Origin: Longimicrobiales bacterium
GTDB taxonomy: Bacteria; Gemmatimonadota; Gemmatimonadetes; Longimicrobiales; Gaopeijiaceae
NCBI GenBank assembly: GCA_041690395.1
Contig: JAWLHJ010000004.1
Coordinates: forward strand, 369,365-433,364
DNA length: 64,000 nt
Direction of reading: 5' to 3'
Shown here: positions 1 through 64,000 of the stretch, piece by piece
Numbering within the stretch: the stretch's first letter is position 1
How the letters are laid out: each line of letters begins with the position of its first letter
The notes under the pieces: generated by a model
The model's input: only the letters and a program-made list of their open reading frames with translations
The model's database searches: none
What the model was told of the DNA's origin: nothing
Made by a program: the position numbers and the translations under genes

Positions 1-13
1 TTGACCTCCGGCG

Positions 14-1213
14 GTGGCGGTCGGCCCTCTGCGGCGAGAGAAGACGACCTTGAGCCGGGAGGAGCCAGGGGCCCGCGTCGACGAGGCGGTGCGGCTCATG
101 GACGGCTTCGCCACCCGAACGGGCTTGACGCCGGGCCGGCCGCCCCGACGGTACTTGTGGACCGACGCGTTCGCCGTCTGCAACGACCTCGGCCTGCACC
201 GGGTCACAGGTGAGCGCCGCCACCTCGAGCGAGCCCTCGCCTTGGTCGACCAGGTGCACCGGGTGCTTGGGCGACATCGGGCGGACGACCGTCGGGAAGG
301 CTGGATCAGTGGCCTCCCGGAAGGTGAGGGATCCCTTCGCCCGACCGCCGGCGGGCTGCGCATCGGCAAGGCGCTGCCCGAGCGTGCCCCTGATGAGCCT
401 CCGGACCCACGGCGGGAGTGGGATCGTGACGGGCAGTACTACCACTATCTGACACGGTGGATGCACGCTCTGAACCGCGCCTGGCGGCCAACGGGGGACC
501 CGGCGTACCACGGGTGGGCCGTCGACCTCGCCCTAGCCGCCCACCGGGGGTTCCGGACCACCAACGGGGCTACCCGACTGTGGTGGAAGATGAGCATCGA
601 CCTGTCCCGACCGCTGGTTCGTTCCAGCGGGCACCACGATCCTCTCGACGGGCTGCTCACTACGTGCTCGCTCATGGACGGGGCACCGCAGACCCGGTCC
701 GTCGAGCCGGCGGCCTTGCATGCCGTCGCCGAGGACCTTCGGGCGATCTGCCGCGACCGATCCTGGGCGACGAACGATGCGCTGGGCGCCGGAGGCCTGC
801 TGGTGGACGCCCAGCGCTGCCACCGCTTCGGGGGCGATCTTCCCCTCTTGGATCCTCCGTTCCGGAAGGCCGTCCTCCATGACGCGGCCGTCAGCCTGGA
901 AGCCGTCGTCGCGTCCGGGCTACTCGGGCTGCCCGCGCGGGCACGACTGGCGTTTCGCGAGCTCGGTCTGGCCATCGGAGTGCGGGCTGCGGAAAGGATC
1001 CTGCGTGATCCGGCCGTCGCAGACGAGGGGAGCGCTGAAGGATCCACCAGACGGGCCCTCGCTCGATTCCGGCTCCACATCCATGCCGCAGAACGAATCG
1101 AACGCTTCTGGCTCCGCCCGGAACATCGCGCCGAGCCCGGATGGCGCGACCATGAGGACATCTCGGACGTGATGCTCGCGACGTTGCTCGAGCCCTCCGG
1201 CTACCTCGACTGA
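14..1213 (+). CDS. Conserved hypothetical protein (start uncertain)
   Basis: 399-aa ORF with protein-like composition and conserved-looking blocks RRYLWTDAFAV and DRDGQYYHYLTRWM. Convergent with atpG. Function not recognised. Confidence 0.7.
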   Translation: MAVGPLRREKTTLSREEPGARVDEAVRLMDGFATRTGLTPGRPPRRYLWTDAFAVCNDLGLHRVTGERRHLERALALVDQVHRVLGRHRADDRREGWISGLPEGEGSLRPTAGGLRIGKALPERAPDEPPDPRREWDRDGQYYHYLTRWMHALNRAWRPTGDPAYHGWAVDLALAAHRGFRTTNGATRLWWKMSIDLSRPLVRSSGHHDPLDGLLTTCSLMDGAPQTRSVEPAALHAVAEDLRAICRDRSWATNDALGAGGLLVDAQRCHRFGGDLPLLDPPFRKAVLHDAAVSLEAVVASGLLGLPARARLAFRELGLAIGVRAAERILRDPAVADEGSAEGSTRRALARFRLHIHAAERIERFWLRPEHRAEPGWRDHEDISDVMLATLLEPSGYLD

Positions 1214-1309
1214 CCGCGACGGTATCGACCCCGGTCCCACCCGTGGCCACACCTAGTATCAGTCGCCGGCACCCGCTCGGGGACGGCGACGTAGGTGCCC
1301 CGTGACCGA

Positions 1310-2293
1310 TTACCGGCCGGGCGGACGGCGGTCTGAGGCGGTCGATATCCTGATGCTCGGGTCCACCGGGACGGCCGCCTCGTGAGACTCGTCCCGGGCG
1401 GCCTCTTCTTCTTCCTCCTCCGATGCCAGGAATCCCGTCACGAGATCCAGGAGCTCCTCGGTGATCTTCTGCTGGCGCTGCTGATTGAAGCGGCCACGGA
1501 GCTCGTCGATGCGCTCCTCGATCCGTCGCTCCGCGGCCTCCATGGACGCCAGGCGACTGGCGTTCTCGGCAGCCTGTGACCGGGCGGCGGCGGAGAAGAG
1601 AGAGATGAAGAGGTGCTCCCGCACGAGCTCGGAGAAGAGGCGCTCCCAGGAGACGCGGAACCGGGGCAGCACGGGGCTGGGCCAGGGACGCTTCTCCAGC
1701 CCGGACAGCCATGCTTCGTTGAGAGGGAGCAGGTGGACCATGTGCGGCCGGTACGTCGCCCCGGAGTGGTAGTGGTTGTAGAAGAGATAGAGTCGTTCCA
1801 CCCGGCGTCGGGCGCGCAACTCCTCGATGGCCAGGAGAAGCTCCTGGACGGTCTGGACGACGGCCTCGATGGAGTCGGGCGCCGCGAAGGTGTCCGAGAC
1901 CCGCGCCCCGGCCCCCTTCAGCGCCCCCTCGACCCTGGAACCTACGGCCAGCACGAAGCGGTCCTCGGGCTCGGGGTGGAGCTCGTCGAGGTGCTGCAGG
2001 GCGTACTCGGTGATCCGGATGTTGAAGCGGCCCGCGAGCCCCATGTCCGAGCCGAACACCACCGCTCCCGCCCGGGAGCCTACGTCCTCGTCGGTGAGAC
2101 GGACCCCCGAGGGTCGTTGGGTGAGGGCCACCTGGAGCGCCAGCTCCACCGTCCGACCGTACCGCTCCAGGGATTCCACGGCCTTGCGGCTGTGCCGGAT
2201 GCGCACGGCGGAGAGGGCCTTCATGGCGCGGCTGATGGAGTGGAGATCCCGAGCGCTGTGGAGCTGTCGGCCCACCTGATCGATGGTCAGCAC
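1310..2293 (-). CDS. atpG: N-ATPase gamma subunit
   Basis: N-term SISRAMKALSAVR, GSDMGLAGRFN, C-term AENASRLASMEAAE...RQQKITEELLDL. Last gene of the operon. Confidence 0.95.
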   Translation of the reverse strand: MLTIDQVGRQLHSARDLHSISRAMKALSAVRIRHSRKAVESLERYGRTVELALQVALTQRPSGVRLTDEDVGSRAGAVVFGSDMGLAGRFNIRITEYALQHLDELHPEPEDRFVLAVGSRVEGALKGAGARVSDTFAAPDSIEAVVQTVQELLLAIEELRARRRVERLYLFYNHYHSGATYRPHMVHLLPLNEAWLSGLEKRPWPSPVLPRFRVSWERLFSELVREHLFISLFSAAARSQAAENASRLASMEAAERRIEERIDELRGRFNQQRQQKITEELLDLVTGFLASEEEEEEAARDESHEAAVPVDPSIRISTASDRRPPGR

Positions 2294-2297
2294 CCTG

Positions 2298-3851
2298 TCA
2301 CTCTCCGCTCTCCAGGGCCTCTGCGGCCTCGCGTGTCATGGCGGCGCGGTCGTCGTCGGAGAGCTTCTCCCCGTCGAGGATCCGGCGCCGGACCTCGGGA
2401 AGCCGTTGTTGGACCCGCTCCAGGACCCGTTCCTGGGCTCCCTCCATGTCGTCGAGGGGCACCTCGTCGAACAGTCCCTCCGTGGCCGCGAGCAGCACGG
2501 AGATCTGCTGGGCCACGTCCATGGCGGCGTTCTCCTTCTGCTTGAGGACCTCCCGCACCCGTCGTCCCCGTTCCAGGCTCTGGCGGGTATCCTCGTCCAG
2601 CTGGGCGGCGAACCGCGAGAACACCTCCAACTCCTCGAACTGCGCGTAGGCGAGCTTCAGGTCCCGGACCACCGCCCGGTAGGCGGCGAGCTGCGCGTTC
2701 CCGCCCACCCTCGAGACGGAGCGCCCCACATCCACGGCGGGCAGCACCCCCTTCTGGAAGAGGCCGGGAGAAACGTAGATCTGTCCGTCGGTGATGGAGA
2801 CCAGGTTGGTGGGGATATAGGCGGAGAGGTTCCCTGCCTGGGTCTCCACCACGGGGAGGGCGGTGAGGGAGCCGCCGCCATATTCGTCCCTGAAGCGGGT
2901 CGAGCGCTCGAGGAGGCGAGCGTGCACGTAGAAGATGTCCCCCGGATAACCCTCCCGGCCCGGCGGACGCCGGAGCAGGAGGGAGAGCTCGCGATACGCC
3001 CGGGCGTGCTTGGTGAGGTCGTCGTAGACCACGAGCACGTCCCGGCCCTCTTCCATGAAGTGCTCGGCCATGGCCGTGGCGGCGTACGGGGCCATGAACT
3101 GAAGCCCCGGCGGATCCTCTCCGGACGCCACCACCACCACCGTGTGGGCGAGGGCGTCATGCGCCTTCAACTCGTCCACGACGCGTGCCACCGCGGCCCC
3201 TCGCTGACCGATGGCGCAATACACGCACACGACATCGGTGTCCCGTTGGTTGATGATGGTGTCCGTGGCGATGGCCGTCTTGCCCGTCTGACGGTCCCCG
3301 AGGATGAGCTCCCGCTGACCACGTCCGATAGGGACGAGGGCGTCCACGACCTTGATCCCCGTCTGGAGGGGGACGCGCACCGGCCCGCGCTTCATGATGG
3401 CGGGTGCGGGAGACTCCGCGTCACGCCAACGCGACGCCTGGGGCTCCGGACCTCCGTCCAGCGGGCGGCCCAGCGGGTTCACCACCCGGCCCAGGAGATC
3501 GTCCCCGGTGGGGACGCGAAGGGGCCGGCCCGTGCCCCGCGCTTCGGCACCGGCTTCGACCTTCTCTTCGTCCCCCAGCAGGATGAGGCCCACCTCGTGG
3601 GGATCGAGGTTGAAGGCGATCCCCAGGACGCCGCCCTGGATACGAACGACCTCGTCGGTGGTGATGCTCGAGAGGCCGTCCACCCGTGCGGTGCCCTTGC
3701 CCACGGAACGCACGACGCCGACCTCGTGCACATCGAGCTCCGGGGCGTGGTCTTCTCTGGCCCGTGCCAGCTCCCGGGCCACGTTCTCGACCTCGGCCCG
3801 CAGGTCCGGGGGACCGGACGCCAGCGGGCGATCCTCCGTCGCTTCCGTCAT
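2298..3851 (-). CDS. atpA: N-ATPase alpha subunit
   Basis: Walker [39 protein letters not shown] at 3851 overlaps the atpF stop (ATGA). Confidence 0.97.
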
Positions 3852-4612
3852 CGCCCCTCGGCTTCCAGGAGGCGGCTCGTCCGGGCTTCCAGGCCGTCGA
3901 GGTAGCTGCCCACGCTCCATCCCACCTTGCGGTCTCCCGCACGCATCTCGATGCCCAGGGCGAGATCGGGATCTTCTTCGAAGTGGAGGTCCACGTCCGA
4001 TTCCGCCCACGCCCGCACCGTATCCTCGATCTCACCGCGGTGCTCGGACGGGACGGCAAACGCGGTGCGGATACCCAACCGCCCGGAGGCCTCGGCGAGG
4101 GCGGTGAGGAACTCGTCTCGGGCCTCTTCCTTCATGCCCTCCATCCGTTGCAGGAAGACCCGGATGACCCGGCCTTCCAGCTCCACGTCGGCCAGGTCCC
4201 GGAGCGCCTGGGCGGCCACGTGCACCGTCTCTTCTCCCATGCGCCGTCTCAGCTCCTGGAGGAAGCTTTCCTGCTGCCGTCGCAGGGACTCCTTCCAGTC
4301 CTGCTTCACCCGGTCCGCGTGGGCGCGCACCTCCTCGGTGAGCTCCTGGCGGCGCTCGTCGGCCTCCCGCTCCGCCTCTTCCAGCAAGCGGTCCCGACTG
4401 GACTCCAGCTCGGCTCGCTCTTCGCGCAGGGCGCGTGCATCGGCCTCGGCCTTCTCCTCCTTCCGTCGGGCGTCGTCGAGCTGATCCCGGATCCCCTCCT
4501 CCCGTCGAGCGATGGCGTCGAGGACGGGACGGTAGAGGAAGCGCTTCAGGAGAAAGAGGAGGATGACGAAGTTCAGGATCTGCGCGACGAACGTGAACCA
4601 GTCGATCCCCAT
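3848..4612 (-). CDS. atpF: N-ATPase b subunit with delta-like C-terminal extension
   Basis: [29 protein letters not shown] anchor, coiled coil, C-term [20 protein letters not shown]. No separate atpH in the operon. Confidence 0.93.
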
Positions 4613-4615
4613 GGA

Positions 4616-4891
4616 TCAGCCTCCCGCCTGGATCACTTGCGTCCAGAACGGGTTGGCGAAGATCAGGATGAGCGAGACCACCAGGCAGTAGATGGCCGTG
4701 GACTCCACCATGGCCATGCCGACGAACAGGGTGCGGGTGATGGTGTTCGCCATGTCCGGCTGCTGGGCAATGGAATCGAGGGCCTGAGCCAGGGCGCGGG
4801 CTTCACCCAGCGCAGGCCCGATACTCCCGATGGCGATGGTCAGGCCCGCGATGGCGATGGAGACGGCGGCGATGAGCTCCATGCTTTCCAT
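4616..4891 (-). CDS. atpE: N-ATPase c subunit with Na+-type ligand set
   Basis: Hairpin proteolipid with GPALGE, the AQQP loop and the ESTAIY motif. Confidence 0.96.
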   Translation of the reverse strand: MESMELIAAVSIAIAGLTIAIGSIGPALGEARALAQALDSIAQQPDMANTITRTLFVGMAMVESTAIYCLVVSLILIFANPFWTQVIQAGG

Positions 4892-4930
4892 GTGTTCTCC
4901 TTGGTCTGGACGGTGGATCCGGGGTGGGGC

Positions 4931-5611
4931 TCAATCTTCCTCCGGCCGCACCGTGCGTGCACCCGAGGCGATGTAGACGAGGGCGAGGATGGCGAAGACA
5001 TACGCCTGGATCATCCCGATGAGCAGCCCGAAGGCTTCGAGGACAGCCGGAAAGATGAACGGCGCTACCGTGAGGAGGATGGCCACGATGACCTTCCCGC
5101 TCATGAGGTTGCCGAAGAGTCGGACGGCCAGGGCGAGGGTGCGGGACAGCTCCCCGATGATGTGGAAGGGGGCCATGAAGAAGCTGGGCTGCACGTACCG
5201 CCTGAGGTACCTACCCACACCTTCGTGGGCGATGCCGAAGAGGGGTACCGCAACGAACACGCATGTGGCCAGCGCTGCGGCAGTGGACAGGGAGGCGGCC
5301 ACGACCTGGACTCCGGGAATGGCGCCCAGGAGCGTCGAGACCGCGATGAAGAGGAAGAGGGTGCCGACAAAGGGCAGGTACCGGTCCGGGTCCTCGGGCA
5401 CGGCTTCGTCGATCTGCTTGCGGATCTGCAACACCACGATCTCCAGGATGGCCTGGCCCCGGCCGATCTCCGCCCCCGTGCCGAGAGCCCGGGTGATGAG
5501 CCAGGATCCGGCCACCATGACCAGCATGGTGAGCCATGTGAAGACGAGAGTCGCGTTGACGGTCACGAACCGCCACTGCCAGTAGACCAGCCCATCGGGC
5601 GTCAGCTCCAT
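4931..5611 (-). CDS. atpB: N-ATPase a subunit
   Basis: ELSRTLALAVRLFGNLMSG and GMIQAYVFAILALVYI. ATG at 5611. Confidence 0.96.
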   Translation of the reverse strand: MELTPDGLVYWQWRFVTVNATLVFTWLTMLVMVAGSWLITRALGTGAEIGRGQAILEIVVLQIRKQIDEAVPEDPDRYLPFVGTLFLFIAVSTLLGAIPGVQVVAASLSTAAALATCVFVAVPLFGIAHEGVGRYLRRYVQPSFFMAPFHIIGELSRTLALAVRLFGNLMSGKVIVAILLTVAPFIFPAVLEAFGLLIGMIQAYVFAILALVYIASGARTVRPEED

Positions 5612-5880
5612 GGCGCCTCCATGCCGGCGCGAATCTGCCGCATCACGACGTAGCGCATGGTCACGAAGCCCAGCAGCGCCGCGAGAAGCGCCGGAAGCTC
5701 GCCGAGGCGGAGGATGCCGTAGAACCCGGCGGCGGCCAGCGCCAGGCGGGCGACGTAGCTCACCAACAGGAGGCTCCCCGGGGATCTCGCGTCGGGTATG
5801 CGTCGCACCGTGGCCCACAGGGCGCCGAAATACACCAACCCCACGGCGAGTCCACCGGCCACTCCGAAGATCACGGGCAT
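5602..5880 (-). CDS. atpR: N-ATPase AtpR subunit
   Basis: Small hydrophobic protein (GLVYFGALWATVRR...SYVARL) at the atpR position between atpQ and atpB. Confidence 0.85.
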   Translation of the reverse strand: MPVIFGVAGGLAVGLVYFGALWATVRRIPDARSPGSLLLVSYVARLALAAAGFYGILRLGELPALLAALLGFVTMRYVVMRQIRAGMEAPWS

Positions 5881-6204
5881 CACCGGCCGTCCTCCAACTC
5901 CCGGGAGATCCAGAACCACGCGTTGAGGCATCCCACGAAGACCCCCACCACCAGGCCGGTGAGGGTCCACGAGATGTCTCCCCCGACGTCCGTGCGGGCG
6001 TCGAGCCAGATCCCCACCGCGATCCCCAGCACCGTCGGGATGGCCACCGACCAGCCCACGACCCCCATCATGCCCAGGCCGAACCAGATTCCCCGGTCGC
6101 CCTCCGTACGCGCCCGGAGCTTCCGCGACGCCTTCCGGGCCAACTCGTCTTCGTAGGCCTGCCGGCGGGCCTGATCGTCACCGGGGCCGTGCCCTTCGTC
6201 GCGC

Positions 6205-6212
<8 letters not shown>
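5880..6212 (-). CDS. atpQ: AtpQ (AtpZ/AtpI family) protein
   Basis: RKLRAR...IWFGLGMMGVVGWSVAIPT...GIWLD...GCLNAWFWI. GTG start overlaps the end of atpC. Confidence 0.88.
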
Positions 6213-9117
<2,905 letters not shown>

Positions 9118-9237
9118 CGCTCGTGCTCACCCTGCTTCCACTGGTTGTCCGCCCGGACGGCGGGACGTCAAGGCCATCGCTGGACCGTGGCGACCCAAGG
9201 GCCGCCGGCATGCCGCCAGGGTGCCGGCGGTCGCGTT

Positions 9238-9744
9238 TCACCGCACTTCAGCCCCCCGATGCGGACGTGACGGCGATTCCCCCTCCCGGACGTACATGAT
9301 GTAGTCCGTGTTGACCGGCTCGCCGCGGCCGCGCCGAACGGCCGCGGCGATCTGGCCCCGGTGGTAGCTGCCGTGCATCGCGACGTGGAGCAGGATGTCG
9401 CCGAGCTCCGTCTGGAACGCGACGCCCTGGCTATTCCGGTACTCGACGACGCGGCTCAGCTCGTCTTCGGCAACGCCTTCGAGGAGTCGCTCGTAGCCCG
9501 CGCGGGTCTCACGCACGACTGCGACCGCGTCGTCGAGCGACCAATCCGGCCAGATGGGTACGCTCGAGGCGTCGCCGCCCATGGCCCGGAGCAGCCACAC
9601 GCGCTCGGCGGCTGCGAGGTGCGCGAACAATCGGGCGATCTCCCGCCCGGCGTCCGCGTCGACGTCGAGGTCCTCCAGAAGGACGACCAGCCGGTCATTC
9701 GCCCAGGCCATGTGGCGGAACAGACGTTGGATGTGCTCGGTCAT
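9238..9744 (-). CDS. DinB family protein
   Basis: HMAWANDRL, HLAAAERVWL, LLHVAMHGSYHRGQ. ATG 9744 overlaps the upstream stop. Confidence 0.9.
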   Translation of the reverse strand: MTEHIQRLFRHMAWANDRLVVLLEDLDVDADAGREIARLFAHLAAAERVWLLRAMGGDASSVPIWPDWSLDDAVAVVRETRAGYERLLEGVAEDELSRVVEYRNSQGVAFQTELGDILLHVAMHGSYHRGQIAAAVRRGRGEPVNTDYIMYVREGESPSRPHRGAEVR

Positions 9745-10298
9745 CGCGAGGCTTCCTCCTGGTGAGTGGTCGTGGGGTCGGCGGGCCCGGCGGGCGAGTC
9801 GGCGACGGAGTTCTCCCGGACCTGCTCCGAGGTCAACCCGAACATCGGCGGGGCGGACGCTCCGATCAGGCCGAGCATGAGGTAGAGCTGGCCACGGTGG
9901 TGTACCTCGTGCTCCACCATCGCGCGGAGCCATTTCCAGGTGGTGAGGGTCACCCCGGCCGGGGTGCCGCACTTCCGCCGGAGCGCGTCGGCGTCGAGCC
10001 CCCGGAAGATCTCCATGGCCTCGGCATGACGCGCCTCGAAGTACGCCCTCACGGCGTCCGGCCCGTCCGCAAGCTCGGGCCCGTGCCCGGGATAGGAAGA
10101 CGGGCGGCCGGCCACGTTCTCGGCGAACATGTAGCGCTCGATCGCGGCCACGTGGCGGACGAGATCGGCGAAGCTGAAGCGGCCGGGCGCCGGCCGCCAA
10201 TCCATGTGCTCGTCGGGTATGCGGGTCACCACGCGGCGCGTCCGGTCCCGAATGCCCTCGTAGTACTCGAGGAACACGTCGACGGAAGGAATCTCCAC
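9741..10298 (-). CDS. DinB family protein
   Basis: DLVRHVAAIERY and MVEHEVHHRGQLY. GTG start at 10298. Confidence 0.9.
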   Translation of the reverse strand: MEIPSVDVFLEYYEGIRDRTRRVVTRIPDEHMDWRPAPGRFSFADLVRHVAAIERYMFAENVAGRPSSYPGHGPELADGPDAVRAYFEARHAEAMEIFRGLDADALRRKCGTPAGVTLTTWKWLRAMVEHEVHHRGQLYLMLGLIGASAPPMFGLTSEQVRENSVADSPAGPADPTTTHQEEASR

Positions 10299-10299
10299 G

Positions 10300-11232
10300 T
10301 CAATCTCCGGTTCTGGCTTCGAGAGCGTGGACGACGGCCGCCATGTCGGCCCCGCCGAGTCCGAGGACGGCGGTCTCACGGTACAGCGCGTGGCACGCAT
10401 CGAGAAGCGGCGTTTCGATGCCGGCGGCGCGGGCGGCCGCGGCGATCAGGTCGTTGTTCTTCAGGACGTCCGCGATGGCCGCCTGGGCATCGAAATCCCG
10501 CGCGACGAGCTTCTCCGCCTTCACCCGCGATACCTCGCTCGCCATCGGGCTCGCGTTCACCAGGGCCAGGAAGACGTCGAGATCGAGCCCCTGACGCTCG
10601 GCGAAGTGCATGGACTCCGCCAGCCCGGTGACCATCGTGATCAGGAAGACGTTGACGGCGAGCTTCATGGTCAGCGCGCTGGGCACCGGGCCGCATTCGA
10701 TCACCGCCTTCCCGACGGGCGCGAGAAGAGGGCGCAGTTCCCCGACGTCCCGGGGATCCCCGGCAGCCATCACCACCAGACGACCCTTCTCCGCCGGGTC
10801 TCTCGATCCGGAGACAGGGGCCTCCACGTAGGAGCCGCCCGCCGCGTCGATCTCGTCGCCCAGCCGTCGCGAATACTCGGGCGAGGTCGTGCCCATGTGC
10901 ACGATCAGGTGCCCGCCCACCCGCCGGTCGAAGTCGGCGCGCCCACGGCCCAGGACGGCGTCGATGGCCGCACCGTCCGCCAGCATCAGGAGCACGACGC
11001 GCGCTCGGGCGAAGATCTCGTCGACGTTCTCCACGATGCTCGCGCCGTCCTCCACGAGCGGTGCGCATCGCTCGGGCGACCGGTTCCACACCACCAGCGG
11101 CGTTCCCGCGCGGGCCAGGTTGCGGGCCATCGGAAAGCCCATGAGCCCCGTGCCGATGAAGCCTGTCTCCCTCGCCGAACGGCTCACCGTCCCCTTGCTC
11201 ATGCTCCCGTCGCTCACGTTCCCCTCGCTCAC
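10300..11232 (-). CDS. NAD(P)-dependent oxidoreductase, 3-hydroxyisobutyrate dehydrogenase family
   Basis: [16 protein letters not shown]ossmann motif, EAPVSGS, MKLAVN. Four possible starts between 11232 and 11187. Confidence 0.92.
11182..11232 (-). repeat. Degenerate 15-bp tandem repeat at the gene junction
   Basis: Minus strand reads GTGAGCGAGGGGAAC / GTGAGCGACGGGAGC / ATGAGCAAGGGGACG / GTGAGC. Confidence 0.7.
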
Positions 11233-12428
11233 GTGCGGGGCGCGCCAGTGCCGGCACGCTCGGCGGTCCGGCCGACCTCGCCCTGCAACGCAGCCAGCCC
11301 CGCCGAAGCCGCGAGCACGAGCGCGGACAGCGCGAAGCCGCTCGACAGGCTGCCGGTGACGTCCGCCACCGCTCCGGACACCACCGGCCCCAGCGTCTGT
11401 CCCACGGAGAAGGCCACCGTGAAGAGTGCGATACCGGCCGACCACGCCCGCTCGTCCAGCGCGCGACGAAGGATGTCCGTAATGACCGACACGACACTCA
11501 GGAAGCTCCCGCCGAACAGGACCGCGGACATCGCCACGCCCGCCGGACCGGTGGAGACCAGCGGAACGGCAGCGCCCAGCGTCAGGGCCGACAGGCGGAT
11601 CGCCAGGGCGCGCCCGGGCGCCACGCCCACGAAGAGGCGAGGCCAGACGAACCCCGAGGCCAAGGTGCTCGCACCGAGCAGGATCCAGAACGCGCTCATG
11701 CCCCACGCGCCCCAGGCCCGCTCCCCCAGGAAAGCGATCACGAACGTCATGTAGGTGATGTAGCCGAGCCCGAAGAGGAAGTACGACGCCAACGACGGGG
11801 TGAGCGTGACGCGCATGAACGGCTCGCGTACGCCACCCTCCTTCGGCGCGGGGACGCCCGCCAGGCCCAGGGATACTCGCCTGGCCATCGGATAGACGAG
11901 GACGCCGACGACACCCATCCCGACCCAGGTCTGAGCCCAGTACCCCGGTGTGTTCTCGAGCAGCACCGGTAGCCCCAACCCCATGGCGAGAATGCCCACG
12001 CCGACGCCCCCGAAGTACGTGCCCAGCAGGAGTCCGCTGGAGGACTCACCGACCGTCCCTACGAGTCGGGCCGCGAGCGTCGCCCCGGCGATGAGCGCCA
12101 CGGCGCCCGCGACGCCCGCCGCGGTCCGCAGCGCGAGCAGGAGCCAGAAGTGCGTGGTGAGGCCGGAAAACACCATGCTCCCGGCGGCCACGAGGATGGA
12201 AGCACGAAACGAGGCCGCCACGCCGAAGCTCCGGACGACCGGCGCGGTGACGAGCGCACCAGCCAGATATCCGAAGGAATTCGCGGTGTTCATGGAGCCG
12301 GCCTCGGTATAGCTCCACCCGAGATCCACCTGCATCGCGGGCAGCAGCACCGCGTAGCCGAAGCGTGCCAGACCGATCCCGACGGCCGGGCCGATGGAGA
12401 GAGCGAGGGCACGAGCGACCGGATGCAC
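11229..12428 (-). CDS. YbfB/YjiJ-like MFS transporter
   Basis: [50 protein letters not shown], about 12 TM segments. Confidence 0.9.
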
Positions 12429-12430
12429 GG

Positions 12431-13378
12431 CTACGGCGCCGTGCGGACCGGTGCGCGCACACCCGCCCGCCCCCACCGCCGAGGCATGGTGATCAACGCC
12501 ACACCAGCGATCGTGACGGCCATGGCCCCGAGCATCCAGCCGTCGAGGGGCTCCCCGGCGAACAGCCATCCCAGGAAGACGGCGATGGCCGGGTTCACGT
12601 AGGCATACGTCGACACGACGGCCGGCGTCGTAGCCCGCAGCAGCCAGACGTAGGCGCCGTACCCCACCCAGGCGCCGAAGACGATCAGATACACGAGGGC
12701 GAGGAACGACTGACGGGTGACCGAGGCCAGGTCGACGCGGCCGGGCTCCCCGGTGGCCGCGCCGACGGCGAGGAGCAGCGCTCCCCCTGCGATCATCTGC
12801 ATGGCGGTGAGCTGGAGCGCCGAGGCCGGCGTGTCGAGGGAGCGGGAAAGGATGGACCCGAACGCCCAGGAGAGCGCGGCACCGACGAGCACGGCCGCGC
12901 CCAACAGGTCGACGCGCGCCGCGCTGACCTCCGACTGCCCAGCTGCCACCAGGAGCCCCATACCCAGGAGACCCAGGGCGAGTCCGAGGGTGACGCGGAG
13001 GGTAGGCCGGGGTCCCCCGGGCCGCAGCCAGTCGAAGACGACCATCCACACGGGAACCGTCGCCACGATCAGCGCCGCGATCCCCGACGGCACCCGTTGC
13101 TCCGCCCACGTGACGCCGCCGTTTCCGCCGCCCAGGAGCAACGCGCCGACGATGGCCGACGAGATCCAATGCGCGCGCGTGGGCGCCGGAGCTCCGCGCC
13201 CACGGACGAACGCGTACAACAACCACCCGGCCACGGTGAAGCGCACCCCGGCCATGGTGAACGGCGGGATGGTCGCGATGGCGAAGTGGATGGCCAGGTA
13301 GGTCGAGCCCCACACCACGTAGACAGCCCCCAGCGCCAGGGCGATGGAGAGGACCGGGGGCTTGGCGTCGTCGTGCAT
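12431..13378 (-). CDS. EamA/DMT family transporter (YedA-like)
   Basis: VYVVWGSTYLAI and STYAYVNPAIAVFLG; 10-TM pattern. Confidence 0.92.
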   Translation of the reverse strand: MHDDAKPPVLSIALALGAVYVVWGSTYLAIHFAIATIPPFTMAGVRFTVAGWLLYAFVRGRGAPAPTRAHWISSAIVGALLLGGGNGGVTWAEQRVPSGIAALIVATVPVWMVVFDWLRPGGPRPTLRVTLGLALGLLGMGLLVAAGQSEVSAARVDLLGAAVLVGAALSWAFGSILSRSLDTPASALQLTAMQMIAGGALLLAVGAATGEPGRVDLASVTRQSFLALVYLIVFGAWVGYGAYVWLLRATTPAVVSTYAYVNPAIAVFLGWLFAGEPLDGWMLGAMAVTIAGVALITMPRRWGRAGVRAPVRTAP

Positions 13379-13461
13379 GGGGCGGCATCCGGGGAGGGCG
13401 CTTGTCGCGGTTCGGTCTCTGAAGCTATGCTCTCATTGCGACCACAACAGATACACATCGC

Positions 13462-14889
13462 ATGACATCTGACCAGCACAGTTCCTCATACGCCTACGAG
13501 AGGCTGGCCGAAGAGCTCGCCCGGCAGGTGCGCAGCGGCACGCTCGCGCCCGGCGATCGCATTCCGTCGGTCCGGGAGATGAGTGGCCGCCAGGGCGTGA
13601 GCGTAACGACCGTCCTGCAGGCGTACCGGAAGCTCGAAGCGCTCCACCTGGTCGAGGCCAGGCCGAAGTCCGGCTTCTACGTGCTGCCCGAGCGAGCGCA
13701 CCGGGTGCCGCCTCCCCGTGTCTCGCGTCCGGTCCAGGCCCCGACTCGGGTGACGACCTCCGACCTGATGGACTCAATCGTGGCGGCGAGCTCCGACCCG
13801 GATCTCGTGCCCCTCGGCGCCGCGGTCCCCGACCCCGCCCTGCTGCCCCTCCGGGCCCTCGCGCGACACATGGGCTCCGTGCTGCGCGACGACCCCTCCG
13901 GCGCCTCGGCTTACGGAGCGCCGCACGGCATGGCCGAGCTCAGGCGGGAGATCGCCAAGCGAGAGTGGAACGCCGGGCCGCCGGTCGCGCCGGACGACGT
14001 GGTCGTCACCTGCGGAGCCGCCGAGGGGCTGAGCCTCGCCATCCGTGCCACCACGGAGCCCGGCGACGTCATCGCCGTCGAGTCTCCCGCCTTCTTCGGC
14101 ACGCTCCAGGCCATCGAGGCGTCGGGACGCCGCGCGCTCGAGATCCCCACCTGCTCCGTCGACGGCATCGACGTGAACGCCCTCGAGCACGCCCTCGAGC
14201 AGCACGACGTCAAGGCATGCATCGTCACGCCCAACTTCCACAACCCCCTGGGCTCGCTCGTCCCCGACGCGGACAAGGAGCGGCTCGTGCGGTTGCTGGG
14301 CCCGCGAGAGATCCCGCTCATCGAAGACGACACCTTCGGTGAGCTCTTCTTCGAGGACCAGCAGCCGGCGTCGCTCCGGCGCTGGGACACCCGAGGGCTC
14401 GTCATCCGCATCGGGAGCTTCAGCAAGACCCTGGCCCCTGGATACCGGATCGGATGGATGTTGCCCGGTCCGCGCTACGAGACGGCCGTCCGTCGCCACA
14501 AGCTCGCGTCGACCGTCGCCAACGCCACGCCGCCTCAGCTCGCGGTCGCCCGCTACCTCGCCAGCGGGCGGTACGACCACCACCTGCGGAAGCTTCGCCG
14601 CGTGCTCCGGGACAACGTCGCGCGCCTGCGTTCCGAAGTCGCCGCGCGCTTCCCCGACGGTACACGCCTGAGCCGCCCCCGGGGCGGGTTCCTGCTCTGG
14701 GTCCGCCTCCCCGACGGCGGCGACGCGCTCGCGTTGCATGCCCGGGCCCGCACCCGAGGCATCAGCGTGTCACCCGGCCCCATCTTCTCGCCGAGCGGCG
14801 GGTTCGGGAGCTTCCTTCGGCTCAGCGCGGGCCATCCCTGGACGGAGCGAACCGAGGCGGCGGTGGACGAGCTGGCCGGGATGGTGTGA
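13462..14889 (+). CDS. MocR/GntR regulator with PLP aminotransferase domain
   Basis: N-term wHTH (PGDRIPSVRE...VLQAYRKLE), IEDD, SFSKTLAPGYRIGW. Divergent from eamA. Confidence 0.95.
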   Translation: MTSDQHSSSYAYERLAEELARQVRSGTLAPGDRIPSVREMSGRQGVSVTTVLQAYRKLEALHLVEARPKSGFYVLPERAHRVPPPRVSRPVQAPTRVTTSDLMDSIVAASSDPDLVPLGAAVPDPALLPLRALARHMGSVLRDDPSGASAYGAPHGMAELRREIAKREWNAGPPVAPDDVVVTCGAAEGLSLAIRATTEPGDVIAVESPAFFGTLQAIEASGRRALEIPTCSVDGIDVNALEHALEQHDVKACIVTPNFHNPLGSLVPDADKERLVRLLGPREIPLIEDDTFGELFFEDQQPASLRRWDTRGLVIRIGSFSKTLAPGYRIGWMLPGPRYETAVRRHKLASTVANATPPQLAVARYLASGRYDHHLRKLRRVLRDNVARLRSEVAARFPDGTRLSRPRGGFLLWVRLPDGGDALALHARARTRGISVSPGPIFSPSGGFGSFLRLSAGHPWTERTEAAVDELAGMV

Positions 14890-14906
14890 CGGCTCGCGCG
14901 TCTGCC

Positions 14907-15776
14907 TCACGCCGCCCCCCACACGTCCGCGTAGTCTCTGGCGAAGCGCTCCATCGTCCGCGGCGGGCGACTGAGCACGGCCTCCACGTCGGGGGAAACC
15001 GGGGCGCACGCGCCGTCGCGCACCAGCCGGTAGAACCCGAGTAGCCTGTCGGCCCGCGTCGGCCCCAGGCCCGCCTCTAAGATGGCCTCCCGGGCCTCGC
15101 CTTCGTCGAGCGACCGGTACTCGATACGGCGGCACGTGGAGCGGGAGAGCATGTCGGCTACGGCCCGGTGGTCAAGGGCCTCACCGCCGGTGAGCGTGTA
15201 AGCCCTCTCCTCGTGCCCCGGCTCGCACAGGGTCGCCGCCGCCACTTCCGCGATGTCCCGGGCGTCGATCCACGAGATTCGCGCGTCCCCGGCGGGCACC
15301 GCGATCCGCCCGGCCGAGCGGATGCCAGCCACGAGGGGGTGCACGGCGAAGATCTGCATGAACCAGTTGGGGCGCAGGTGGGTCCACGCCGGGACCGCCT
15401 CTTCCACCAGCGCCTCCATCCTACCCAGAGGCACGTCCTCCCGGCGCTCCGCGCCCATGGCCGAGAGGCTCACGATGCGTTCGACGCCACTCCCGCGCGC
15501 CGCGTCTACGAAGGGGCCGACCGTGCGCTCCGGTGCCATGTCGCCTGGCGGCGCCACCAGAAAGACCCGGTCCACACCCTCGAGCGCGGCCTGGAAGGTG
15601 TCGGGCCGGTCGAAGTCGAACGGCGTCCACTCGCAACCCGCGGGGCCCGCCCCCGCGACGCGGTCCACGTCGCGCGTTGCGCCCCTCACGGCCCACCCCC
15701 GCTCGAGAAGGGCCTTCACTAGCTCACCTCCAGCATTTCCGCTCGCCCCGGTCACCAGCACCTTTCCCGTCGTCAT
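14907..15776 (-). CDS. NmrA-like NAD(P)-binding oxidoreductase
   Basis: VLVTGASGNAG, LRPNWFMQ, IDARDIAEVAA. SD-like AAGGAGG upstream of ATG 15776. Confidence 0.9.
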   Translation of the reverse strand: MTTGKVLVTGASGNAGGELVKALLERGWAVRGATRDVDRVAGAGPAGCEWTPFDFDRPDTFQAALEGVDRVFLVAPPGDMAPERTVGPFVDAARGSGVERIVSLSAMGAERREDVPLGRMEALVEEAVPAWTHLRPNWFMQIFAVHPLVAGIRSAGRIAVPAGDARISWIDARDIAEVAAATLCEPGHEERAYTLTGGEALDHRAVADMLSRSTCRRIEYRSLDEGEAREAILEAGLGPTRADRLLGFYRLVRDGACAPVSPDVEAVLSRPPRTMERFARDYADVWGAA

Positions 15777-15808
15777 GCCACCCTCCTTCCCAATTTCGAG
15801 TGAATCGT

Positions 15809-16453
15809 TCACGCCCGGCCACGGCCGGTCTGGCCGACTCCTTCGACCAGGCTCGCCAGACCACCGAGGTGGTATCGCTCAAATGCCGCCGTTGCCTCCC
15901 GGATCTCCCGGGCCCCCTCGAACCGCTCCAGGATCGCCACCAGAGTGGCCACGAAGTTCCGGTAGACCTGCTCGAGGTCGAACGCCAAGACGCGGCTCTC
16001 CGCGGCCCGCCGGCCGAAGACGGGGACGTGCTCCAACGCGGCCGCCACGAGCTCCTCGACGACCTCCTCGGGCACGTCCTCCCAACGGGCGCCGCCTCTA
16101 CCTCCCAGCACGATCACGAGCTCGAGCCGGTGCTCCACAGCGAAGTCCATCAGCGCGTCACTCGCGGTGAGGTAGGGATGGCCCTCGGGGAGGTCACGCA
16201 CATCGCCCGCGCCCCCTGCGGCCCGCAGCCGCTCCTTCAGCAGGTCGCGGAAACGACGCACGAGCCGCTCCGGCACGACGGCGTCGAAGAGCGCCTCCTT
16301 GCTGTCGTGATACCGGTAGATGTTGCCCGCGGCGGTGCCCGCTTGGTCGGCTATGGCGGCTACGGTCGCGCCCTCGTACCCCTCGGCGGCGAATACCCGC
16401 AGGGCCGCCTTCGCAATCCGCCATCGGACCTCGTCCTTCAGAACCTGTGGCAT
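15809..16453 (-). CDS. TetR/AcrR family regulator
   Basis: ALRVFAAEGYEGATVAAIADQAG..GNIYRYHDSKEALF. Confidence 0.92.
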   Translation of the reverse strand: MPQVLKDEVRWRIAKAALRVFAAEGYEGATVAAIADQAGTAAGNIYRYHDSKEALFDAVVPERLVRRFRDLLKERLRAAGGAGDVRDLPEGHPYLTASDALMDFAVEHRLELVIVLGGRGGARWEDVPEEVVEELVAAALEHVPVFGRRAAESRVLAFDLEQVYRNFVATLVAILERFEGAREIREATAAFERYHLGGLASLVEGVGQTGRGRA

Positions 16454-16464
16454 GGACTCCCTGT

Positions 16465-16493
16465 TGATAAATGAATACTTGATTCATTTATCA
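16465..16493. promoter_or_regulatory. Perfect 12-5-12 inverted repeat, likely TetR operator
   Basis: TGATAAATGAAT-acttg-ATTCATTTATCA, an AT-rich stretch 12 bp upstream of the tetR ATG. Confidence 0.8.
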
Positions 16494-16593
16494 CACGTTC
16501 CGCGCGTCCGGTCAAGCCCATGCCATCTATCGGTCCCTGATCACCGAGCGCCCCTTTCGGGGGAGGGCGCTCCGCCACCCGTCGATCCAGGGA

Positions 16594-17052
16594 TCAACGC
16601 ATCGCGTTCTGCCGCGCCGGTTGCGCGTCGCGGATCTGAACCAGCGTCTGCCGGTCGGCACGTAGGAGGTCGTCGAGCGTGTAGCGGTCCAGCGCGGTGA
16701 AGAAGTCCCGCTGAGCCTCGGCGAGCACGCCCGCGAGGCGGCAGTTTCCGGTGAGCGGGCAGGTCGAGTCCGCCTCGAAGCACTCGGCCATCGCCAGGGT
16801 CGGCTCGAGTTCGCGGACGAGGGCCCCCAGCCGCATCTCCGTACCGTCGCCGGAGAGTGCGTACCCGCCGCCACGACCACGCGAGCTCTCGACCAGGCCG
16901 AGCCCGACGAGAGCCTGGAGCCCCTTCACCAGGTGCTCCTTCGAGACCCTCAGCTTCTCCGCCATCTCGGCCGACGGGATCCTGCGGGCGGGGTCGGAGC
17001 CCAGGTACATCAAGGCTCGCAGCGAGATGTCGGAGAAGCGTGAGATCCTCAT
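16594..17052 (-). CDS. nsrR: Rrf2 family NO-sensing repressor (NsrR-like)
   Basis: SDISLRALMYL, SSRGRGGGYAL, three Cys in ECFEADSTCPLTGNCRL. Directly downstream of nirK. Confidence 0.82.
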   Translation of the reverse strand: MRISRFSDISLRALMYLGSDPARRIPSAEMAEKLRVSKEHLVKGLQALVGLGLVESSRGRGGGYALSGDGTEMRLGALVRELEPTLAMAECFEADSTCPLTGNCRLAGVLAEAQRDFFTALDRYTLDDLLRADRQTLVQIRDAQPARQNAMR

Positions 17053-17071
17053 GATCGCGGTCGTGCTGGAG

Positions 17072-18259
17072 TTATCGGACGGTCGAGCCTTCGGCGGCCG
17101 GCCCGCTCGGGCCCGCCGCCGTCGTCAGGGGACGGGGCGCGATGCTCTGGGTCATGATCTCGTCGTCCCATCCCCCCTCGACATGAATGAGGGCCTTGGC
17201 GTCGTAGAGGAAGGCCTTGATCAGGTTGTGGTTGAGGTAGGCATAGACCCCCTCCTGCTCGAAGGTGTAGACGGCGGCCGCCGTGCCTCCCGCCGCCACC
17301 GCCCAGCTCTCCAGGCCTTCGAGGGGTCGGTTGTTGAACTTGCCGTACGGCCAGACCCAGTCGCCGTGCCCTCCGATCAGGTGTGGGTAGGACGGGTTGT
17401 TCGCCTGCGAATGGAGCATGAGGACCGTCTCGCCTACCTCGGCCTCGAGCCGGGTGTCCGCGGTGAGCGCGCCGTACTTTCCATTGAAGGCGATGTGCGT
17501 CGGAGTGAGGCCCTTCATGACGTCCAACCAGTCGCCCATCTGCATCGTGAAGTTGTCGTAGCGCTTCGAGGTGCGGTCGTCGTTCATGGGCACGTAGTAG
17601 TCCTGCTCGCCGAAGTAGAAGGCTCGGTCGTACCGCACGGGCTTCCCGTAGCCGTCACGGAGTCCCTCGCGCGGAAGGACCAGGATGCCGCCGTTTCCGC
17701 CGGTCGTGACGTGGTAGGGCACCATCTCGCCGCCGGGAGCGCAGTGGTAGACGAAGAACCCCGCCTTCAGGGCGCGCCAGAGCAGCCCGACTTCCTGTCC
17801 GGGGGGCACCATGGTGAGCTCTCCGCCGCCCATGGCACCGGTCGCGGCGTGGAAGTCGATGTTGTGTGCCTGGGCGTTAGCGGCGACGCCGAACCGGAGT
17901 GTGTCCGTGGAGCCGTTGACGAGGGTGAGATCGACCCAGTCGTACTGGTGCACGACGGGGACCGGGCCAGGCACGACCCCGTTGAAGGCCATCTGCCAGA
18001 CGAAGACGCCCGGCGCGATCTCCACCTCCTGCTCGATGATCTCCATCCGGATCTCGACGATACGCGGCGGGCCCTCGGCGACCTGCTCGTGCACGGGAAG
18101 GAAGGGCGGATCCACGAGATCCTGTGAGACGCGCTCAGCGTCTTCGAGCGGGAAGTTCACGACCCCCGGGTCCGGGGAGATCTTCCACTCACCGCTTTCC
18201 TGACAGGCGGCCATCCCCAGGAGGGTGAGGACGGCGGCTGTATGAAAGGTGCGCTGCAT
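17072..18259 (-). CDS. nirK: Copper-containing nitrite reductase, predicted lipoprotein
   Basis: HNIDFH, YHCAP..MVPYHV, SYPHLIGGHGD, YLNHNL, and a lipobox-like LLGMAAC. Confidence 0.95.
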   Translation of the reverse strand: MQRTFHTAAVLTLLGMAACQESGEWKISPDPGVVNFPLEDAERVSQDLVDPPFLPVHEQVAEGPPRIVEIRMEIIEQEVEIAPGVFVWQMAFNGVVPGPVPVVHQYDWVDLTLVNGSTDTLRFGVAANAQAHNIDFHAATGAMGGGELTMVPPGQEVGLLWRALKAGFFVYHCAPGGEMVPYHVTTGGNGGILVLPREGLRDGYGKPVRYDRAFYFGEQDYYVPMNDDRTSKRYDNFTMQMGDWLDVMKGLTPTHIAFNGKYGALTADTRLEAEVGETVLMLHSQANNPSYPHLIGGHGDWVWPYGKFNNRPLEGLESWAVAAGGTAAAVYTFEQEGVYAYLNHNLIKAFLYDAKALIHVEGGWDDEIMTQSIAPRPLTTAAGPSGPAAEGSTVR

Positions 18260-18310
18260 TTTGATAGCTCCGTTGCGGGGCCACCGCCTGGGCGGTAGCG
18301 TCTTCCCTCT

Positions 18311-18333
18311 AACTGGTATTTAAAATACCAGTT
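18311..18333. promoter_or_regulatory. NsrR-type operator (perfect 11-1-11 palindrome)
   Basis: AACTGGTATTT-A-AAATACCAGTT about 50 bp upstream of nirK. Same geometry and ATTT-n-AAAT core as known NsrR boxes. Confidence 0.85.
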
Positions 18334-18378
18334 TCTGTCAGGGGAACAACGGCCAGCTCCGCGGTGCCACGAGGCCAC

Positions 18379-18435
18379 TTTCGATACACTTGCGTTCAGC
18401 AATATTTCGACTATTTTCGATACACTCACGTTTCG
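18379..18435. promoter_or_regulatory. Tandem operator-like repeats upstream of tetR
   Basis: TTTCGATACACT at 18379-18390 and 18415-18426. The second copy forms the imperfect palindrome CGATAC-actcac-GTTTCG. Confidence 0.55.
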
Positions 18436-18449
18436 TATTGTAGGGAGGG

Positions 18450-19079
18450 ATGATGCAGCGTTCCAACGACGCCGACACCACAGGCCCCGGACGCCCGAGG
18501 AGCGCCAGCGCCGACATAGCCATTCTCGAGGCGGCCATGGACCTCATGGCCGAGGGAGGCTACGGCGCGCTCACGATGGAGGGGATCGCGGCCCGGGCCG
18601 GAGTGGGTAAGGCGACGCTCTACCGTCGATGGAAGTCGCCCGAAGAGGTCGTCGTGGCCGCCGTCAGGGCCTTCGTGGAGGAGATCCGGATCCCGGACTC
18701 CGGGTCCGTAGAGGAAGACCTACGCCTGCTGATGCGCCAGGCCGTGGACGTGTACCGCGGCCGACCCGGGCAGGTGCTTCCCGGCCTCCTCGCCGCGATG
18801 GCCGCCAGCGAGGAGGTCGGGCGCTCTGTGCGCGAGCGATATCTGGAAGGGCGGCGAGCCGCTCTCGCCGCCGTGCTTCGTCGGGGCATGGAGCGCCGGG
18901 AGCTCCGATCCGATCTGGACCTGGAGCTCGTCCTCGACTTCCTGGGCGGCCCCCTCTTCTACCGGATCCTCGTCACGGGAGGCTCTCTCGACCAAAGTCT
19001 CGCAGGCAGGATCGTCGACCTGGTGCTCCGTGGCGCGGCACCGGCTCCATCCGACCTCGGCGAAGGAGGTACGACATGA
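18450..19079 (+). CDS. TetR/AcrR family regulator
   Basis: GRPRS..AILEAAMDL...IAARAGVGKATLYRRW and GPLFYRIL. Confidence 0.93.
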   Translation: MMQRSNDADTTGPGRPRSASADIAILEAAMDLMAEGGYGALTMEGIAARAGVGKATLYRRWKSPEEVVVAAVRAFVEEIRIPDSGSVEEDLRLLMRQAVDVYRGRPGQVLPGLLAAMAASEEVGRSVRERYLEGRRAALAAVLRRGMERRELRSDLDLELVLDFLGGPLFYRILVTGGSLDQSLAGRIVDLVLRGAAPAPSDLGEGGTT

Positions 19080-19912
19080 AGATCCATGCGATTCAAACCG
19101 GGACCGTCCAGGTCCATGAGAGACAGAGGGCCGGCGAAGGTCGGGGGCCCCTTCGGTTTCTGAACACGTTGCTCGACCGCAGCTGGACCCCGCCCCTTCC
19201 CATCTACGCATGGGTCGTCGAGCACCCCGAAGGGCTGATCCTCATCGACACGGGCGAGACCGCTCGAACGGCCCAGCCCGGGTATTTCCCACGCTGGCAC
19301 CCGTACTACCGCCTCGCGGTCCGAGCTCAGGTCGGCCCCGAGATGGAGATCGGCCCGGCCCTCGAGGCCCTCGGCATCCGGACCGCGGACATACGCTGGG
19401 TGGTCATGACGCATCTTCACACGGATCACGCCGGGGGTCTGGGACACGTGACCGGTTCGGACATCCTCGTGAGCCGGACGGAGTACGAGGACGCACGCGG
19501 TCCGATGGGCAGGATCCGGGGCTATCTGCCGCATCGGTGGCCCGACGGCTTTTCCCCGACCCTGGTGTCCTTCCCTCCCGAATCGTTCGGCCCGTTCCCA
19601 GAAAGCCATACGCTCACCCGAGCGGGCGACGTGCGGCTCGTGCCGACTCCCGGTCACACCCGGGGCCACCTCTCCGTCGCGGTGGAGCACGGAGACAGGA
19701 CCTTCTTCTTCGCCGGCGACGCCTCCTACACCGAGGAGAGCCTTCACGCCGGGATCGTGGACGGCGTCGCGTCCATGGGCGGCGGCGAGGACGTGGCGGC
19801 CACGACGCTGGCCCGGATTCGTGCGCTGGGCCAGGAACGCTCCCTCGTCTATCTGCCGTCCCACGACCCGCGATCGGCGAGGAGGCTGGAGGAGGCCGTG
19901 GCGGGCGGCTAA
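19076..19912 (+). CDS. Metallo-beta-lactamase fold hydrolase, N-acyl-homoserine lactonase-like
   Basis: LIDTG, THLHTDHAGG, TPGHTRGH, FAGDASY, PSHD. ATGA overlap with tetR. Confidence 0.9.
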   Translation: MKIHAIQTGTVQVHERQRAGEGRGPLRFLNTLLDRSWTPPLPIYAWVVEHPEGLILIDTGETARTAQPGYFPRWHPYYRLAVRAQVGPEMEIGPALEALGIRTADIRWVVMTHLHTDHAGGLGHVTGSDILVSRTEYEDARGPMGRIRGYLPHRWPDGFSPTLVSFPPESFGPFPESHTLTRAGDVRLVPTPGHTRGHLSVAVEHGDRTFFFAGDASYTEESLHAGIVDGVASMGGGEDVAATTLARIRALGQERSLVYLPSHDPRSARRLEEAVAGG

Positions 19913-19952
19913 GGGCGGGGCCCCGGAGGAGGATCCCCCGAGGCCCGCCCCC
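19913..19952. terminator. Imperfect GC-rich hairpin between convergent genes
   Basis: GGGCGGGGCCCCGG...CCGAGGCCCGCCCC; no U-tract. Confidence 0.3.
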
Positions 19953-19969
19953 CACCGACGGCCCGCGCC

Positions 19970-21172
19970 CTACTGCACCGCGTTGATCATGTCGAAGATC
20001 GGGAGGTACATCGCCACGATCATGCCACCGACGATCACGCCCAGCACCACGATCATGATCGGCTCCATGGCCGCGAGCAGCGCGTCCACCGCCGCGTCGA
20101 CCTCTTCGTCGTAGAAGTCGGCGATCTTCGTGAGCATCTCGTCGAGCCCGCCGGTCTGCTCACCGACGTTGATCATCTGCACCACCATGGGCGGGAACAC
20201 CCCGGACTCCCGCAGCGGACCCGCGATCGTCTCACCACCCGCGATCGAGGCGCGCGACCCCATGACCGCGTCGTGGATGACCCGGTTGCCCGCCGTCTTC
20301 GCGGTGATCTCGAGACCCTCAAGGATCGACACGCCGGACGACACGAGCGTTCCGAGCGTCCGCGTGAACCGTGCCACCGCGGCTTTGCGCTGCAGGTCGC
20401 CCAGGATGGGCATGGCCAGGATCATCCGGTCGATGAGGAGCTGTCCGCCGTCGGTCGCGTAGAACTGCTTGAGTGCCACGACACCCGCGACGATACCGGC
20501 GCCCACGGCCCACCACCACGCCTGCAGGAAGGCCGACATGCCGATGACGATCTGGGTCGGGAGCGGAAGCGGAATACCCGCCGAGGCGAACATCGTCTGG
20601 AACGTCGGGATGACGAAGATCAGCAGAATGACGATGGCGCCGCCGGCCACCGAGAAGATCACCCCGGGATAGATCATCGCGCCTTTGATCTTCCGGACGA
20701 GCGCGTCGTTCTTCTCCAGGAACGTCGCGAGACGCAGGAGGATCGTGTCGAGGATACCGCCGGCCTCACCGGCCGCGACCATGTTCACGTACAGCTCGGT
20801 GAAGACCTTGGGGTGCTTGCCCATGGCGTCCGCGAGCGTGTTTCCGGACTCCACGTCGTAGAGCACCTCGCCGATGGTCTTGCGGAGCACCGGATTCTCG
20901 GTCTGCTCCGCCAGGATGTCGAGGCTCTGCACGAGCGGCAGGCCCGAGTTGATCATCGTCGCGAACTGGCGCGTGAAGATGACGATGTCCCGCATGCCGA
21001 CACCGCTTCCGAACGAGAAGCTGAGCTCCTTCGGCTTCTCACGAACCGTGACCGGGATGAGCTTCTGCCGGTGCAGGTGTGCGAGCACGTCGTCCTTGCT
21101 GGACAGCTCGATCTCGCCGGTCTGGATGTCACCGCCTGACGCCGGCCTGGCGCTGTAGCTGAATACGGGCAT
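19970..21172 (-). CDS. pilC: Type IV pilus platform protein (T2SS F family)
   Basis: FTRQFATMINSGLPL, AGEAGGILD, GEQTGGLDEML, AMYLPIF. Confidence 0.95.
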   Translation of the reverse strand: MPVFSYSARPASGGDIQTGEIELSSKDDVLAHLHRQKLIPVTVREKPKELSFSFGSGVGMRDIVIFTRQFATMINSGLPLVQSLDILAEQTENPVLRKTIGEVLYDVESGNTLADAMGKHPKVFTELYVNMVAAGEAGGILDTILLRLATFLEKNDALVRKIKGAMIYPGVIFSVAGGAIVILLIFVIPTFQTMFASAGIPLPLPTQIVIGMSAFLQAWWWAVGAGIVAGVVALKQFYATDGGQLLIDRMILAMPILGDLQRKAAVARFTRTLGTLVSSGVSILEGLEITAKTAGNRVIHDAVMGSRASIAGGETIAGPLRESGVFPPMVVQMINVGEQTGGLDEMLTKIADFYDEEVDAAVDALLAAMEPIMIVVLGVIVGGMIVAMYLPIFDMINAVQ

Positions 21173-21220
21173 GGGCCTATCTGCTCACAGGTCGCTGAGG
21201 GTTGGTATGGCGGGGGGTCT

Positions 21221-22342
21221 TCATTCCGGCGCGGTCTCACCTACCGCGCGCAACAGCTCGTTCGGGTCGCCGGAGCGCTTGAGTGCCTCGTTGAGGGTGA
21301 TCTGGCCCTGGATGTAGAGCATCTGCAGCGCGTCGTTCATGGTCTGCATGCCGTGCTTCTTGCCGGCCTGCATGAGCGAATAGACCTGGTGGATCTTCTC
21401 GTCGCGGATAACCGCCCGGATCGCCGGCGTGCACATCATGATCTCGACCGCCGCGACACGGCCCTTCCCCTTGGCCTTCGGAATCAGCGTCTGCGTCACG
21501 ACACCCTCGAGCACGAAGGCCAGCTGAGCCCGCACCTGCGCCTGCTGATGCGACGGGAACGCGTCGATGATCCGGTTGATGGACTCCGCGGCCGAGTTCG
21601 TGTGTAGCGTGGCGAACACCAAGTGACCGGTCTCGGCAATTGTTAGCGCCGCGGACATGGTCTCGAGATCCCGCATCTCACCGACCAGGATGACGTCCGG
21701 GTCCTGCCGTAGCGCGTACTTGAGCGCGGCGCCGAAACTCTGAGTGTCGGCGCCCACCTCGCGCTGGTTTATGGTGCAATTCTGGTGCCGGTGGATGAAC
21801 TCGATCGGGTCCTCGATCGTGATGATGTGGCTCTTCCGCTCCTTGTTCACCTTGTCGACCATCGCGGCGAGCGTCGTCGACTTACCCGAGCCGGTCGGAC
21901 CCGTGACCAGCACGAGGCCCCGCGGACGCTCGGCCAGCTTGTTGATGACCGGGGGCAGTCCGAGCTTCTCGATCGAGATGATCTCGTAGGGGATCTGCCG
22001 AATGGCCATCGCCACGCAGCCGCGCTGCTTGTACACGTTGCCGCGGAAGCGCGAGAGATTCTGGACGCCGAACGAGAAGTCGAGCTCGTCGTCGGTCTCG
22101 AATCGCTTCTTCTGGTTCTCGGTCAGGATCGAGTACGCCAGCGCCATGGTGTCCTTCGGCGCCAGGACCTGGTTGTGGGCCGAGTTCACCAGATCGCCGT
22201 CGACGCGCAGCTTCGGCGGGCTTCCCACCGTGATGTGCAGGTCGGAAGCGCCCCGCTGGATCATCTCCTGGAGGAGCGCCCGGAGATTGAGTTCCTGCTT
22301 GGGACGTGTCTGTGCGTCCGCCGGAGAGGCCGGCTGATTCAT
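21221..22342 (-). CDS. pilT: Type IV pilus retraction ATPase
   Basis: GPTGSGKSTT, TIEDPIE, LRQDPDVILVGEMRD, AIRAVIR, GMQTM. Confidence 0.96.
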   Translation of the reverse strand: MNQPASPADAQTRPKQELNLRALLQEMIQRGASDLHITVGSPPKLRVDGDLVNSAHNQVLAPKDTMALAYSILTENQKKRFETDDELDFSFGVQNLSRFRGNVYKQRGCVAMAIRQIPYEIISIEKLGLPPVINKLAERPRGLVLVTGPTGSGKSTTLAAMVDKVNKERKSHIITIEDPIEFIHRHQNCTINQREVGADTQSFGAALKYALRQDPDVILVGEMRDLETMSAALTIAETGHLVFATLHTNSAAESINRIIDAFPSHQQAQVRAQLAFVLEGVVTQTLIPKAKGKGRVAAVEIMMCTPAIRAVIRDEKIHQVYSLMQAGKKHGMQTMNDALQMLYIQGQITLNEALKRSGDPNELLRAVGETAPE

Positions 22343-22379
22343 CTGGTGTCCTCGGGAGAGTTGCAGTCGGCGGTCCGCT

Positions 22380-24101
22380 TCAGTCCTGGACCGTCGTTTC
22401 CTTGACGATTTCCTCGAGCGTGGTCCAGCCCCGCTCGACCTTCTTGAGACCGTCCTCGCGGAGCGTCAGCATGCCTTCATTGCGCGCGAGCTCGCGAAGC
22501 TCGTCGGTTCCCATCTCGTTCATGATCGCTTTGCGGAGCGGCGTGGTCATGATCATGACTTCGTAGATGCCGCACCGGCCCTTGTAGCCGGTACCGCCGC
22601 AATCGTCGCAGCCCGTGCCCTTGTAGAACGTGGTCTTCCCGGCCCAATCCAGCGGAACCTTGGCCGATACGAGGTACTCCTCCTGATACGTCGTCTCGGC
22701 CTTGCAGGTCTTGCAGATACGGCGGGCGAGCCGCTGCGCGGAGACGAGGTTCAGCGCCGAGGCCACGTTGAACGGCTCCAGGCCCATGTCGAGGAGACGC
22801 GTGACCGTTCCGGGACAGTCGTTGGTGTGCAGCGTTGAGAGCACGAGGTGTCCCGTGAGCGCCGCCTTGATGGCGATACCGCCGGTGCCCAGGTCCCGGA
22901 TCTCACCGACCATGATGATGTTCGGGTCCTGCCGCAGGAACGCCTTGAGCGCCGCGGCGAAGTCCAGCCCGATCTCGGAGCGGACCAGCACCTGGTTGAT
23001 CCCGTGGATGTTGTACTCCACAGGATCCTCGGCCGTCATGATGTTCGTGTCGATCGTATTGATCTGCGACAGCGCCGAGTAGAGCGTCGTCGTCTTCCCC
23101 GAGCCGGTCGGCCCCGTGACGAGCACCATGCCGTAGGGCCTCGAGATGGCCCACATGAAGTCCTTCTCGGCCTTGGGCTCGAAGCCGAACGTGGTCAGGT
23201 CGAAGGTCAGGTTCCCCTTGTCGAGGATCCGGAGCACGATCTTCTCGCCGAAGATGACCGGGAGCGTCGACACGCGGAAGTCGACGACCTTGTTCTTCAG
23301 CTTGAGCTTGATGCGCCCGTCCTGAGGGACGCGCCGCTCGGCGATGTTCAGGTCCGCCAGGATCTTGATGCGGGAGGTGAGCGCCGCCTTCATCTTCATG
23401 GGCGGCTTCATGACCTCCTGCAGCGCGCCGTCGATCCGGTAGCGGACCCGCAGCTCCTTCTCGTACGGCTCGATATGGATGTCGGACACGCCCTTGAGGA
23501 CCGCGTCGGTGAGGAGCCCGTTGATGAACTTCACGACCGGCGCGGAGTCGATCTCGGCGGCCAGCGCCGAGTAGTCCTCGTCGTCGTCCTCCTCGATGAC
23601 CTCGACCTCGTCGAAGTCCTCCCACCCGTCGATCAGCTCGTTGATCTGCTCGACTTCGAACGCGCCGTAGTAGTTCTCGAGGTGCTTCCGGAGCGTGTAC
23701 TCGCCCACGATCACCGGCTCGATGTCGAGCTTGGTGATGAACTTCAGGTCGTCGATGGCCGAGAAGTCGGTCGGATTGGTCATCGCGACCGTAAGCGTGC
23801 GCCCGACCCGCCGAAGCGGAAGGACGAGGTGCTTCTGCGCCACGTCGGCGGAGATCAGCTTCAGGATCTTCGGGTCGACGTTGAATTTGTCGAGGTCGAC
23901 CGCGGGCACCCGGTACTGCTTGGCGAGCATGCGGGTGAGTTCCTCCTCGGCCACGAAGCCGAGGTGGACGAGCGCGTACCCGATACGGTGGCCGGTCGCT
24001 TTGGCTTCCGCGAGCCCTTCCTTGAGCTGCGCTTCCGTGATGAGTCCTTCACGGACGAAGAGATCTCCGAGTCGGACTTCCTGGGCGACCTTGGCTGCCA
24101 T
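22380..24101 (-). CDS. pilB: Type IV pilus assembly ATPase
   Basis: RLGDLFV N-terminus, ERRVPQDGRI, GPTGSGKTTT, tetra-Cys CKTC/CDDC. Confidence 0.96.
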   Translation of the reverse strand: MAAKVAQEVRLGDLFVREGLITEAQLKEGLAEAKATGHRIGYALVHLGFVAEEELTRMLAKQYRVPAVDLDKFNVDPKILKLISADVAQKHLVLPLRRVGRTLTVAMTNPTDFSAIDDLKFITKLDIEPVIVGEYTLRKHLENYYGAFEVEQINELIDGWEDFDEVEVIEEDDDEDYSALAAEIDSAPVVKFINGLLTDAVLKGVSDIHIEPYEKELRVRYRIDGALQEVMKPPMKMKAALTSRIKILADLNIAERRVPQDGRIKLKLKNKVVDFRVSTLPVIFGEKIVLRILDKGNLTFDLTTFGFEPKAEKDFMWAISRPYGMVLVTGPTGSGKTTTLYSALSQINTIDTNIMTAEDPVEYNIHGINQVLVRSEIGLDFAAALKAFLRQDPNIIMVGEIRDLGTGGIAIKAALTGHLVLSTLHTNDCPGTVTRLLDMGLEPFNVASALNLVSAQRLARRICKTCKAETTYQEEYLVSAKVPLDWAGKTTFYKGTGCDDCGGTGYKGRCGIYEVMIMTTPLRKAIMNEMGTDELRELARNEGMLTLREDGLKKVERGWTTLEEIVKETTVQD

Positions 24102-24220
24102 CAGTGAGCTTTCCCCTTGAGCCGGGACGTGGGAGGCGACGGCACGTCACATGAGTTTCAAAACTACGGGTCCCCCCCGGCACTCTACAAGCTTCCCATT
24201 CTCCTCGTGGTGCCCGCGGC

Positions 24221-24859
24221 TCAGAAGCCACCGGACACTCGGACGCTTCCACGCATGCGTTCGAGGGTCGCCGGCCCGATACCGGGAACACGAAGAAGAT
24301 CGTCAATCGACGTAAACATACGTTTTCTGCGCTCCGCGAGAATGCGCTCGGCGAGCGCCGGACCGATGCCGGGCAACCCCTGCAGCTCCTCCGGGCCCGC
24401 CCGGTTGACGTCGACCGTCGCGGCGGGCACCGCCCGCGAGGCGGCAGTCGCCGTCGCCCGTGCCGGAGGTCGGTCGAGGTCGAGCAGCCCCTCGAGCCGC
24501 TCGACGGTCGCCGGCCCGATGCCGCGCACATGAGTCAGATCGTCCGGCCTACGGAACACGGTGCCCTCCTCCCGCGCACGCACGATGGCCCGGGCCGTCG
24601 CGGCGCCGACGCCCGGCAGCCGGTCGAGCTGGACTTCGTCCGCACGGTTTGGGTCGATCCTCTCCCCCTCCCCCAGCGGCTCCGAGCGGGCCTGCGCCTC
24701 GTCCGCCGCAACCCGGCTGTCCTCCAGCAGCTCTTCCAACACGTCGTCACCCGCGGGGCTCGCCGCGGGCTCGGCCCGCGCCCAGGCCCATCGGGCCGAG
24801 CTCACCAGTAACAGGATCACCACGGCCCGCTTGAGGGCCCGAGCCTCCGCGTCGTGCAT
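24221..24859 (-). CDS. comEA: ComEA-like DNA-binding protein with two HhH modules
   Basis: N-term TM/signal; IDPNRA..LDRLPGVG..VRGIGP and VDVNRA..LQGLPGIGP..VPGIGP. Confidence 0.88.
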   Translation of the reverse strand: MHDAEARALKRAVVILLLVSSARWAWARAEPAASPAGDDVLEELLEDSRVAADEAQARSEPLGEGERIDPNRADEVQLDRLPGVGAATARAIVRAREEGTVFRRPDDLTHVRGIGPATVERLEGLLDLDRPPARATATAASRAVPAATVDVNRAGPEELQGLPGIGPALAERILAERRKRMFTSIDDLLRVPGIGPATLERMRGSVRVSGGF

Positions 24860-24955
24860 GGCGGAACGATGGCGGGGCGGGCCGGGCGGCGGGATGCCGG
24901 AACGGGACGGGACGGGACGTCCGGACTCAGGGCTCCGGATGGCCCGCCGCCCACC

Positions 24956-27900
24956 TCAGGGCGTGGGGAACGAGCCCGCCGAGAACTCGAGCTGACCGAA
25001 CACGCCGAGCTGCAGCTGGGTCGAGCCGGTCCGGAGCCCCACGAACGACTGGCGGTCGTCGAAGCTGAGCTGCATCCCTACCTGGAAGTCGCCCACGGCG
25101 GTGTCGACGGAAACGCTCAGCGTCCGGCGGATCTGGTCGACGAACGCCACGCATCCCTCCCCCGCACGCGTGATGCGGCAGCTCCGCTCGGAGACGTACC
25201 CGGCGAGGATGGACAGGTCGATGGGGCGGTCGAGGCGACCGGCGAGCGGGCCGGCCGGGTCCCAGCGGCTCCGCACGGAGAGCCGGTGCGTGACCTCTTC
25301 GAGCTCCGTGTCTCCCGTCGGGTCGATGCCCCGTCCGGTACGCACGGCCCCCTGGTACGCGGTGACGAGCGTGCCGAGCCATTGCAGCGTCAGGTCGAAC
25401 GGGACCCGCAGGTCCTCGTCCTCGGACCGCCTCGTCGAGATCCCGCCGAGCTCGGTGTGGCGCACGGTACGCTGTACGCCCGACGTGAGCGTCAGCGTCC
25501 GCATCCCGGTGAACTCGGGGAGGCCGACCGAGGGGAGGCGGGCCTGGACGTTCGGCCAGGTCCGCTGGTGCAGCCGACGGTCGCTCCGGACGTCGAGCGT
25601 GGTCGCGTCGACGATGGCGTATCCGACCTGGAGCGAGGCGGCCCGCGGCAGGTTGAGCCCCGTGCCGAGCGTCCAACTCTGGCGGTCGGTCCAGATCGCG
25701 GCGGTATCCCCTTCGATGACGCGGAACGATTCCTGACCCGCCCAGCCCACCTGATATCCGAAGCCCGGGTCCACGGCCTCACGGCTGAAGCGGGACGTGA
25801 CGCCGTCGCGGTAGGCCGCGGTGAACGGCCGGAGCGCGCCAAGCATGGAGCGGAGCTGGGTCAGATCGTCGGGCTCCCCCGGCGCAGCTTCGCCGAGCCA
25901 GGTGCGCGCGAACTGGCCGGGATCGAGCGCGAGCGACACGCCCCAGTCGCGCTGGCCGCGGGCGTCACGAGCGAGCGCGAGGGCCGTGTCGCCCTCGGTG
26001 ACGGAGCGCGCCAGGAGGTTGGCGCTCCGGTCGGACCGGTAGGTGGTCGTCCAATCGAAATCGTTACGCAGGAACGACACGAACTGCGGGGTGAATCCGA
26101 GCCGGGTACGGATCGTGCGCCCGGTCTCCCAGCCGAGATCGACGCCGGCCGGGCGCGCCCGCTGGCCCCGGAGCAGCGCCTGAACCGCCGGATCGCTCAC
26201 CGCGTCGTCGGCCCCGAGGAGGTCGCGCTCCGACGAGAAGGTGAGCTCGGCGCGGAGCGGAGGAATCGGACGGAGGCGGACGTCCGCCACGCTCCCCAGG
26301 CTTTCGCGTGGCACCAGGGTCGGGAGCGTTCCCGGGTCGTCGGGGCGCTCCACGATCCGCTCGAACCGGAAGATCCGGTCGTCCTGCCGCAGATACGATG
26401 CGCCGATCGACACACGCTCCGGGGTCAGCCGGAGCGGGGTGTCGACCACGCGGTCCTCCAGAAAGCCCGGAAGCAGACCGCGCAGGAAGTCCTTCGCGAA
26501 GTCGGGCACGAGATCGACCTCGCGGGGGGCTGGCTCCCGTGCCCACGCGACCCCCGCGTCCGTGCTTCTGGACGAGTACCGTGACGCGATCGTCGACCCG
26601 CTCGACCGCGTGTAGGCCGCCCGGGCGCTCAGCCCGTCCACGAAGAAGCCCGCCAGCGGATCGGCAGCGGGCGTGCGGCGGCGGAACGCGACCCCCACCC
26701 GCGTCCGGCGGGACGAGGTCTCACGGAGGTCCACGAGCCGGTCCGCCCGCAGGTCCGACCCTTCCAGGAAGCGCGGCGCCTGGCTCGTGCGGTTCACGTC
26801 GAGCGTCACAGGCACCTCGACGCCCCAGTCGCTCGGCATCATCCGGTCGAGCGCCAGCGTCGAGCGGAGATCGATCGAGCGGTCGGTCTGGTACGACGCC
26901 TCCTGCCGGAGCTGACGGAAGTCCGCGCCCCGGTTGGTCACGCTGAGCCGCGTGTTCAGCGCGCCCCCTCCGTCGAGCACGACATCGACCGATCCCGCCA
27001 CGCCCGCCGTCCGCACGGGATCCCCCAGACGCAGCTCGTCGATCCACACTTCACCCGAGATCGGAGCGTCCCCCTCGTTCCAGACGCCCAGGGACAGCTC
27101 GCGGACCGCCGCCAGGTTCGGGGCGCGGCCGCGGTCCTTCAACGACACCGCGTAGGTCGAGTCGGCCGACCACACCATGACGGCCGGGTCGCCGGGCCCC
27201 CGCGGATCGTCGAGCAGGATCTCCTCGGCGCGCTGCCGCAGCGCGAACCACGCGTCGAACTGGACGCGGATCTCGGGGAGCCAGTCCGCTGGCTCGACCC
27301 CGCCGGCCGTCGCGGAGCCGGGGAGGCGCGTGCGGTACAGATAGAAGTTGTCCGGGTCGTTGCCGACCTTGAAGAAGAAGGTCTGGGGGCGTTCCGGACC
27401 GAAGTCGCCCTCCCGCGCCACGACCCAGAGCCGCGCCTGCCGGTACGAGAGGAAGCTGCGTGGGCGCTGCGGGAAGCGCTGGTAGACCTCGGCGCGCGAC
27501 CCGGGGGCGAGATCCTCGAACGCCAGGCCGAGCGACTTCTCGTTGAACTCGATCCCCTGCCCCGCGAAGGCGCTGGTCGGGTCGACGAGCTCCTCGAGCA
27601 CGCCAGGCGGCGAGTTGTACGCCGCGCCCTCGGTCAGCCGTGAGACCGCAGACACCTCCACGCGCCCGGCGATGCCCAACGTGTCGCCGCCGATCCCCGC
27701 GAACACGCCCTCGCCCCCACGCTTGATCCACCGGGAGCCGACGAGGCGCATGCGTGCCAGCCGCACCTGCCGCCCCGACGGACCGACCGCGGTGATCCGC
27801 AGGTGGCGTACGGCCCGGAGATCCGCGTCACCCACGGCCCCGCCCACCTCGATGCCGCCGTCCCGGATGGGGATGCGGTACAGCTCGAAGCCGAGCGGCG

Positions 27901-30900
27901 AGCCCGTCTCGGCGGCCGAGCGCGCCAGGTACGGGGACGTGCCGTCCAGGGTCAGCACGTAGCGCAGATGACGCTCCGCTGTGTCGAGGATGCCGTCCTG
28001 GTCGAGGTCCTCCGAGTCCGGGCGGCCGTTGCCGCGGGTGCACACGCTCCGCGGATCGCCGATGCGGTAGATCCGGCCGCGCTCGGCCACGCACGGCTCG
28101 GCCCACACCCCGAGCTCGTCGGCCGCGTCGTTCCAGAGCTCGCCCCGGGCGGGGTCGGCCTCCTGGTCGAGGATGCCGAGGCCCCAGGGGCGGCCGCCGG
28201 CCCGGGTGCCCGAGGTGTTGCCGTTCGCGTCGACGAAGAACGCGTCCTCACTGACCGTTCCGAGGTCCAGCACCAGCCGCACGTCGTCGCCCGCGGCCAC
28301 GTAAACCTCCAGGAACTCGGTGCGGGTGAGGTCGAGCCCCTGGGTGGAGAGCCCCGTCGTGATCGATCGCCACCCCAGCGACCCTCCACCGAGCGGGCCG
28401 TCCAGGTCGAGGAGCAGTCCCTGCTCCCGCGTCTCGGCGCCCGCGACCCGGATCTGCCGGTCGATGTCCTCCCGAGCGAAGTATCCCTCGTGGATACCGA
28501 GGCTGTCGCCTCCCGGGCCCTCCACGATCCACTGGGTCTGCCACGTCATGGGCGCGGCCGTGGTGGCGTCGAGCACCCCGGGGAGCACACCCTCGGCTCC
28601 GTCCTGGAACGTCGGCGCGCTGCCGAGATTCCAGCTCGACGCGACGAGCGACACGGGGAGCGCCTGCGCCGCGTCGAAGTCGTCGACGAAGGCGCGGCCG
28701 TCGGTGTTCGGGTTGGGCATGGAGACCGCCAGCTCCCCATCGATGTCGAGCGACGTCACGCCCTCGAGGCGGAGGCCGGGCACGACGTCGAGCACGCGGT
28801 CCATCCAGGAGAGGGTGGTCCCATACGTCGCCGTTACCCCTCCGAGCAGCGCCGCGCCGGGCTCGGTCCCGAGCACCGGACGTCGCACGACGGAGCGCTC
28901 GGAGCGATACAACCCCAGCACGTCGAAGCCTCCGGAGCCGCCGAGGTCGGTGTGCGTCCGGAATCCGAAGACCTGGGTCGGTGACACCTCGAAGAGCGAG
29001 CGCTGCTCCCAGGACGCCCGCACGGACGCGGTCGGATCGGTCGCGAAGAGCGCCTCGGCGTCGAGGAGCACCACCTGCCCCACGTCGTAGTCGATCTCGT
29101 AGTCGAGCCCGGGGGTCAGCACCCGGTCGCCGAGCGTGATCCGCTCGCTTCCCTCACGGATGCCGAAGGCGCCGAGGGAGAACGACGAGATGACGCCGGT
29201 CGACTCGAGGCGGTAGGCGATGGTCAGCCGGAAGCGCCCCGCGTTCTCACGCTCGAACGGGTCTTCGTCCTCGTAGATGCGCGGGTTCGCGTCGTCGGCC
29301 AGGATGGCGGCCACCTCCCCGTCGGAGAGCCCGAGCGACGGAATCGGCGGCGGCTGGGCGAACGGACGCAGCGTCGGAAAGACCACGAACGTCCCCTGCA
29401 CCGGATCGTTGTCGGCCAGGCTGAAGAGGTCCCCGCCCGGCTGGTAGACGAACGACGGGTCGATGCGGTCGAGCGGCGCCTCCTCGTCGAGGCCGAAGAG
29501 CCGCAGGAAGGTGAGGCCCTCCCCCGACGGCCGCCGCTTGAACGTCCGGCCCTGGGCCAGCTCGCCGATGGAGACCGTCAGGTCGACCGAGGACGGGTCG
29601 ACGTCCGGCGATCCCGACACCCGGTAGACCTGGTGCATCTCCAGGTCCCACGTGGGGAGCCCCGGCCGGTGGTTCGCGCCGCTCGCCTTGAGGAGCCGGA
29701 GCGTCGGGCGCTCGCCGCGGTTCGCGATCCGCTCCGGGTTGTAGTCCCCCACCGTGTCGCCGACGGCGGTCACGTAGGTGACGGCCAGCATCTCCTCGGG
29801 GCGGAGGGGGGTGCGCAGCGCCACCCACAGACCGCTCGGGTGCACGTAGTAGTCGACGCCGGGCTGCAGGTAGCGGAACCAGCCGGCCTCGCTCACCGTG
29901 TCGGTCGCGCTCTCCGCGACGGCATCGGCCTGAATGAAGCCCTCGACCTGCGACTGCAGCACGGCGTCGTTCTCGAAGCGGTAGAGCTGCACCGGATTGT
30001 TTCCGGGCGCCACGTCGGGGGGCGCGGAGGCCGGATCGAGCGACAGCACGTCCACGTGCGGATACCGGTCGAGGGCCGACGGGTCGAAGAGGAAGAAGAA
30101 CTGGCCCCGCGCGTAGTCGGCGTCGTCGAGCACGAGGGTGTCCTGCTGCACGAAGCCGCGCTGGTCGCCGATGCCGCTCAGCTGAAAGACGCGCGAGTTG
30201 AGGTCGCCCCGCTGCTGCGCCCACACGGTCTGGAAGTCGACCGGCCCGAACTGGCCCTCCGCCTGGAATCCGAAGTTCCCCGCCGGGAGCCCCTCGGTGA
30301 GGAAGCGCGAGCGGGGGAGGCGGAAGGTCACGTCGCCGACCTCGAGGCGCCGCAGGATGTCGTCCTCGCCCCCTTCGTAGAAGATGTTGATGCGGTTCGC
30401 TGCGTCGAACTCCCGCGCCTGGTCGAAGTCCACGTCGACCCGCACCCGCTCGGCGATCGTCCCGTCGAGCTGGACACCGAAGAGGAACTCGGGGCTCAGC
30501 TGCGGGATCAGCGACGAGGTACAGCTCGCCTTGAACTGCACATCGCACGGCTCGAAGCGCGCCCAGTCACCGCCGAGCTCCATGCGGCTCCGGACCCGCA
30601 TGGCCAGGTCGGCGAAGTCGGTGACGAAGCGGTCGTCGTCGGGCGCCAGAACGCGGGGCGCGACGACCGGAGCCGGCGGCAGGAAGCGGGCGGTATCCGG
30701 GATCGGTGGACCGAACGTCGCCACGCGCCACCTGAGGGCGTCGGAGAGCCAGGGGTCGGGCCGGAAGGCCGGTCCCTCGACGACCCGCGCCTCCGCCCTC
30801 CGTCCGACGCCCTCGACCGACACGGGGATCCTCCGGAGACCCAGCCGCACGCTCGGCTCCCCGGGCGCGGCCGACAGCCCGCTCACGACCGCGGCCGGAG

Positions 30901-31039
30901 GCCGGTCGAGCGCCGGACGCAGGATCGTGTCGGCGACGGGCACCGCCACACCCGGGGGCGCGTGTCCGCCGAGCGCGACCGTGCCGGCGAGCGGGGGGAC
31001 GCTCACGCACAGGAGAAGGAGGGAGAGTCGGGCAGTCAC
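24956..31039 (-). CDS. sprA: SprA/Sov-like very large outer-membrane protein (T9SS translocon homolog)
   Basis: 2027 aa with signal peptide and SprA-type blocks: FYEGGEDDILRRLEVGDVTF, GNFGFQAEGQFGP, DYEIDYDVGQV, AFVDDFD, WRSITT, SEDLDQDGILD, SGEVWIDELRL. Confidence 0.8.
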   Translation of the reverse strand: MTARLSLLLLCVSVPPLAGTVALGGHAPPGVAVPVADTILRPALDRPPAAVVSGLSAAPGEPSVRLGLRRIPVSVEGVGRRAEARVVEGPAFRPDPWLSDALRWRVATFGPPIPDTARFLPPAPVVAPRVLAPDDDRFVTDFADLAMRVRSRMELGGDWARFEPCDVQFKASCTSSLIPQLSPEFLFGVQLDGTIAERVRVDVDFDQAREFDAANRINIFYEGGEDDILRRLEVGDVTFRLPRSRFLTEGLPAGNFGFQAEGQFGPVDFQTVWAQQRGDLNSRVFQLSGIGDQRGFVQQDTLVLDDADYARGQFFFLFDPSALDRYPHVDVLSLDPASAPPDVAPGNNPVQLYRFENDAVLQSQVEGFIQADAVAESATDTVSEAGWFRYLQPGVDYYVHPSGLWVALRTPLRPEEMLAVTYVTAVGDTVGDYNPERIANRGERPTLRLLKASGANHRPGLPTWDLEMHQVYRVSGSPDVDPSSVDLTVSIGELAQGRTFKRRPSGEGLTFLRLFGLDEEAPLDRIDPSFVYQPGGDLFSLADNDPVQGTFVVFPTLRPFAQPPPIPSLGLSDGEVAAILADDANPRIYEDEDPFERENAGRFRLTIAYRLESTGVISSFSLGAFGIREGSERITLGDRVLTPGLDYEIDYDVGQVVLLDAEALFATDPTASVRASWEQRSLFEVSPTQVFGFRTHTDLGGSGGFDVLGLYRSERSVVRRPVLGTEPGAALLGGVTATYGTTLSWMDRVLDVVPGLRLEGVTSLDIDGELAVSMPNPNTDGRAFVDDFDAAQALPVSLVASSWNLGSAPTFQDGAEGVLPGVLDATTAAPMTWQTQWIVEGPGGDSLGIHEGYFAREDIDRQIRVAGAETREQGLLLDLDGPLGGGSLGWRSITTGLSTQGLDLTRTEFLEVYVAAGDDVRLVLDLGTVSEDAFFVDANGNTSGTRAGGRPWGLGILDQEADPARGELWNDAADELGVWAEPCVAERGRIYRIGDPRSVCTRGNGRPDSEDLDQDGILDTAERHLRYVLTLDGTSPYLARSAAETGSPLGFELYRIPIRDGGIEVGGAVGDADLRAVRHLRITAVGPSGRQVRLARMRLVGSRWIKRGGEGVFAGIGGDTLGIAGRVEVSAVSRLTEGAAYNSPPGVLEELVDPTSAFAGQGIEFNEKSLGLAFEDLAPGSRAEVYQRFPQRPRSFLSYRQARLWVVAREGDFGPERPQTFFFKVGNDPDNFYLYRTRLPGSATAGGVEPADWLPEIRVQFDAWFALRQRAEEILLDDPRGPGDPAVMVWSADSTYAVSLKDRGRAPNLAAVRELSLGVWNEGDAPISGEVWIDELRLGDPVRTAGVAGSVDVVLDGGGALNTRLSVTNRGADFRQLRQEASYQTDRSIDLRSTLALDRMMPSDWGVEVPVTLDVNRTSQAPRFLEGSDLRADRLVDLRETSSRRTRVGVAFRRRTPAADPLAGFFVDGLSARAAYTRSSGSTIASRYSSRSTDAGVAWAREPAPREVDLVPDFAKDFLRGLLPGFLEDRVVDTPLRLTPERVSIGASYLRQDDRIFRFERIVERPDDPGTLPTLVPRESLGSVADVRLRPIPPLRAELTFSSERDLLGADDAVSDPAVQALLRGQRARPAGVDLGWETGRTIRTRLGFTPQFVSFLRNDFDWTTTYRSDRSANLLARSVTEGDTALALARDARGQRDWGVSLALDPGQFARTWLGEAAPGEPDDLTQLRSMLGALRPFTAAYRDGVTSRFSREAVDPGFGYQVGWAGQESFRVIEGDTAAIWTDRQSWTLGTGLNLPRAASLQVGYAIVDATTLDVRSDRRLHQRTWPNVQARLPSVGLPEFTGMRTLTLTSGVQRTVRHTELGGISTRRSEDEDLRVPFDLTLQWLGTLVTAYQGAVRTGRGIDPTGDTELEEVTHRLSVRSRWDPAGPLAGRLDRPIDLSILAGYVSERSCRITRAGEGCVAFVDQIRRTLSVSVDTAVGDFQVGMQLSFDDRQSFVGLRTGSTQLQLGVFGQLEFSAGSFPTP

Positions 31040-31165
31040 ACGAATCGCGTCAGCGGTTGAACCGTCGGCACACGGTCGGGGTACGGGAGCGACCGAAGCC
31101 GCTCGCGCCGACCCCCGGGGCGCCCGAGCACCAGATCATTCCAGCAGGGATCCACAGACGCAGCC

Positions 31166-32602
31166 ATGCGCCTCAGCGTGCTCACCAGGTACCTGATCCG
31201 GATCCATGTAGGTCCGTTCCTGTTCGCCCTGTGCACGATCACGGGGATGATCTTCCTGAACGCGGTGGCGCAGCGGGTGAACGACCTCGTCGGCAAGGGG
31301 CTGCCCCTGCAGGTGATCGCCGAGTTCCTGGTGCTGTCGTTACCCCACACGATCGCCTTGTCGCTCCCGATGTCCGTGTTGGTCGCCGTCCTCTACGCGT
31401 TCAGCGAGATGACCTCGGCCAACGAGATCACCGCGATGTCGGCGGGGGGCATCCGCCCGAGCCGTGTCCTCGGTCCATTGCTGGTGATGGGCACGCTCGC
31501 GACCGGGGTCATGCTCTACTTCAACGATCGAGTGCTCCCCGAGTCGAACCACGCGCTAAAGAACCTGCTGCTCGACATCGGTCGCAAGAGCCCGACCCTG
31601 GATCTCCAGGAACAGGTGGTGAACGAGATCGCCACCGACGAGGGCTCCGAACGCTACTTCCTCACCGCCGCGCGCATCGACCCGGGGACGAACACCCTGC
31701 ACGACGTCACCATCTTCGACGCGAACGATCCGCAGCGCCAACGCACGACGTACGCGGCCCGCGGCCAGATGGCGTTCAACGACGCGCGCACCGACCTCTT
31801 CCTCACGCTGTACGACGGGGTCGTCCACGAGGTGCAGTCCGAGCGCATCGGGGGATTCCAGCGGGTCTTCTTCGACCAGCAGATCGTCCCGCTCAGGGAG
31901 GTCGGCAACGAGCTCGAGCGCCGGCTGGGGGGGTCCGACCGCTCCGACCGAGAGATGGGCTTCGCGCTCCTCTCGGAGAACGCGAACCGGCGGCGGGCCG
32001 AGCTCGACTCCCTCCGCTCGGTCAGCCGCCGGGAGACGGTCACGGTCGTGCGCCAGGCCCTAGGGCTGCCGGTGGAGGCCGGCGACAGCATCGGCGCGGA
32101 CGGCACCCGGCGGCCGCGCACCGCGGGCATCCTCGCGCGCGACCTCGCCACGCAGCGCATGGTCGTCGAGGCCCGGAGGAGGGCGACGGTCGGCGCGTCC
32201 CACGCGCAGGCCATCAACCGATACCAGGTCGAGATCCACAAGAAGCTCGCCATCGCGTTCGCGTGTCTGGTCTTCACCGTCATCGGCCCGCCCCTCGCGC
32301 TCCGGTTCCCGCGCGGCGGCGTCGGCATGGTGGTCGCCGCCTCCACGCTCATCTTCAGCGTGTACTGGGTGGGGTTGATCGCTGGTGAAAGTCTCGCGGA
32401 TCGCCGGGTGGCGAGTCCCGTGCTGACCATGTGGGGGAGCAACGTCATCTTCCTCCTGGCGGGCATCTGGCTGGTCCGGCACATGGGCGACGCCGGCTCG
32501 ACGGTTCGAGGGGGGAGCGGCCGCATGAGCGCGTTCTGGCGGCGGGTCGGCGCCTGGTTCCGGGGCGACCGGATGTCCGAAGCCGGGGCCACCACCCCAT
32601 GA
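31166..32602 (+). CDS. lptF: LptF/LptG family permease
   Basis: LSLPMSVLVAVL...NEITAMSAGGI and VEIHKKLAIAFAC. Confidence 0.85.
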   Translation: MRLSVLTRYLIRIHVGPFLFALCTITGMIFLNAVAQRVNDLVGKGLPLQVIAEFLVLSLPHTIALSLPMSVLVAVLYAFSEMTSANEITAMSAGGIRPSRVLGPLLVMGTLATGVMLYFNDRVLPESNHALKNLLLDIGRKSPTLDLQEQVVNEIATDEGSERYFLTAARIDPGTNTLHDVTIFDANDPQRQRTTYAARGQMAFNDARTDLFLTLYDGVVHEVQSERIGGFQRVFFDQQIVPLREVGNELERRLGGSDRSDREMGFALLSENANRRRAELDSLRSVSRRETVTVVRQALGLPVEAGDSIGADGTRRPRTAGILARDLATQRMVVEARRRATVGASHAQAINRYQVEIHKKLAIAFACLVFTVIGPPLALRFPRGGVGMVVAASTLIFSVYWVGLIAGESLADRRVASPVLTMWGSNVIFLLAGIWLVRHMGDAGSTVRGGSGRMSAFWRRVGAWFRGDRMSEAGATTP

Positions 32603-33666
32603 GGATCCTCGACCGGCTGGTCGCCGGGACCTTCCTCAAGCTCTTCGGTCTGGTGCTGGCCGCGGCGCCTCCGCTCTTCGTGCTCGGAGACGTCACGGAG
32701 AACCTGGACCGTCACCTCGACCGGGGCGTCACGGGGCTCGAGGTGACTCAGGCCTACCTCTACCAGCTGCCGCTCTTCTTCCAGTGGTCGTTCCCGATCG
32801 CGGCACTGGTGGCGACGGTCTTCACCGTCCACTCCATGACGAGCCACCGGGAGATCGTGGCGGCGAAAGCGGGGGGGATCTCGTTCCACCGGACCGTCGG
32901 CCCGATCTTCGTCGTCGGGCTCCTGCTCACGTTGGTCGCGCTCGGACTCGGCGAGGTCGTCCCGCGGGCCAACCGGGTCGCCTCGCAGATCCTCCAGAAC
33001 GAGAACCCGACGCGGTCGTGGCGGTCGGACTTCGTGTACCGGTCGGAGAGCGGCCTAACCTGGCAGGTGTCCCGTCTCACCGCCGCCGACGGCCGCATGA
33101 CGGGGGTGGTCGTGGAGCGCGCCCCGGCCATCGGCGAGCCCGCGCTCCACGTGCTCGCCGAGAGCGCCTACTGGCGCGAGGGAGTCGGATGGACGCTCCA
33201 GGAAGGCTATCTCCGGCGGCTCGCGCCCGACGGCAACGAGCACACGCTCGAGTTCGACCAGCTCGTCATGACCGATCTGGTCGAGCGGCCCGAGGAGCTC
33301 CTGGAGGCGCCCAGGGAGGCGGACGAGATGACGTACGAGGAGATCGAGCGTCAGGCCTCGATCATCCAGCGGTCCGGCGGCGACGCCAACCGTCTTCTCG
33401 TGAAGCGCGAGGAAAAGATCGCGATCCCGGTGGCGACCCTCGTGATCATCCTGTTCGGCGCGCCGCTCGCCACCAGCAGCAAGCGTGGCGGGACGGCCTT
33501 CGGCATCGGGATCTCGCTCGGGATCGTGATTCTGTACATGATGCTCTTCAAGGTGTCGGGCGCGCTCGGGGAGGCCGGGGCGGTTTCACCCCTGTGGGCA
33601 GCCTGGACCCCGAACGTCCTCTTCTTCGTGGGGGCGATCTTCCTGTTGGCTCGAGTAAGGACATAG
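32599..33666 (+). CDS. lptG: LptF/LptG family permease
   Basis: MRILDRLV, REIVAAKAGGISF, KIAIPVATL, AAWTPNVLF. ATGA overlap. Confidence 0.87.
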   Translation: MRILDRLVAGTFLKLFGLVLAAAPPLFVLGDVTENLDRHLDRGVTGLEVTQAYLYQLPLFFQWSFPIAALVATVFTVHSMTSHREIVAAKAGGISFHRTVGPIFVVGLLLTLVALGLGEVVPRANRVASQILQNENPTRSWRSDFVYRSESGLTWQVSRLTAADGRMTGVVVERAPAIGEPALHVLAESAYWREGVGWTLQEGYLRRLAPDGNEHTLEFDQLVMTDLVERPEELLEAPREADEMTYEEIERQASIIQRSGGDANRLLVKREEKIAIPVATLVIILFGAPLATSSKRGGTAFGIGISLGIVILYMMLFKVSGALGEAGAVSPLWAAWTPNVLFFVGAIFLLARVRT

Positions 33667-33671
33667 TCCGA

Positions 33672-34397
33672 ATGACGCATACCAAGATCCGACGCGGCCG
33701 GGCCGCATCCGGCCTCCTCGCGCTCGTCGCGCTCCTCTCGGCCCTGGCGTGTTCCGGCGGACCGGAGCCCGGCTCTCCCGGTGCCATCGGCGCCCAGATG
33801 GGGACGCACTTCGACCTGGCGCTGGAGCTCCGTGACCACGCCGTTTCCGGGGACCTCACGCGGTTCCGCTCGACCGCGCGGACGCTGTCGACCCTCGAGC
33901 CCACGTCGGATCTGCCCGCCGGTGTCTTCCTCCAGTTCGGGCCGCTCCGGTACGAAGCCGAGGTCGCGGCCGACGCGCGCACGGTCGACGCCGCGGCGCG
34001 GGGCGCGGCCGAGGTGGCCGCCACCTGCGGTGACTGTCACGAGCAGAACGACGTCTCGTTGCCGCCCGCCATCCCCGGACCCGCGGTTTCCCGACCGGTG
34101 ACCGACCCGTCGCTCCACATGGAGCGCCTGTCGCGGGTGACGGGACGGCTCTGGGCCGGGCTCGTGGGACCGAACGAGGCCGACTGGCAGGCCGGGGCTT
34201 CGGACCTCATCGACGCCGGCGGGCTGCCTGGCGGCCTCGAGGGCATGGTGCCGCCCGACATGCTCCAGCAGGCCGCCACGAGGCTCGTGCGGCTGGCGGA
34301 GGAAGCGGTGGGCACGGAGGACGCCCGCTACCGCGTGCGCGCCCTGGGCGAGATCTGGGGAACCTGTGCGGAATGCCACCAGAGGGTGGGGTCGTAG
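33672..34397 (+). CDS. Diheme c-type cytochrome lipoprotein
   Basis: Lipobox LSALAC and two heme motifs, CGDCH and CAECH, each ending a helical half. Confidence 0.8.
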   Translation: MTHTKIRRGRAASGLLALVALLSALACSGGPEPGSPGAIGAQMGTHFDLALELRDHAVSGDLTRFRSTARTLSTLEPTSDLPAGVFLQFGPLRYEAEVAADARTVDAAARGAAEVAATCGDCHEQNDVSLPPAIPGPAVSRPVTDPSLHMERLSRVTGRLWAGLVGPNEADWQAGASDLIDAGGLPGGLEGMVPPDMLQQAATRLVRLAEEAVGTEDARYRVRALGEIWGTCAECHQRVGS

Positions 34398-34398
34398 G

Positions 34399-35526
34399 CT
34401 AGGCGCCGCCCTCCGGCGACGCGCCCCCTGCGGCTGCAGGACCCTCTGGCCCCTGCTCCGGTAGGAAGTCCTTGAAGGCCACGCCGAACAGGTCCCAGAC
34501 GGTCAGGAACAGGGCCGCCACGATGGGGCCCACGATGAAGCCGACCAGGCCGAACATGGCGAGGCCGCCGAAGGTCGAGAGCAGCACCAGCAGGTCGTGC
34601 ATCTTCGTGTCCCGACCGATCAGCCGGGGCCGGAGGAAGTTGTCGATGGTGCTCACCACGACCAGCCCCCAGAGCGCGAGTCCCAGCCCCGCCCCCACGC
34701 GGCCCGACGAGATCAGGATCACGGACGCCGGGGCCCACACGATGCCCGACCCGAGCACGGGGATCACCGACAGCACGGCCATCACCGTCGACCAGAACGC
34801 GGCCCCCGCCACGCCGAGGATGAAGAACGCCGACCCGGCGAGCGCACCCTGGATCAGGCCGACCAGGATGGATCCCTTGATCGTGGCGCGGGTCACGGAG
34901 ACGAAGCGGTCGACCAGCTTGCGCTCGCTGTCGTCGTCGAGCGGGGTGAAGTAGAGGATGCGGGACAGGATGGCGGGGCCGTCGGTGAGGAAGAAGTACA
35001 TCGCGTACAGCATCACGAAGAGCTGGAGCACGAGGTTCACCGTCCCCGTGGTGGCGGCCGTGAGATTGTTCACCAGGAACGAGCCCGCCTGGCCCGCGAA
35101 GTCGCTCATGCTTCCGGTGATGGCGGCCTGATCCGGGAGGAGCTGTCCCAGCATCGGGAAGGCGCGTAGCCACGCGATCCATTCCTCCAGCCGCCCCGAC
35201 TGCTGGCGCATCCAGGGACCGGCGGCTTCCGCGATGTCGACCGCCTGCGCCAGGACGAGCGCGAGGAATCCGCCGAGGGGCACCACGATCACCAGAAGAA
35301 GTCCGAGCACCGTGAGGAGCGCCGCGATCTTCGCTCGGCCTCCGATCCGGTCGGCAAGATTCAGGAAGAGTCCCCGCGACATCCCCGCGAAGACGCCCGC
35401 CAGGATGAGCGCGACCAGGAACTGCCGGATCATGACCAGGAACAGGACCGTCATGCCGGCGACGAGGAAGAGCAGGAAGCCCTTCTGGATACGCGCGACG
35501 GGCAGCTCGCGCCCGGGCGTGGTCAC
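34399..35526 (-). CDS. AI-2E family transporter
   Basis: IDNFLRPRLIG, STFGGLAMFGLVGFIVGPIVAA; multiple TM segments. Confidence 0.92.
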   Translation of the reverse strand: MTTPGRELPVARIQKGFLLFLVAGMTVLFLVMIRQFLVALILAGVFAGMSRGLFLNLADRIGGRAKIAALLTVLGLLLVIVVPLGGFLALVLAQAVDIAEAAGPWMRQQSGRLEEWIAWLRAFPMLGQLLPDQAAITGSMSDFAGQAGSFLVNNLTAATTGTVNLVLQLFVMLYAMYFFLTDGPAILSRILYFTPLDDDSERKLVDRFVSVTRATIKGSILVGLIQGALAGSAFFILGVAGAAFWSTVMAVLSVIPVLGSGIVWAPASVILISSGRVGAGLGLALWGLVVVSTIDNFLRPRLIGRDTKMHDLLVLLSTFGGLAMFGLVGFIVGPIVAALFLTVWDLFGVAFKDFLPEQGPEGPAAAGGASPEGGA

Positions 35527-36320
35527 GGGTCGCTCCCGACGGGCGTGACGGTCAGACGGACCGCCGTGGAGCGCATCAACTGCACGGGGTACCCGCCGTA
35601 GGCGTCGCCGTCCCACAGGAAGAGGCGCGAGCTCCGGAATCTCAGGTCGGCCGGAAGCTCGATGCCGCCCACGAGCTCCCCCGGCAGACGGATCGTGGGA
35701 GGCACGCTGCGTCCCGATACGGCAAGGTCCCCCCCGAGGGTCAGGAGCCAATCGTCCTGCACCGGCGCGGACTCGGCCACCCGGCCGTCGGGGAAGCGTA
35801 CCGCGAGCTCGATCTCACCACCCGGAGCCAGCTCGATGTCCTCCATCGGATCGAGCTCCACGCCTACCGGAACGACCATCTCCGGGAACGGCGTGAATCC
35901 GTCGACGACGGGAAGGGTGAAGCGGAGCGTGTCGCCCTCGAGGGGCACGGTCTCGGCGCCTCGCCAACGGACCGCGCCGATGATGTAATCGACTTCCGGA
36001 TCGATGGTCAGCGACCCCAGGGTGATGGGTCCGACCGATGCGGCCGTCAGAAGCTCACCGTCGTCGTCCACTCCGGCGAGGAAATAGGCATCGATCTCGA
36101 TCCGGGCGAGCCCGGCCTCCGGTTCGTCGACGTCGAGCTCGATCTGCACCGACAGCCGCGGAGGTGAGCTCCGGAACGACACCGGGTCGGGCTCGATGTC
36201 CGTGATGTCGAGCGTGCAGCCCGACAGCAGCGCCAGGGCGCAGACCGCGACGCTGCGCGCACCGGCGATGGCCCGCAAGAGGGCGGGCGGACGTTCGGGG
36301 ACTCGGCGCGGCGCGCTCAA
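35523..36320 (-). CDS. Hypothetical lipoprotein
   Basis: Lipobox ALLSGC and a beta-rich mature part. TTG start overlapping the upstream TGA is inferred. Confidence 0.65.
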   Translation of the reverse strand: MSAPRRVPERPPALLRAIAGARSVAVCALALLSGCTLDITDIEPDPVSFRSSPPRLSVQIELDVDEPEAGLARIEIDAYFLAGVDDDGELLTAASVGPITLGSLTIDPEVDYIIGAVRWRGAETVPLEGDTLRFTLPVVDGFTPFPEMVVPVGVELDPMEDIELAPGGEIELAVRFPDGRVAESAPVQDDWLLTLGGDLAVSGRSVPPTIRLPGELVGGIELPADLRFRSSRLFLWDGDAYGGYPVQLMRSTAVRLTVTPVGSDP

Positions 36321-37210
36321 TGGATGATCCGCATTTCGGGGCGGGGCACGGAGCGCATCTCGAGGTAGTCCGCCTCGACCTCGAACGGGTTGGCCGCTCG
36401 GTCGAAGACCAGATAGGCTCCGCCCATCGGGATTCCGGGCCACAGCCCGACGTCCACGTAGTCGAGCCAGCGGCCGAGGCCGAGGCCGAGGCGGTCCACC
36501 GCCCACCGCTCGACGGCCATCCCGCCCGATGCATGGACCTGGTCCCACTGCGCGACGTGCACCCGTTCATGCGCCAGCGTGGCTTCGAGCGACGTCGTGC
36601 CCCTCTCGTTCACGAAGATCGCACCCCCGGCCATGGTCCCGAGTGCGTCTTCGAGCTCGGCGCCATCGGTCAGGAACACCGGGGCGCCGGCCGACAGGGA
36701 GCGGCCGGCATCGAAGCGGAGCGACGGATGCGTGATTCCGTACACGAGCCAGTACGTCGCCGTGAGGTCGGCCTTCACGCGGTACATCCCCTCGGTCCGG
36801 TCCACGTGGAGTCGCGCCGGACCGAACGGCACGCTGAACCGGCGTGGAAGAGGGCCACCGCCCGGATCCTGCCCCATCGCGCCGCCGACGCTCGCCAACG
36901 CCCGTCCCATCGCTCCGGCTCCGAAGAATCGCTCCGAGCTCAGCCGTTTTCCCCCGTAGGACACGACTCCGCCCAGCCCACCGTCGAGGAAGCCCTCGGA
37001 AAAGGAGGCTTCGTCCGTCACCACCGCCGTGACGCCACCGACCACCCCTCCGAGGATCGCGTTCGTCGCGGCGAACCCGAACTCCTCCAGCCAGTTCGCG
37101 TTGGCCCACCGCCGTGAGACATCCTGATCCAGCTCCTGGGCCACCAAAGGTGCGGGCAGCGTGAGGGCAAGGACCAGCGTAGGGACCAGGGCGAGACGGA
37201 GCAGGCTCAT
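36317..37210 (-). CDS. Secreted/membrane hypothetical protein with HExxH motif
   Basis: Signal peptide, Gly-rich helices, LAHERVHVAQW, C-term PFEVEA. Confidence 0.75.
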   Translation of the reverse strand: MSLLRLALVPTLVLALTLPAPLVAQELDQDVSRRWANANWLEEFGFAATNAILGGVVGGVTAVVTDEASFSEGFLDGGLGGVVSYGGKRLSSERFFGAGAMGRALASVGGAMGQDPGGGPLPRRFSVPFGPARLHVDRTEGMYRVKADLTATYWLVYGITHPSLRFDAGRSLSAGAPVFLTDGAELEDALGTMAGGAIFVNERGTTSLEATLAHERVHVAQWDQVHASGGMAVERWAVDRLGLGLGRWLDYVDVGLWPGIPMGGAYLVFDRAANPFEVEADYLEMRSVPRPEMRIIH

Positions 37211-37254
37211 AGAGGAAGGTATACGCAGGGCCCCGCGCGCACGCTACCGGGTTC

Positions 37255-38646
37255 TCAGCCCGGCGGCGCCGCCAGCCTCCCCTCGACCGACTCGAGCAGC
37301 GCCGCCGGGTCGTAGAGCCGGCCCGACTTCACCACCCAGCGCACGTCGCGCGTGTTGCGGATATCCTCGAGAGGATCGCCCCTCACCACGAAGAAGTCCG
37401 CGAGCTTGCCCGGCTCAAGGCTGCCCAGCAGATCCGACATCCCGAACGCGCGGGCGCCGTTCAGCGTCGCGATGCGGAGCACGTCGGCGGCCTCGATCCC
37501 GCACATGTTCAGCGCGTGCATCTCGCGGTGCGCGACGAAGCCCGGCAGCCACACGCCCCAGCTCGGGTGGTCCGTCGCGAGCGCTAGCCTGCCCCCCGCC
37601 TCATGGAACGCCTTCACGAGCGGGCACTTGGTGGCGTGGATCTCGTCGAACTGGGCCAGGTTGAAGTCGGGCCCCCCGTCCTCGATCCAGCGGCGCACCT
37701 CGGGCGTGAGGAAGCGGCTTTCGTCCGTCCAGAACTCGAGCGCCGGGTCGGACTTGCCCTCGATCCCGTAGTAGGCGTAAGCCGTCACGGTGGGATCGTA
37801 CGTGACGTCGTGCTCCTTGAAGAGCCCGACGATCTCGGCGAAGTCCGGCGTGCCCGGCCGGAAATCGGGAAAGCTCGCGTATGCGCTCCGGTCGGCGGGA
37901 AACGCGGGGCCGCCCATGAAGTGCTCGATGCGGTCGATGCCCATGAGGATCGCGTCGCGCGGGTTCACCGAGTTCCGGTAGCCGGAGTCGAGATGCCCCG
38001 TCACCGTGAGCCCGTGGTGGTGCGCCCGCTCGATGAGCCAGCGGAGCGTCTCAGGGTCAGGGCCCTTGGCCTTGAAGCCCCGCACGCCGCGCGACGCCCA
38101 CAAGTCGACCTCGGCGAACAGCTCCTCACGGCTCATCTTCCGCCAGCCGGGCCGCGCGCTTCCGTAGTAGGGGCCCGAGTTGAGCAACCGCGGGCCCGCG
38201 ACTTCTCCCCGTTGGATGCGCAGGCGGAGATCCCACATCCCCTCGGGGTCGTACTCGCCCGCCGGGAACGTCGACGTCACGCCGTTGGCGAGCCAGAGCA
38301 CGGGCGTCACCACCAACTCCTCCCGCCTGGGGCGGCCGAGGAGCTGCATGTTGTAGTGCGCGTGCAGATCGATCAGGCCCGGAAGCACGTAGTCGTCGGG
38401 GCCGAGCTCGAGGCGCTCGGCATCGGTGAGGTCCAGATCGACGTCGATCGAGCCGACGGCCATGAGACGCCCGCCGATCGAGACGAGGCCCGTGTTCGGC
38501 CGCATCTCCCCGGACGCGACGTGGAAGTAATGGCCGCCGGTCACCACGAGGGGGCGGTCCTGGGCGTGGACGGGCCCGGAGGTCCATGTGCCGGCCAACG
38601 AGACGACCGCGGCGGCCACGGCGGACAGGGCTCTGGATACAGTCAC
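37255..38646 (-). CDS. Secreted amidohydrolase family protein
   Basis: LPGLIDLHAH, TGHL, IEH, ATD, GSLEPGKLADF. Confidence 0.92.
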   Translation of the reverse strand: MTVSRALSAVAAAVVSLAGTWTSGPVHAQDRPLVVTGGHYFHVASGEMRPNTGLVSIGGRLMAVGSIDVDLDLTDAERLELGPDDYVLPGLIDLHAHYNMQLLGRPRREELVVTPVLWLANGVTSTFPAGEYDPEGMWDLRLRIQRGEVAGPRLLNSGPYYGSARPGWRKMSREELFAEVDLWASRGVRGFKAKGPDPETLRWLIERAHHHGLTVTGHLDSGYRNSVNPRDAILMGIDRIEHFMGGPAFPADRSAYASFPDFRPGTPDFAEIVGLFKEHDVTYDPTVTAYAYYGIEGKSDPALEFWTDESRFLTPEVRRWIEDGGPDFNLAQFDEIHATKCPLVKAFHEAGGRLALATDHPSWGVWLPGFVAHREMHALNMCGIEAADVLRIATLNGARAFGMSDLLGSLEPGKLADFFVVRGDPLEDIRNTRDVRWVVKSGRLYDPAALLESVEGRLAAPPG

Positions 38647-38674
38647 CTGGAGTGCCGCTCCCGGGTCGAGGTCA

Positions 38675-39709
38675 TCATGTCATCGGCACCGAGTACCCCA
38701 ATCTCCGAAGCGTGGATGCGCTCCGCTCGATGAAGCGCTCGATCGTCGTCATCGGCACCGAGAGCGTGACCCCATACTGAATCCGGAGGGTCTCCTCCAG
38801 GAACACCGGCCCCCGGTAGGGTAGCGCCGGGTCGTGCGACTCCACCACGTCGGCGGGAGGGACGAGCCGGATCTCGCGCTCGGCGGCGCTTGCCCGGGCC
38901 ATCCCGATCCATTCGAGCGTCCGGCCGTCCCGGCTCACCGCCAGCACGGCCCCGCCGCTCACGCCCTGGTTCCAGTTCCCGTCGACGATGAACGAGCCCC
39001 GGCCGTCACGAACCGGGGTCGCGACCCCCTGGCTGACCATGGGGAAGCCGCCGGGGTAGCCCAGGATGTAGACGAACGAGCCCAGCGACAGGGCCCCGGG
39101 ATCGCCTGGAAGCACTGCCATCGGCCGGGCGTCTCCGAGGCCGTCGGTGCTGGTGGTCCGGAAGCCGATGAGCGCGACGTCCTCCTCTTCGTCCACCGCG
39201 AGCACCTCGAACGTGCGGGATGCGGGAAGGTCCGTCACCCAGTTGGTCTGCCGGCTCTTGATGGAGAGGCTACGGATGCGCCGATCCTCGTCCCGGTCGA
39301 CTTCCCGCTCCGTCCCGAAATACTCGACCACCGTGTCGGCGCGAGCCACGGCATGCGCCGCGGTGAGGAGGAGCACGCTGCGCGGCGTGTTGGACACCAG
39401 GACCGCCGTGGCCCGGCTCGTCTCGGAGAACACGTCCGTGGCGGCTGCCCGTGACGTCACGTCGCCCGCGGCGAGGTCACCCACCGTGGGTGCCCCATCC
39501 TCCGGAAAGAAGTAGAGCTCGTAGGTGACCGAGACCTGGATCTGCTTGACCGACTCGAACGCACGCGTCAACGCGCCCGACATGTCGCTCGTCGGCATCG
39601 CGGCCAGATACCCGCCCGGCCCAGACGGCGCCGAGCCGGCCGTGCCGGCGCACCCCGCGGCGAGCGAGCCCGCGCATAGGGCGACGACGATCGTCGGATG
39701 CCGGAGCAT
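38675..39709 (-). CDS. Trypsin-like serine protease lipoprotein
   Basis: Lipobox LAAGC and triad motifs LTAAHA, DVALI, QGVSGG. Confidence 0.82.
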   Translation of the reverse strand: MLRHPTIVVALCAGSLAAGCAGTAGSAPSGPGGYLAAMPTSDMSGALTRAFESVKQIQVSVTYELYFFPEDGAPTVGDLAAGDVTSRAAATDVFSETSRATAVLVSNTPRSVLLLTAAHAVARADTVVEYFGTEREVDRDEDRRIRSLSIKSRQTNWVTDLPASRTFEVLAVDEEEDVALIGFRTTSTDGLGDARPMAVLPGDPGALSLGSFVYILGYPGGFPMVSQGVATPVRDGRGSFIVDGNWNQGVSGGAVLAVSRDGRTLEWIGMARASAAEREIRLVPPADVVESHDPALPYRGPVFLEETLRIQYGVTLSVPMTTIERFIERSASTLRRLGYSVPMT

Positions 39710-40338
39710 CAGGTCAGCGTGGCGAGGACCTCCAGCACGAGACCGTTCGACGCGGCGACGAAGCCTCCCAGGTCGTCGCGCATCTCGTCGATCTGTCGCC
39801 GGTCCTGCTCGAGGTGCTCCAGCATCTGGTCACGGAGCTTGGCGTACCCCTCGAGCTTCTTCTCGAGCGCGGCGGCCGCACTCGTCGCCTCGTCCGCGTC
39901 GGCCACGACCACGGTCTCGGTCTTGGTCACCAACCGGCGCTGGCCGTCTCGCGCCGTGTGGGAGTATTCGACCTCGGCCGGATACTCCGCGTCGGGATTC
40001 TCCGCCAGCGCGCGCAGCGTGCTCGTCACCTCTTCGAGGGCGTCGATCTCGGCCCGCTTCTCATCGAGCAGGGAGACCAGGTCGCTGTCGAGGGCCTTCG
40101 CGCCGAACTCCGCCAGCTCGGTCATGTGCTTCTTCACGGCCGCCGCCCGATCCGTCCGGCCTCCGGGGATCAGGCTCCAGTCGAGCACCTCGCCCGCGGT
40201 TGCAAGCGCCCGGCGGAGCTGCTCGCGCTGACGAACCACCAGGGATCCGTCCTGGCGAAGGCGTTCCAGAGCGAGAAAGGCCAGGGTCCGACCCGTTTCG
40301 TTGAGCTCCGGGTTACCCTCGATCAATGACTTCGGCAT
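39709..40338 (-). CDS. Hypothetical helical protein
   Basis: 209-aa ORF with host-like codon bias, coupled to the protease gene (TGATG). Confidence 0.7.
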   Translation of the reverse strand: MPKSLIEGNPELNETGRTLAFLALERLRQDGSLVVRQREQLRRALATAGEVLDWSLIPGGRTDRAAAVKKHMTELAEFGAKALDSDLVSLLDEKRAEIDALEEVTSTLRALAENPDAEYPAEVEYSHTARDGQRRLVTKTETVVVADADEATSAAAALEKKLEGYAKLRDQMLEHLEQDRRQIDEMRDDLGGFVAASNGLVLEVLATLT

Positions 40339-40469
40339 GACGAATCACATCCGCGCGTTCGGGTTAAAATCCAGGTCCGATAACGTGCTACACCGCAGAG
40401 GTCCAAATGGTACCGCGTGTCACGCGCGAGCCGTTTCGCGCGTTTCCCTTGTGTCCACACGGAGGTACC

Positions 40470-40976
40470 ATGCGTCTCATCGGCTTCGCTACCGGCGCCC
40501 TGATCCTCGCCGCCTGCGGCGGGGGGAACCTTCTGCTGCCCGAGCTCGGGGCCGACCTGACCCGCTTCGGGGGCTGCGGGGACGTCTTCATGTATGCCGC
40601 CGACGAGCACGACCGCGTCATGGTCACGTTCCAGGCCCAGGGTCTGATCGAGGAAGCACGCGCCTCGGGGGAGGACGAGGTCGACGTCGTGCTCGACCTG
40701 TCGACCTCGGCGGCCACCGTCCGGCTCGACCACGGTGAGCGCGTCTCGTCCAACGCGTGCAACGACGTGCTCGTCTCCCCTGGCCCCAGGGTCGACCTCG
40801 TCTGGACCGCCACGGCGGGCTCGGCTACACTGCAAATTCGCCCGGTATCCGGCTCCGAGGCGGCTTTCGCGGACCTCGTGCTGGAAGGCGTCGTGTTGTC
40901 GTCGGATGACGCCGACGACATCACCCTGGAGGAGGTGACGTGGACGGACGTGTTCGTGGGGTGGTATCCGGGGTAG
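40470..40976 (+). CDS. Hypothetical lipoprotein
   Basis: GGAGG SD before ATG 40470; lipobox ILAAC. Confidence 0.75.
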   Translation: MRLIGFATGALILAACGGGNLLLPELGADLTRFGGCGDVFMYAADEHDRVMVTFQAQGLIEEARASGEDEVDVVLDLSTSAATVRLDHGERVSSNACNDVLVSPGPRVDLVWTATAGSATLQIRPVSGSEAAFADLVLEGVVLSSDDADDITLEEVTWTDVFVGWYPG

Positions 40977-41821
40977 CCCTCCTGGCCCTTCTTCTCGCGC
41001 CCGGGTCGACCAGCGCTCAAGGCGCGCCCGGACCGGGTGTCTACTACGACGCACCATCCGAGCATCCGGCCTTCGCCGCATTCCGGACCGCGGAGACGGC
41101 CCTGATGAACGTGTTCGTCGGCGGCCTCGTGACCGGAGTCGGGTCCTGGCTCCGGGGTGAGGGCTTCTTCCCGGCCTTCGGCTGGGGCGCAGTCGGAGGC
41201 GCACTCTCGTTCTCCGGGAAGTACCTCGCCGGACGCCACCCGCACGGAGGGGGGCTGGTCGGGCGCCAGGTGGCCGAGGTCGGGCACAGCATCGCGCTGA
41301 ACAGCTCCCGTGGACAAGGTCCGCTGGATGAGCTGTGGCTCGCGTTCGGACCGGGCCGGATCCGTATCCGCGACAATGGCCACGCACAGGGCCCGCCACT
41401 CCGTATCAACCTCTCGAGCCTCGCGGTGGCGGCGGAGTACGCTTTCCGCTCCGATACGCGCTTCTCCCCGGGAGAGAGCCTGGCATCGGGCGCCCTGGTG
41501 TTCGAGGCCAGCAACGGACCGGCCGGCTTCCGGGACGACCTCGAGGTACACGGGATCGCGCGCGGGTCCGTGGTCCTGCTGAGCGGAACCGGGGGCTTCG
41601 ACCGGACCTCGACCTTCGGGCACGAGCTCGTGCACGTCATCCAGTCCGACCACGCGACCCGGCTCATCACCGCCCCGCTGGAGCAGTATGTGCTGGGCCG
41701 CGTGGGCCTCACGGGTCCGGTCATCGGCGCGATCGAGGTGTCGAACGGGATCCTGCTCTTCAACCGCAGGCCGTTTCTGCGATTTCTCGAGACCGAGGCG
41801 GAGCGGCTGCAGCGCCGCTAG
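40940..41821 (+). CDS. Secreted/membrane hypothetical protein with HExxH motif (paralog of 36317-37210)
   Basis: Signal peptide, NVFVGGLVTG..GAVGGALSFSGKYL, FGHELVHVIQ, C-term FLETEA. Confidence 0.75.
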   Translation: MDGRVRGVVSGVALLALLLAPGSTSAQGAPGPGVYYDAPSEHPAFAAFRTAETALMNVFVGGLVTGVGSWLRGEGFFPAFGWGAVGGALSFSGKYLAGRHPHGGGLVGRQVAEVGHSIALNSSRGQGPLDELWLAFGPGRIRIRDNGHAQGPPLRINLSSLAVAAEYAFRSDTRFSPGESLASGALVFEASNGPAGFRDDLEVHGIARGSVVLLSGTGGFDRTSTFGHELVHVIQSDHATRLITAPLEQYVLGRVGLTGPVIGAIEVSNGILLFNRRPFLRFLETEAERLQRR

Positions 41822-41836
41822 AAGGGGAGCCGGCTC

Positions 41837-43021
41837 ATGAGTGCACGAATCATCGTGGTGGGCGGTGGCGTCTTCGGTCTGACCGCCGCCATCGAGCTCA
41901 GGACCCGGGGATACGACGTGGCCGTGCTCGAGGCCGGCCCGGTCCCCCACCCGCGGGCCGCCAGCACGGACGTGAGCAAGGTCGTTCGCATGGAGTACGG
42001 CGCCGACGAGAGCTACATGGCCCTCATGGAGCAGGCCCTCCTCGGATGGCGCACGTGGAACGACGAGCGACGGAGCGACGGGCTGGAGCCGCTCTTCCAC
42101 GAGACCGGGGTGCTCATGGTATCGAGGGAGCCCATGAGTCCCGGGGGCTTCGAGCACGACAGCCACGCCACGCTGCGGCGACGAGGACACGAGCCGGAGC
42201 GGCTGGACGCCGAGGCTATCGCGCGTCGATACCCGGCGTGGCGTCCCGGCGCCTACGTGGACGGATTCTTCCATGCCCGGGGGGGCTATGCGGAGAGCGG
42301 CCCCGTCGTGGCGTGGCTGGCCGACCGCGCCCGGGCGGCGGGGGTGCGGGTCCGTCCCGGCGAGGGCGTCGCGGCCCTGATCGAGCGCGGTGGGCACGTC
42401 CGCGGCGTCCGAACCCGCGCGGGTCGCCGGGTCGAGGCAGACCACGCCGTCGTGGCGGCCGGAGCCTGGGCGTCCCGCCTGCTCCCCGGACTCGCGGACA
42501 GCATCCGGCCCACCGGCCACGCCATCTTCCATCTCCGTCCCGCCCATCCGGAGCCGTTCCGGGCACGCCGGTTCCCGGTCTTCACCGCGGATATCGCGCG
42601 GACCGGATACTACGGATTCCCGCTCCACCCGGGCGGCTTCGTCAAGATCGCGAACCACGGACCCGGCCGTCCCGTGGATCCGGACACGCCAGCCGCCGTG
42701 ACCGAAGAGGACGAGGGCCGGCTTCGGGCCTTCCTGGCGGACACCTTCCCTTCCCTGACCGACGCGCCCGTCGTCTATTCGCGCGTCTGCGCATACGCCG
42801 ACACCCCCGACGGGGACTTCTGGATCGCGCCGGACCCCGAGCGGCCCGGCCTGACGGTCGCGGGCGGCGGGAGCGGACACGGCTTCAAGTTCGCGCCGGT
42901 CCTCGGTGCGCTCACCGCGAATGCGCTGGAGGGCCGGGGCGATGCTCGGCTGGGACGGTTCGGCTGGCGCCCGGAGGTTCGACGCGGGCGGGGGGAGGCG
43001 GCGCGGTATCGGGAGGAGTAG
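41837..43021 (+). CDS. FAD-dependent oxidoreductase (sarcosine/fructosyl-amine oxidase-like)
   Basis: IVVGGGVFG, AASTDVSKVVR, CAYADTPDGDF, GSGHGFKFAP. Confidence 0.92.
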   Translation: MSARIIVVGGGVFGLTAAIELRTRGYDVAVLEAGPVPHPRAASTDVSKVVRMEYGADESYMALMEQALLGWRTWNDERRSDGLEPLFHETGVLMVSREPMSPGGFEHDSHATLRRRGHEPERLDAEAIARRYPAWRPGAYVDGFFHARGGYAESGPVVAWLADRARAAGVRVRPGEGVAALIERGGHVRGVRTRAGRRVEADHAVVAAGAWASRLLPGLADSIRPTGHAIFHLRPAHPEPFRARRFPVFTADIARTGYYGFPLHPGGFVKIANHGPGRPVDPDTPAAVTEEDEGRLRAFLADTFPSLTDAPVVYSRVCAYADTPDGDFWIAPDPERPGLTVAGGGSGHGFKFAPVLGALTANALEGRGDARLGRFGWRPEVRRGRGEAARYREE

Positions 43022-43164
43022 GCGCGGGCAGGAGCTCAGCCGTGGGAGGAAGTCGAGCACCACCTCCAACTCAGATGTCCAACACTCTTGTGCCGGGCCG
43101 ACCTGTCGCGCACTTTAACTACGCTGTAGGTATATCAACTTCCCCACCTTCCGAGTGCCTCTCA

Positions 43165-43497
43165 ATGGCTTACCTCGGCGCTTTCGAACAGCTCATCCTG
43201 TTCTCCGTCCTCCAGCTGAAGGATGAGGCGTACGGCGCCTCCATTCGCGAAGACATCGAGGACCGGACCGGGCGGACGGTCTCGATCGGTGCGATCTACA
43301 CGACGCTCGGCAGGCTCGAGGATCGTGGGCTCGTACGGTCCGCAACAGAGGAGCCTCAGGGCCGCACCGGTAGGCCGAGGAAGTACTATGCGCTGTCCCC
43401 GGAGGGCGCACGGGACCTTCGCGAGGCGTACACCTCGATCCAGGCGATGGCCGGAGGCCTGGTCTCCGAGCTCGATCGCCTCGCGGAGAACGGATGA
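43165..43497 (+). CDS. PadR family transcriptional regulator
   Basis: LGAFEQLILF..AYGASI...GAIYTTLGRLEDRGLV..GRPRKYY. Confidence 0.92.
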   Translation: MAYLGAFEQLILFSVLQLKDEAYGASIREDIEDRTGRTVSIGAIYTTLGRLEDRGLVRSATEEPQGRTGRPRKYYALSPEGARDLREAYTSIQAMAGGLVSELDRLAENG

Positions 43498-46202
43498 CCC
43501 CCGATCGGCGTGAAGGGGGGTGCCCACCCCGGCTCCTACGGCTTCTCGTCCGGCTGCTGATCCGTGGGCGCGACGCGTCCTACATCCTGTCGGACCTGGA
43601 CGCCTCGTTCGCCCGCGACATCGAGCGCGGGCAGAAGCGCGGCCGTGCGGTGCGGCGCTATGCCTGGAACGCCCTGGCTTCCGCGTGGGCCGTCTGGACC
43701 ACGGCGCTGCGCCGAATCGTCACACACGGCATCGGCCTCGACACGAGGCTCGGCCTCCGCCTGCTCGTGAAGCAGCCGCTGATCACGACCGTCGCGGTGC
43801 TCGCGCTGGGTCTCGGCATCCCGGCGTCGCTCTTCCTCCTGCACGGTATGGATGTCCTCTACAGCGATCTCCCGGTCCCGGATGGCGATCGCGTGGTCGG
43901 GATTCGCCACTACGACGTGGAGCTCCAGAATCCGTCGCTCTCTTCGGTACATGATCTCGAGCGATGGAGCGATCTGACGTCGCTCGAGTCGATCGGGGCG
44001 GTGCGTCCTTACTCGGTGAACCTCAATGCGGAGGAGAGCGGCGCGTCGCCCGCCCGCGCCGCCGAGATCACGGCCTCGTCGTTCGACATCTTGCGTGCAC
44101 GGCCGCTGCTCGGCCGGTTATTGGACCCCTCGGACGAGCGCGACGGAGCGCCCGACGTCCTCCTGGTCGGGGAGGAGCTCTGGGGCGCCCGCTTCGCACG
44201 TGACCCCGACATCGTGGGGCAGTCGGTCCGTATCGGGCGCACGCCCTTCACCGTCGTCGGCGTCATGCCGGCGGACTTCCGATTTCCGTCCTCGACGGAC
44301 GTCTGGCTTCCCTTCCGGGCCCGAGCCGTGGATCTACCGGTCGGTGCCGGCCCACGCGCCTTCGTCTTCGGGAGACTCGCGGACGGCGTCTCCATCGAGG
44401 ACGCGAAGGTCGAGTTGACGGGCCTCACCGAGCGACGCGCCAGTGACGACTCGGACCAGTTCGAGCGCCTCGTGGGCGAGGTGGTCGGTATGGCGACCCT
44501 GCTCCTCAACGAGGAAGCGGAGCCGTTCTGGAGCCGCCCGGAGCTCGTCATCGTCCAAGCGCTGATCTTCGGCTTGCTCCTGGTGGTGTGCGGCAACGTG
44601 GGCACCCTCATTCTGGCGCGCACCGCCGCGCGCTCCAACGAGATCACGATCCGCACCGCACTCGGAGCCAGCCGCGCCCGGATCCTCACGCAGCTCTTCA
44701 TCGAGGCGCTCGTACTCGCGGTGGTCGCCACCGGGCTCGGGCTCCTCCTGGCCAACACCTTCGCGAGCTGGCTGATGCGGCTTCTCGCGCCCTACGACTT
44801 CCTCCCCTACTGGGCGGACCTCACGCTTACGCCCCGGGTCGTCGGGATCGCGCTCGGGCTCGCCGCGCTATCGGCCGCCGTGGCCGGGATCCTGCCCGCG
44901 CTCTCGCCGACCCGGCGCGCGATCCAGGCGAACCTCCAGCGCACGGGCGTCCGGAGTGGCGGGACCCGCTTCGGCATCGGGTCTTCGGTATTGATCGTGA
45001 GCCAGATCGTCCTGTCCGTGGGGGTCCTGGCCCTCGGTGCCACGGGGGTCAGGACCGCGTTCGCCTACCAGGGCGACGACCTCGGGTTCGACCCCGACCG
45101 GTACGTCTACGCGACGCTCACGGTGCCGGAGCTCGACCCGATGGAGGTCCAGGATGCGTCCGACTCGCTCGCCTGGCAGACGCACCTCGAGGAGATCCAA
45201 CGAGCGCTCCTCACGCGCCTCTCCGAGGAGCAGGCGGTCGTCGGAGTCGCGATGGGAGGGCACGTGCCCGGCCTCTCATCCCCGAACGGAGACGTGATCC
45301 TCGAGACACCGCCAGCGGGGTTCGCCCCCGTCGAGTGGGACGTCGCGACCCTGCGGGTCGACGTTTCGTTCTTCGCGGGGCTCGGCCGCCCGATCCTCGC
45401 TGGTCGCGACTTCAATGCGGGCGACGTCGAGGGGCCGACCGGAACGCCTCACGCCGCCGTCATCGTGAACGAGTCGTTCGTCCGCCATCACTTCGGAGGA
45501 CGTAACGCGGTCGGGCAACGCTTTCGCTACGAGACCGGGAGGACGGCATCGGGCGCCCGCGACGAAGAGGAGTGGTACGAGATCGTCGGTGTGGTGGGGT
45601 CGTTCGGGACCAACCCGGAGAACTCGGCGCGGGACGCCGCGATCTACCACCCGCTCGCGCCCGGCGAGATCAACCCGGTCCGCTTCACGGTGGAGGTGGC
45701 CGGGGACCCGGAGGCGTTCGTGACACGGCTCCGTCAGATCGCTGCATCGGTCGATCCGGTCGCGACCGTGAGCGCGGGTCTGCTGGCCGCCACCATCCGG
45801 ACCCAGTCGCTGATGTTCCGCTCGACCTTCCTTCTGTTGCTGGCCCTGGCGGGCGCGACGTTCCTCCTCGCCGCCACCGGGCTCTACGCGCTGATGTCCT
45901 TCACCATCTCGCAGCGGACGCGGGAGATCGGGATCCGCAGCGCTCTCGGCGCCAGCACGGCCGACATCGTTTCCACGGTGGCGCGCCGGGCGGCCCTGCA
46001 GGTCGGCGTCGGGCTCGCATTGGGCGTCGCCTGGGGATGGGTGCTGCTCGACAACAGCCGGAACGACGTCGAGGTCGGGAACATCCCGCTCACGCTGGCC
46101 CTCACGGCGGCGATCGCCGGGAGCGCCTGCGTCGCCGCCTGCGCCCACCCTACGCTGCGCGGGCTTCGGATCCAGCCCACCGAGGCGCTCAGGGAGTCGT
46201 AG
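43494..46202 (+). CDS. ADOP-type duplicated ABC permease (MacB/FtsX-like)
   Basis: Two MacB/FtsX repeats (EITIRTALGASRARI; REIGIRSALGA), VVGVMPADFRFP, C-term IQPTEALRES. Typical padR-ADOP pair with no ATPase gene. Confidence 0.92.
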   Translation: MTPDRREGGCPPRLLRLLVRLLIRGRDASYILSDLDASFARDIERGQKRGRAVRRYAWNALASAWAVWTTALRRIVTHGIGLDTRLGLRLLVKQPLITTVAVLALGLGIPASLFLLHGMDVLYSDLPVPDGDRVVGIRHYDVELQNPSLSSVHDLERWSDLTSLESIGAVRPYSVNLNAEESGASPARAAEITASSFDILRARPLLGRLLDPSDERDGAPDVLLVGEELWGARFARDPDIVGQSVRIGRTPFTVVGVMPADFRFPSSTDVWLPFRARAVDLPVGAGPRAFVFGRLADGVSIEDAKVELTGLTERRASDDSDQFERLVGEVVGMATLLLNEEAEPFWSRPELVIVQALIFGLLLVVCGNVGTLILARTAARSNEITIRTALGASRARILTQLFIEALVLAVVATGLGLLLANTFASWLMRLLAPYDFLPYWADLTLTPRVVGIALGLAALSAAVAGILPALSPTRRAIQANLQRTGVRSGGTRFGIGSSVLIVSQIVLSVGVLALGATGVRTAFAYQGDDLGFDPDRYVYATLTVPELDPMEVQDASDSLAWQTHLEEIQRALLTRLSEEQAVVGVAMGGHVPGLSSPNGDVILETPPAGFAPVEWDVATLRVDVSFFAGLGRPILAGRDFNAGDVEGPTGTPHAAVIVNESFVRHHFGGRNAVGQRFRYETGRTASGARDEEEWYEIVGVVGSFGTNPENSARDAAIYHPLAPGEINPVRFTVEVAGDPEAFVTRLRQIAASVDPVATVSAGLLAATIRTQSLMFRSTFLLLLALAGATFLLAATGLYALMSFTISQRTREIGIRSALGASTADIVSTVARRAALQVGVGLALGVAWGWVLLDNSRNDVEVGNIPLTLALTAAIAGSACVAACAHPTLRGLRIQPTEALRES

Positions 46203-46235
46203 GTCGGCTCCTGCGCGGGACCTCGTCCCTTGGCA

Positions 46236-46291
46236 TTGACCTCGGATCACAAACAACTATAATACCGTTATCATAACAATAGTATTGTTAT
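46236..46291 (+). promoter_or_regulatory. Sigma70-type promoter with downstream perfect palindromic operator
   Basis: TTGACC (46236)-16 bp-TATAAT (46258), then ATAACAATA-G-TATTGTTAT at 46273-46291. Confidence 0.8.
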
Positions 46292-46307
46292 TTATCTTTC
46301 AGTATTT

Positions 46308-47237
46308 ATGCGACCCATCGCCATCGAACGGAGCTTCCTCCGTTATCCGCTCAACCACCTCCTCGGCGCCCCAGCGAACGTTCGCCTTCTCCGAGTGCTC
46401 GCCGATGAGGTGGTGGGTCCGATCTCTGCCGCAGAAGCCGCGGATCGTGCGGACCTGACGGAAGCCGGTGCGCGGCGCGCCCTCGGGCGACTGGCCGAGA
46501 CAGGCTTCGTCGTGCGGGTCGGAGGCGGCCGCTCGCAACAGTTCGCGCTGAGGGAAGACGACCAGCTGACCCAAGGTCTGGCTACGCTGTTCCGTACCGA
46601 GCGAAGCCGCTTTGAGGCGTTGATCGCGTCGATCCGTGAGCGCCTCGACGGACTGAGCGAAATCCGACTCGCGTGGCTCGACCAGCTACCGGAAGACGTC
46701 GGAGAGCCTCTCGAGATCGGCGTCATCGCCGATCCGGAGTCTCTGGCCTGGCTGGAGACCGAGCTTCGTCGCCGGATCACCGAGGTTGAGCAGCTGTTCG
46801 ACGTGACCATCGAGCTCAGGGGGTTCACACGGGCTGACGCCCCCTCCGTCTCCTGGGAGGAGGCTACCCTGCTCGCCGGCGTCCCCCCGTTTGAAGGGAC
46901 TCACCAACAGGGGCCTTTGGCCGTTCATGCAGATCGAGAGCAACGTGCGCTGAGACTCAGCCAAGCGATCGTGGAGCTGCTTGAAGAAGACCCTTCGATC
47001 GTGCGAAGGGCGGAGCGGCACCTGGAGCGTCTCTTGAAGGATGACCCGGGGCCGGCGTCTGAGGACCTGCGAGAGTGGCAAGCCATCCTCGCCACGTATT
47101 CCCCTGAACGCTTGGCGCGCTTTCTGGTCTCGGAACGCCCTCGCGCCCAGCGCCTCCGACAGAGCTCCCCGTTCTTCGCAGTCCTCACCGCGGATGAGAG
47201 GGACCGCGTAACCGCGGTGATGGAACGGGCGCGATGA
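46308..47237 (+). CDS. wHTH protein with antitoxin-like C-terminal domain
   Basis: N-term HTH ([28 protein letters not shown]). C-term EWQAIL...RLRQSSPF, of the kind seen upstream of DUF6036 genes. Confidence 0.7.
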   Translation: MRPIAIERSFLRYPLNHLLGAPANVRLLRVLADEVVGPISAAEAADRADLTEAGARRALGRLAETGFVVRVGGGRSQQFALREDDQLTQGLATLFRTERSRFEALIASIRERLDGLSEIRLAWLDQLPEDVGEPLEIGVIADPESLAWLETELRRRITEVEQLFDVTIELRGFTRADAPSVSWEEATLLAGVPPFEGTHQQGPLAVHADREQRALRLSQAIVELLEEDPSIVRRAERHLERLLKDDPGPASEDLREWQAILATYSPERLARFLVSERPRAQRLRQSSPFFAVLTADERDRVTAVMERAR

Positions 47238-47776
47238 CACGCGAAGAACTCGAACACGCCATCCGCGCAGCCTGCGACGTTGCCGATGACACCGAACTCT
47301 TCGTCTTTGGATCCCAAGCCATCCTGGGAGAGCACCCCAATGCTCCCCCGCGCCTGAGAGCGTCCGTAGAGGTCGACGTGCAGCCCGTGAACAAGCCAGA
47401 AGCGATCGACGCTATCGACGGAGCACTCGGAGAGCTCTCGATCTTTCACTCGACGTACGGCTTCTACGTACATGGAGTATCGCTCGAGACTGCAAGGCTT
47501 CCGGTCGGATGGAAGGAACGCACGGTTCCCGTCTCCCACGTCGTGGGAACCCGTGGAAACACAGGATATTGCCTCGAATCCCACGACCTCGCAGCCAGCA
47601 AGCTTGCGGCCTTTCGCGATAAGGACCGGGACTTCGTAAGGATCCTCCTAGTGGAGGAGCTGGTTGACGCGGGCACCTTGAAGACGCGGATCGATGACCT
47701 CGGACTCCCGCAGGACGAAAGCTCGCGGCTGGGCGCCTGGGTGGACCGGACGGTCCGTGACCTTCATGGGCGCTGA
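47234..47776 (+). CDS. DUF6036-like nucleotidyltransferase (putative toxin)
   Basis: LEHAIRAA..FVFGSQAILG..SVEVDV, GELSIFHSTYGFY, HDLAASKLAAFRDKDRDF. ATGA coupling to the upstream gene. Confidence 0.8.
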   Translation: MTREELEHAIRAACDVADDTELFVFGSQAILGEHPNAPPRLRASVEVDVQPVNKPEAIDAIDGALGELSIFHSTYGFYVHGVSLETARLPVGWKERTVPVSHVVGTRGNTGYCLESHDLAASKLAAFRDKDRDFVRILLVEELVDAGTLKTRIDDLGLPQDESSRLGAWVDRTVRDLHGR

Positions 47777-47812
47777 GGGACTCGAACCCCCGACCCCCTG
47801 CTTGTAAGGCAG
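47767..47812 (-). tRNA. 3' fragment of tRNA-Val(TAC), the att site of the integrated element (not an intact tRNA)
   Basis: Minus strand CTGCC-TTACAA-GCAG-GGGGTC-GGGGGTTCGAGTCCCTC-AGCGCCC-A gives the anticodon arm, T arm and 3' acceptor strand. No matching 5' GGGCGCT or D arm upstream. Confidence 0.9.
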
Positions 47813-47928
47813 AGCCAGGCACACTCAGTCGAGATCACCCGAAGTCACGAAAAGCCTTATAACGACTTGCTTGTTGGCGACTCTGCCGCCAACCTTCGTC
47901 GCTTCCAATCACCGGAAATCACTCCGGC

Positions 47929-47949
47929 CCGTGCACGCACCGTGCACGG
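47929..47949. repeat. 9-3-9 inverted repeat upstream of the integrase
   Basis: CCGTGCACG-cac-CGTGCACGG; candidate arm-type or regulator site. Confidence 0.55.
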
Positions 47950-47976
47950 CAATTCGGCAGACGAAGAGGTGCCCCC

Positions 47977-49302
47977 GTGAGTAACCTGACGAAGAGATCC
48001 GTGGACGGCGCCTCGCCACCCGAGCGCAAGCCGGGCGAGTCGGACCAGAGCTACCGGAAACGATGGGCGTGGTACAGCGACCTGGAGGTCCCGGGGTTCG
48101 GCGTGAAGGTCTACGGCAGCGGCAGGAAGGTCTACGCGCTCCGCTACCGAACTCAGAGCGGCCGGCAGCGGATGTATACCCTGGGCAAGCACGGTGCGCT
48201 GACCATCAAGGAAGCGCGAGACCACGCGCGTGCTAAGAAGGTCGAGATCCTGGATGGGGAGGATCCTCAGGCCAAGAAGCAACGCGAAGCCGTCGAGATC
48301 CGCACGGTCGAGAAGCTCGTCACCCGGTGGATCGAGGACTACGCCAAGAGCCATCGAAAGCGGTGGAAGGAGGACAAGGGCCGCCTGGATCGTCACGTGA
48401 AGCCGAAGCTGGGCCAACTCTCCCTCGAGGATCTCACCCGGGATGTGCTCGCCGCATGGCACCGATCCCTCGGCAAAGGCACGCAGATCCAGGCGAACCG
48501 ATGTCTGGAGACGCTCCGCGCGGCATGGAGATGGGCCGACGGAGAGGGTCTACTGCCGGAAGGTATCCTGGACCCCACCAGGAGCATTAAGAAGTTCCGT
48601 GAGCGCAGTCGGGACCGCTGGCTCAGAAAGCCAGAGGTGAAGCGGCTCATGGAAGCCGTGGCCAAGCAGAGTGACGACTACGTCCGTGCTGCAATTCCAC
48701 TGTTCCTGCTGACCGGCCTTCGGAAGCGTGAGCTTCTGAACGCCCGATGGGAGAACATCGATCTTGAGCGCGGAGAGATTCGCTTGCCTGAGACGAAATC
48801 GGGGGTCGCTCAGGTCCGACTGCTCCGGCCGCGGGCGGTTCAAATCCTGACTCATCTTCCCCGGGCGAGTGAGAGCCCCTTCGTGTTCCCGTCGCCGCAG
48901 GACCCCATGAAGCCACGAGACGACATCAAGAAGCCCTGGGCCGAGATCCGAGAAAAGGCTGGTCTCCCCAGCGTCACGTTGCACGATCTGCGTCGAACGG
49001 CCGGCTCCCTCATGGCACAGGCCGGAATCCCCCTACAGGTGATAGGAAAGGTGCTCGGGCACTCACACCCCGGCGTCACCAAGCTCTACGCGCGTCTCGC
49101 AAGCGAGAACGAGCGCCAGGCGTTGGACACCCTCTCCGACGAGCTTGAGGGAGTCCTCGGGCTCACAGAGGATTCTGAGGCCGAGGAGTCCCGTTCGCTC
49201 GAGGAGAGCCTCCGCGCCGTGCTAGAATCGTCGGCGGGGGATCCCAAGGCGCTCCAGGCGGGTCTTCGGGACCTTGGATTCCGCTCACCGGTCGAGGCCT
49301 GA
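47977..49302 (+). CDS. int: Tyrosine integrase with N-terminal arm-binding domain
   Basis: SDLEVPGFGVKV..YTLGKHGALTIKEAR. Catalytic residues in TGLRKRE, ETKSG, HDLRR, LGHS, TKLYA. Confidence 0.95.
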   Translation: MSNLTKRSVDGASPPERKPGESDQSYRKRWAWYSDLEVPGFGVKVYGSGRKVYALRYRTQSGRQRMYTLGKHGALTIKEARDHARAKKVEILDGEDPQAKKQREAVEIRTVEKLVTRWIEDYAKSHRKRWKEDKGRLDRHVKPKLGQLSLEDLTRDVLAAWHRSLGKGTQIQANRCLETLRAAWRWADGEGLLPEGILDPTRSIKKFRERSRDRWLRKPEVKRLMEAVAKQSDDYVRAAIPLFLLTGLRKRELLNARWENIDLERGEIRLPETKSGVAQVRLLRPRAVQILTHLPRASESPFVFPSPQDPMKPRDDIKKPWAEIREKAGLPSVTLHDLRRTAGSLMAQAGIPLQVIGKVLGHSHPGVTKLYARLASENERQALDTLSDELEGVLGLTEDSEAEESRSLEESLRAVLESSAGDPKALQAGLRDLGFRSPVEA

Positions 49303-49306
49303 CCGC

Positions 49307-50245
49307 ATGAATCAGCCAAACACTCGCCTTCATCTCCCGAATGCGGATCTGAACCGAGAGGTGCTCGAGGGACGGCAGGCGTTCCTCGCCGCCTTAACGC
49401 GCCTCAGGCCGGATGCCCTTGCAGCGTTGCTGGACGTGTCCGCGCTCCAGCTCAACGACCTCGGCAGGGACGCTCTCCACCTCCTCTCCTGGACGGCGAC
49501 CTCTGACGAGGGGCCTCGCCTCCGGCCCGGGTGGGGCGTCGCAAGCTGGGACCAGCGAAGCATCGATCGCTTGGACACCGAGTACCCGAGCTGGCGCGAC
49601 GTGCGGAGCCGAATAGAGCAGCACATCGGAGGCTGGGGGCAGCGTTTCAACCTCTCTGACCCTTGGCTTGGCGCGGCGGGTTGGGGCACACTGCAATCTT
49701 TCCGTCTCTCGGGTAGCCGTGCCTTCCAGCTTCCGCAGCGTTACCAGGTTGACCGCCTGGAGTATCTCCCCGTGGACCCCGATCAAGCCGGGTACGGGGT
49801 ACTAGGCCACCTGACGACACTGGGCGGTCGGAGCACGGATTCCGGCAGCGATCCGGAGAGACTGTCCATCATGGTATCGCTCGACGAATGGCATCCCCTC
49901 GGGGGAGAAAGCCGGTTTGATGCCCGCGCCCGAATGGTGGGCGCGTTGGAGCAGCTCGTGGACGAGTACCTCGAACGCATCGAGGCTCACGCTCGGGATC
50001 ATGGCGCGAAGCCGATATCCGAGAAGCGTGCACGCCGAACGGGTACTCCGGCCGCTCACTACGAATGGCTGGTCCGCTGGCAGGTGCCGCCCTGCGAGAG
50101 CCTTCGGAGCATCGCCGACCAGCCGGACGGGCAGGGAATAGCCACCCGCTCCCTCGGCGAAAAGACCATTCAGGTGGCGTTGAAGGACACAGCAGCGCGG
50201 ATCGGCCTGACGCGCCGCTCCGGGAGGGCCCGAACCCCCAAATAA
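49307..50245 (+). CDS. Hypothetical island protein
   Basis: About 312-aa ORF between int and the AlpA-like gene, with a possible C-terminal HTH. Confidence 0.6.
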   Translation: MNQPNTRLHLPNADLNREVLEGRQAFLAALTRLRPDALAALLDVSALQLNDLGRDALHLLSWTATSDEGPRLRPGWGVASWDQRSIDRLDTEYPSWRDVRSRIEQHIGGWGQRFNLSDPWLGAAGWGTLQSFRLSGSRAFQLPQRYQVDRLEYLPVDPDQAGYGVLGHLTTLGGRSTDSGSDPERLSIMVSLDEWHPLGGESRFDARARMVGALEQLVDEYLERIEAHARDHGAKPISEKRARRTGTPAAHYEWLVRWQVPPCESLRSIADQPDGQGIATRSLGEKTIQVALKDTAARIGLTRRSGRARTPK

Positions 50246-50336
50246 GCTCCCGGGACCCTATTTGGGTGTAGCGCATTCGTGATCTCCGCTTCCGTCACTG
50301 AGCAATTCATCGCTCACGTGTGACGGAGAAACAGAC

Positions 50337-50561
50337 ATGGCATCGCAGGATCTCGAAGACCGAACTACCACCCTGAGTCCCGCCGAGGCCGCCCGGCGCC
50401 TCGGCCTCAAAGAGTCCACCCTCAGAAACATGCGCTGGAGGGGTGATGGCCCCCCGTTCGTCCGGGTTGGTCGCCTGTGCCGTTATCGGCTTGTGGACCT
50501 CGATCGCTGGCTAGCGAGCAGGGTGAGGACTTCCACCTCGGATGTCGGCCGCAATGGGTGA
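50337..50561 (+). CDS. AlpA/excisionase-like HTH protein
   Basis: LSPAEAARRLGLKESTLRNMRWRGDGPPFVRVGRLCRYRLVDLDRWL; GGAG SD. Confidence 0.9.
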   Translation: MASQDLEDRTTTLSPAEAARRLGLKESTLRNMRWRGDGPPFVRVGRLCRYRLVDLDRWLASRVRTSTSDVGRNG

Positions 50562-52443
50562 CCAGGCCGCGCTTGCCACTTCGGGGGCAGGGAGAGGTAG
50601 CGGTGATCGGAAGCTCCGGGATTCACTGGGGCTGGAGCTCGGATTCACCCAAGACTCCCGAACCGGGATCTGGTGGGGGCCCTGTCACGAATGCGGCGAT
50701 CGGCGGGCCTCGGTTAGCACCACCTCGTGGTCGTGTCCACAGTGCGGACCGCGAACGCTCGAGGCAACGGCGGTATTGGCATCATTGGACGAACTGGAGA
50801 GCTGGCCGGAGCGCCCGGACGTCCCCGGTTTCGCCATTCCCGAGCCGTTACCCCTCGATGCACTCCCAACCGTAGCTCGCTCGGCAGTCGCGTCTGTCGC
50901 GGAATCCCTCCAGGTACCGAGCGACCTTCCTGCACTTTTTGCGATCTTATGCGGGGCCGCCGCGATCGGGGACCGTGTAAGCGTGCGTATCCGGTCCACA
51001 CAAGTGGAGCCCTTAGCCCTGTATGGAGTTGGAATCGCCGCACCGGGCGAGCGAAAGAGTCCGGTGTTCGCACGCATGTGCCGGCAACTGTACGACTGGC
51101 AGAAGAGAGCCACGCTGAGGGAGCAGCCACTCCAGCGCGCTGCGCGCGACCGAGTCGATGCCCTCAACACGAGACTGGCTTCACTCAAGAAAGCAGCGGC
51201 AAAGGATCCCGCTGCACTCGACGAGATGGAAGACGCGAGGCGTGAGCTCGACGCCGCGGAGCGGGCTGTTCCTGCCTCCTCTTGGTTGATCGTGGACGAC
51301 GTGACGCCCGAAAAGCTGGCGATGGAGATCGCCGATCAGGGCGGGCGCGCAGCAATCTTCGCTGCTGAGGGGGACGTCCTCCGGATCTTCGCGGGTCGGT
51401 ATGGCAAGGGCGATCCACGTGCGGACCTGTTGAAGAAAGCCATCAATGGTGAGCCCACGCGCGTGTCGCGCGTCGGCAGGGAGACGATCTGGCTTCCGAG
51501 GCCGATCCTAACGGTCGGGCTGATGATCCAACCCTCGGTCCTGGGGTCTCTGGACAATCGAGACAGTCTCGAAGGGGAGGGAGTATTTGCACGGTTCCTC
51601 TTCGTGCAGCCTGAGAGCAACTTGGGATGGCGCCTGACGGGCCGAGAGATCCCGCCTCCGGACCTCGAGGCGGAGAGGAGGTTTGGCCACGCCCTGGAAC
51701 GCCTTCTCGACGTGGCTTCCAGCGAGGTTCTCGAGTCCGGGGAGCGCGTACCCCATATCATCGAACTGTCCGACGATGCGGAGAAGATTCTGTTCGCATG
51801 GGAAAGGGAGATCGAGGGCATGCTCGCCCCCGGCGGCCGGCTTCGATCCATCTCCGGATGGAGTTCAAAGCTGGTCGGGTACACGTGCCGGATCGCGGCC
51901 ATCTTGCAGCTACTGGACCGGGCATCCCGTGGCGAAGCGCTCCCAGGTGGTCATGTCGGGCCGAGTTACGCCGAAGGGGCGGTTCGCATCGCTCGTGCCC
52001 TCACATCTCACGCCATCAGGGTTCTTGGAGAGCTCGCGACATCTCCAGACTCCGCCGATCTGGCATACGTCTGGAGAAAATGCCAAGAATTGAGCCTCCG
52101 CGCTGCACGGAAGCCGCACGACACCCAGAACGACGAAGGTCTAACCCTCACCACACTTCGTCGAGCGATGGGGCGCAAGAGTATCAAGCGCGCAGAAGAC
52201 CTAGCACGCCTTGTTCGCGAACTCGAGCAGCGGAGTTGCTTGAGACTGCTTCCGCAAGGGCCGACTGGCGGCCGGCCAAAGGCAGACCGAATCGTGCTTC
52301 ATCCGATGTTTCGGTGCGGAACCGCAGAAAATGCAGAAAGTCCCTCCGCAGACACTCGCAACACCCTTTCTGCAGTTTCTGCAGTTGTTTCGGAAGGTTG
52401 GCAGAACAAATCTGACCCACTCGATGTCCTGGATGGAGCATAG
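50554..52443 (+). CDS. YfjI/DUF3987 replication-associated P-loop protein with N-terminal Zn finger
   Basis: CHEC..CPQC, PLDALP, APGERKSP, DDVTPEKL, VSRVGR, GVFARFLF. Confidence 0.85.
   Translation: MGDQAALATSGAGRGSGDRKLRDSLGLELGFTQDSRTGIWWGPCHECGDRRASVSTTSWSCPQCGPRTLEATAVLASLDELESWPERPDVPGFAIPEPLPLDALPTVARSAVASVAESLQVPSDLPALFAILCGAAAIGDRVSVRIRSTQVEPLALYGVGIAAPGERKSPVFARMCRQLYDWQKRATLREQPLQRAARDRVDALNTRLASLKKAAAKDPAALDEMEDARRELDAAERAVPASSWLIVDDVTPEKLAMEIADQGGRAAIFAAEGDVLRIFAGRYGKGDPRADLLKKAINGEPTRVSRVGRETIWLPRPILTVGLMIQPSVLGSLDNRDSLEGEGVFARFLFVQPESNLGWRLTGREIPPPDLEAERRFGHALERLLDVASSEVLESGERVPHIIELSDDAEKILFAWEREIEGMLAPGGRLRSISGWSSKLVGYTCRIAAILQLLDRASRGEALPGGHVGPSYAEGAVRIARALTSHAIRVLGELATSPDSADLAYVWRKCQELSLRAARKPHDTQNDEGLTLTTLRRAMGRKSIKRAEDLARLVRELEQRSCLRLLPQGPTGGRPKADRIVLHPMFRCGTAENAESPSADTRNTLSAVSAVVSEGWQNKSDPLDVLDGA
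52324..52382. repeat. Inverted 9-bp-period repeats (candidate replication origin)
   Basis: GCAGAAAATGCAGAAAG (52324-52340) and CTTTCTGCAGTTTCTGC (52366-52382) are complementary at 16/17 positions. Confidence 0.65.
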
Positions 52444-52444
52444 G

Positions 52445-52726
52445 ATGGGTGCTCGGGACCGACGCCACCGTGGCTCTTTGCTGTGTATTCGCCTCGCTGA
52501 GGATATTTCGCGCGTTGTTCCCGACGGGATCGGCACCTGGGATCATGCTTGGGAGATTGTCGCCGCGGCCGACACGGCCTTCATGCTGGCTCTCCTCGAG
52601 TGGGAGGCGACAGGTCAGGCAGCACTGAAACGACCGCTCCGGGACGCCTATTTCGCAGTGATCGACGCCTGGCGAGAAGCGGCGGGGGCGTACCTAAGCC
52701 GGACTTCCATGTGGGCCAATGACTGA
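52445..52726 (+). CDS. Small hypothetical protein
   Basis: ATG directly after the DUF3987 stop; overlaps the next gene. Confidence 0.5.
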   Translation: MGARDRRHRGSLLCIRLAEDISRVVPDGIGTWDHAWEIVAAADTAFMLALLEWEATGQAALKRPLRDAYFAVIDAWREAAGAYLSRTSMWAND

Positions 52727-53252
52727 CGCCAACAATCGCGACGCCCGAGTAGCCACCAGAGGCTTCGATACATCTAAAGACCCTTATCTGGGCGACGATC
52801 CTATGGATAGCCAACTTCGCCTCGGAACGTTCGCCGACCGAGTGACCTGGTTCCTCGAGTCTCAGGGACGCTGGAGCGGACCACAGCTCGCCGAGCAGTG
52901 TCCGCGCTTGGACATGGCCATCGTGCGTACACTGGGCCCGGGCGTATCGACGCTGTTCTGGTCCGACGGGAGCAAGTCGCGTGTCGTACCCATGCATACC
53001 GGCCTGGACGTCGTGCACAACCCGGCCAACGCCGACTTCTGGATCCCCCGCGCGGTGAGTTTCTCCTTCACCTCCTGCAACTTCGGCGGAGAACGCACGT
53101 GGTTCCTATGTCCGAGGTGTGACCGTCGGAGAGCAGTGCTGTACGCGTATCCAGGATTCCTGTGCCGAACCTGCAACGGACTCACGTACTCATCTACCCA
53201 CCGGCGGCCGCCTTGGAGGCCGGAGCCGGTGTGTCTCGTGCAAACGATTTAG
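52719..53252 (+). CDS. Zn-ribbon hypothetical protein typical of integrative elements
   Basis: NFGGERTWFLCPRC..RAVLY..FLCRTCNGLTYSS. Confidence 0.7.
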   Translation: MTDANNRDARVATRGFDTSKDPYLGDDPMDSQLRLGTFADRVTWFLESQGRWSGPQLAEQCPRLDMAIVRTLGPGVSTLFWSDGSKSRVVPMHTGLDVVHNPANADFWIPRAVSFSFTSCNFGGERTWFLCPRCDRRRAVLYAYPGFLCRTCNGLTYSSTHRRPPWRPEPVCLVQTI

Positions 53253-53366
53253 GGAATAGTCCGGGACATCCAGTGGAGCCGGTCGCCTCCTGAGAACGCG
53301 CCAGCGAGTGCCTCGGCCCACTACCTGATGCCCCTGTCGCATACACTTTGCTGGACCGCTGGTGGC

Positions 53367-54173
53367 CTACTCTTCGCCATCCGACCGATCGCACCGGGGC
53401 AGCTTATCCTGCAGGACGATATTGACCGAAGCCACGGCGATTACCGCCGCAGCGATGGCTATTCCCGCGACTTCCTCAGGATCGCCATCGATGAAGAGGG
53501 TGAACCCGGTGTCATCGAACTCGAGAGACTTCGTCTCAATCCTGGGAGCGGGATGCGCCTGAAGAGACAGGAGGTTGTAAAGAGACTTGTGGATCAGCAG
53601 GCTCTGCTCGTCCCCACCGGTAGCCTCGGCAAACTCCTCCGGTAATCTCGTCCGGGACTTGCCGCTCCAGTGAAACTGTCGCCCCTTCTTCTTCGTGCGA
53701 TCGTGCAAGACGGCCTCGAGTGCCTCACTCATTACCTGCGTCTTCTCAGGCACGAATCGGCTCCAGACCTCTGAGTCTTCATCCGCTAAGACAGCGGCGG
53801 ATTTCTGCTCAACGTCCTCTTGATCGACCGCCGCTTGGTTGGCCAACTGCGCCCCGTACTCCCAGTCCAACAGTTCTCCAGCCCGCGCCCGTGCCCCAAA
53901 ATGGTCGTAGTCTGCGTTGCGGGTGCCCAAGAACATCACCTCCTGAGCCGCCTCAAATGCCGACCGTGCCGCTGCGTGCGCGGTACGGGGGACCTGAGAG
54001 TCCCAGAGCAGCCTTACGGCCTTGGCGTGCTGGAACACGTCGCGAGCGAGACCAAGGAGGGCGAGGTCGGGAATCAAGTGGGCTCCGCGCACGCCAGTCG
54101 TGAGGATCGTGTCATGAAGCGACCCTAAGGCCTCGTCCAGGTCCTCGACTGAGCCCTTCACACACACCTCCAT
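53367..54173 (-). CDS. DUF5677-like protein
   Basis: AHAAARSAFEA and SLYNLLSLQAHP motifs; helical. Confidence 0.65.
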   Translation of the reverse strand: MEVCVKGSVEDLDEALGSLHDTILTTGVRGAHLIPDLALLGLARDVFQHAKAVRLLWDSQVPRTAHAAARSAFEAAQEVMFLGTRNADYDHFGARARAGELLDWEYGAQLANQAAVDQEDVEQKSAAVLADEDSEVWSRFVPEKTQVMSEALEAVLHDRTKKKGRQFHWSGKSRTRLPEEFAEATGGDEQSLLIHKSLYNLLSLQAHPAPRIETKSLEFDDTGFTLFIDGDPEEVAGIAIAAAVIAVASVNIVLQDKLPRCDRSDGEE

Positions 54174-54194
54174 GCCTCACAGGAAATCGATGGC

Positions 54195-54284
54195 GACTTC
54201 GAGTTGCTGCTGCAGCGTGCCCGGTGACAGCCAAAGCATAGCGATCCGGTAGAGCGCGACGGCACCAGTCCCTTGTTTGGACGG
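54195..54284 (-). repeat. Degenerate attC-like site (copy 3)
   Basis: Begins just after the HD-nuclease stop: CCGTCCAAAC-aaggg-ACTGGTGCCGTCGCG...CGGATCGCTATGCT...GCAGCAGCAAC. Homologous to copies 1 and 2; the GTTRRRY end is decayed. Confidence 0.55.
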
Positions 54285-54285
54285 G

Positions 54286-56127
54286 TCACGTTCCCTGCCG
54301 CGGCAGCGTAACGGTCGCATAGGCGCCCTTCGTACCCAGGTGCGAGACCTCGAAGTCTTGGTCAGGGATAGTCAGTCGTCGGAACTGACTCCTGATCTGG
54401 GCCTCGGCTTCAGTGTTTCCGCTCTGGGTGTTCTTTGCCTCCACGATCATCAGCACCGGTTGCGATACATCACGAGAGAGTAGGATCGCCAGCCCATCAA
54501 ACTCGGCGACGATCTGCCCGCTCTGTATGACCTCGGTAGATCCCGCAAAGGCGACGATCGCCCCGCGGTAGTCGATCGCCCGCAACGCGGCCTCCAATTG
54601 CACGACCTCATTCAACTGGTCGGCTCCCAAAAGCCCGGACCCCTTCGCCCAGTCCCGATACGTCCCAATCACCTCGGCAGCGCGGGTAGACCCATAGACT
54701 CTGACTACCGGTGACGTCTCAACCGCAGGCAGAGTACGGAGTCGGAAGCGCCTTTGCTCACCAAGGACCTGTGGGAGCAGGAACCTCAACAACGCAAGGC
54801 CGTTTCGCGTCGCACTCGCTGCGGACAGCTGAACGTCGAGCTCTGCAATTCGCGTCTCGAAGTCGAGCAGCTGCTTCCCCACCCTCAGTGCGGCCTTCTG
54901 GCGAACCGAGGTTGACGACGTGCGGGCTAATGCAGCTGTGACCTTCAGGTGTCGATGTCGAGGATCAAAGTCGGCTGCGAATCGACACGACCGGAGGCCG
55001 ACCGCTTGTCGGGCACCGCGCTCCCAGCCCAGGGGGTCCGGCAGAAGCGACGTAGCGAGCGCCGGGTCGAGATCATATGCCAGTTGGACAATCGGGCCGG
55101 TCGGTGTCCCATGCTCGTCCGGAGGACTCGGTGCGGTAAAATGGGTCGAAGCGTCGCGATCAGGGCCCATCAAGTCCCAGAGAGCCCCGATTGTAGCCGG
55201 CTCGGGATCAAGCGCCTCAAGTCGATCGAGGATCTCGTCACCAACCCGAGCATGATTGATGAGTTGGGGCGCCGCCATGTAAACCGTATCTCGCATGACA
55301 CCCTCTAGACGCTCAAGAGCCTCTTGGAACGCAGAGCCCTCAACGAATACATCGGTCAGATAGTGCTCCAAGGAGAAAAAGATCGATGCGAGATCCAGCG
55401 AAAAGGGTACAGGAGCGTAGTGCGAGTCCAGAGCCAAGTAGGTGAGTCGCCTCAGGCTCCGATACAGATTCCATAGCGCGACCAAGCTCTGATCCGTTTC
55501 GCCAGACTGCAGAGTGGTGAACGACCGCAGTATCGCCTGGCAGAAGTCCGCTATCGACGCGCCACCCTGCCTACGCCTGTACCGATCCAGAAGAAACGAG
55601 GCGATCAGGTAGTTGAATTGATAGAGGTTGTTGGTTCTCAACGCGCGATCGAAACGCTCACGATCCGCTTCGGGCAGCCCGGACCGGAATGCGGCCGCCG
55701 AGCGCCGATGGTCGCGGAGATACTTCATGAGAGCGCGCTCGCCGGAGAACGTGCTCGGCAGGTGTCCGATGTTCCCCAGCATCGCAAAGACCATAAGGAT
55801 CTCGCCGTTCGTCGGGTCCTGACCAAGGCCGTCGATTGTACCGAAGGTGTTCCGCCGGCGTCCCAGACTCAGTCCTGCAGGAAGCTGGCCCCGTAGATGG
55901 CACAACTCGGTGATGATGGCCAGCTGCGCCATCAGGTACTCATACCGAGTGTGGTGCGCTCCGGGGAGCACCTGCCGAATGGGTCCGAGTTGATCGATCC
56001 CCTTTAGAGCGCGGACGTGCTCGTATTGCTCCAAGAAGTCGAACACAGTCTTCGCGTACGGGAACAGTCGCACCCGGACGAGGCCGAAGCCCGGCAGGTT
56101 ATAGCGCCAGTATTCCACCGTTGCCAA
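54286..56127 (-). CDS. Catalytically degenerate dNTPase-like HD domain fused to a C-terminal PD-(D/E)xK nuclease
   Basis: LKGIDQLG..PGAHHTRYEY, MLGNIGHLPSTF, RRLTYLALDSHY, C-term AEFDGL...IVEAKN. Start inferred at TTG 56127, just after the attC GTTAGAC. Confidence 0.78.
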   Translation of the reverse strand: MATVEYWRYNLPGFGLVRVRLFPYAKTVFDFLEQYEHVRALKGIDQLGPIRQVLPGAHHTRYEYLMAQLAIITELCHLRGQLPAGLSLGRRRNTFGTIDGLGQDPTNGEILMVFAMLGNIGHLPSTFSGERALMKYLRDHRRSAAAFRSGLPEADRERFDRALRTNNLYQFNYLIASFLLDRYRRRQGGASIADFCQAILRSFTTLQSGETDQSLVALWNLYRSLRRLTYLALDSHYAPVPFSLDLASIFFSLEHYLTDVFVEGSAFQEALERLEGVMRDTVYMAAPQLINHARVGDEILDRLEALDPEPATIGALWDLMGPDRDASTHFTAPSPPDEHGTPTGPIVQLAYDLDPALATSLLPDPLGWERGARQAVGLRSCRFAADFDPRHRHLKVTAALARTSSTSVRQKAALRVGKQLLDFETRIAELDVQLSAASATRNGLALLRFLLPQVLGEQRRFRLRTLPAVETSPVVRVYGSTRAAEVIGTYRDWAKGSGLLGADQLNEVVQLEAALRAIDYRGAIVAFAGSTEVIQSGQIVAEFDGLAILLSRDVSQPVLMIVEAKNTQSGNTEAEAQIRSQFRRLTIPDQDFEVSHLGTKGAYATVTLPRQGT

Positions 56128-56154
56128 CCACCACGACTTGAAGGAGCGTGAGCC

Positions 56155-56246
56155 GTCTAACGTCAGGGGATTCTGCTGCGCCGCCTGTCCGGACACCAGC
56201 GTAGCGTAGCTATCCGTTCTTCCGTGATAGCAGCAATCCATTAGAA
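56155..56246 (-). repeat. attC-like site (copy 1)
   Basis: Minus strand TTCTAAT-GG-ATTGCTGC...GCAGAAT-cccctgac-GTTAGAC. The inner boxes pair with one extra base and the GTTRRRY is perfect. Confidence 0.75.
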
Positions 56247-56360
56247 CGCAACGATGGCACATCGGACCGAAGGGGCTGGCGGGTGCCACCGAACACTAGC
56301 CGACCATGGCAGGGACCGGACCGCTCGGGCCAAAAGTCACAAGAGATCTCGCTGCAGAAC

Positions 56361-57173
56361 TCAGTAGTCCATCTTCAGGTACCGCGTTCCTGTGAACCGA
56401 TCGATGTACGGACCGCTCCTCACGGAGTTCATCAGGTCCCAGTAGCACACCTTCGCATACTCGTTCTCGAGTTCGGGTGGGTACGTGAAGCTGTATCGAG
56501 GATCGTTCACTGACGGGGGCGGCACGTAGGCGCGGTAGAACTCGGGGGCCAGATACTCATGAATGGCCCACCGCACCTCCGTCAACATTTCGGCAAGCGA
56601 GGTGCTGTGGTAGGAGAGAATATCGACGTGAAACCGTTCGTAGAAGTCATCGAGCGCGCGTAGTGAGTCGATGAGCGAGGCGGAGACACCACTTGCCTCA
56701 AGTAGCTTTCGCAACCTCTTGGCGTTCCGTGTTAACCGAGCTGGATTGTGCTTGGAGAGATTGCCACAAATCGCCACGAAGTCGCGGCGACGCAGCGATA
56801 GCGGAACCTCCTCATCGAGGCTTGGAAACCAAGCCTTGACCGTGATCTCGGTGTCGAGCCAAGCAGTGAGATTGGCGACACTGGCGGCGAGCACCTCGCG
56901 AGCTTCGTCTCCGGGTAGCTGCGGATCCGAGGACACGGTTCCCAGTGCATCGAGCAGAGATCCGCGAATACCGACGAGGTCCCGGTCCACCTGCTCAAGC
57001 ATGTCCGCCAACAGCACGCAAAAAAGTGAGCGACGAGTCGGTGATTTGAACGTCGCCTGCGTGATCTCGGGCTCGCCCCCGAAATTGAGCATCTCGTGAT
57101 TCACCATCGAGTTGATCACCTCAATGGTCAATCGCAGCACCACAGCCTCGCGTTCGATCTTTGTGGTGCTCAA
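56361..57173 (-). CDS. Hypothetical protein (cassette gene 2 of 2)
   Basis: 270-aa ORF with atypical codon usage and motif RRDFVAICGNLSKH. Confidence 0.75.
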   Translation of the reverse strand: MSTTKIEREAVVLRLTIEVINSMVNHEMLNFGGEPEITQATFKSPTRRSLFCVLLADMLEQVDRDLVGIRGSLLDALGTVSSDPQLPGDEAREVLAASVANLTAWLDTEITVKAWFPSLDEEVPLSLRRRDFVAICGNLSKHNPARLTRNAKRLRKLLEASGVSASLIDSLRALDDFYERFHVDILSYHSTSLAEMLTEVRWAIHEYLAPEFYRAYVPPPSVNDPRYSFTYPPELENEYAKVCYWDLMNSVRSGPYIDRFTGTRYLKMDY

Positions 57174-57256
57174 TCTGCGGCCTCTGATTCGTATGGAGTT
57201 CTTGCCGTAGCGTGTATCAGGTAACCACGAGCCCGACGCTTTTAACAGGCTCGCTC

Positions 57257-58000
57257 CTATTCGGCCAGTGACTCCATCTCGTCGGCCAGCCTGTTCAAGA
57301 ACGCATCGACTTGGTCGAAGTAGTCGCCAAGGTCCAGAGGAGACACGAACAGGTCCTCGCCGGACAGCGGCGCGTGCACCGCGGTCTTGATCTTCCCGAG
57401 CGGGGACGACGGGTCATTCTTCAGCGCGTCCGGTAAGAAGAGATCGGGCCGCACTTTCCACAGCGACTCTGTCGCGGCACCGTCCGCATGCTTGGTGGCG
57501 TTCGCTACGTGCCGAAGTTCTTCGATTTTGGACCACTCAGGGAAGTCCTTCAAGTCCAGCCCCTGTGCTCCAAACGCCTTCACAATGTTGCTCCCCCTCA
57601 GCAGCGCATGGTCATTCTCGTGCTCCTTTGGAAGTAGTTCCTTCCGCAACAAGAATAGGAGCTTCTGTTCAAGCAGATGATGCAGGGCAACGGCGAACAG
57701 ATTGAGCACGGCTTGCCGGGCGCTCCGCCGCAGGTCGTAGTAGAGGATGCTCTCGTCTCGTGCTGCCTCGTAGTAATCGGCTGGATCGTCATCCGGGTGG
57801 AAGTGCCTCCCGAGTCGTTCCAGTGCCTCCTCGCCCGCGCGCTCTGCCTCATCGTCGATGTTGTCGAACGATGGAAGGGCACGGTCGAGCACAGTCTCAC
57901 GAAGAACGACCACCTCGGGTATGACGATCCTACGGAGATAGTTGGCCCAAAAGGGACCGTTTGCCTTCAGCCCAAGTCCACGGACCTTCGGAAGCGCCAC
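57257..58000 (-). CDS. Hypothetical protein, possibly HEPN-like (cassette gene 1 of 2)
   Basis: Helical 247-aa protein with LHHLLEQ and WSKIEELRHVANATKH. Confidence 0.7.
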   Translation of the reverse strand: MALPKVRGLGLKANGPFWANYLRRIVIPEVVVLRETVLDRALPSFDNIDDEAERAGEEALERLGRHFHPDDDPADYYEAARDESILYYDLRRSARQAVLNLFAVALHHLLEQKLLFLLRKELLPKEHENDHALLRGSNIVKAFGAQGLDLKDFPEWSKIEELRHVANATKHADGAATESLWKVRPDLFLPDALKNDPSSPLGKIKTAVHAPLSGEDLFVSPLDLGDYFDQVDAFLNRLADEMESLAE

Positions 58001-58138
58001 TTTCTCACCTTACGGTTGAGTTGGGGGTCGAGTCGCTGACCCAAGTAGATCAACGTTTCCGTAGTACAGGACACGATGCCGCATTCCGACGAATCCACGA
58101 CTTACGAGCGGATACCTGTAGAATCTGCCCGCGTTGCG

Positions 58139-58233
58139 CTCTAACGTCTCGGAATTCTGCTGCACGGCCCTCCGGTGCACCAGCGTAGCGTTGCCTACCC
58201 AATCTTCCGCGACTGCAGCAATTCCCTGGAAAC
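58139..58233 (-). repeat. attC-like site (copy 2)
   Basis: About 15 bp after the PIN gene stop: GGAATTGCTGC...GCAGCAGAATTCC-gagac-GTTAGAG. Shares CACCAGCGTAGCGT and TCTTCCG with copy 1. Confidence 0.72.
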
Positions 58234-58248
58234 GATCTGCCCGCACGG

Positions 58249-59259
58249 TCAAATAGGTCCCAGCATGCTGCGCGTCGTTGAGACGAGATCTATGAATCTG
58301 AGTTCGCCATCGGAAAGCTCTAGGGACCGGGTCCGCCACAGGCGGCGAATGATCCTCTCGGTCAGCCTGCCTGGTGCCATCCGAAACTGGCAATATCCAT
58401 TGATCTGCCCCGCGCCCCGAGAGTTGTTGAACGGGTAAATCCGCGCGCCTGGAGGGACCGGACCGACAGCTACGTTGCGACCTCGGGTCTCACCGTTGAT
58501 GAAGATGAAGATCCCGTCGGCATCGACCGCCACGGCGACAAAGTTTGAGGATTGCCACTCAACCGCCTGAGGGAGGGTGAGCATACCAACGGGTACCGAT
58601 TCCTGGAACCACCGGAAGACGAAGGCTGCCTGGGCGGGCTCGTAGAACAGCTCAGCCTTGCCGGTCAGGTCCATCACGTAGGGGATCTCCCCTGAGTCGC
58701 GGATCGCTTCACTCGACCAGTTGGGCCAAAACTGACCGAGAAACGTCCACGCGAAGGGGTTTCCGCCGTCCAGGAGCCGCGGATCGTTGGGGTTCCAGAG
58801 GAAGCTGGAAGGACTCTTCACCTTGATGCCGGGTACCTCCTTACGGAAGAACTCCCAGTCGTGCGTCAGGAGGAAGTTGACCTTCCCCGCTAGTGAGTCA
58901 GCCAGCACCTGTTGGTCCTCGCCGGAGAGTCTCGCGGCCCAGGGCGGGAGACATGACCGGTCGCCATCGGCGACACGCTCGACCGTCGTGTGCTGGGCGA
59001 GCTGTAATAGACCATCCGCGAAGTCGCCCACAAGGTTGGGGGCGTTGGTACGCAGGACCCGTAGCGCCATATCCTCGACGTGCCGGCCGAGCACGACCGT
59101 CCCCTGATCCAGGGAGGCGAGGCACTGGTTGCTATACGAGCCGAGATCCAACAAGCCGGCCAGGAGAACGCTAACGTCAGGAGCGATTCTGGACTGCCGG
59201 ACCGTCGGGTGCACGGCTTCTACGATCTCCCTTGGTACCGAATCGAACCGATCAGCCAC
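58249..59259 (-). CDS. PIN-domain protein with C-terminal LamG/concanavalin-like domain
   Basis: PIN: IAPDVSVLLAGLL ... EDQQVLADSLAGKVNFLLTHDWEFF..GIKVKSPSSFL. LamG-like: NFVAVAVDADGIFIFINGE...QFRMAPGRLTERIIRRL. Confidence 0.68.
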   Translation of the reverse strand: MADRFDSVPREIVEAVHPTVRQSRIAPDVSVLLAGLLDLGSYSNQCLASLDQGTVVLGRHVEDMALRVLRTNAPNLVGDFADGLLQLAQHTTVERVADGDRSCLPPWAARLSGEDQQVLADSLAGKVNFLLTHDWEFFRKEVPGIKVKSPSSFLWNPNDPRLLDGGNPFAWTFLGQFWPNWSSEAIRDSGEIPYVMDLTGKAELFYEPAQAAFVFRWFQESVPVGMLTLPQAVEWQSSNFVAVAVDADGIFIFINGETRGRNVAVGPVPPGARIYPFNNSRGAGQINGYCQFRMAPGRLTERIIRRLWRTRSLELSDGELRFIDLVSTTRSMLGPI

Positions 59260-59647
59260 AATACTCCGGGGTTTCGATCTAACAAGGGATCCTGCAGGTC
59301 TGCGTATCGCCGTTCTGCTGAGCGCCTTTTGGCGGGGCTCCCGGAACGTGGCACCAAGAGTTAATGACTGGAGGTGGACGTTCTCCCAAGAGTAGTTCCG
59401 TGGGTCTAGTCTCGACAGGATCTGCGACTCCTCCGCTTCCCAAGGATCACTTCCCTACCCAGCATCGGGCCCGTGGCAGCCCCACCACCTGCTAACCCAG
59501 CAGGGGTTCCGCCACGGCTAAGCCCTTACCTCTTATTGTCATAGAGCACCCCAGTGGCATGCGCGTGCACAAACCGTGCACCCAGGATGGCGCTGGGCGG
59601 CTGGAACCGCGCTCGCGGTTCGCTTTCCCGAACGCGGGAGATAGCTC

Positions 59648-61309
59648 TCAACGAGTGGCCACATGGTGCACGATCGAGTCGGCCAATCGCTCCGAAATGT
59701 CCTGTAGATCCCGAAAGCGTTCCTCAAGCTCGTCGCAGAGCGCCATGAGCTCGGTTACCCTTCCAACGATGCGGCGCTGTTCATCGAGGGGCGGCAAGGG
59801 AATCGGGCAGGCTCCGAAATAATCGCGCGGCACCCGTTGCTGTCCCGCAGTGCCCGTCATTCGTGGCACACCCGCCTCGATAAAGGTCGCAGACTTCAGG
59901 AACACGAGGGCGTAACTCGGCTCAAGAACACCCTGGAACGGTCGAAGAACATGTAGCTCGGTGGTGCCCGCGCCTATTCCGTTCGGCAACCCTGAAACGA
60001 CAACGGATTTTCGGTTCTGGAAGCACGGGGTGATCTTGGCCAACGCGATATCCCCGTCGGCCAGATGCGTGTAGCCCTTCTTGATCTCCTTCCAAAGGCG
60101 TAGCTCCGCCGTGTGCCCGGGTACGAAACCGTCATCGATTGCGGCCATGGGGACGAAGCCGGCCTCCGTTTCATCCGCCACCTCGTTTCTTGGGCCGACG
60201 ATCCCGAGATCCTGCAGTTCCACCCAGCGCCATGTCTCGGGCACCTCGAAGGTCGGGGGTGGATCAGGGATCCTGCATCGGCGTGGCTTCCGCCCCGAGT
60301 ACGTCTTGAGCGCCTGCGCTGCTCGCACCAAGAGCTCGGCGGCAGACTCCTCGCCCGCCCGCTGCTCCACCAGCCTGCCTCTCACTGCCAGATCGAGGAT
60401 GGTCCGCCTGAGGTCGTCTACGCTCTCGGGCGTAGTGAACAGCGACTCCCAGTTGTCACGCATCCGGACCCACTCGCCGTCAGCTAGGAGGGCCTCGAGC
60501 GAGGATACACGGGCCTGGTCGCGAACAGTAGCCGTCACCGCCTCGACTCGGGTGAGCTCTTCTAGAATGGCTTGGAGCCCACCAACCGTCCGGACGATTT
60601 CGTGCTGTACCTCGAGCGGTGGTAGAGGCAGCAAGATCAGAACCATCCGGGTAAGGCCGAGATCCCGGTTTCCGGTACCGTGTGTGTACTCCTGCGCTTG
60701 TTCATAGCAGAAGGGGCTGTTCAGTGCTAAAGCCAGATACTCGGGGGCTACCAATTCCAGATCAGTCCGAAGCACAGCAACGTGGACCCAGACAGAGAAA
60801 TCCATGGATAGGTCGTTGACCACCGCGACCCCCGTCGTCCCCCCTTTGGTGTACAAGATGTCGCCTGGGCGCGGGCGGATGCGCTTACAAAACGACTCGT
60901 GGTCCTCGCGAGAAACATACTTGGTGTTCGTCAGGTCGATGCGCCCCGAGCTGAGCTCGCCAGCCGAAAGCATAGGGACGGCCTCTGGATGCGGGCCGGG
61001 AACCCAGTTCGGCGAGAAGTGGGGCCCGTCCGCGACCTCGTAGCACGCCTCACCAAGGCGAATCCATTTCCAGCCGGATGGGAGGTCGAACGGAAGATCA
61101 CCGGGAAGATCGGGCAGAGCTTTCTTACGTCGGAGTTCCTTGGCTTTGATCTTTCCCTGTCTCCGCCGACGCATTTCCTCGACGATCTCCTCAGCGGACG
61201 ATGTATAGGGCACGGAGCCACCGATGCCCCCTGATATCGCGAGCATACTCGCCAAGTCCCGGAGAGAATCGATCGCCAAGAAGTCGAGAGCGGGTCCGAT
61301 GACCATCAC
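59648..61309 (-). CDS. hsdS: Type I R-M specificity subunit
   Basis: Two TRDs (PFDLPSGWKWIRLGE; FEVPETWRWVELQD), LPPLEVQHEIV / LPPLDEQRRIV, LRRTILDLAVRGRLV. Confidence 0.93.
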   Translation of the reverse strand: MMVIGPALDFLAIDSLRDLASMLAISGGIGGSVPYTSSAEEIVEEMRRRRQGKIKAKELRRKKALPDLPGDLPFDLPSGWKWIRLGEACYEVADGPHFSPNWVPGPHPEAVPMLSAGELSSGRIDLTNTKYVSREDHESFCKRIRPRPGDILYTKGGTTGVAVVNDLSMDFSVWVHVAVLRTDLELVAPEYLALALNSPFCYEQAQEYTHGTGNRDLGLTRMVLILLPLPPLEVQHEIVRTVGGLQAILEELTRVEAVTATVRDQARVSSLEALLADGEWVRMRDNWESLFTTPESVDDLRRTILDLAVRGRLVEQRAGEESAAELLVRAAQALKTYSGRKPRRCRIPDPPPTFEVPETWRWVELQDLGIVGPRNEVADETEAGFVPMAAIDDGFVPGHTAELRLWKEIKKGYTHLADGDIALAKITPCFQNRKSVVVSGLPNGIGAGTTELHVLRPFQGVLEPSYALVFLKSATFIEAGVPRMTGTAGQQRVPRDYFGACPIPLPPLDEQRRIVGRVTELMALCDELEERFRDLQDISERLADSIVHHVATR

Positions 61310-62769
61310 GATTCCATGGCTTCTTCCAACACGGTCCGGACCGTGGCGCGAAGTCGGTCTATTTCCAAGCGGACGGCCGCAAGATCTCTGAGCAACTCAT
61401 CGGGATCATCGTGGGATACCGAGCCAGCATCCGGATGGCTGATGTCGAGGTTATAGCCACGCTCCACCACCTCTCCAATCGGTACCAACCACGCCCGCTC
61501 TCCGCTCTGCCGCGCCTCCCACCATGCTTTCTCTGAATCAAATTCCTCGATCCGTATAGGCTTAGTCTTTGAATAGGACTTGTAGCCCTCAGGGTAGGGA
61601 TGCTCGTAGTACCAGATCTCCTTCGTCGGCTCCCCCTTGGTGAAGAAAAGGATATTCGTGCGGGTGGGCGTATACGGCTGAAAGACCCCCTTAGGCAACC
61701 GGACAATCGTGTGGAGGTTGCAGTCCCTAAGCAGCTTCTCCTTGATCCTCGTCTTGATGCCCTCGCCGAAGAGCGTTCCGTCGGGCAGGACAATCGCGGC
61801 CCGTCCCCCGTCCTTCAGCAGTTCCATCACCAGCACCAAGAAGAGATCGGCGGTCTCGCGAGTCCGAAACTCTGATGGGAAGTTGTTCTCGATCCCGTCC
61901 TCCTCCATGCCACCGAATGGTGGATTCGTTACAATGACATCGACCTGGTCCTTAGGTCCATAGTCCCGGAGCGGCTTTGTCAGTGTGTTTCCGTGGCGAA
62001 TGTGAGAGGGTATGGCGATCCCGTGCACCATCATGTTTGTAACGCAAAGCAGGTGCGGGAGCCCCTTTTTCTCAATTCCCCGCACGCTTCGCTCTAGAAG
62101 CGCCTGCTCGTCGGTCGTCTCCACCTGCCTCTTCATGTGTTCGTAAGCACAGGTTAGGAAGCCGCCGGTTCCGCAGGCGGGATCAAGAACAACCTCCCCT
62201 AGCTGCGGGTTCACCAAGTCCACCGCGAATTGGGTCACCGCGCGCGGCGTGTAGAACTCCCCGGCGTTCCCAGCCCCTTGGAGATCCGTGAGAATCTGCT
62301 CGTAGATCTCCCCAAACAGGTGGCGGGTCTTCGCCTGATTGAAGTCGATATCCGACTGCAGCCGATCGATTACCTGGCGCATCAGGGTGCCCGACTTCAT
62401 GTAATTGTGGGCATCCTCGAAGACGCTCCGAATTATCGCGGCCCGGTCGTGCTCTTCACCCTCAAACCCCGCCAAGTCGAGTCCTTTGAGCGTCGGGAAG
62501 AGCTCTCCATCCACGAAGGCCAGAAGCGCGTCACCGGTGAGCGAGTCCTTTCCCAGGCGTTCGGAGTCCGCCCAGGAGTGCCAGCGGAGCCCCTCCGGGA
62601 CTGGAGACCGATACCCATCCCGGGTCAACTCCAACTCCTCCTCGAGATCGCTGAAGATCTTCAGAAACAACATCCATCCGAGTTGCTCGATGCGCTGGGC
62701 ATCACCCGCCACACCCGCGTCCTTCCGCATGATCTTCTGCATGGACTTGATCGTTCTTGAAAGCGACAT
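61306..62769 (-). CDS. hsdM: Type I R-M N6-adenine methyltransferase
   Basis: GEFYTPR, DPACGTGGFL, TNPPF, VLPDGTLF. Confidence 0.97.
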   Translation of the reverse strand: MSLSRTIKSMQKIMRKDAGVAGDAQRIEQLGWMLFLKIFSDLEEELELTRDGYRSPVPEGLRWHSWADSERLGKDSLTGDALLAFVDGELFPTLKGLDLAGFEGEEHDRAAIIRSVFEDAHNYMKSGTLMRQVIDRLQSDIDFNQAKTRHLFGEIYEQILTDLQGAGNAGEFYTPRAVTQFAVDLVNPQLGEVVLDPACGTGGFLTCAYEHMKRQVETTDEQALLERSVRGIEKKGLPHLLCVTNMMVHGIAIPSHIRHGNTLTKPLRDYGPKDQVDVIVTNPPFGGMEEDGIENNFPSEFRTRETADLFLVLVMELLKDGGRAAIVLPDGTLFGEGIKTRIKEKLLRDCNLHTIVRLPKGVFQPYTPTRTNILFFTKGEPTKEIWYYEHPYPEGYKSYSKTKPIRIEEFDSEKAWWEARQSGERAWLVPIGEVVERGYNLDISHPDAGSVSHDDPDELLRDLAAVRLEIDRLRATVRTVLEEAMES

Positions 62770-64000
62770 CTAGGCTACTTCGTCCGAGTAGAGTTCCGAT
62801 TCAAGCTCGTGAATCGCATCGAGGTACTTCTGCTTGCCGCCAAAGGCCCTTACCAACTCGATCGGCGTCCCGAGATCCGAGATCGGTCGGAGTTGGAGTA
62901 CGGCGAACTCCTCGATCTGCTCGACCCCTTGGTCGGCATACCGCTCGAGCAGGGCATCCAGTACGGCGCGGGCGGTCCCTTCGTACTTCGTAAACACGTC
63001 TCGCCTCTTCACCGCCTCGGCCCGCTCCTTGCGAGTGAGGGCAGGACGGTCGTACGCGACGTGGCAGATGAGATCAAACGGGTCGTAGTCGGGACCCACC
63101 ATATCCGCCAGGGCTTCCAGTAGAACGCCCTGCTCTCTGAGTTCAGCGATGACCGCCTGCTTCCGATCCGCTGTCTTCCAAGAGGTCAAGAAGGCGTCAA
63201 GGGAAGTGAATTGCTCCCCGACCGTGCGGCGTGTGTAGTCCTTCAGCGACTCGGTGACGAGCTTGCCGTCCTTGTCGTAGTACTGGACGCGCTCGGCGAC
63301 GATGCCGAAGCGCTGCCCGCCGACGACATACCGTAACCGAGGCTCGGGATCCACCGGATCGACGATGACAGGATCCTCTTCGTCGTCTGGGGGCTTGATG
63401 GGCTTGTCATCGCCTGGCTGGTAGACCTGAAGCGGCGGCCCGTCCCAATCGGGATCAGCGAAGAGCTCCGTCGCTTTCCGGAAATCGATGATCGTGAAGA
63501 ACTGCTTGCCGTAGTCCTCACGGATTCGGGTGCCCCGCCCCACGATCTGCTTGAACTCCGTCATCGACCCGATGCGACGGTCCAGGACAATTACGTGACA
63601 GGTCTGCGCGTCCACCCCGGTGGTCATCAGCTTCGAGGTCGTGGCGATGACGGGGTAAGGCTCCTTCGGGTTGATAAAATGATCGAGCTGGGCCTTCCCC
63701 TCCTTCTCATCCCCCGTGATCCGCATGACATACCGGTGGTCGGCGGTCACCAGCGGCTTGTTCTCGGAGACGTTCACGAGCGCTTCCCGCATCCGCTCAG
63801 CGTGGTTGATGTCCTCACAGAAGACGATGGTCTTGTGCATAGGGTCGGTGCTGTGGAGGAACTCGGAGACACGCTCCGCCACACGCTTCGTTCGCTCCGG
63901 GAAGACGATGGACCTGTCGAAGTCCATTTGGTTGTAGATGCGGTCCTCGATCACCTCACCCTTGTCGTCTACCTGCCCCGCCGTCGGTCTCCAACCCTGG
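62770..64000 (-). CDS. hsdR: Type I R-M restriction subunit (EcoAI/EcoEI-like), 5' part outside the window
   Basis: KTIVFC, TTSKLMTTGVD, FKQIVGRGTR, and an EcoEI-type C-terminus DPFDLICHVAYD..FGGKQKY. Confidence 0.95.
   Translation of the reverse strand, partial: QGWRPTAGQVDDKGEVIEDRIYNQMDFDRSIVFPERTKRVAERVSEFLHSTDPMHKTIVFCEDINHAERMREALVNVSENKPLVTADHRYVMRITGDEKEGKAQLDHFINPKEPYPVIATTSKLMTTGVDAQTCHVIVLDRRIGSMTEFKQIVGRGTRIREDYGKQFFTIIDFRKATELFADPDWDGPPLQVYQPGDDKPIKPPDDEEDPVIVDPVDPEPRLRYVVGGQRFGIVAERVQYYDKDGKLVTESLKDYTRRTVGEQFTSLDAFLTSWKTADRKQAVIAELREQGVLLEALADMVGPDYDPFDLICHVAYDRPALTRKERAEAVKRRDVFTKYEGTARAVLDALLERYADQGVEQIEEFAVLQLRPISDLGTPIELVRAFGGKQKYLDAIHELESELYSDEVA

Follow-up and report, generated by a model that had tools for sequence, protein, structure and literature searches.

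Clusters of integron cassettes without an integrase, insertion of cassettes at attG sites and cassettes carrying defence genes have all been published already. The attC sites of such cassettes are 55-141 nt long with spacers of up to 10 nt, as given in the accessible part of PMC7370490. The window analysed here is a stretch of 64,000 nucleotides from a Longimicrobiales bacterium (contig JAWLHJ010000004.1, positions 369,365 to 433,364), for which an earlier note had proposed a decayed cassette array inside a tRNA-Val island. Our analysis points to a block of three cassettes with four full-length genes in that island, whose attC sites are likely unrecombinable and whose genes are probably fixed cargo with a likely anti-phage function, a reading to which we assign a probability of about 0.8.

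The tRNA-inserted island is 17.8 kb long and its cargo comprises three integron cassettes with four intact genes. The tRNA-Val noted at position 47767 does mark the island edge, but it consists only of the duplicated 46-bp 3' end of tRNA-Val(TAC) (47767-47812, minus strand; 46/46 identity to the intact tRNA), which scores under the Rfam tRNA cut-off. The intact tRNA-Val gene (65520-65595) and the partner copy of the 46-bp repeat (65521-65566) lie beyond the window. The island encodes a tyrosine integrase with Phage_integrase and Arm-DNA-bind_3 Pfam domains (47977-49302, plus strand), an excisionase-like HTH_17 gene and a DUF3987 gene as island core (50337-52443, plus strand) and the type I restriction-modification (R-M) genes hsdS, hsdM and hsdR (59648-64000, minus strand), of which hsdR extends to 65112. 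The integrase was considered as the IntI of a complete integron and rejected, as it reaches just 20 bits to TIGR02249. An Rfam scan of 47000-64000 gave no relevant family. Near related island integrases no attC was matched (15 stretches from 13 genomes, some ended by contig ends), which indicates that cassette capture is no general habit of this island family.

Three related repeats with attC geometry had been described between the minus-strand genes, and for two of them this description stands. Using a covariance model trained solely on copies from relatives, with the window sites left out, s1 (58139-58232, minus strand) scored 61.1 bits (E 1e-16) and s2 (56155-56247, minus strand) 46.9 bits (E 2.6e-12), while the next match had 9.5 bits. 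The two sites, 80% identical across 84 nt, share the ATTGCTGC/GCAGAAT pair of boxes, including the single extra base, and terminate on the minus strand in GTTAGAG or GTTAGAC. Two instances of the L'-spacer-R' pattern are present in the window, whereas 100 shuffles contained 0.00 on average. Both keep their L boxes and R' intact, but R'' is deleted in s1 and changed from AAC to AAT in s2, where the spacer is 3 nt shorter. The third copy, s3 (54188-54284, minus strand), belongs to the family as a more decayed member. It has ACTGGTGC and GCAGCAAC in place of the paired boxes and no terminal GTTAG, and the covariance model detected neither s3 nor the fourth site s0. Its attC origin is supported by its end match (see below), by a position-restricted HMM whose score was equalled by 0 of 300 shuffles and 0 of 1500 random pieces, and by 67% identity to an intact family copy across 86 nt. 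The erosion of proximal cores that had been postulated thus describes s1 and s2 only, as s3 retains R'' and has lost R', its distal core. The weak fourth remnant suggested at about 59277-59330 does contain attC pieces, though not a single remnant: in s0 (59277-59324), a minus-strand 3' half of an attC (59303-59324; weak, equalled by 2/300 shuffles and 11/1500 random pieces) is joined to a 5' half in inverted, plus-strand orientation (59277-59298; equalled by 0/300 and 1/1500, respectively). Cassette A takes its G|TTAGAT start from s0. As a candidate attI, s0 was rejected since it bears no resemblance to the attI candidates of relatives.

Folding of the sites, proposed earlier as a check, favoured the L stems of s1 and s2 (probability 0.96 and 0.87; the stem of s3 is mismatched), but the whole sites s1-s3 folded no better than shuffles (z -1.4 to +0.9). 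The R pair had a probability of 0.03 in s1 and at most 0.24 in s2, compared to more than 0.5 in 28 of 32 intact family sites. None of s1-s3 combines the R'' AAC with the R' GTT, as s1 is without AAC, s2 has AAT and s3 is without GTT. Judged by their sequence, the window sites are relics and not functional attC sites, and the cluster is a decayed CALIN. With its recombination sites damaged, the cassette genes are probably locked in place. The sites lie on one strand, s1 and s2 being 1.9 kb apart and s3 following after another 1.9 kb, and attC sought after ORF D and between ORFs B1 and B2 was found at neither position. Contigs from a DNA run that is possibly the source sample matched the R'' region of s3 with 0 differences and covered s0 with 4 differences across 231 nt; among 8 of the 14 pieces listed from this run, the R'' of neither s1 nor s2 is covered by an independent contig. 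No RNA dataset with the block was present among the matches listed.

Intact copies of the window repeat were found in 44 of 90 family genomes, where they form arrays behind true intI genes, in support of the integron origin proposed earlier. The family sites are 78-119 nt long with spacers of 5 and 8, inside the published attC range, and their stem has two unpaired columns, with L''/L' inverted repeats and, on the R''-L'' arm, extrahelical bases present. Pairing in the stem is 93% against 23-54% in slid controls; eight pairs have changes on both sides, with 59 cells changed on both sides (0/500 shuffles as high) and a covariation of 0.224 against 0.085 (0/500 shuffles), whereas the pair-count measure by itself was reached by 58/500 shuffles. 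As the 32 training sites were chosen with a box-requiring pattern, their invariance is inflated. AAC and GTT are both retained in 57 of the 74 full-length matches in relatives, the other 17 being broken. At the intI loci of relatives the array lies downstream on the same strand in 15/20, is divergent in one and has no sites in four; since some of these loci had been selected for matches close by, and sequence was fetched mainly on the downstream side, 15/20 is no unbiased rate.

The cassette ends match in the way expected from recombination at G|TT. For the middle unit, the reported end match of 11/13 was confirmed and can be lengthened to 18/23; of the genome's 142 GTTAG starts on the plus strand, none reached either value. 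The match reported for s3 is retained at 10/12 (again 0/142 controls), albeit with a 1-nt shift, and in unit A, with R'' deleted, the end match is just suggestive. The start of a cassette is complementary to its own R'' (crossover G|TT) in units B and C as well as in the array of G051, a closed genome of a relative. This array begins 311 nt past intI, its first unit matches at 12/12, and adjacent cassette ends match at 7/8 or better in 11 of 15 cases compared with 3 of 274 non-adjacent ones. If the repeats were a dispersed REP- or MITE-like family, or chance palindromes, they would have no link to integrons at all; copies at three separate places of the genome and orphan clusters in relatives could be taken that way. 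The adjacent-end test refutes it, as ends match between neighbours and not within a copy. Moreover, there are just six copies in 4.3 Mb, lying directly past ORF stops and co-oriented, and the relatives' arrays begin directly behind intI, so the repeat is bound to ORF ends and intI arrays rather than scattered, which makes this reading extremely improbable.

The absence of IntI claimed for the array holds for the whole genome (98% complete), with 0 matches over the TIGR02249 cut-off; tblastn with the IntI of a relative gave nothing significant in the island, and a search for intI remnants in island and genome was negative as well. The three window-type copies outside the window block are also broken. 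On contig C1, a window-family cassette splits a DUF5615 toxin gene at a GAT target, and an island at tRNA-Arg on contig C6 carries, next to MmeI-like and GmrSD genes, an Abi_C cassette whose site is of the window type. On contig C2, a recombinase without the IntI insertion heads an array of ~49 sites with matching cassette ends. This resident recombinase might have inserted the window cassettes or might still move them in trans, in which case the cluster would not be orphaned; one window-family cassette, inserted at GAT, sits in the distal part of its array. The site types argue against it. The resident sites are ~157-163 nt long with a perfect 8-bp L stem and a 7-nt spacer in 37/37, and these 37 fit the strict pattern, whereas all six window-type copies are broken, AAC and GTT being retained together in none. 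In 37 stretches selected for window-type sites or for intI genes, C2-type sites were absent, as were window-type sites from six stretches beside orthologues of the C2 recombinase. The I2 domain of IntI is described as accommodating extrahelical bases (accessible part of PMC4792948), and the C2 recombinase is without the IntI insertion. We therefore regard its involvement as quite unlikely and retain the reading of an orphaned, decayed cluster.

The cassettes of this cluster encode four proteins on the minus strand. ORF A (58249-59259; 321-336 aa) combines an N-terminal PIN-like domain with a LamG/ConA-like domain; 14 of its 22 scanned homologues matched PIN families and seven Laminin_G_3 (E <= 0.05), three of them passing a curated PIN cut-off. 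It had an Atlas lead of 0.84 and was absent from 250 genomes of the order. ORF B1 (57257-58000; 247 aa), which shares a cassette unit with B2, is all-helical and putatively HEPN-like. Its top VIA-align matches were HEPN-type chains with Z 8.0, middling for a helical protein (rmsd 4.4-5.1, 138 aligned), and Foldseek returned nothing at E <= 0.001. HEPN domains have an R-x4-6-H type motif; in B1, residues N167, K170 and H171 are invariant, 5/16 homologues matched PADLOC RTasHEPN weakly, and the gene was found in 2/250 genomes of the order. ORF B2 (56361-57173; 270 aa) is a known-cassette protein without a family assignment, with a conserved R..GN.SKH motif and Atlas matches all under 0.8. A relationship between B1 and B2 was undetectable (probability 1.9%). 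ORF C (54286-56127; ~613 aa, start uncertain) has an HD fold resembling that of SAMHD1 (9mr6; Foldseek E 4e-6, profile match E 3e-5), in which the HD motif is altered, and a C-terminal E-x-D...E-x-K motif, with E542, D544, E563 and K565 invariant in 39 sequences, which we take to be of the PD-(D/E)xK-like nuclease type. The proposed check for attC-flanked homologues elsewhere was positive for B2, with a strict attC directly past the stop in 14/77 loci against 0/308 control positions, and negative for the distant ORF C homologues with testable room (0/12) and the one B1 homologue tested. ORF D (53367-54173, minus strand; DUF5677, Pfam E 3.4e-8), with a weak PADLOC PDC-S52 match (E 0.005), follows directly after s3 in the same orientation, and its membership of the block is uncertain.

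The erosion may also be the neutral decay of non-essential passengers that have no defence role and lie beside the R-M genes incidentally. ORFs A, B1, B2 and C have no PADLOC or Pfam defence match, no sigma-70-like promoter was found in 53000-59800, and broken sites are common in relatives too (17/74). We nevertheless consider this unlikely, though less so than a role of the resident recombinase, as the four ORFs match their homologues in length despite indels in the neighbouring sites, their domains are of PIN, HEPN-like and nuclease types, and the parallel C6 island bears Abi_C. From these domain types and the neighbourhood, an anti-phage role of the four genes is likely. An IntI would have assembled the block in an earlier host or in a relative; the block would have reached the island either through insertion by IntI at secondary sites or as a fragment of an array, and may have lost its cores once the cognate IntI was absent. 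The genes could be transcribed from promoters of their own or from upstream ones, their products acting as toxin or nuclease-type defences beside type I R-M. A tentative and somewhat doubtful extension is that the genome hosts two cassette systems, in which the insertion-less recombinase with its bulge-poor sites leaves the IntI-type cassettes of relatives unhandled; these would end in secondary tRNA-island sites, where they would be stripped of their R boxes and persist as permanent defence cargo next to R-M. If true, integron reservoirs would feed mobile defence islands by a one-way route, two cases of which would be present in this one genome, with a cargo that includes undescribed defence proteins (PIN-LamG and a SAMHD1-like HD and nuclease fusion).

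Such a locus offers a case, datable in principle, of integron cassettes becoming fixed island genes, a process proposed as one source of CALINs and of what defence islands contain. Further outcomes are an attC model for a family that has received little study, evidence from a natural genome for insertion at a GWT site within a gene, and four candidates for defence genes overlooked by current models. The larger surprise is the array behind an insertion-less recombinase outside the window; otherwise the surprise for specialists is moderate. In literature coverage that mostly left out subscription journals and excluded supplements, we found no account of this attC family, of decayed cassettes in the tRNA islands of this group or of arrays behind insertion-less recombinases; IntegronFinder tables in supplements may already include related arrays.

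The following comparisons hold for the accessible parts of the sources cited. The cassettes resemble the anti-phage cassettes of Darracq et al. (bioRxiv 10.1101/2024.07.02.601686) in being small one- or two-gene units with HEPN-like, Abi_C and nuclease-fusion proteins whose homologues also occur near integrases outside integrons; they differ in that the four window proteins have no PADLOC match and their defence role is predicted from sequence. The parent arrays of relatives, which follow intI downstream and share its strand, are similar to the inverted-integrase integrons of the Treponema group (PMC4889954), but belong to another lineage and have an L'-R' spacer of 8 nt (30/32 sites). The family has C as its bottom-strand extra base, where PMC2727003 describes a conserved G. 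On C1, the sister cassette at G|AT fits the GWT consensus of attG/SALIN insertion (Loot et al., bioRxiv 10.1101/2022.09.11.507474), and the C6 cassette begins at a non-attC G|TT; unlike these, the outer junctions of the window block show no clean GWT target, as s3 ends G|CC and s0 is chimeric. The closest likeness is to CALINs (2016, PMC4889954; Neron et al. 2022, PMC9024848), with which the block shares at least two co-oriented attC sites, no adjacent intI, a short array and genes of unknown function, and from which it differs in that all its sites are damaged and it lies inside an integrase-bearing tRNA island.

The cassette block is a real, decayed cluster of attC sites lacking intI (CALIN) within a tRNA island, largely as the earlier note had claimed. 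GC content falls from ~0.69 in the host part of the window to 0.58-0.64 past 47 kb, and the 3' end of tRNA-Val(TAC), repeated perfectly over 46 bp at 47767-47812 and 65521-65566, delimits a 17.8-kb island; the intact tRNA-Val lies outside the window. The island encodes a phage-type integrase and has HTH_17 and DUF3987 genes, five ORFs that all run along the minus strand (A, 58249-59259; B1, 57257-58000; B2, 56361-57173; C, 54286-56127; and D, 53367-54173, of uncertain membership) and a type I R-M system. An HTH gene and DUF6036 nucleotidyltransferase pair (46308-47776) lies immediately beyond the island end and overlaps the duplicated tRNA fragment, and an ADOP-type permease nearby scored 531 bits, below the cut-off; such a permease is consistent with Gemmatimonadota or Acidobacteriota. 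No window-type sites were found across 15 stretches of related islands.

The repeats had been described as imperfect palindromes of attC geometry, which held as worded for s1 (58139-58232) and s2 (56155-56247) and only in part for s3 (54188-54284), these three on the minus strand, and for s0 (59277-59324). Whole-site folding of s1-s3 was no better than that of shuffles, so the palindrome by itself proves little and a test had to be sought in relatives. BLAST with s1 as query gave matches in 19 of 151 genomes, the host included, and a family set of 32 copies was drawn from the fetched loci by fit to the box pattern. Of these, 31 have an R''-L'' spacer of 5 nt and 30 an L'-R' spacer of 8 nt. The stem formed by their bottom strand leaves two positions unpaired, is 93% paired (23-54% in slid controls) and covaries with 59 double-sided changes (0/500 shuffles), a test which related sequences can inflate and in which the selection pattern fixes some columns; by pair count alone, 58 of 500 shuffles reached the observed value. 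A covariance model trained on these 32 relatives' copies, no window site among them, gave 61.1 bits for s1 and 46.9 for s2, with 9.5 for the next match in the island. It matched 49 of 150 genomes, including 44/90 of the host family and 0/30 and 4/29 of two other families. Two unpublished genomes (G091 and G144) were counted solely in the genome-survey tallies, including those of TIGR02249, s1 BLAST and the covariance model, and no claim depends on them.

Among the 151 genomes surveyed, a strong match to the integron integrase model TIGR02249 was found in 41 (37 above cut-off) and none in the host. In the closed genome G051 the first cassette begins 311 nt past intI with a start that matches its own R'' at 12/12 positions, and along its array start and R'' agreed at no fewer than 7 of the 8 free positions in 11/15 adjacent pairs as against 3/274 non-adjacent ones. 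Such intI-linked arrays with matching adjacent ends exclude the reading of the repeats as a REP or MITE family. Sites lay downstream on the intI strand at 15 of 20 intI loci examined, a choice of loci and flanks that favoured this class, while one locus was divergent and four had no sites; integrases co-oriented with their array are described in PMC4889954, and PMC9024848 reports a large integron in Gemmatirosa. Behind another intI (G057:C28:713000-778700, L075-L078) extends an array of >60 kb with mostly a longer site of ~175 nt, scoring 27-40 bits with the model. At G015:C1:2204724-2206568 (L190), a partial intI match and then an insertion-less recombinase, of which that genome has 7 near-identical copies, directly precede an attC array.

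The cassette ends in the window agree with what recombination predicts. The ends of unit B (58144-56161, two ORFs) match at 18/23 positions and those of unit C at 10/12 after a 1-nt shift, and in each case none of 142 control starts equalled the match. In the assembly, R'' has been deleted from s1, is AAT in s2, where the spacer is 3 nt short, and is retained in s3, which has lost R'. The L stem still forms in s1 (0.96) and s2 (0.87) and the R pair fails to form (0.03 and <=0.24), compared with medians of 0.98 and 0.93 in 32 intact sites. As R''-L'' is described as essential for recombination (PMC2727003), the window sites are likely dead. The remnant s0 can be read as the 3' half of one attC joined to the inverted 5' half of another; we speculate that it is the trace of an inverted cassette later deleted. 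A 10-bp direct repeat on both sides of s1 (58118-58127 and 58235-58244) may stem from chance or from cassette ends that resemble each other.

Three further window-type copies occur elsewhere in the host genome. Two, both broken, belong to a second island (C6:31109-55515; L009, L207) delimited by a 46-bp tRNA-Arg (CCG) repeat, where they follow an Abi_C gene and neighbour MmeI-like and GmrSD genes; the start of the Abi_C cassette matches its R''. The third ends a 718-bp AAA_28 cassette (C1:984243-984961, L010) that splits, at a GAT target, the DUF5615 gene that follows DUF433 in a two-gene pair, with the reading frame carrying on across the junction. This fits insertion at a secondary site, for which the consensus GWT is given in 10.1101/2022.09.11.507474. 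Both AAC and GTT were kept in 0/6 host copies versus 57/74 in relatives, a contrast rather than a test as the copies are kin from selected loci. A different repeat of ~100 nt adjoins tRNA genes or clusters at C6:30940-31045, C1:922 kb, C3:71 kb and C7:0.5-0.9 kb.

The best TIGR02249 match in the host is a tyrosine recombinase without the IntI insertion (C2:763469-764299), directly followed, in the same orientation, by an array of another site type with ~49 sites (C2:763469-775842, L223, recombinase included, and C1:983750-1018088). Of the HMM hits, 13 run to the C2 terminus and 36 lie at the C1 terminus, and we infer that these contig ends join into one array. The resident sites are 157-163 nt long with a perfect 8-bp L stem, 37 of them fit a strict pattern whose spacer is 7 nt, and adjacent ends matched at >=6/8 positions in 12/12 and 20/25 cases versus 10/157 and 35/650. 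A near-identical tandem cassette duplication at the array head (C2:764928-766651) may be either genuine or an artefact of assembly. Four resident-type copies lie within and beside a duplicated tRNA-Lys (C5:375114-386958), and more, single or paired, at C1:93 kb, C2:384 kb, C6:27-29 kb and C7:109 kb. The main rival explanation is that the C2 recombinase acts in trans on the window cassettes, and the AAA_28 cassette in C1 is the one case where the two site types were seen in one another's loci. This recombinase has strong matches in 5/6 same-genus genomes, its orthologue in G004 heading a similar array (13 hits), and the sixth (G005) carries IntI together with 25 or more window-type sites. Since the site types were otherwise seen apart and the enzymes are so distributed, the window cassettes seem foreign to this resident platform; that would account for the decay of their sites.

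The four cassette ORFs A, B1, B2 and C equal their homologues in length. ORF A combines PIN-like and LamG-like parts, and ORF B1 has a confidently predicted fold (pLDDT 91) whose closest structures, with a middling Z of 8.0, are HEPN-type chains. For ORF B2, a protein assigned to no family, with the best 80 of 299 loci taken and 77 having room for the test, a strict attC followed the stop in 14/77 metagenomic homologues versus 0/308 controls, with family model matches at 3 of these attC-followed loci. ORF C has a SAMHD1-like fold with an altered HD pair and an invariant C-terminal E-x-D...E-x-K motif, and no attC was found beside its distant homologues in 12 testable cases. PADLOC models gave no match to the four proteins. 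Defences of such types are described as frequently encoded by integron cassettes (10.1101/2024.07.02.601686), and defence is therefore predicted as the likeliest role of the window cargo.

Follow-up and report, generated by a model that had tools for sequence, protein, structure and literature searches.

One gene in the window (the whole 64,000-nucleotide stretch of DNA that we analyzed) encodes a protein that combines a VapC-type PIN domain with a LamG/concanavalin-like jelly-roll. We propose, with a probability of roughly 0.5, that this is a self-restrained RNase, encoded by a single gene, that a ligand of the jelly-roll would release so as to arrest the infected cell, probably as a defense against phage. 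The sequence-only reading of this DNA had named both domains, and this two-domain architecture is almost certainly genuine, because relatives of the protein match both families in Pfam and because the AlphaFold2 model and solved folds agree. That reading had overlooked a conserved tail (residues 313-333). The tail is what is new here: a third conserved element, with an amphipathic C-terminal helix that is predicted to sit on the PIN domain.

The gene lies at 58249..59259 on the minus strand. Its reading frame is open over 401 codons, and we place the start at a GTG codon, giving an ORF of 336 amino acids, because the closest relative (P0003) likewise starts with MADRF. The motifs that had suggested a PIN domain (PDVSVL, EDQQVL, and THD) are all in the ORF. 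The protein had been expected to be cytoplasmic, without a signal peptide, and this holds: by hydropathy there is no membrane segment or hydrophobic leader (the best 19-residue mean is 1.28, and the N-terminal windows reach 0.41).

The query protein has no matches in Pfam (at E ≤ 1), in the PADLOC-DB 2.0 profiles (at E ≤ 0.1), or in NCBIfam; it has a single match in PHROGs (E = 0.008), and it has only chance matches to the sequences in the PDB. Similarly, 18 relatives had no matches in PADLOC-DB 2.0 at E ≤ 0.01, and no relatives were found in phage, plasmid, E. coli, and IMG/VR collections. Two protein searches identified 16 relatives at 35-51% identity to the query, of which 3 are partial. 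Searching 1.84 billion representatives gave 25 hits, with the query counted in, and some of these are distant full-length relatives. (Two of the 25, P0035 and P0041, were spurious hits to repeat proteins and were discarded.) A third protein search added 3 members of a distant clade. The order of the domains, PIN and then LamG, is retained down to 23-28% identity. For the distant clade (P0036, P0040, P0042-P0044, and P0034), the profile alignment reaches residue 248 (probability 99.2), and the model has its elements in the same order as the query (pLDDT 67), with a putative jelly-roll. In this clade, E62 of the query is replaced by R or Q in all 3 members that were checked, and the tail motif differs from the query's. 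The AlphaFold2 model of the query itself, from 17 sequences, has a pLDDT of 87.8 and a pTM of 0.79.

In this model, the PIN domain corresponds to residues from about 22 to 155 (58795..59196, minus strand). A search of 48,161 solved chains confirmed the assignment: the region matches chains of VapC, FitB, and PcrIIC1 with Z scores of 9.8-11.6 (10.6 for the PcrIIC1 chain 8wmm_G), with 115-133 residues aligned and an rmsd of 2.5-4.0, and the alpha/beta fold with a five-stranded sheet is present. The matches to PIN_3 (PF13470) are weaker. The query has none, and 10 of the 14 aligned members match, all of them weakly (best E = 1.2e-4). The distant relatives P0033 and P0037 exceed the cut-off for PIN_3 (E = 9e-14 and 1e-14), while the close relatives fall below it. 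Active PIN nucleases have at least four acidic residues, which follow S1, S2, and S4 and also mark the beginning of H4 (excerpt of PMC5499597). The query's acidic residues (D28, E62, E114/D115, and D134) fit the positions given in that excerpt, and they are conserved in the rows of the alignment (D28 in 29/29, E62 in 27/32, D115 in 34/34, and D134 in 32/34). Judging from these residues, the protein is quite likely to be an active RNase.

The jelly-roll and its closing helix span residues from about 165 to 312 (58324..58767, minus strand) and form a candidate ligand-binding module. Among the same 48,161 solved chains, residues from about 155 to 315 match CBM40, pentraxins, and other ConA-like jelly-rolls with Z scores of up to 14.1 (12-14.1 for CBM40 and pentraxins). 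The top match is the CBM40 domain 6er4 (Z = 14.1, rmsd 2.8, 145 residues aligned), and the closing helix is present. Foldseek also gives a ConA-like jelly-roll for the C-terminal half, so structure prediction and fold searches bear out the earlier assignment of this half as well. Laminin_G_3 (PF13385) is matched by 10 of the 14 aligned members, all weakly (best E = 3.5e-5), and not by the query; the best score, for P0021, is 25.2 bits, compared to Pfam's gathering score of 27.6. P0037 matches Laminin_G_3 at E = 0.003, and P0016 bears a precomputed PF13385 label. In a protein-cluster atlas, which gives leads only, similarity to Laminin_G_3 clusters was 0.84-0.85, and the C-terminal half scored 0.94-0.95 to unnamed clusters of 124-161 amino acids. 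The concanavalin fold is also the fold class of the eukaryotic SPRY/TRIM sensors, but no SPRY chain is among the 50 fold matches listed, and the query's domain is LamG-like. Receptor-binding domains of clostridial neurotoxins were among the fold matches, at 6-16% identity. We rejected a kinship to these toxins because pentraxins and CBM40 score equally well or better, so the matches reflect the shared ConA-like jelly-roll. The sequence-only reading had also pointed to the motif RIY..RAL..EI, which we take to be a LamG pattern. The motif does have a counterpart in the protein, most likely GQINGYCQFR...LTERIIRRLW (residues 284-308), and not RIYPF at residues 273-277.

We also asked how quickly the jelly-roll changes. 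Across the 16 core relatives, the mean identity is 0.447 for the PIN domain and 0.398 for the jelly-roll; of the 120 pairs, 33 are better conserved in the jelly-roll than in the PIN domain. In one pair, dN/dS is 0.108 for the jelly-roll and 0.044 for the PIN domain. The divergence of the two halves is correlated (Spearman correlation of 0.80 across 378 pairs). In other words, hypervariability of the jelly-roll was not seen among these relatives, and its divergence exceeds that of the PIN domain by just a small margin. Nor does the jelly-roll subfamily occur behind another effector in a longer protein among the 25 hits. If the jelly-roll does sense something, its ligand is probably conserved. 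We put a sensor role for the jelly-roll at a little under even odds.

The tail (58261..58323, minus strand) consists of a linker and an amphipathic helix. In the AlphaFold2 model, the closing helix of the jelly-roll is at residues 301-309, and a further helix (residues 317-333) lies beyond it. L315 is conserved, D317 and E319 are present in 30/31 and 29/31 rows of the alignment, and hydrophobic residues occupy positions 322, 325, and 326 in 90-100% of rows. To predict how the two halves interact, residues 8-157 and 164-336 were folded as two chains, along with 3 controls. The split prediction scored 0.78, versus 0.00 for the best control; the docked chains are halves of one protein, and this dock could be an echo of VapBC complexes that have been solved. 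The runs agree on at least 90% of their contacts, and the pLDDT of the partner is at least 84. Of 157 solved complexes, 116 reach the mark that we used for the dock score, as do 2 of 215 mismatched pairs; for this alignment, these counts are only roughly valid.

In the predicted dock, residues 313-333 lie on PIN helices 29-43 and 64-73, beside the active site. F322, L325, and V326 pack on S30, L33, L37, and V68, and E319 packs on A34, S41, and S43, adjacent to D28. On the PIN side, the predicted contacts extend to residues 112, 114, 133-135, and 148-156. On the other side, the predicted interface is nearly all tail and includes residues 309-316, while the core of the jelly-roll contributes just three residues (176, 238, and 291). 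Several of the residues in the dock are highly conserved (S41 in 29/31 rows, S43 in 31/31, and L33 in 31/31). In VapBC1 from C. crescentus, a helix of the antitoxin lies on helices of VapC at a "lateral" site and arginines reach into the active site (excerpt of PMC5389673). By analogy, the tail would occupy the position that is equivalent to VapB's lateral site. The tail has no invariant arginine of the kind that VapB inserts into the active site: K or R is found at positions 328-333 in 7-33% of rows. S/T-D-x-E is a helix-capping motif, and its presence at residues 316-319 is compatible with a plain helix cap. Also, P0037 lacks most of the tail, and the tail's role may be merely structural. 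Still, the predicted dock is a possible route for the C-terminal half to control the nuclease, and we consider self-restraint by the C-terminal part to be somewhat probable.

The sequence-only reading had noted that there was no antitoxin gene next to this one. The 388-bp gap between hsdS and the PIN-LamG gene (59260..59647) has no ORF from an antitoxin family, the short ORFs in the gap have no family matches, and a search of the gap for a sigma70-like promoter or a terminator gave no match. As a control, we used 15 genes for stand-alone PIN proteins that were found by the same profile in 401 genomes from the family of G402. The 12 loci of relatives reduce to 9 independent loci: L003 and L004 duplicate L005, and L010 duplicates L011. 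L011 was omitted from the antitoxin count because its gene lacks the N-terminus. Upstream genes for MazE or RHH antitoxins were found at 12 of 15 loci for stand-alone PIN proteins and at none of 9 fusion loci (P = 0.0003, Fisher exact test, with the caveat that kin are not independent); at L002, L008, and L009, less than 500 bp of upstream sequence is available. Of the 47 upstream ORFs that were listed, the scan covered 18/18 from the fusion loci and 17/29 from the control loci. At these 9 loci, the fusions have no separate upstream antitoxin (AbrB/MazE, RHH, HTH, or Phd) of the kind that is coupled to the toxin in type II VapBC systems. Pfam also finds no DNA-binding domain in the fusion proteins that could serve for autoregulation.

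The PIN-LamG gene is on a 17.8-kb integrative island at a tRNA-Val gene. The left border of the island is a 46-bp copy of the 3' end of tRNA-Val(TAC) (47767..47812, minus strand), and the identical 46-bp repeat is within the intact tRNA-Val just beyond the window (434885-434930 of contig C4, which corresponds to 65521-65566). The GC content is 0.61 for the island and 0.69-0.70 for its flanks. The island encodes a tyrosine integrase (47977..49302, plus strand; PF00589 with E = 1e-27, and PF13356), and family matches identify an excisionase-like HTH_17 gene and a DUF3987 helicase-like gene (50337..52443, plus strand). In a comparison to the empty site in 4 congeners, the matches were the tRNA repeat and short pieces only. 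(Elsewhere in the host genome, G000, contig C1 has 17 tRNA genes within 3.3 kb, at 919395-922679.)

Directly upstream of the PIN-LamG gene, and in the same orientation, are genes for a Type I restriction-modification system: hsdS, hsdM, and the 3' part of an EcoEI-like hsdR (59648..63954, minus strand). Downstream are four co-oriented cargo genes (53367..58000, minus strand), which encode a DUF5677 protein (268 amino acids) and proteins of 667, 270, and 247 amino acids; labels other than DUF5677 are weak leads. The 667-amino-acid protein (54286-56289, minus strand) has no family match and a weak likeness to HD domains at its N-terminus (E = 0.24). A D...EAK stretch near its C-terminus is reminiscent of restriction-type nucleases. 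The genes for the 270- and 247-amino-acid proteins (56361-58000, minus strand) are unannotated, and the latter protein has a weak match to a HEPN-type PADLOC family (E = 0.012) and a match to phrog_19541 (E = 2e-8).

Some of the relatives are also near tRNA genes. In L006, a 4.9-kb stretch (48-4992) runs from a full tRNA-Cys to a copy of its 3' part. Besides the PIN-LamG gene, it carries DMP19-like, HTH_17, TIGR04255, and PDC-M32A-like genes, and there is no integrase among the ORFs that were scanned. Fragments of tRNA 3' ends are also found in L012 and L007, and in L013, the PIN-LamG gene begins 180 bp after tRNA-Ile. Overall, 3 of 10 fusion loci have a tRNA copy within 1.5 kb, versus 0 of 15 VapBC loci (P = 0.052). 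The proteins from L006 and L007 are 95% identical, and their surrounding genes are unrelated; the PIN-LamG gene moves alone. The L013 copy of the fusion gene (9995-10970) has two frameshifts and is either a pseudogene or an assembly error. In L010 (47-1042) and L011 (33-1448), the catalytic region of a tyrosine integrase is fused in frame to the PIN-LamG gene, which picks up at about residue 76. This junction removes D28 and E62, and an RHS-repeat gene is nearby.

Several of the neighbors suggest defense. Genes with Schlafen domains adjoin the fusion gene in L002 and L005 (these are 57% identical to each other), and at one locus the Schlafen gene overlaps the fusion gene by 4 bases. CapH- and CapP-like genes are nearby in L005, as is an OLD-like ATPase in L007. 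The Schlafen AlbA_2 gene of L005 (8528-9499, minus strand) is next to the CapH- and CapP-like pair, within a low-GC insert of 5 kb; by eye, its C-terminal half looks beta-rich, and it might be a pSlfn5-like fusion of RNase and sensor. We looked for a constant partner, and no neighbor recurs at three or more of the 10 loci. When all 121 flanking ORFs were scanned alike, 5 of the 10 fusion loci and 5 of the 15 VapBC loci had genes from PADLOC families within 1.2 kb, which is no clear enrichment (P = 0.44); the VapBC controls are themselves mobile, and several of the fusion contigs are short. The link to defense islands that had been suggested from the sequence is seen in the window, with its Type I system and its att-bounded island, but across the fusion loci it does not rise statistically above the VapBC control. 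We think a role against phage is slightly favored.

The PIN-LamG family is rare. Matches were found in 1 of 401 genomes from a sample of the host's phylum and in 1 of 401 genomes from a sample of its order, and in both samples, the match is the host itself. There is no match in 4 congeners of the host. Strong matches are present in 2 of 401 genomes from the family of G402 and in 1 of 391 from its order. (These scans scored five candidates per genome.) The two genome matches that are named are metagenome-assembled genomes of Gemmatimonadaceae. The family is under purifying selection (dN/dS = 0.076 for the pair from L006 and L007). In a phylogenetic tree, the 26 PIN domains from fusions are on one side and the 15 stand-alone PIN domains are on the other (support of 98/92), but the outgroup is narrow, and a single origin of the fusion PINs is not proven by this tree.

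How might this protein work? We suggest that the C-terminal helix folds back on the PIN domain and likely keeps the RNase off, so that the tail would act in cis as the VapB helix does in trans. The jelly-roll would likely bind a ligand that is associated with infection, which would lever the tail off of the PIN domain. Once released, the PIN domain might, like VapC toxins, cleave tRNA or rRNA and thereby arrest the infected cell. The sequence-only reading had likewise proposed a phage component as the ligand and abortive infection as the outcome, and its interpretation as a whole is partly supported. This is our best explanation because of the two folds, the catalytic residues, the missing antitoxin, the predicted dock and the conservation of its residues, the genomic context, and the precedents. 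It is weakened because there is no clear enrichment of defense genes, because the jelly-roll is conserved and was not seen on other effectors among the 25 hits, and because the tail has no invariant arginine. In a more specific version, which we consider doubtful, an intracellular immune receptor with a concanavalin fold would read a conserved molecule of the invader, unlatch the VapB-like helix of its own tail, and fire the VapC-type RNase. The ligand could be a phage protein or a nucleic acid that is glycosylated, or else a sugar that has been released.

Another explanation is that the tail is a structural clamp and that the nuclease is non-toxic and always ready. It would be steered to its substrate (such as invader RNA or modified nucleic acid) by the jelly-roll and a basic helix (R305, R306, R309, and R311), and no cell would be killed. 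This would account for the basic patch beside the PIN interface, which is conserved (K or R in 70-97% of rows), for the inclusion of residues 309-316 in the predicted interface, for the fixed arrangement of the domains (pTM 0.79), for a jelly-roll that is conserved rather than fast-changing, and for a tail without an invariant arginine. But related PIN domains in the same bacterial family are mostly paired with antitoxins (12/15), which implies that the fold is usually toxic, and the core of the jelly-roll has only three predicted contacts with the PIN domain (176, 238, and 291), so we think that this explanation is unlikely. Alternatively, the protein could be a fused toxin and antitoxin that stabilizes the island or responds to general stress, with the C-terminal antitoxin lost by proteolysis or unfolding and without any sensing of phages. 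The location on an island, the predicted dock in cis, and defense neighbors that are no more common than around VapBC loci would all fit. However, post-segregational killing via differential decay would be hard for a fused pair, a full and conserved jelly-roll of 150 residues would be superfluous for such a role, and we found no DNA-binding domain for autoregulation. We view this as improbable.

The remaining explanations seem more remote. The protein could be an accessory to a neighboring defense protein (the Type I system, Schlafen, or OLD), much as PcrIIC1 is a PIN-fold protein that works with Cas9. PcrIIC1 is among the fold matches (8wmm_G, Z = 10.6), and related Schlafen genes adjoin 2 of 10 loci, one of them with the 4-base overlap. 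Yet no partner is common to more than 2 of 10 loci, and the near-identical copies in L006 and L007 have unrelated neighbors, so this idea is a long shot. We give about as little credence to the idea that the gene is decaying orphan cargo, or that it encodes a toxin that is neutralized by an antitoxin encoded elsewhere. Broken copies do exist (the gene in L010 and L011 is truncated at about residue 76, where it is fused in frame to an integrase, and L013 has two frameshifts), and the genome has another PIN-like gene. But the frameshifts in L013 are possibly assembly errors, the architecture is kept down to 23-28% identity, and dN/dS is 0.076.

A defense role for this self-restrained RNase is plausible but unproven. 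In bacteria, the concanavalin/LamG fold is mostly found in surface proteins and phage-tail proteins. If our main reading is correct, then this fold joins the intracellular sensors of phage, which would fill a gap that is stated in an excerpt of PMC8195603, and the idea of immune sensors with lectin folds could be tested with one 1-kb gene. It would also illustrate how a two-gene VapBC pair can turn into a single protein that is gated by a ligand and in which all that is left of the antitoxin is a tethered helix. The predicted dock provides specific latch residues that can be tested.

We found no description of a PIN-LamG fusion in the literature that we searched, which was mostly non-subscription, with supplements covered for PMC13092281 only. 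The coverage included parts of PMC7824862, bioRxiv 10.1101/2024.01.29.577857, and PMC11980606, and a term search of PMC13434031 gave no match. Lectin-fold domains, namely NPCBM and FGS, have been proposed as intracellular sensors in bacterial conflict systems, and according to the excerpted text of PMC8195603, conflict systems with SPRY-like (concanavalin-fold) domains had yet to be seen in prokaryotes. A ParA-CBM lectin system and PIN-cystatin-like and Ig-pFHA-PIN modules have also been predicted (partial text of bioRxiv 10.64898/2026.10.19.760177). As in our proposal, these conflict sensors and the eukaryotic SPRY/TRIM proteins couple an intracellular lectin fold to an effector and are proposed to recognize molecules of invaders. 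However, the prokaryotic sensors, as excerpted, use the discoidin, C-type-lectin, or AMPK1_CBM fold, or else pair the PIN domain with something other than a lectin, while the query is LamG-like.

The query resembles VapBC/PIN_3 pairs in its VapC-like fold, its four acidic residues, and the predicted packing of a helix on the PIN helices (excerpts of PMC5499597 and PMC5389673). Unlike those pairs, it lacks both a DNA-binding domain and an antitoxin that is encoded separately, and the helix is in cis. Three single-gene systems are closer in their logic. DS-3, from DefensePredictor, is also one protein of about 340 amino acids with a PIN RNase and without a cognate antitoxin. It is proposed to be auto-inhibited, and its catalytic residues are required for phage defense (excerpt of PMC13092281). 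But the PIN domain of DS-3 is split (residues 1-75 and 276-327 by HHpred), and that excerpt lists no lectin domain for DS-3, while the query's PIN domain is contiguous (residues 22-155) and has a jelly-roll and a tail behind it; we set these two apart by their domain layouts. In the fused toxin-antitoxin CapRel SJ46, the C-terminal part both restrains the N-terminal toxin and senses phage, and the logic that we propose is alike (excerpt of PMC9712102). However, that toxin (toxSAS, RelA/SpoT-like) pyrophosphorylates tRNA, while the query has a PIN domain, and sensing and autoinhibition were shown for CapRel, while for the query, the contact is only predicted. pSlfn5 has a similar layout: a single gene encodes an RNase whose C-terminal beta-sandwich is the sensor of a phage protein (excerpt of PMC13056530). 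But pSlfn5 combines a Schlafen nuclease with an Ig-like fold, instead of PIN with a ConA-like jelly-roll, and its sensor drives the divergence of its homologs, whereas the query's jelly-roll is conserved almost as well as its nuclease. Overall, the PIN-LamG architecture is uncatalogued in the libraries that we tested, and it is distinct from DS-3, CapRel, and pSlfn5 because each of these differs from it in the toxin, in the fold of the sensor, or in how the PIN domain is laid out.
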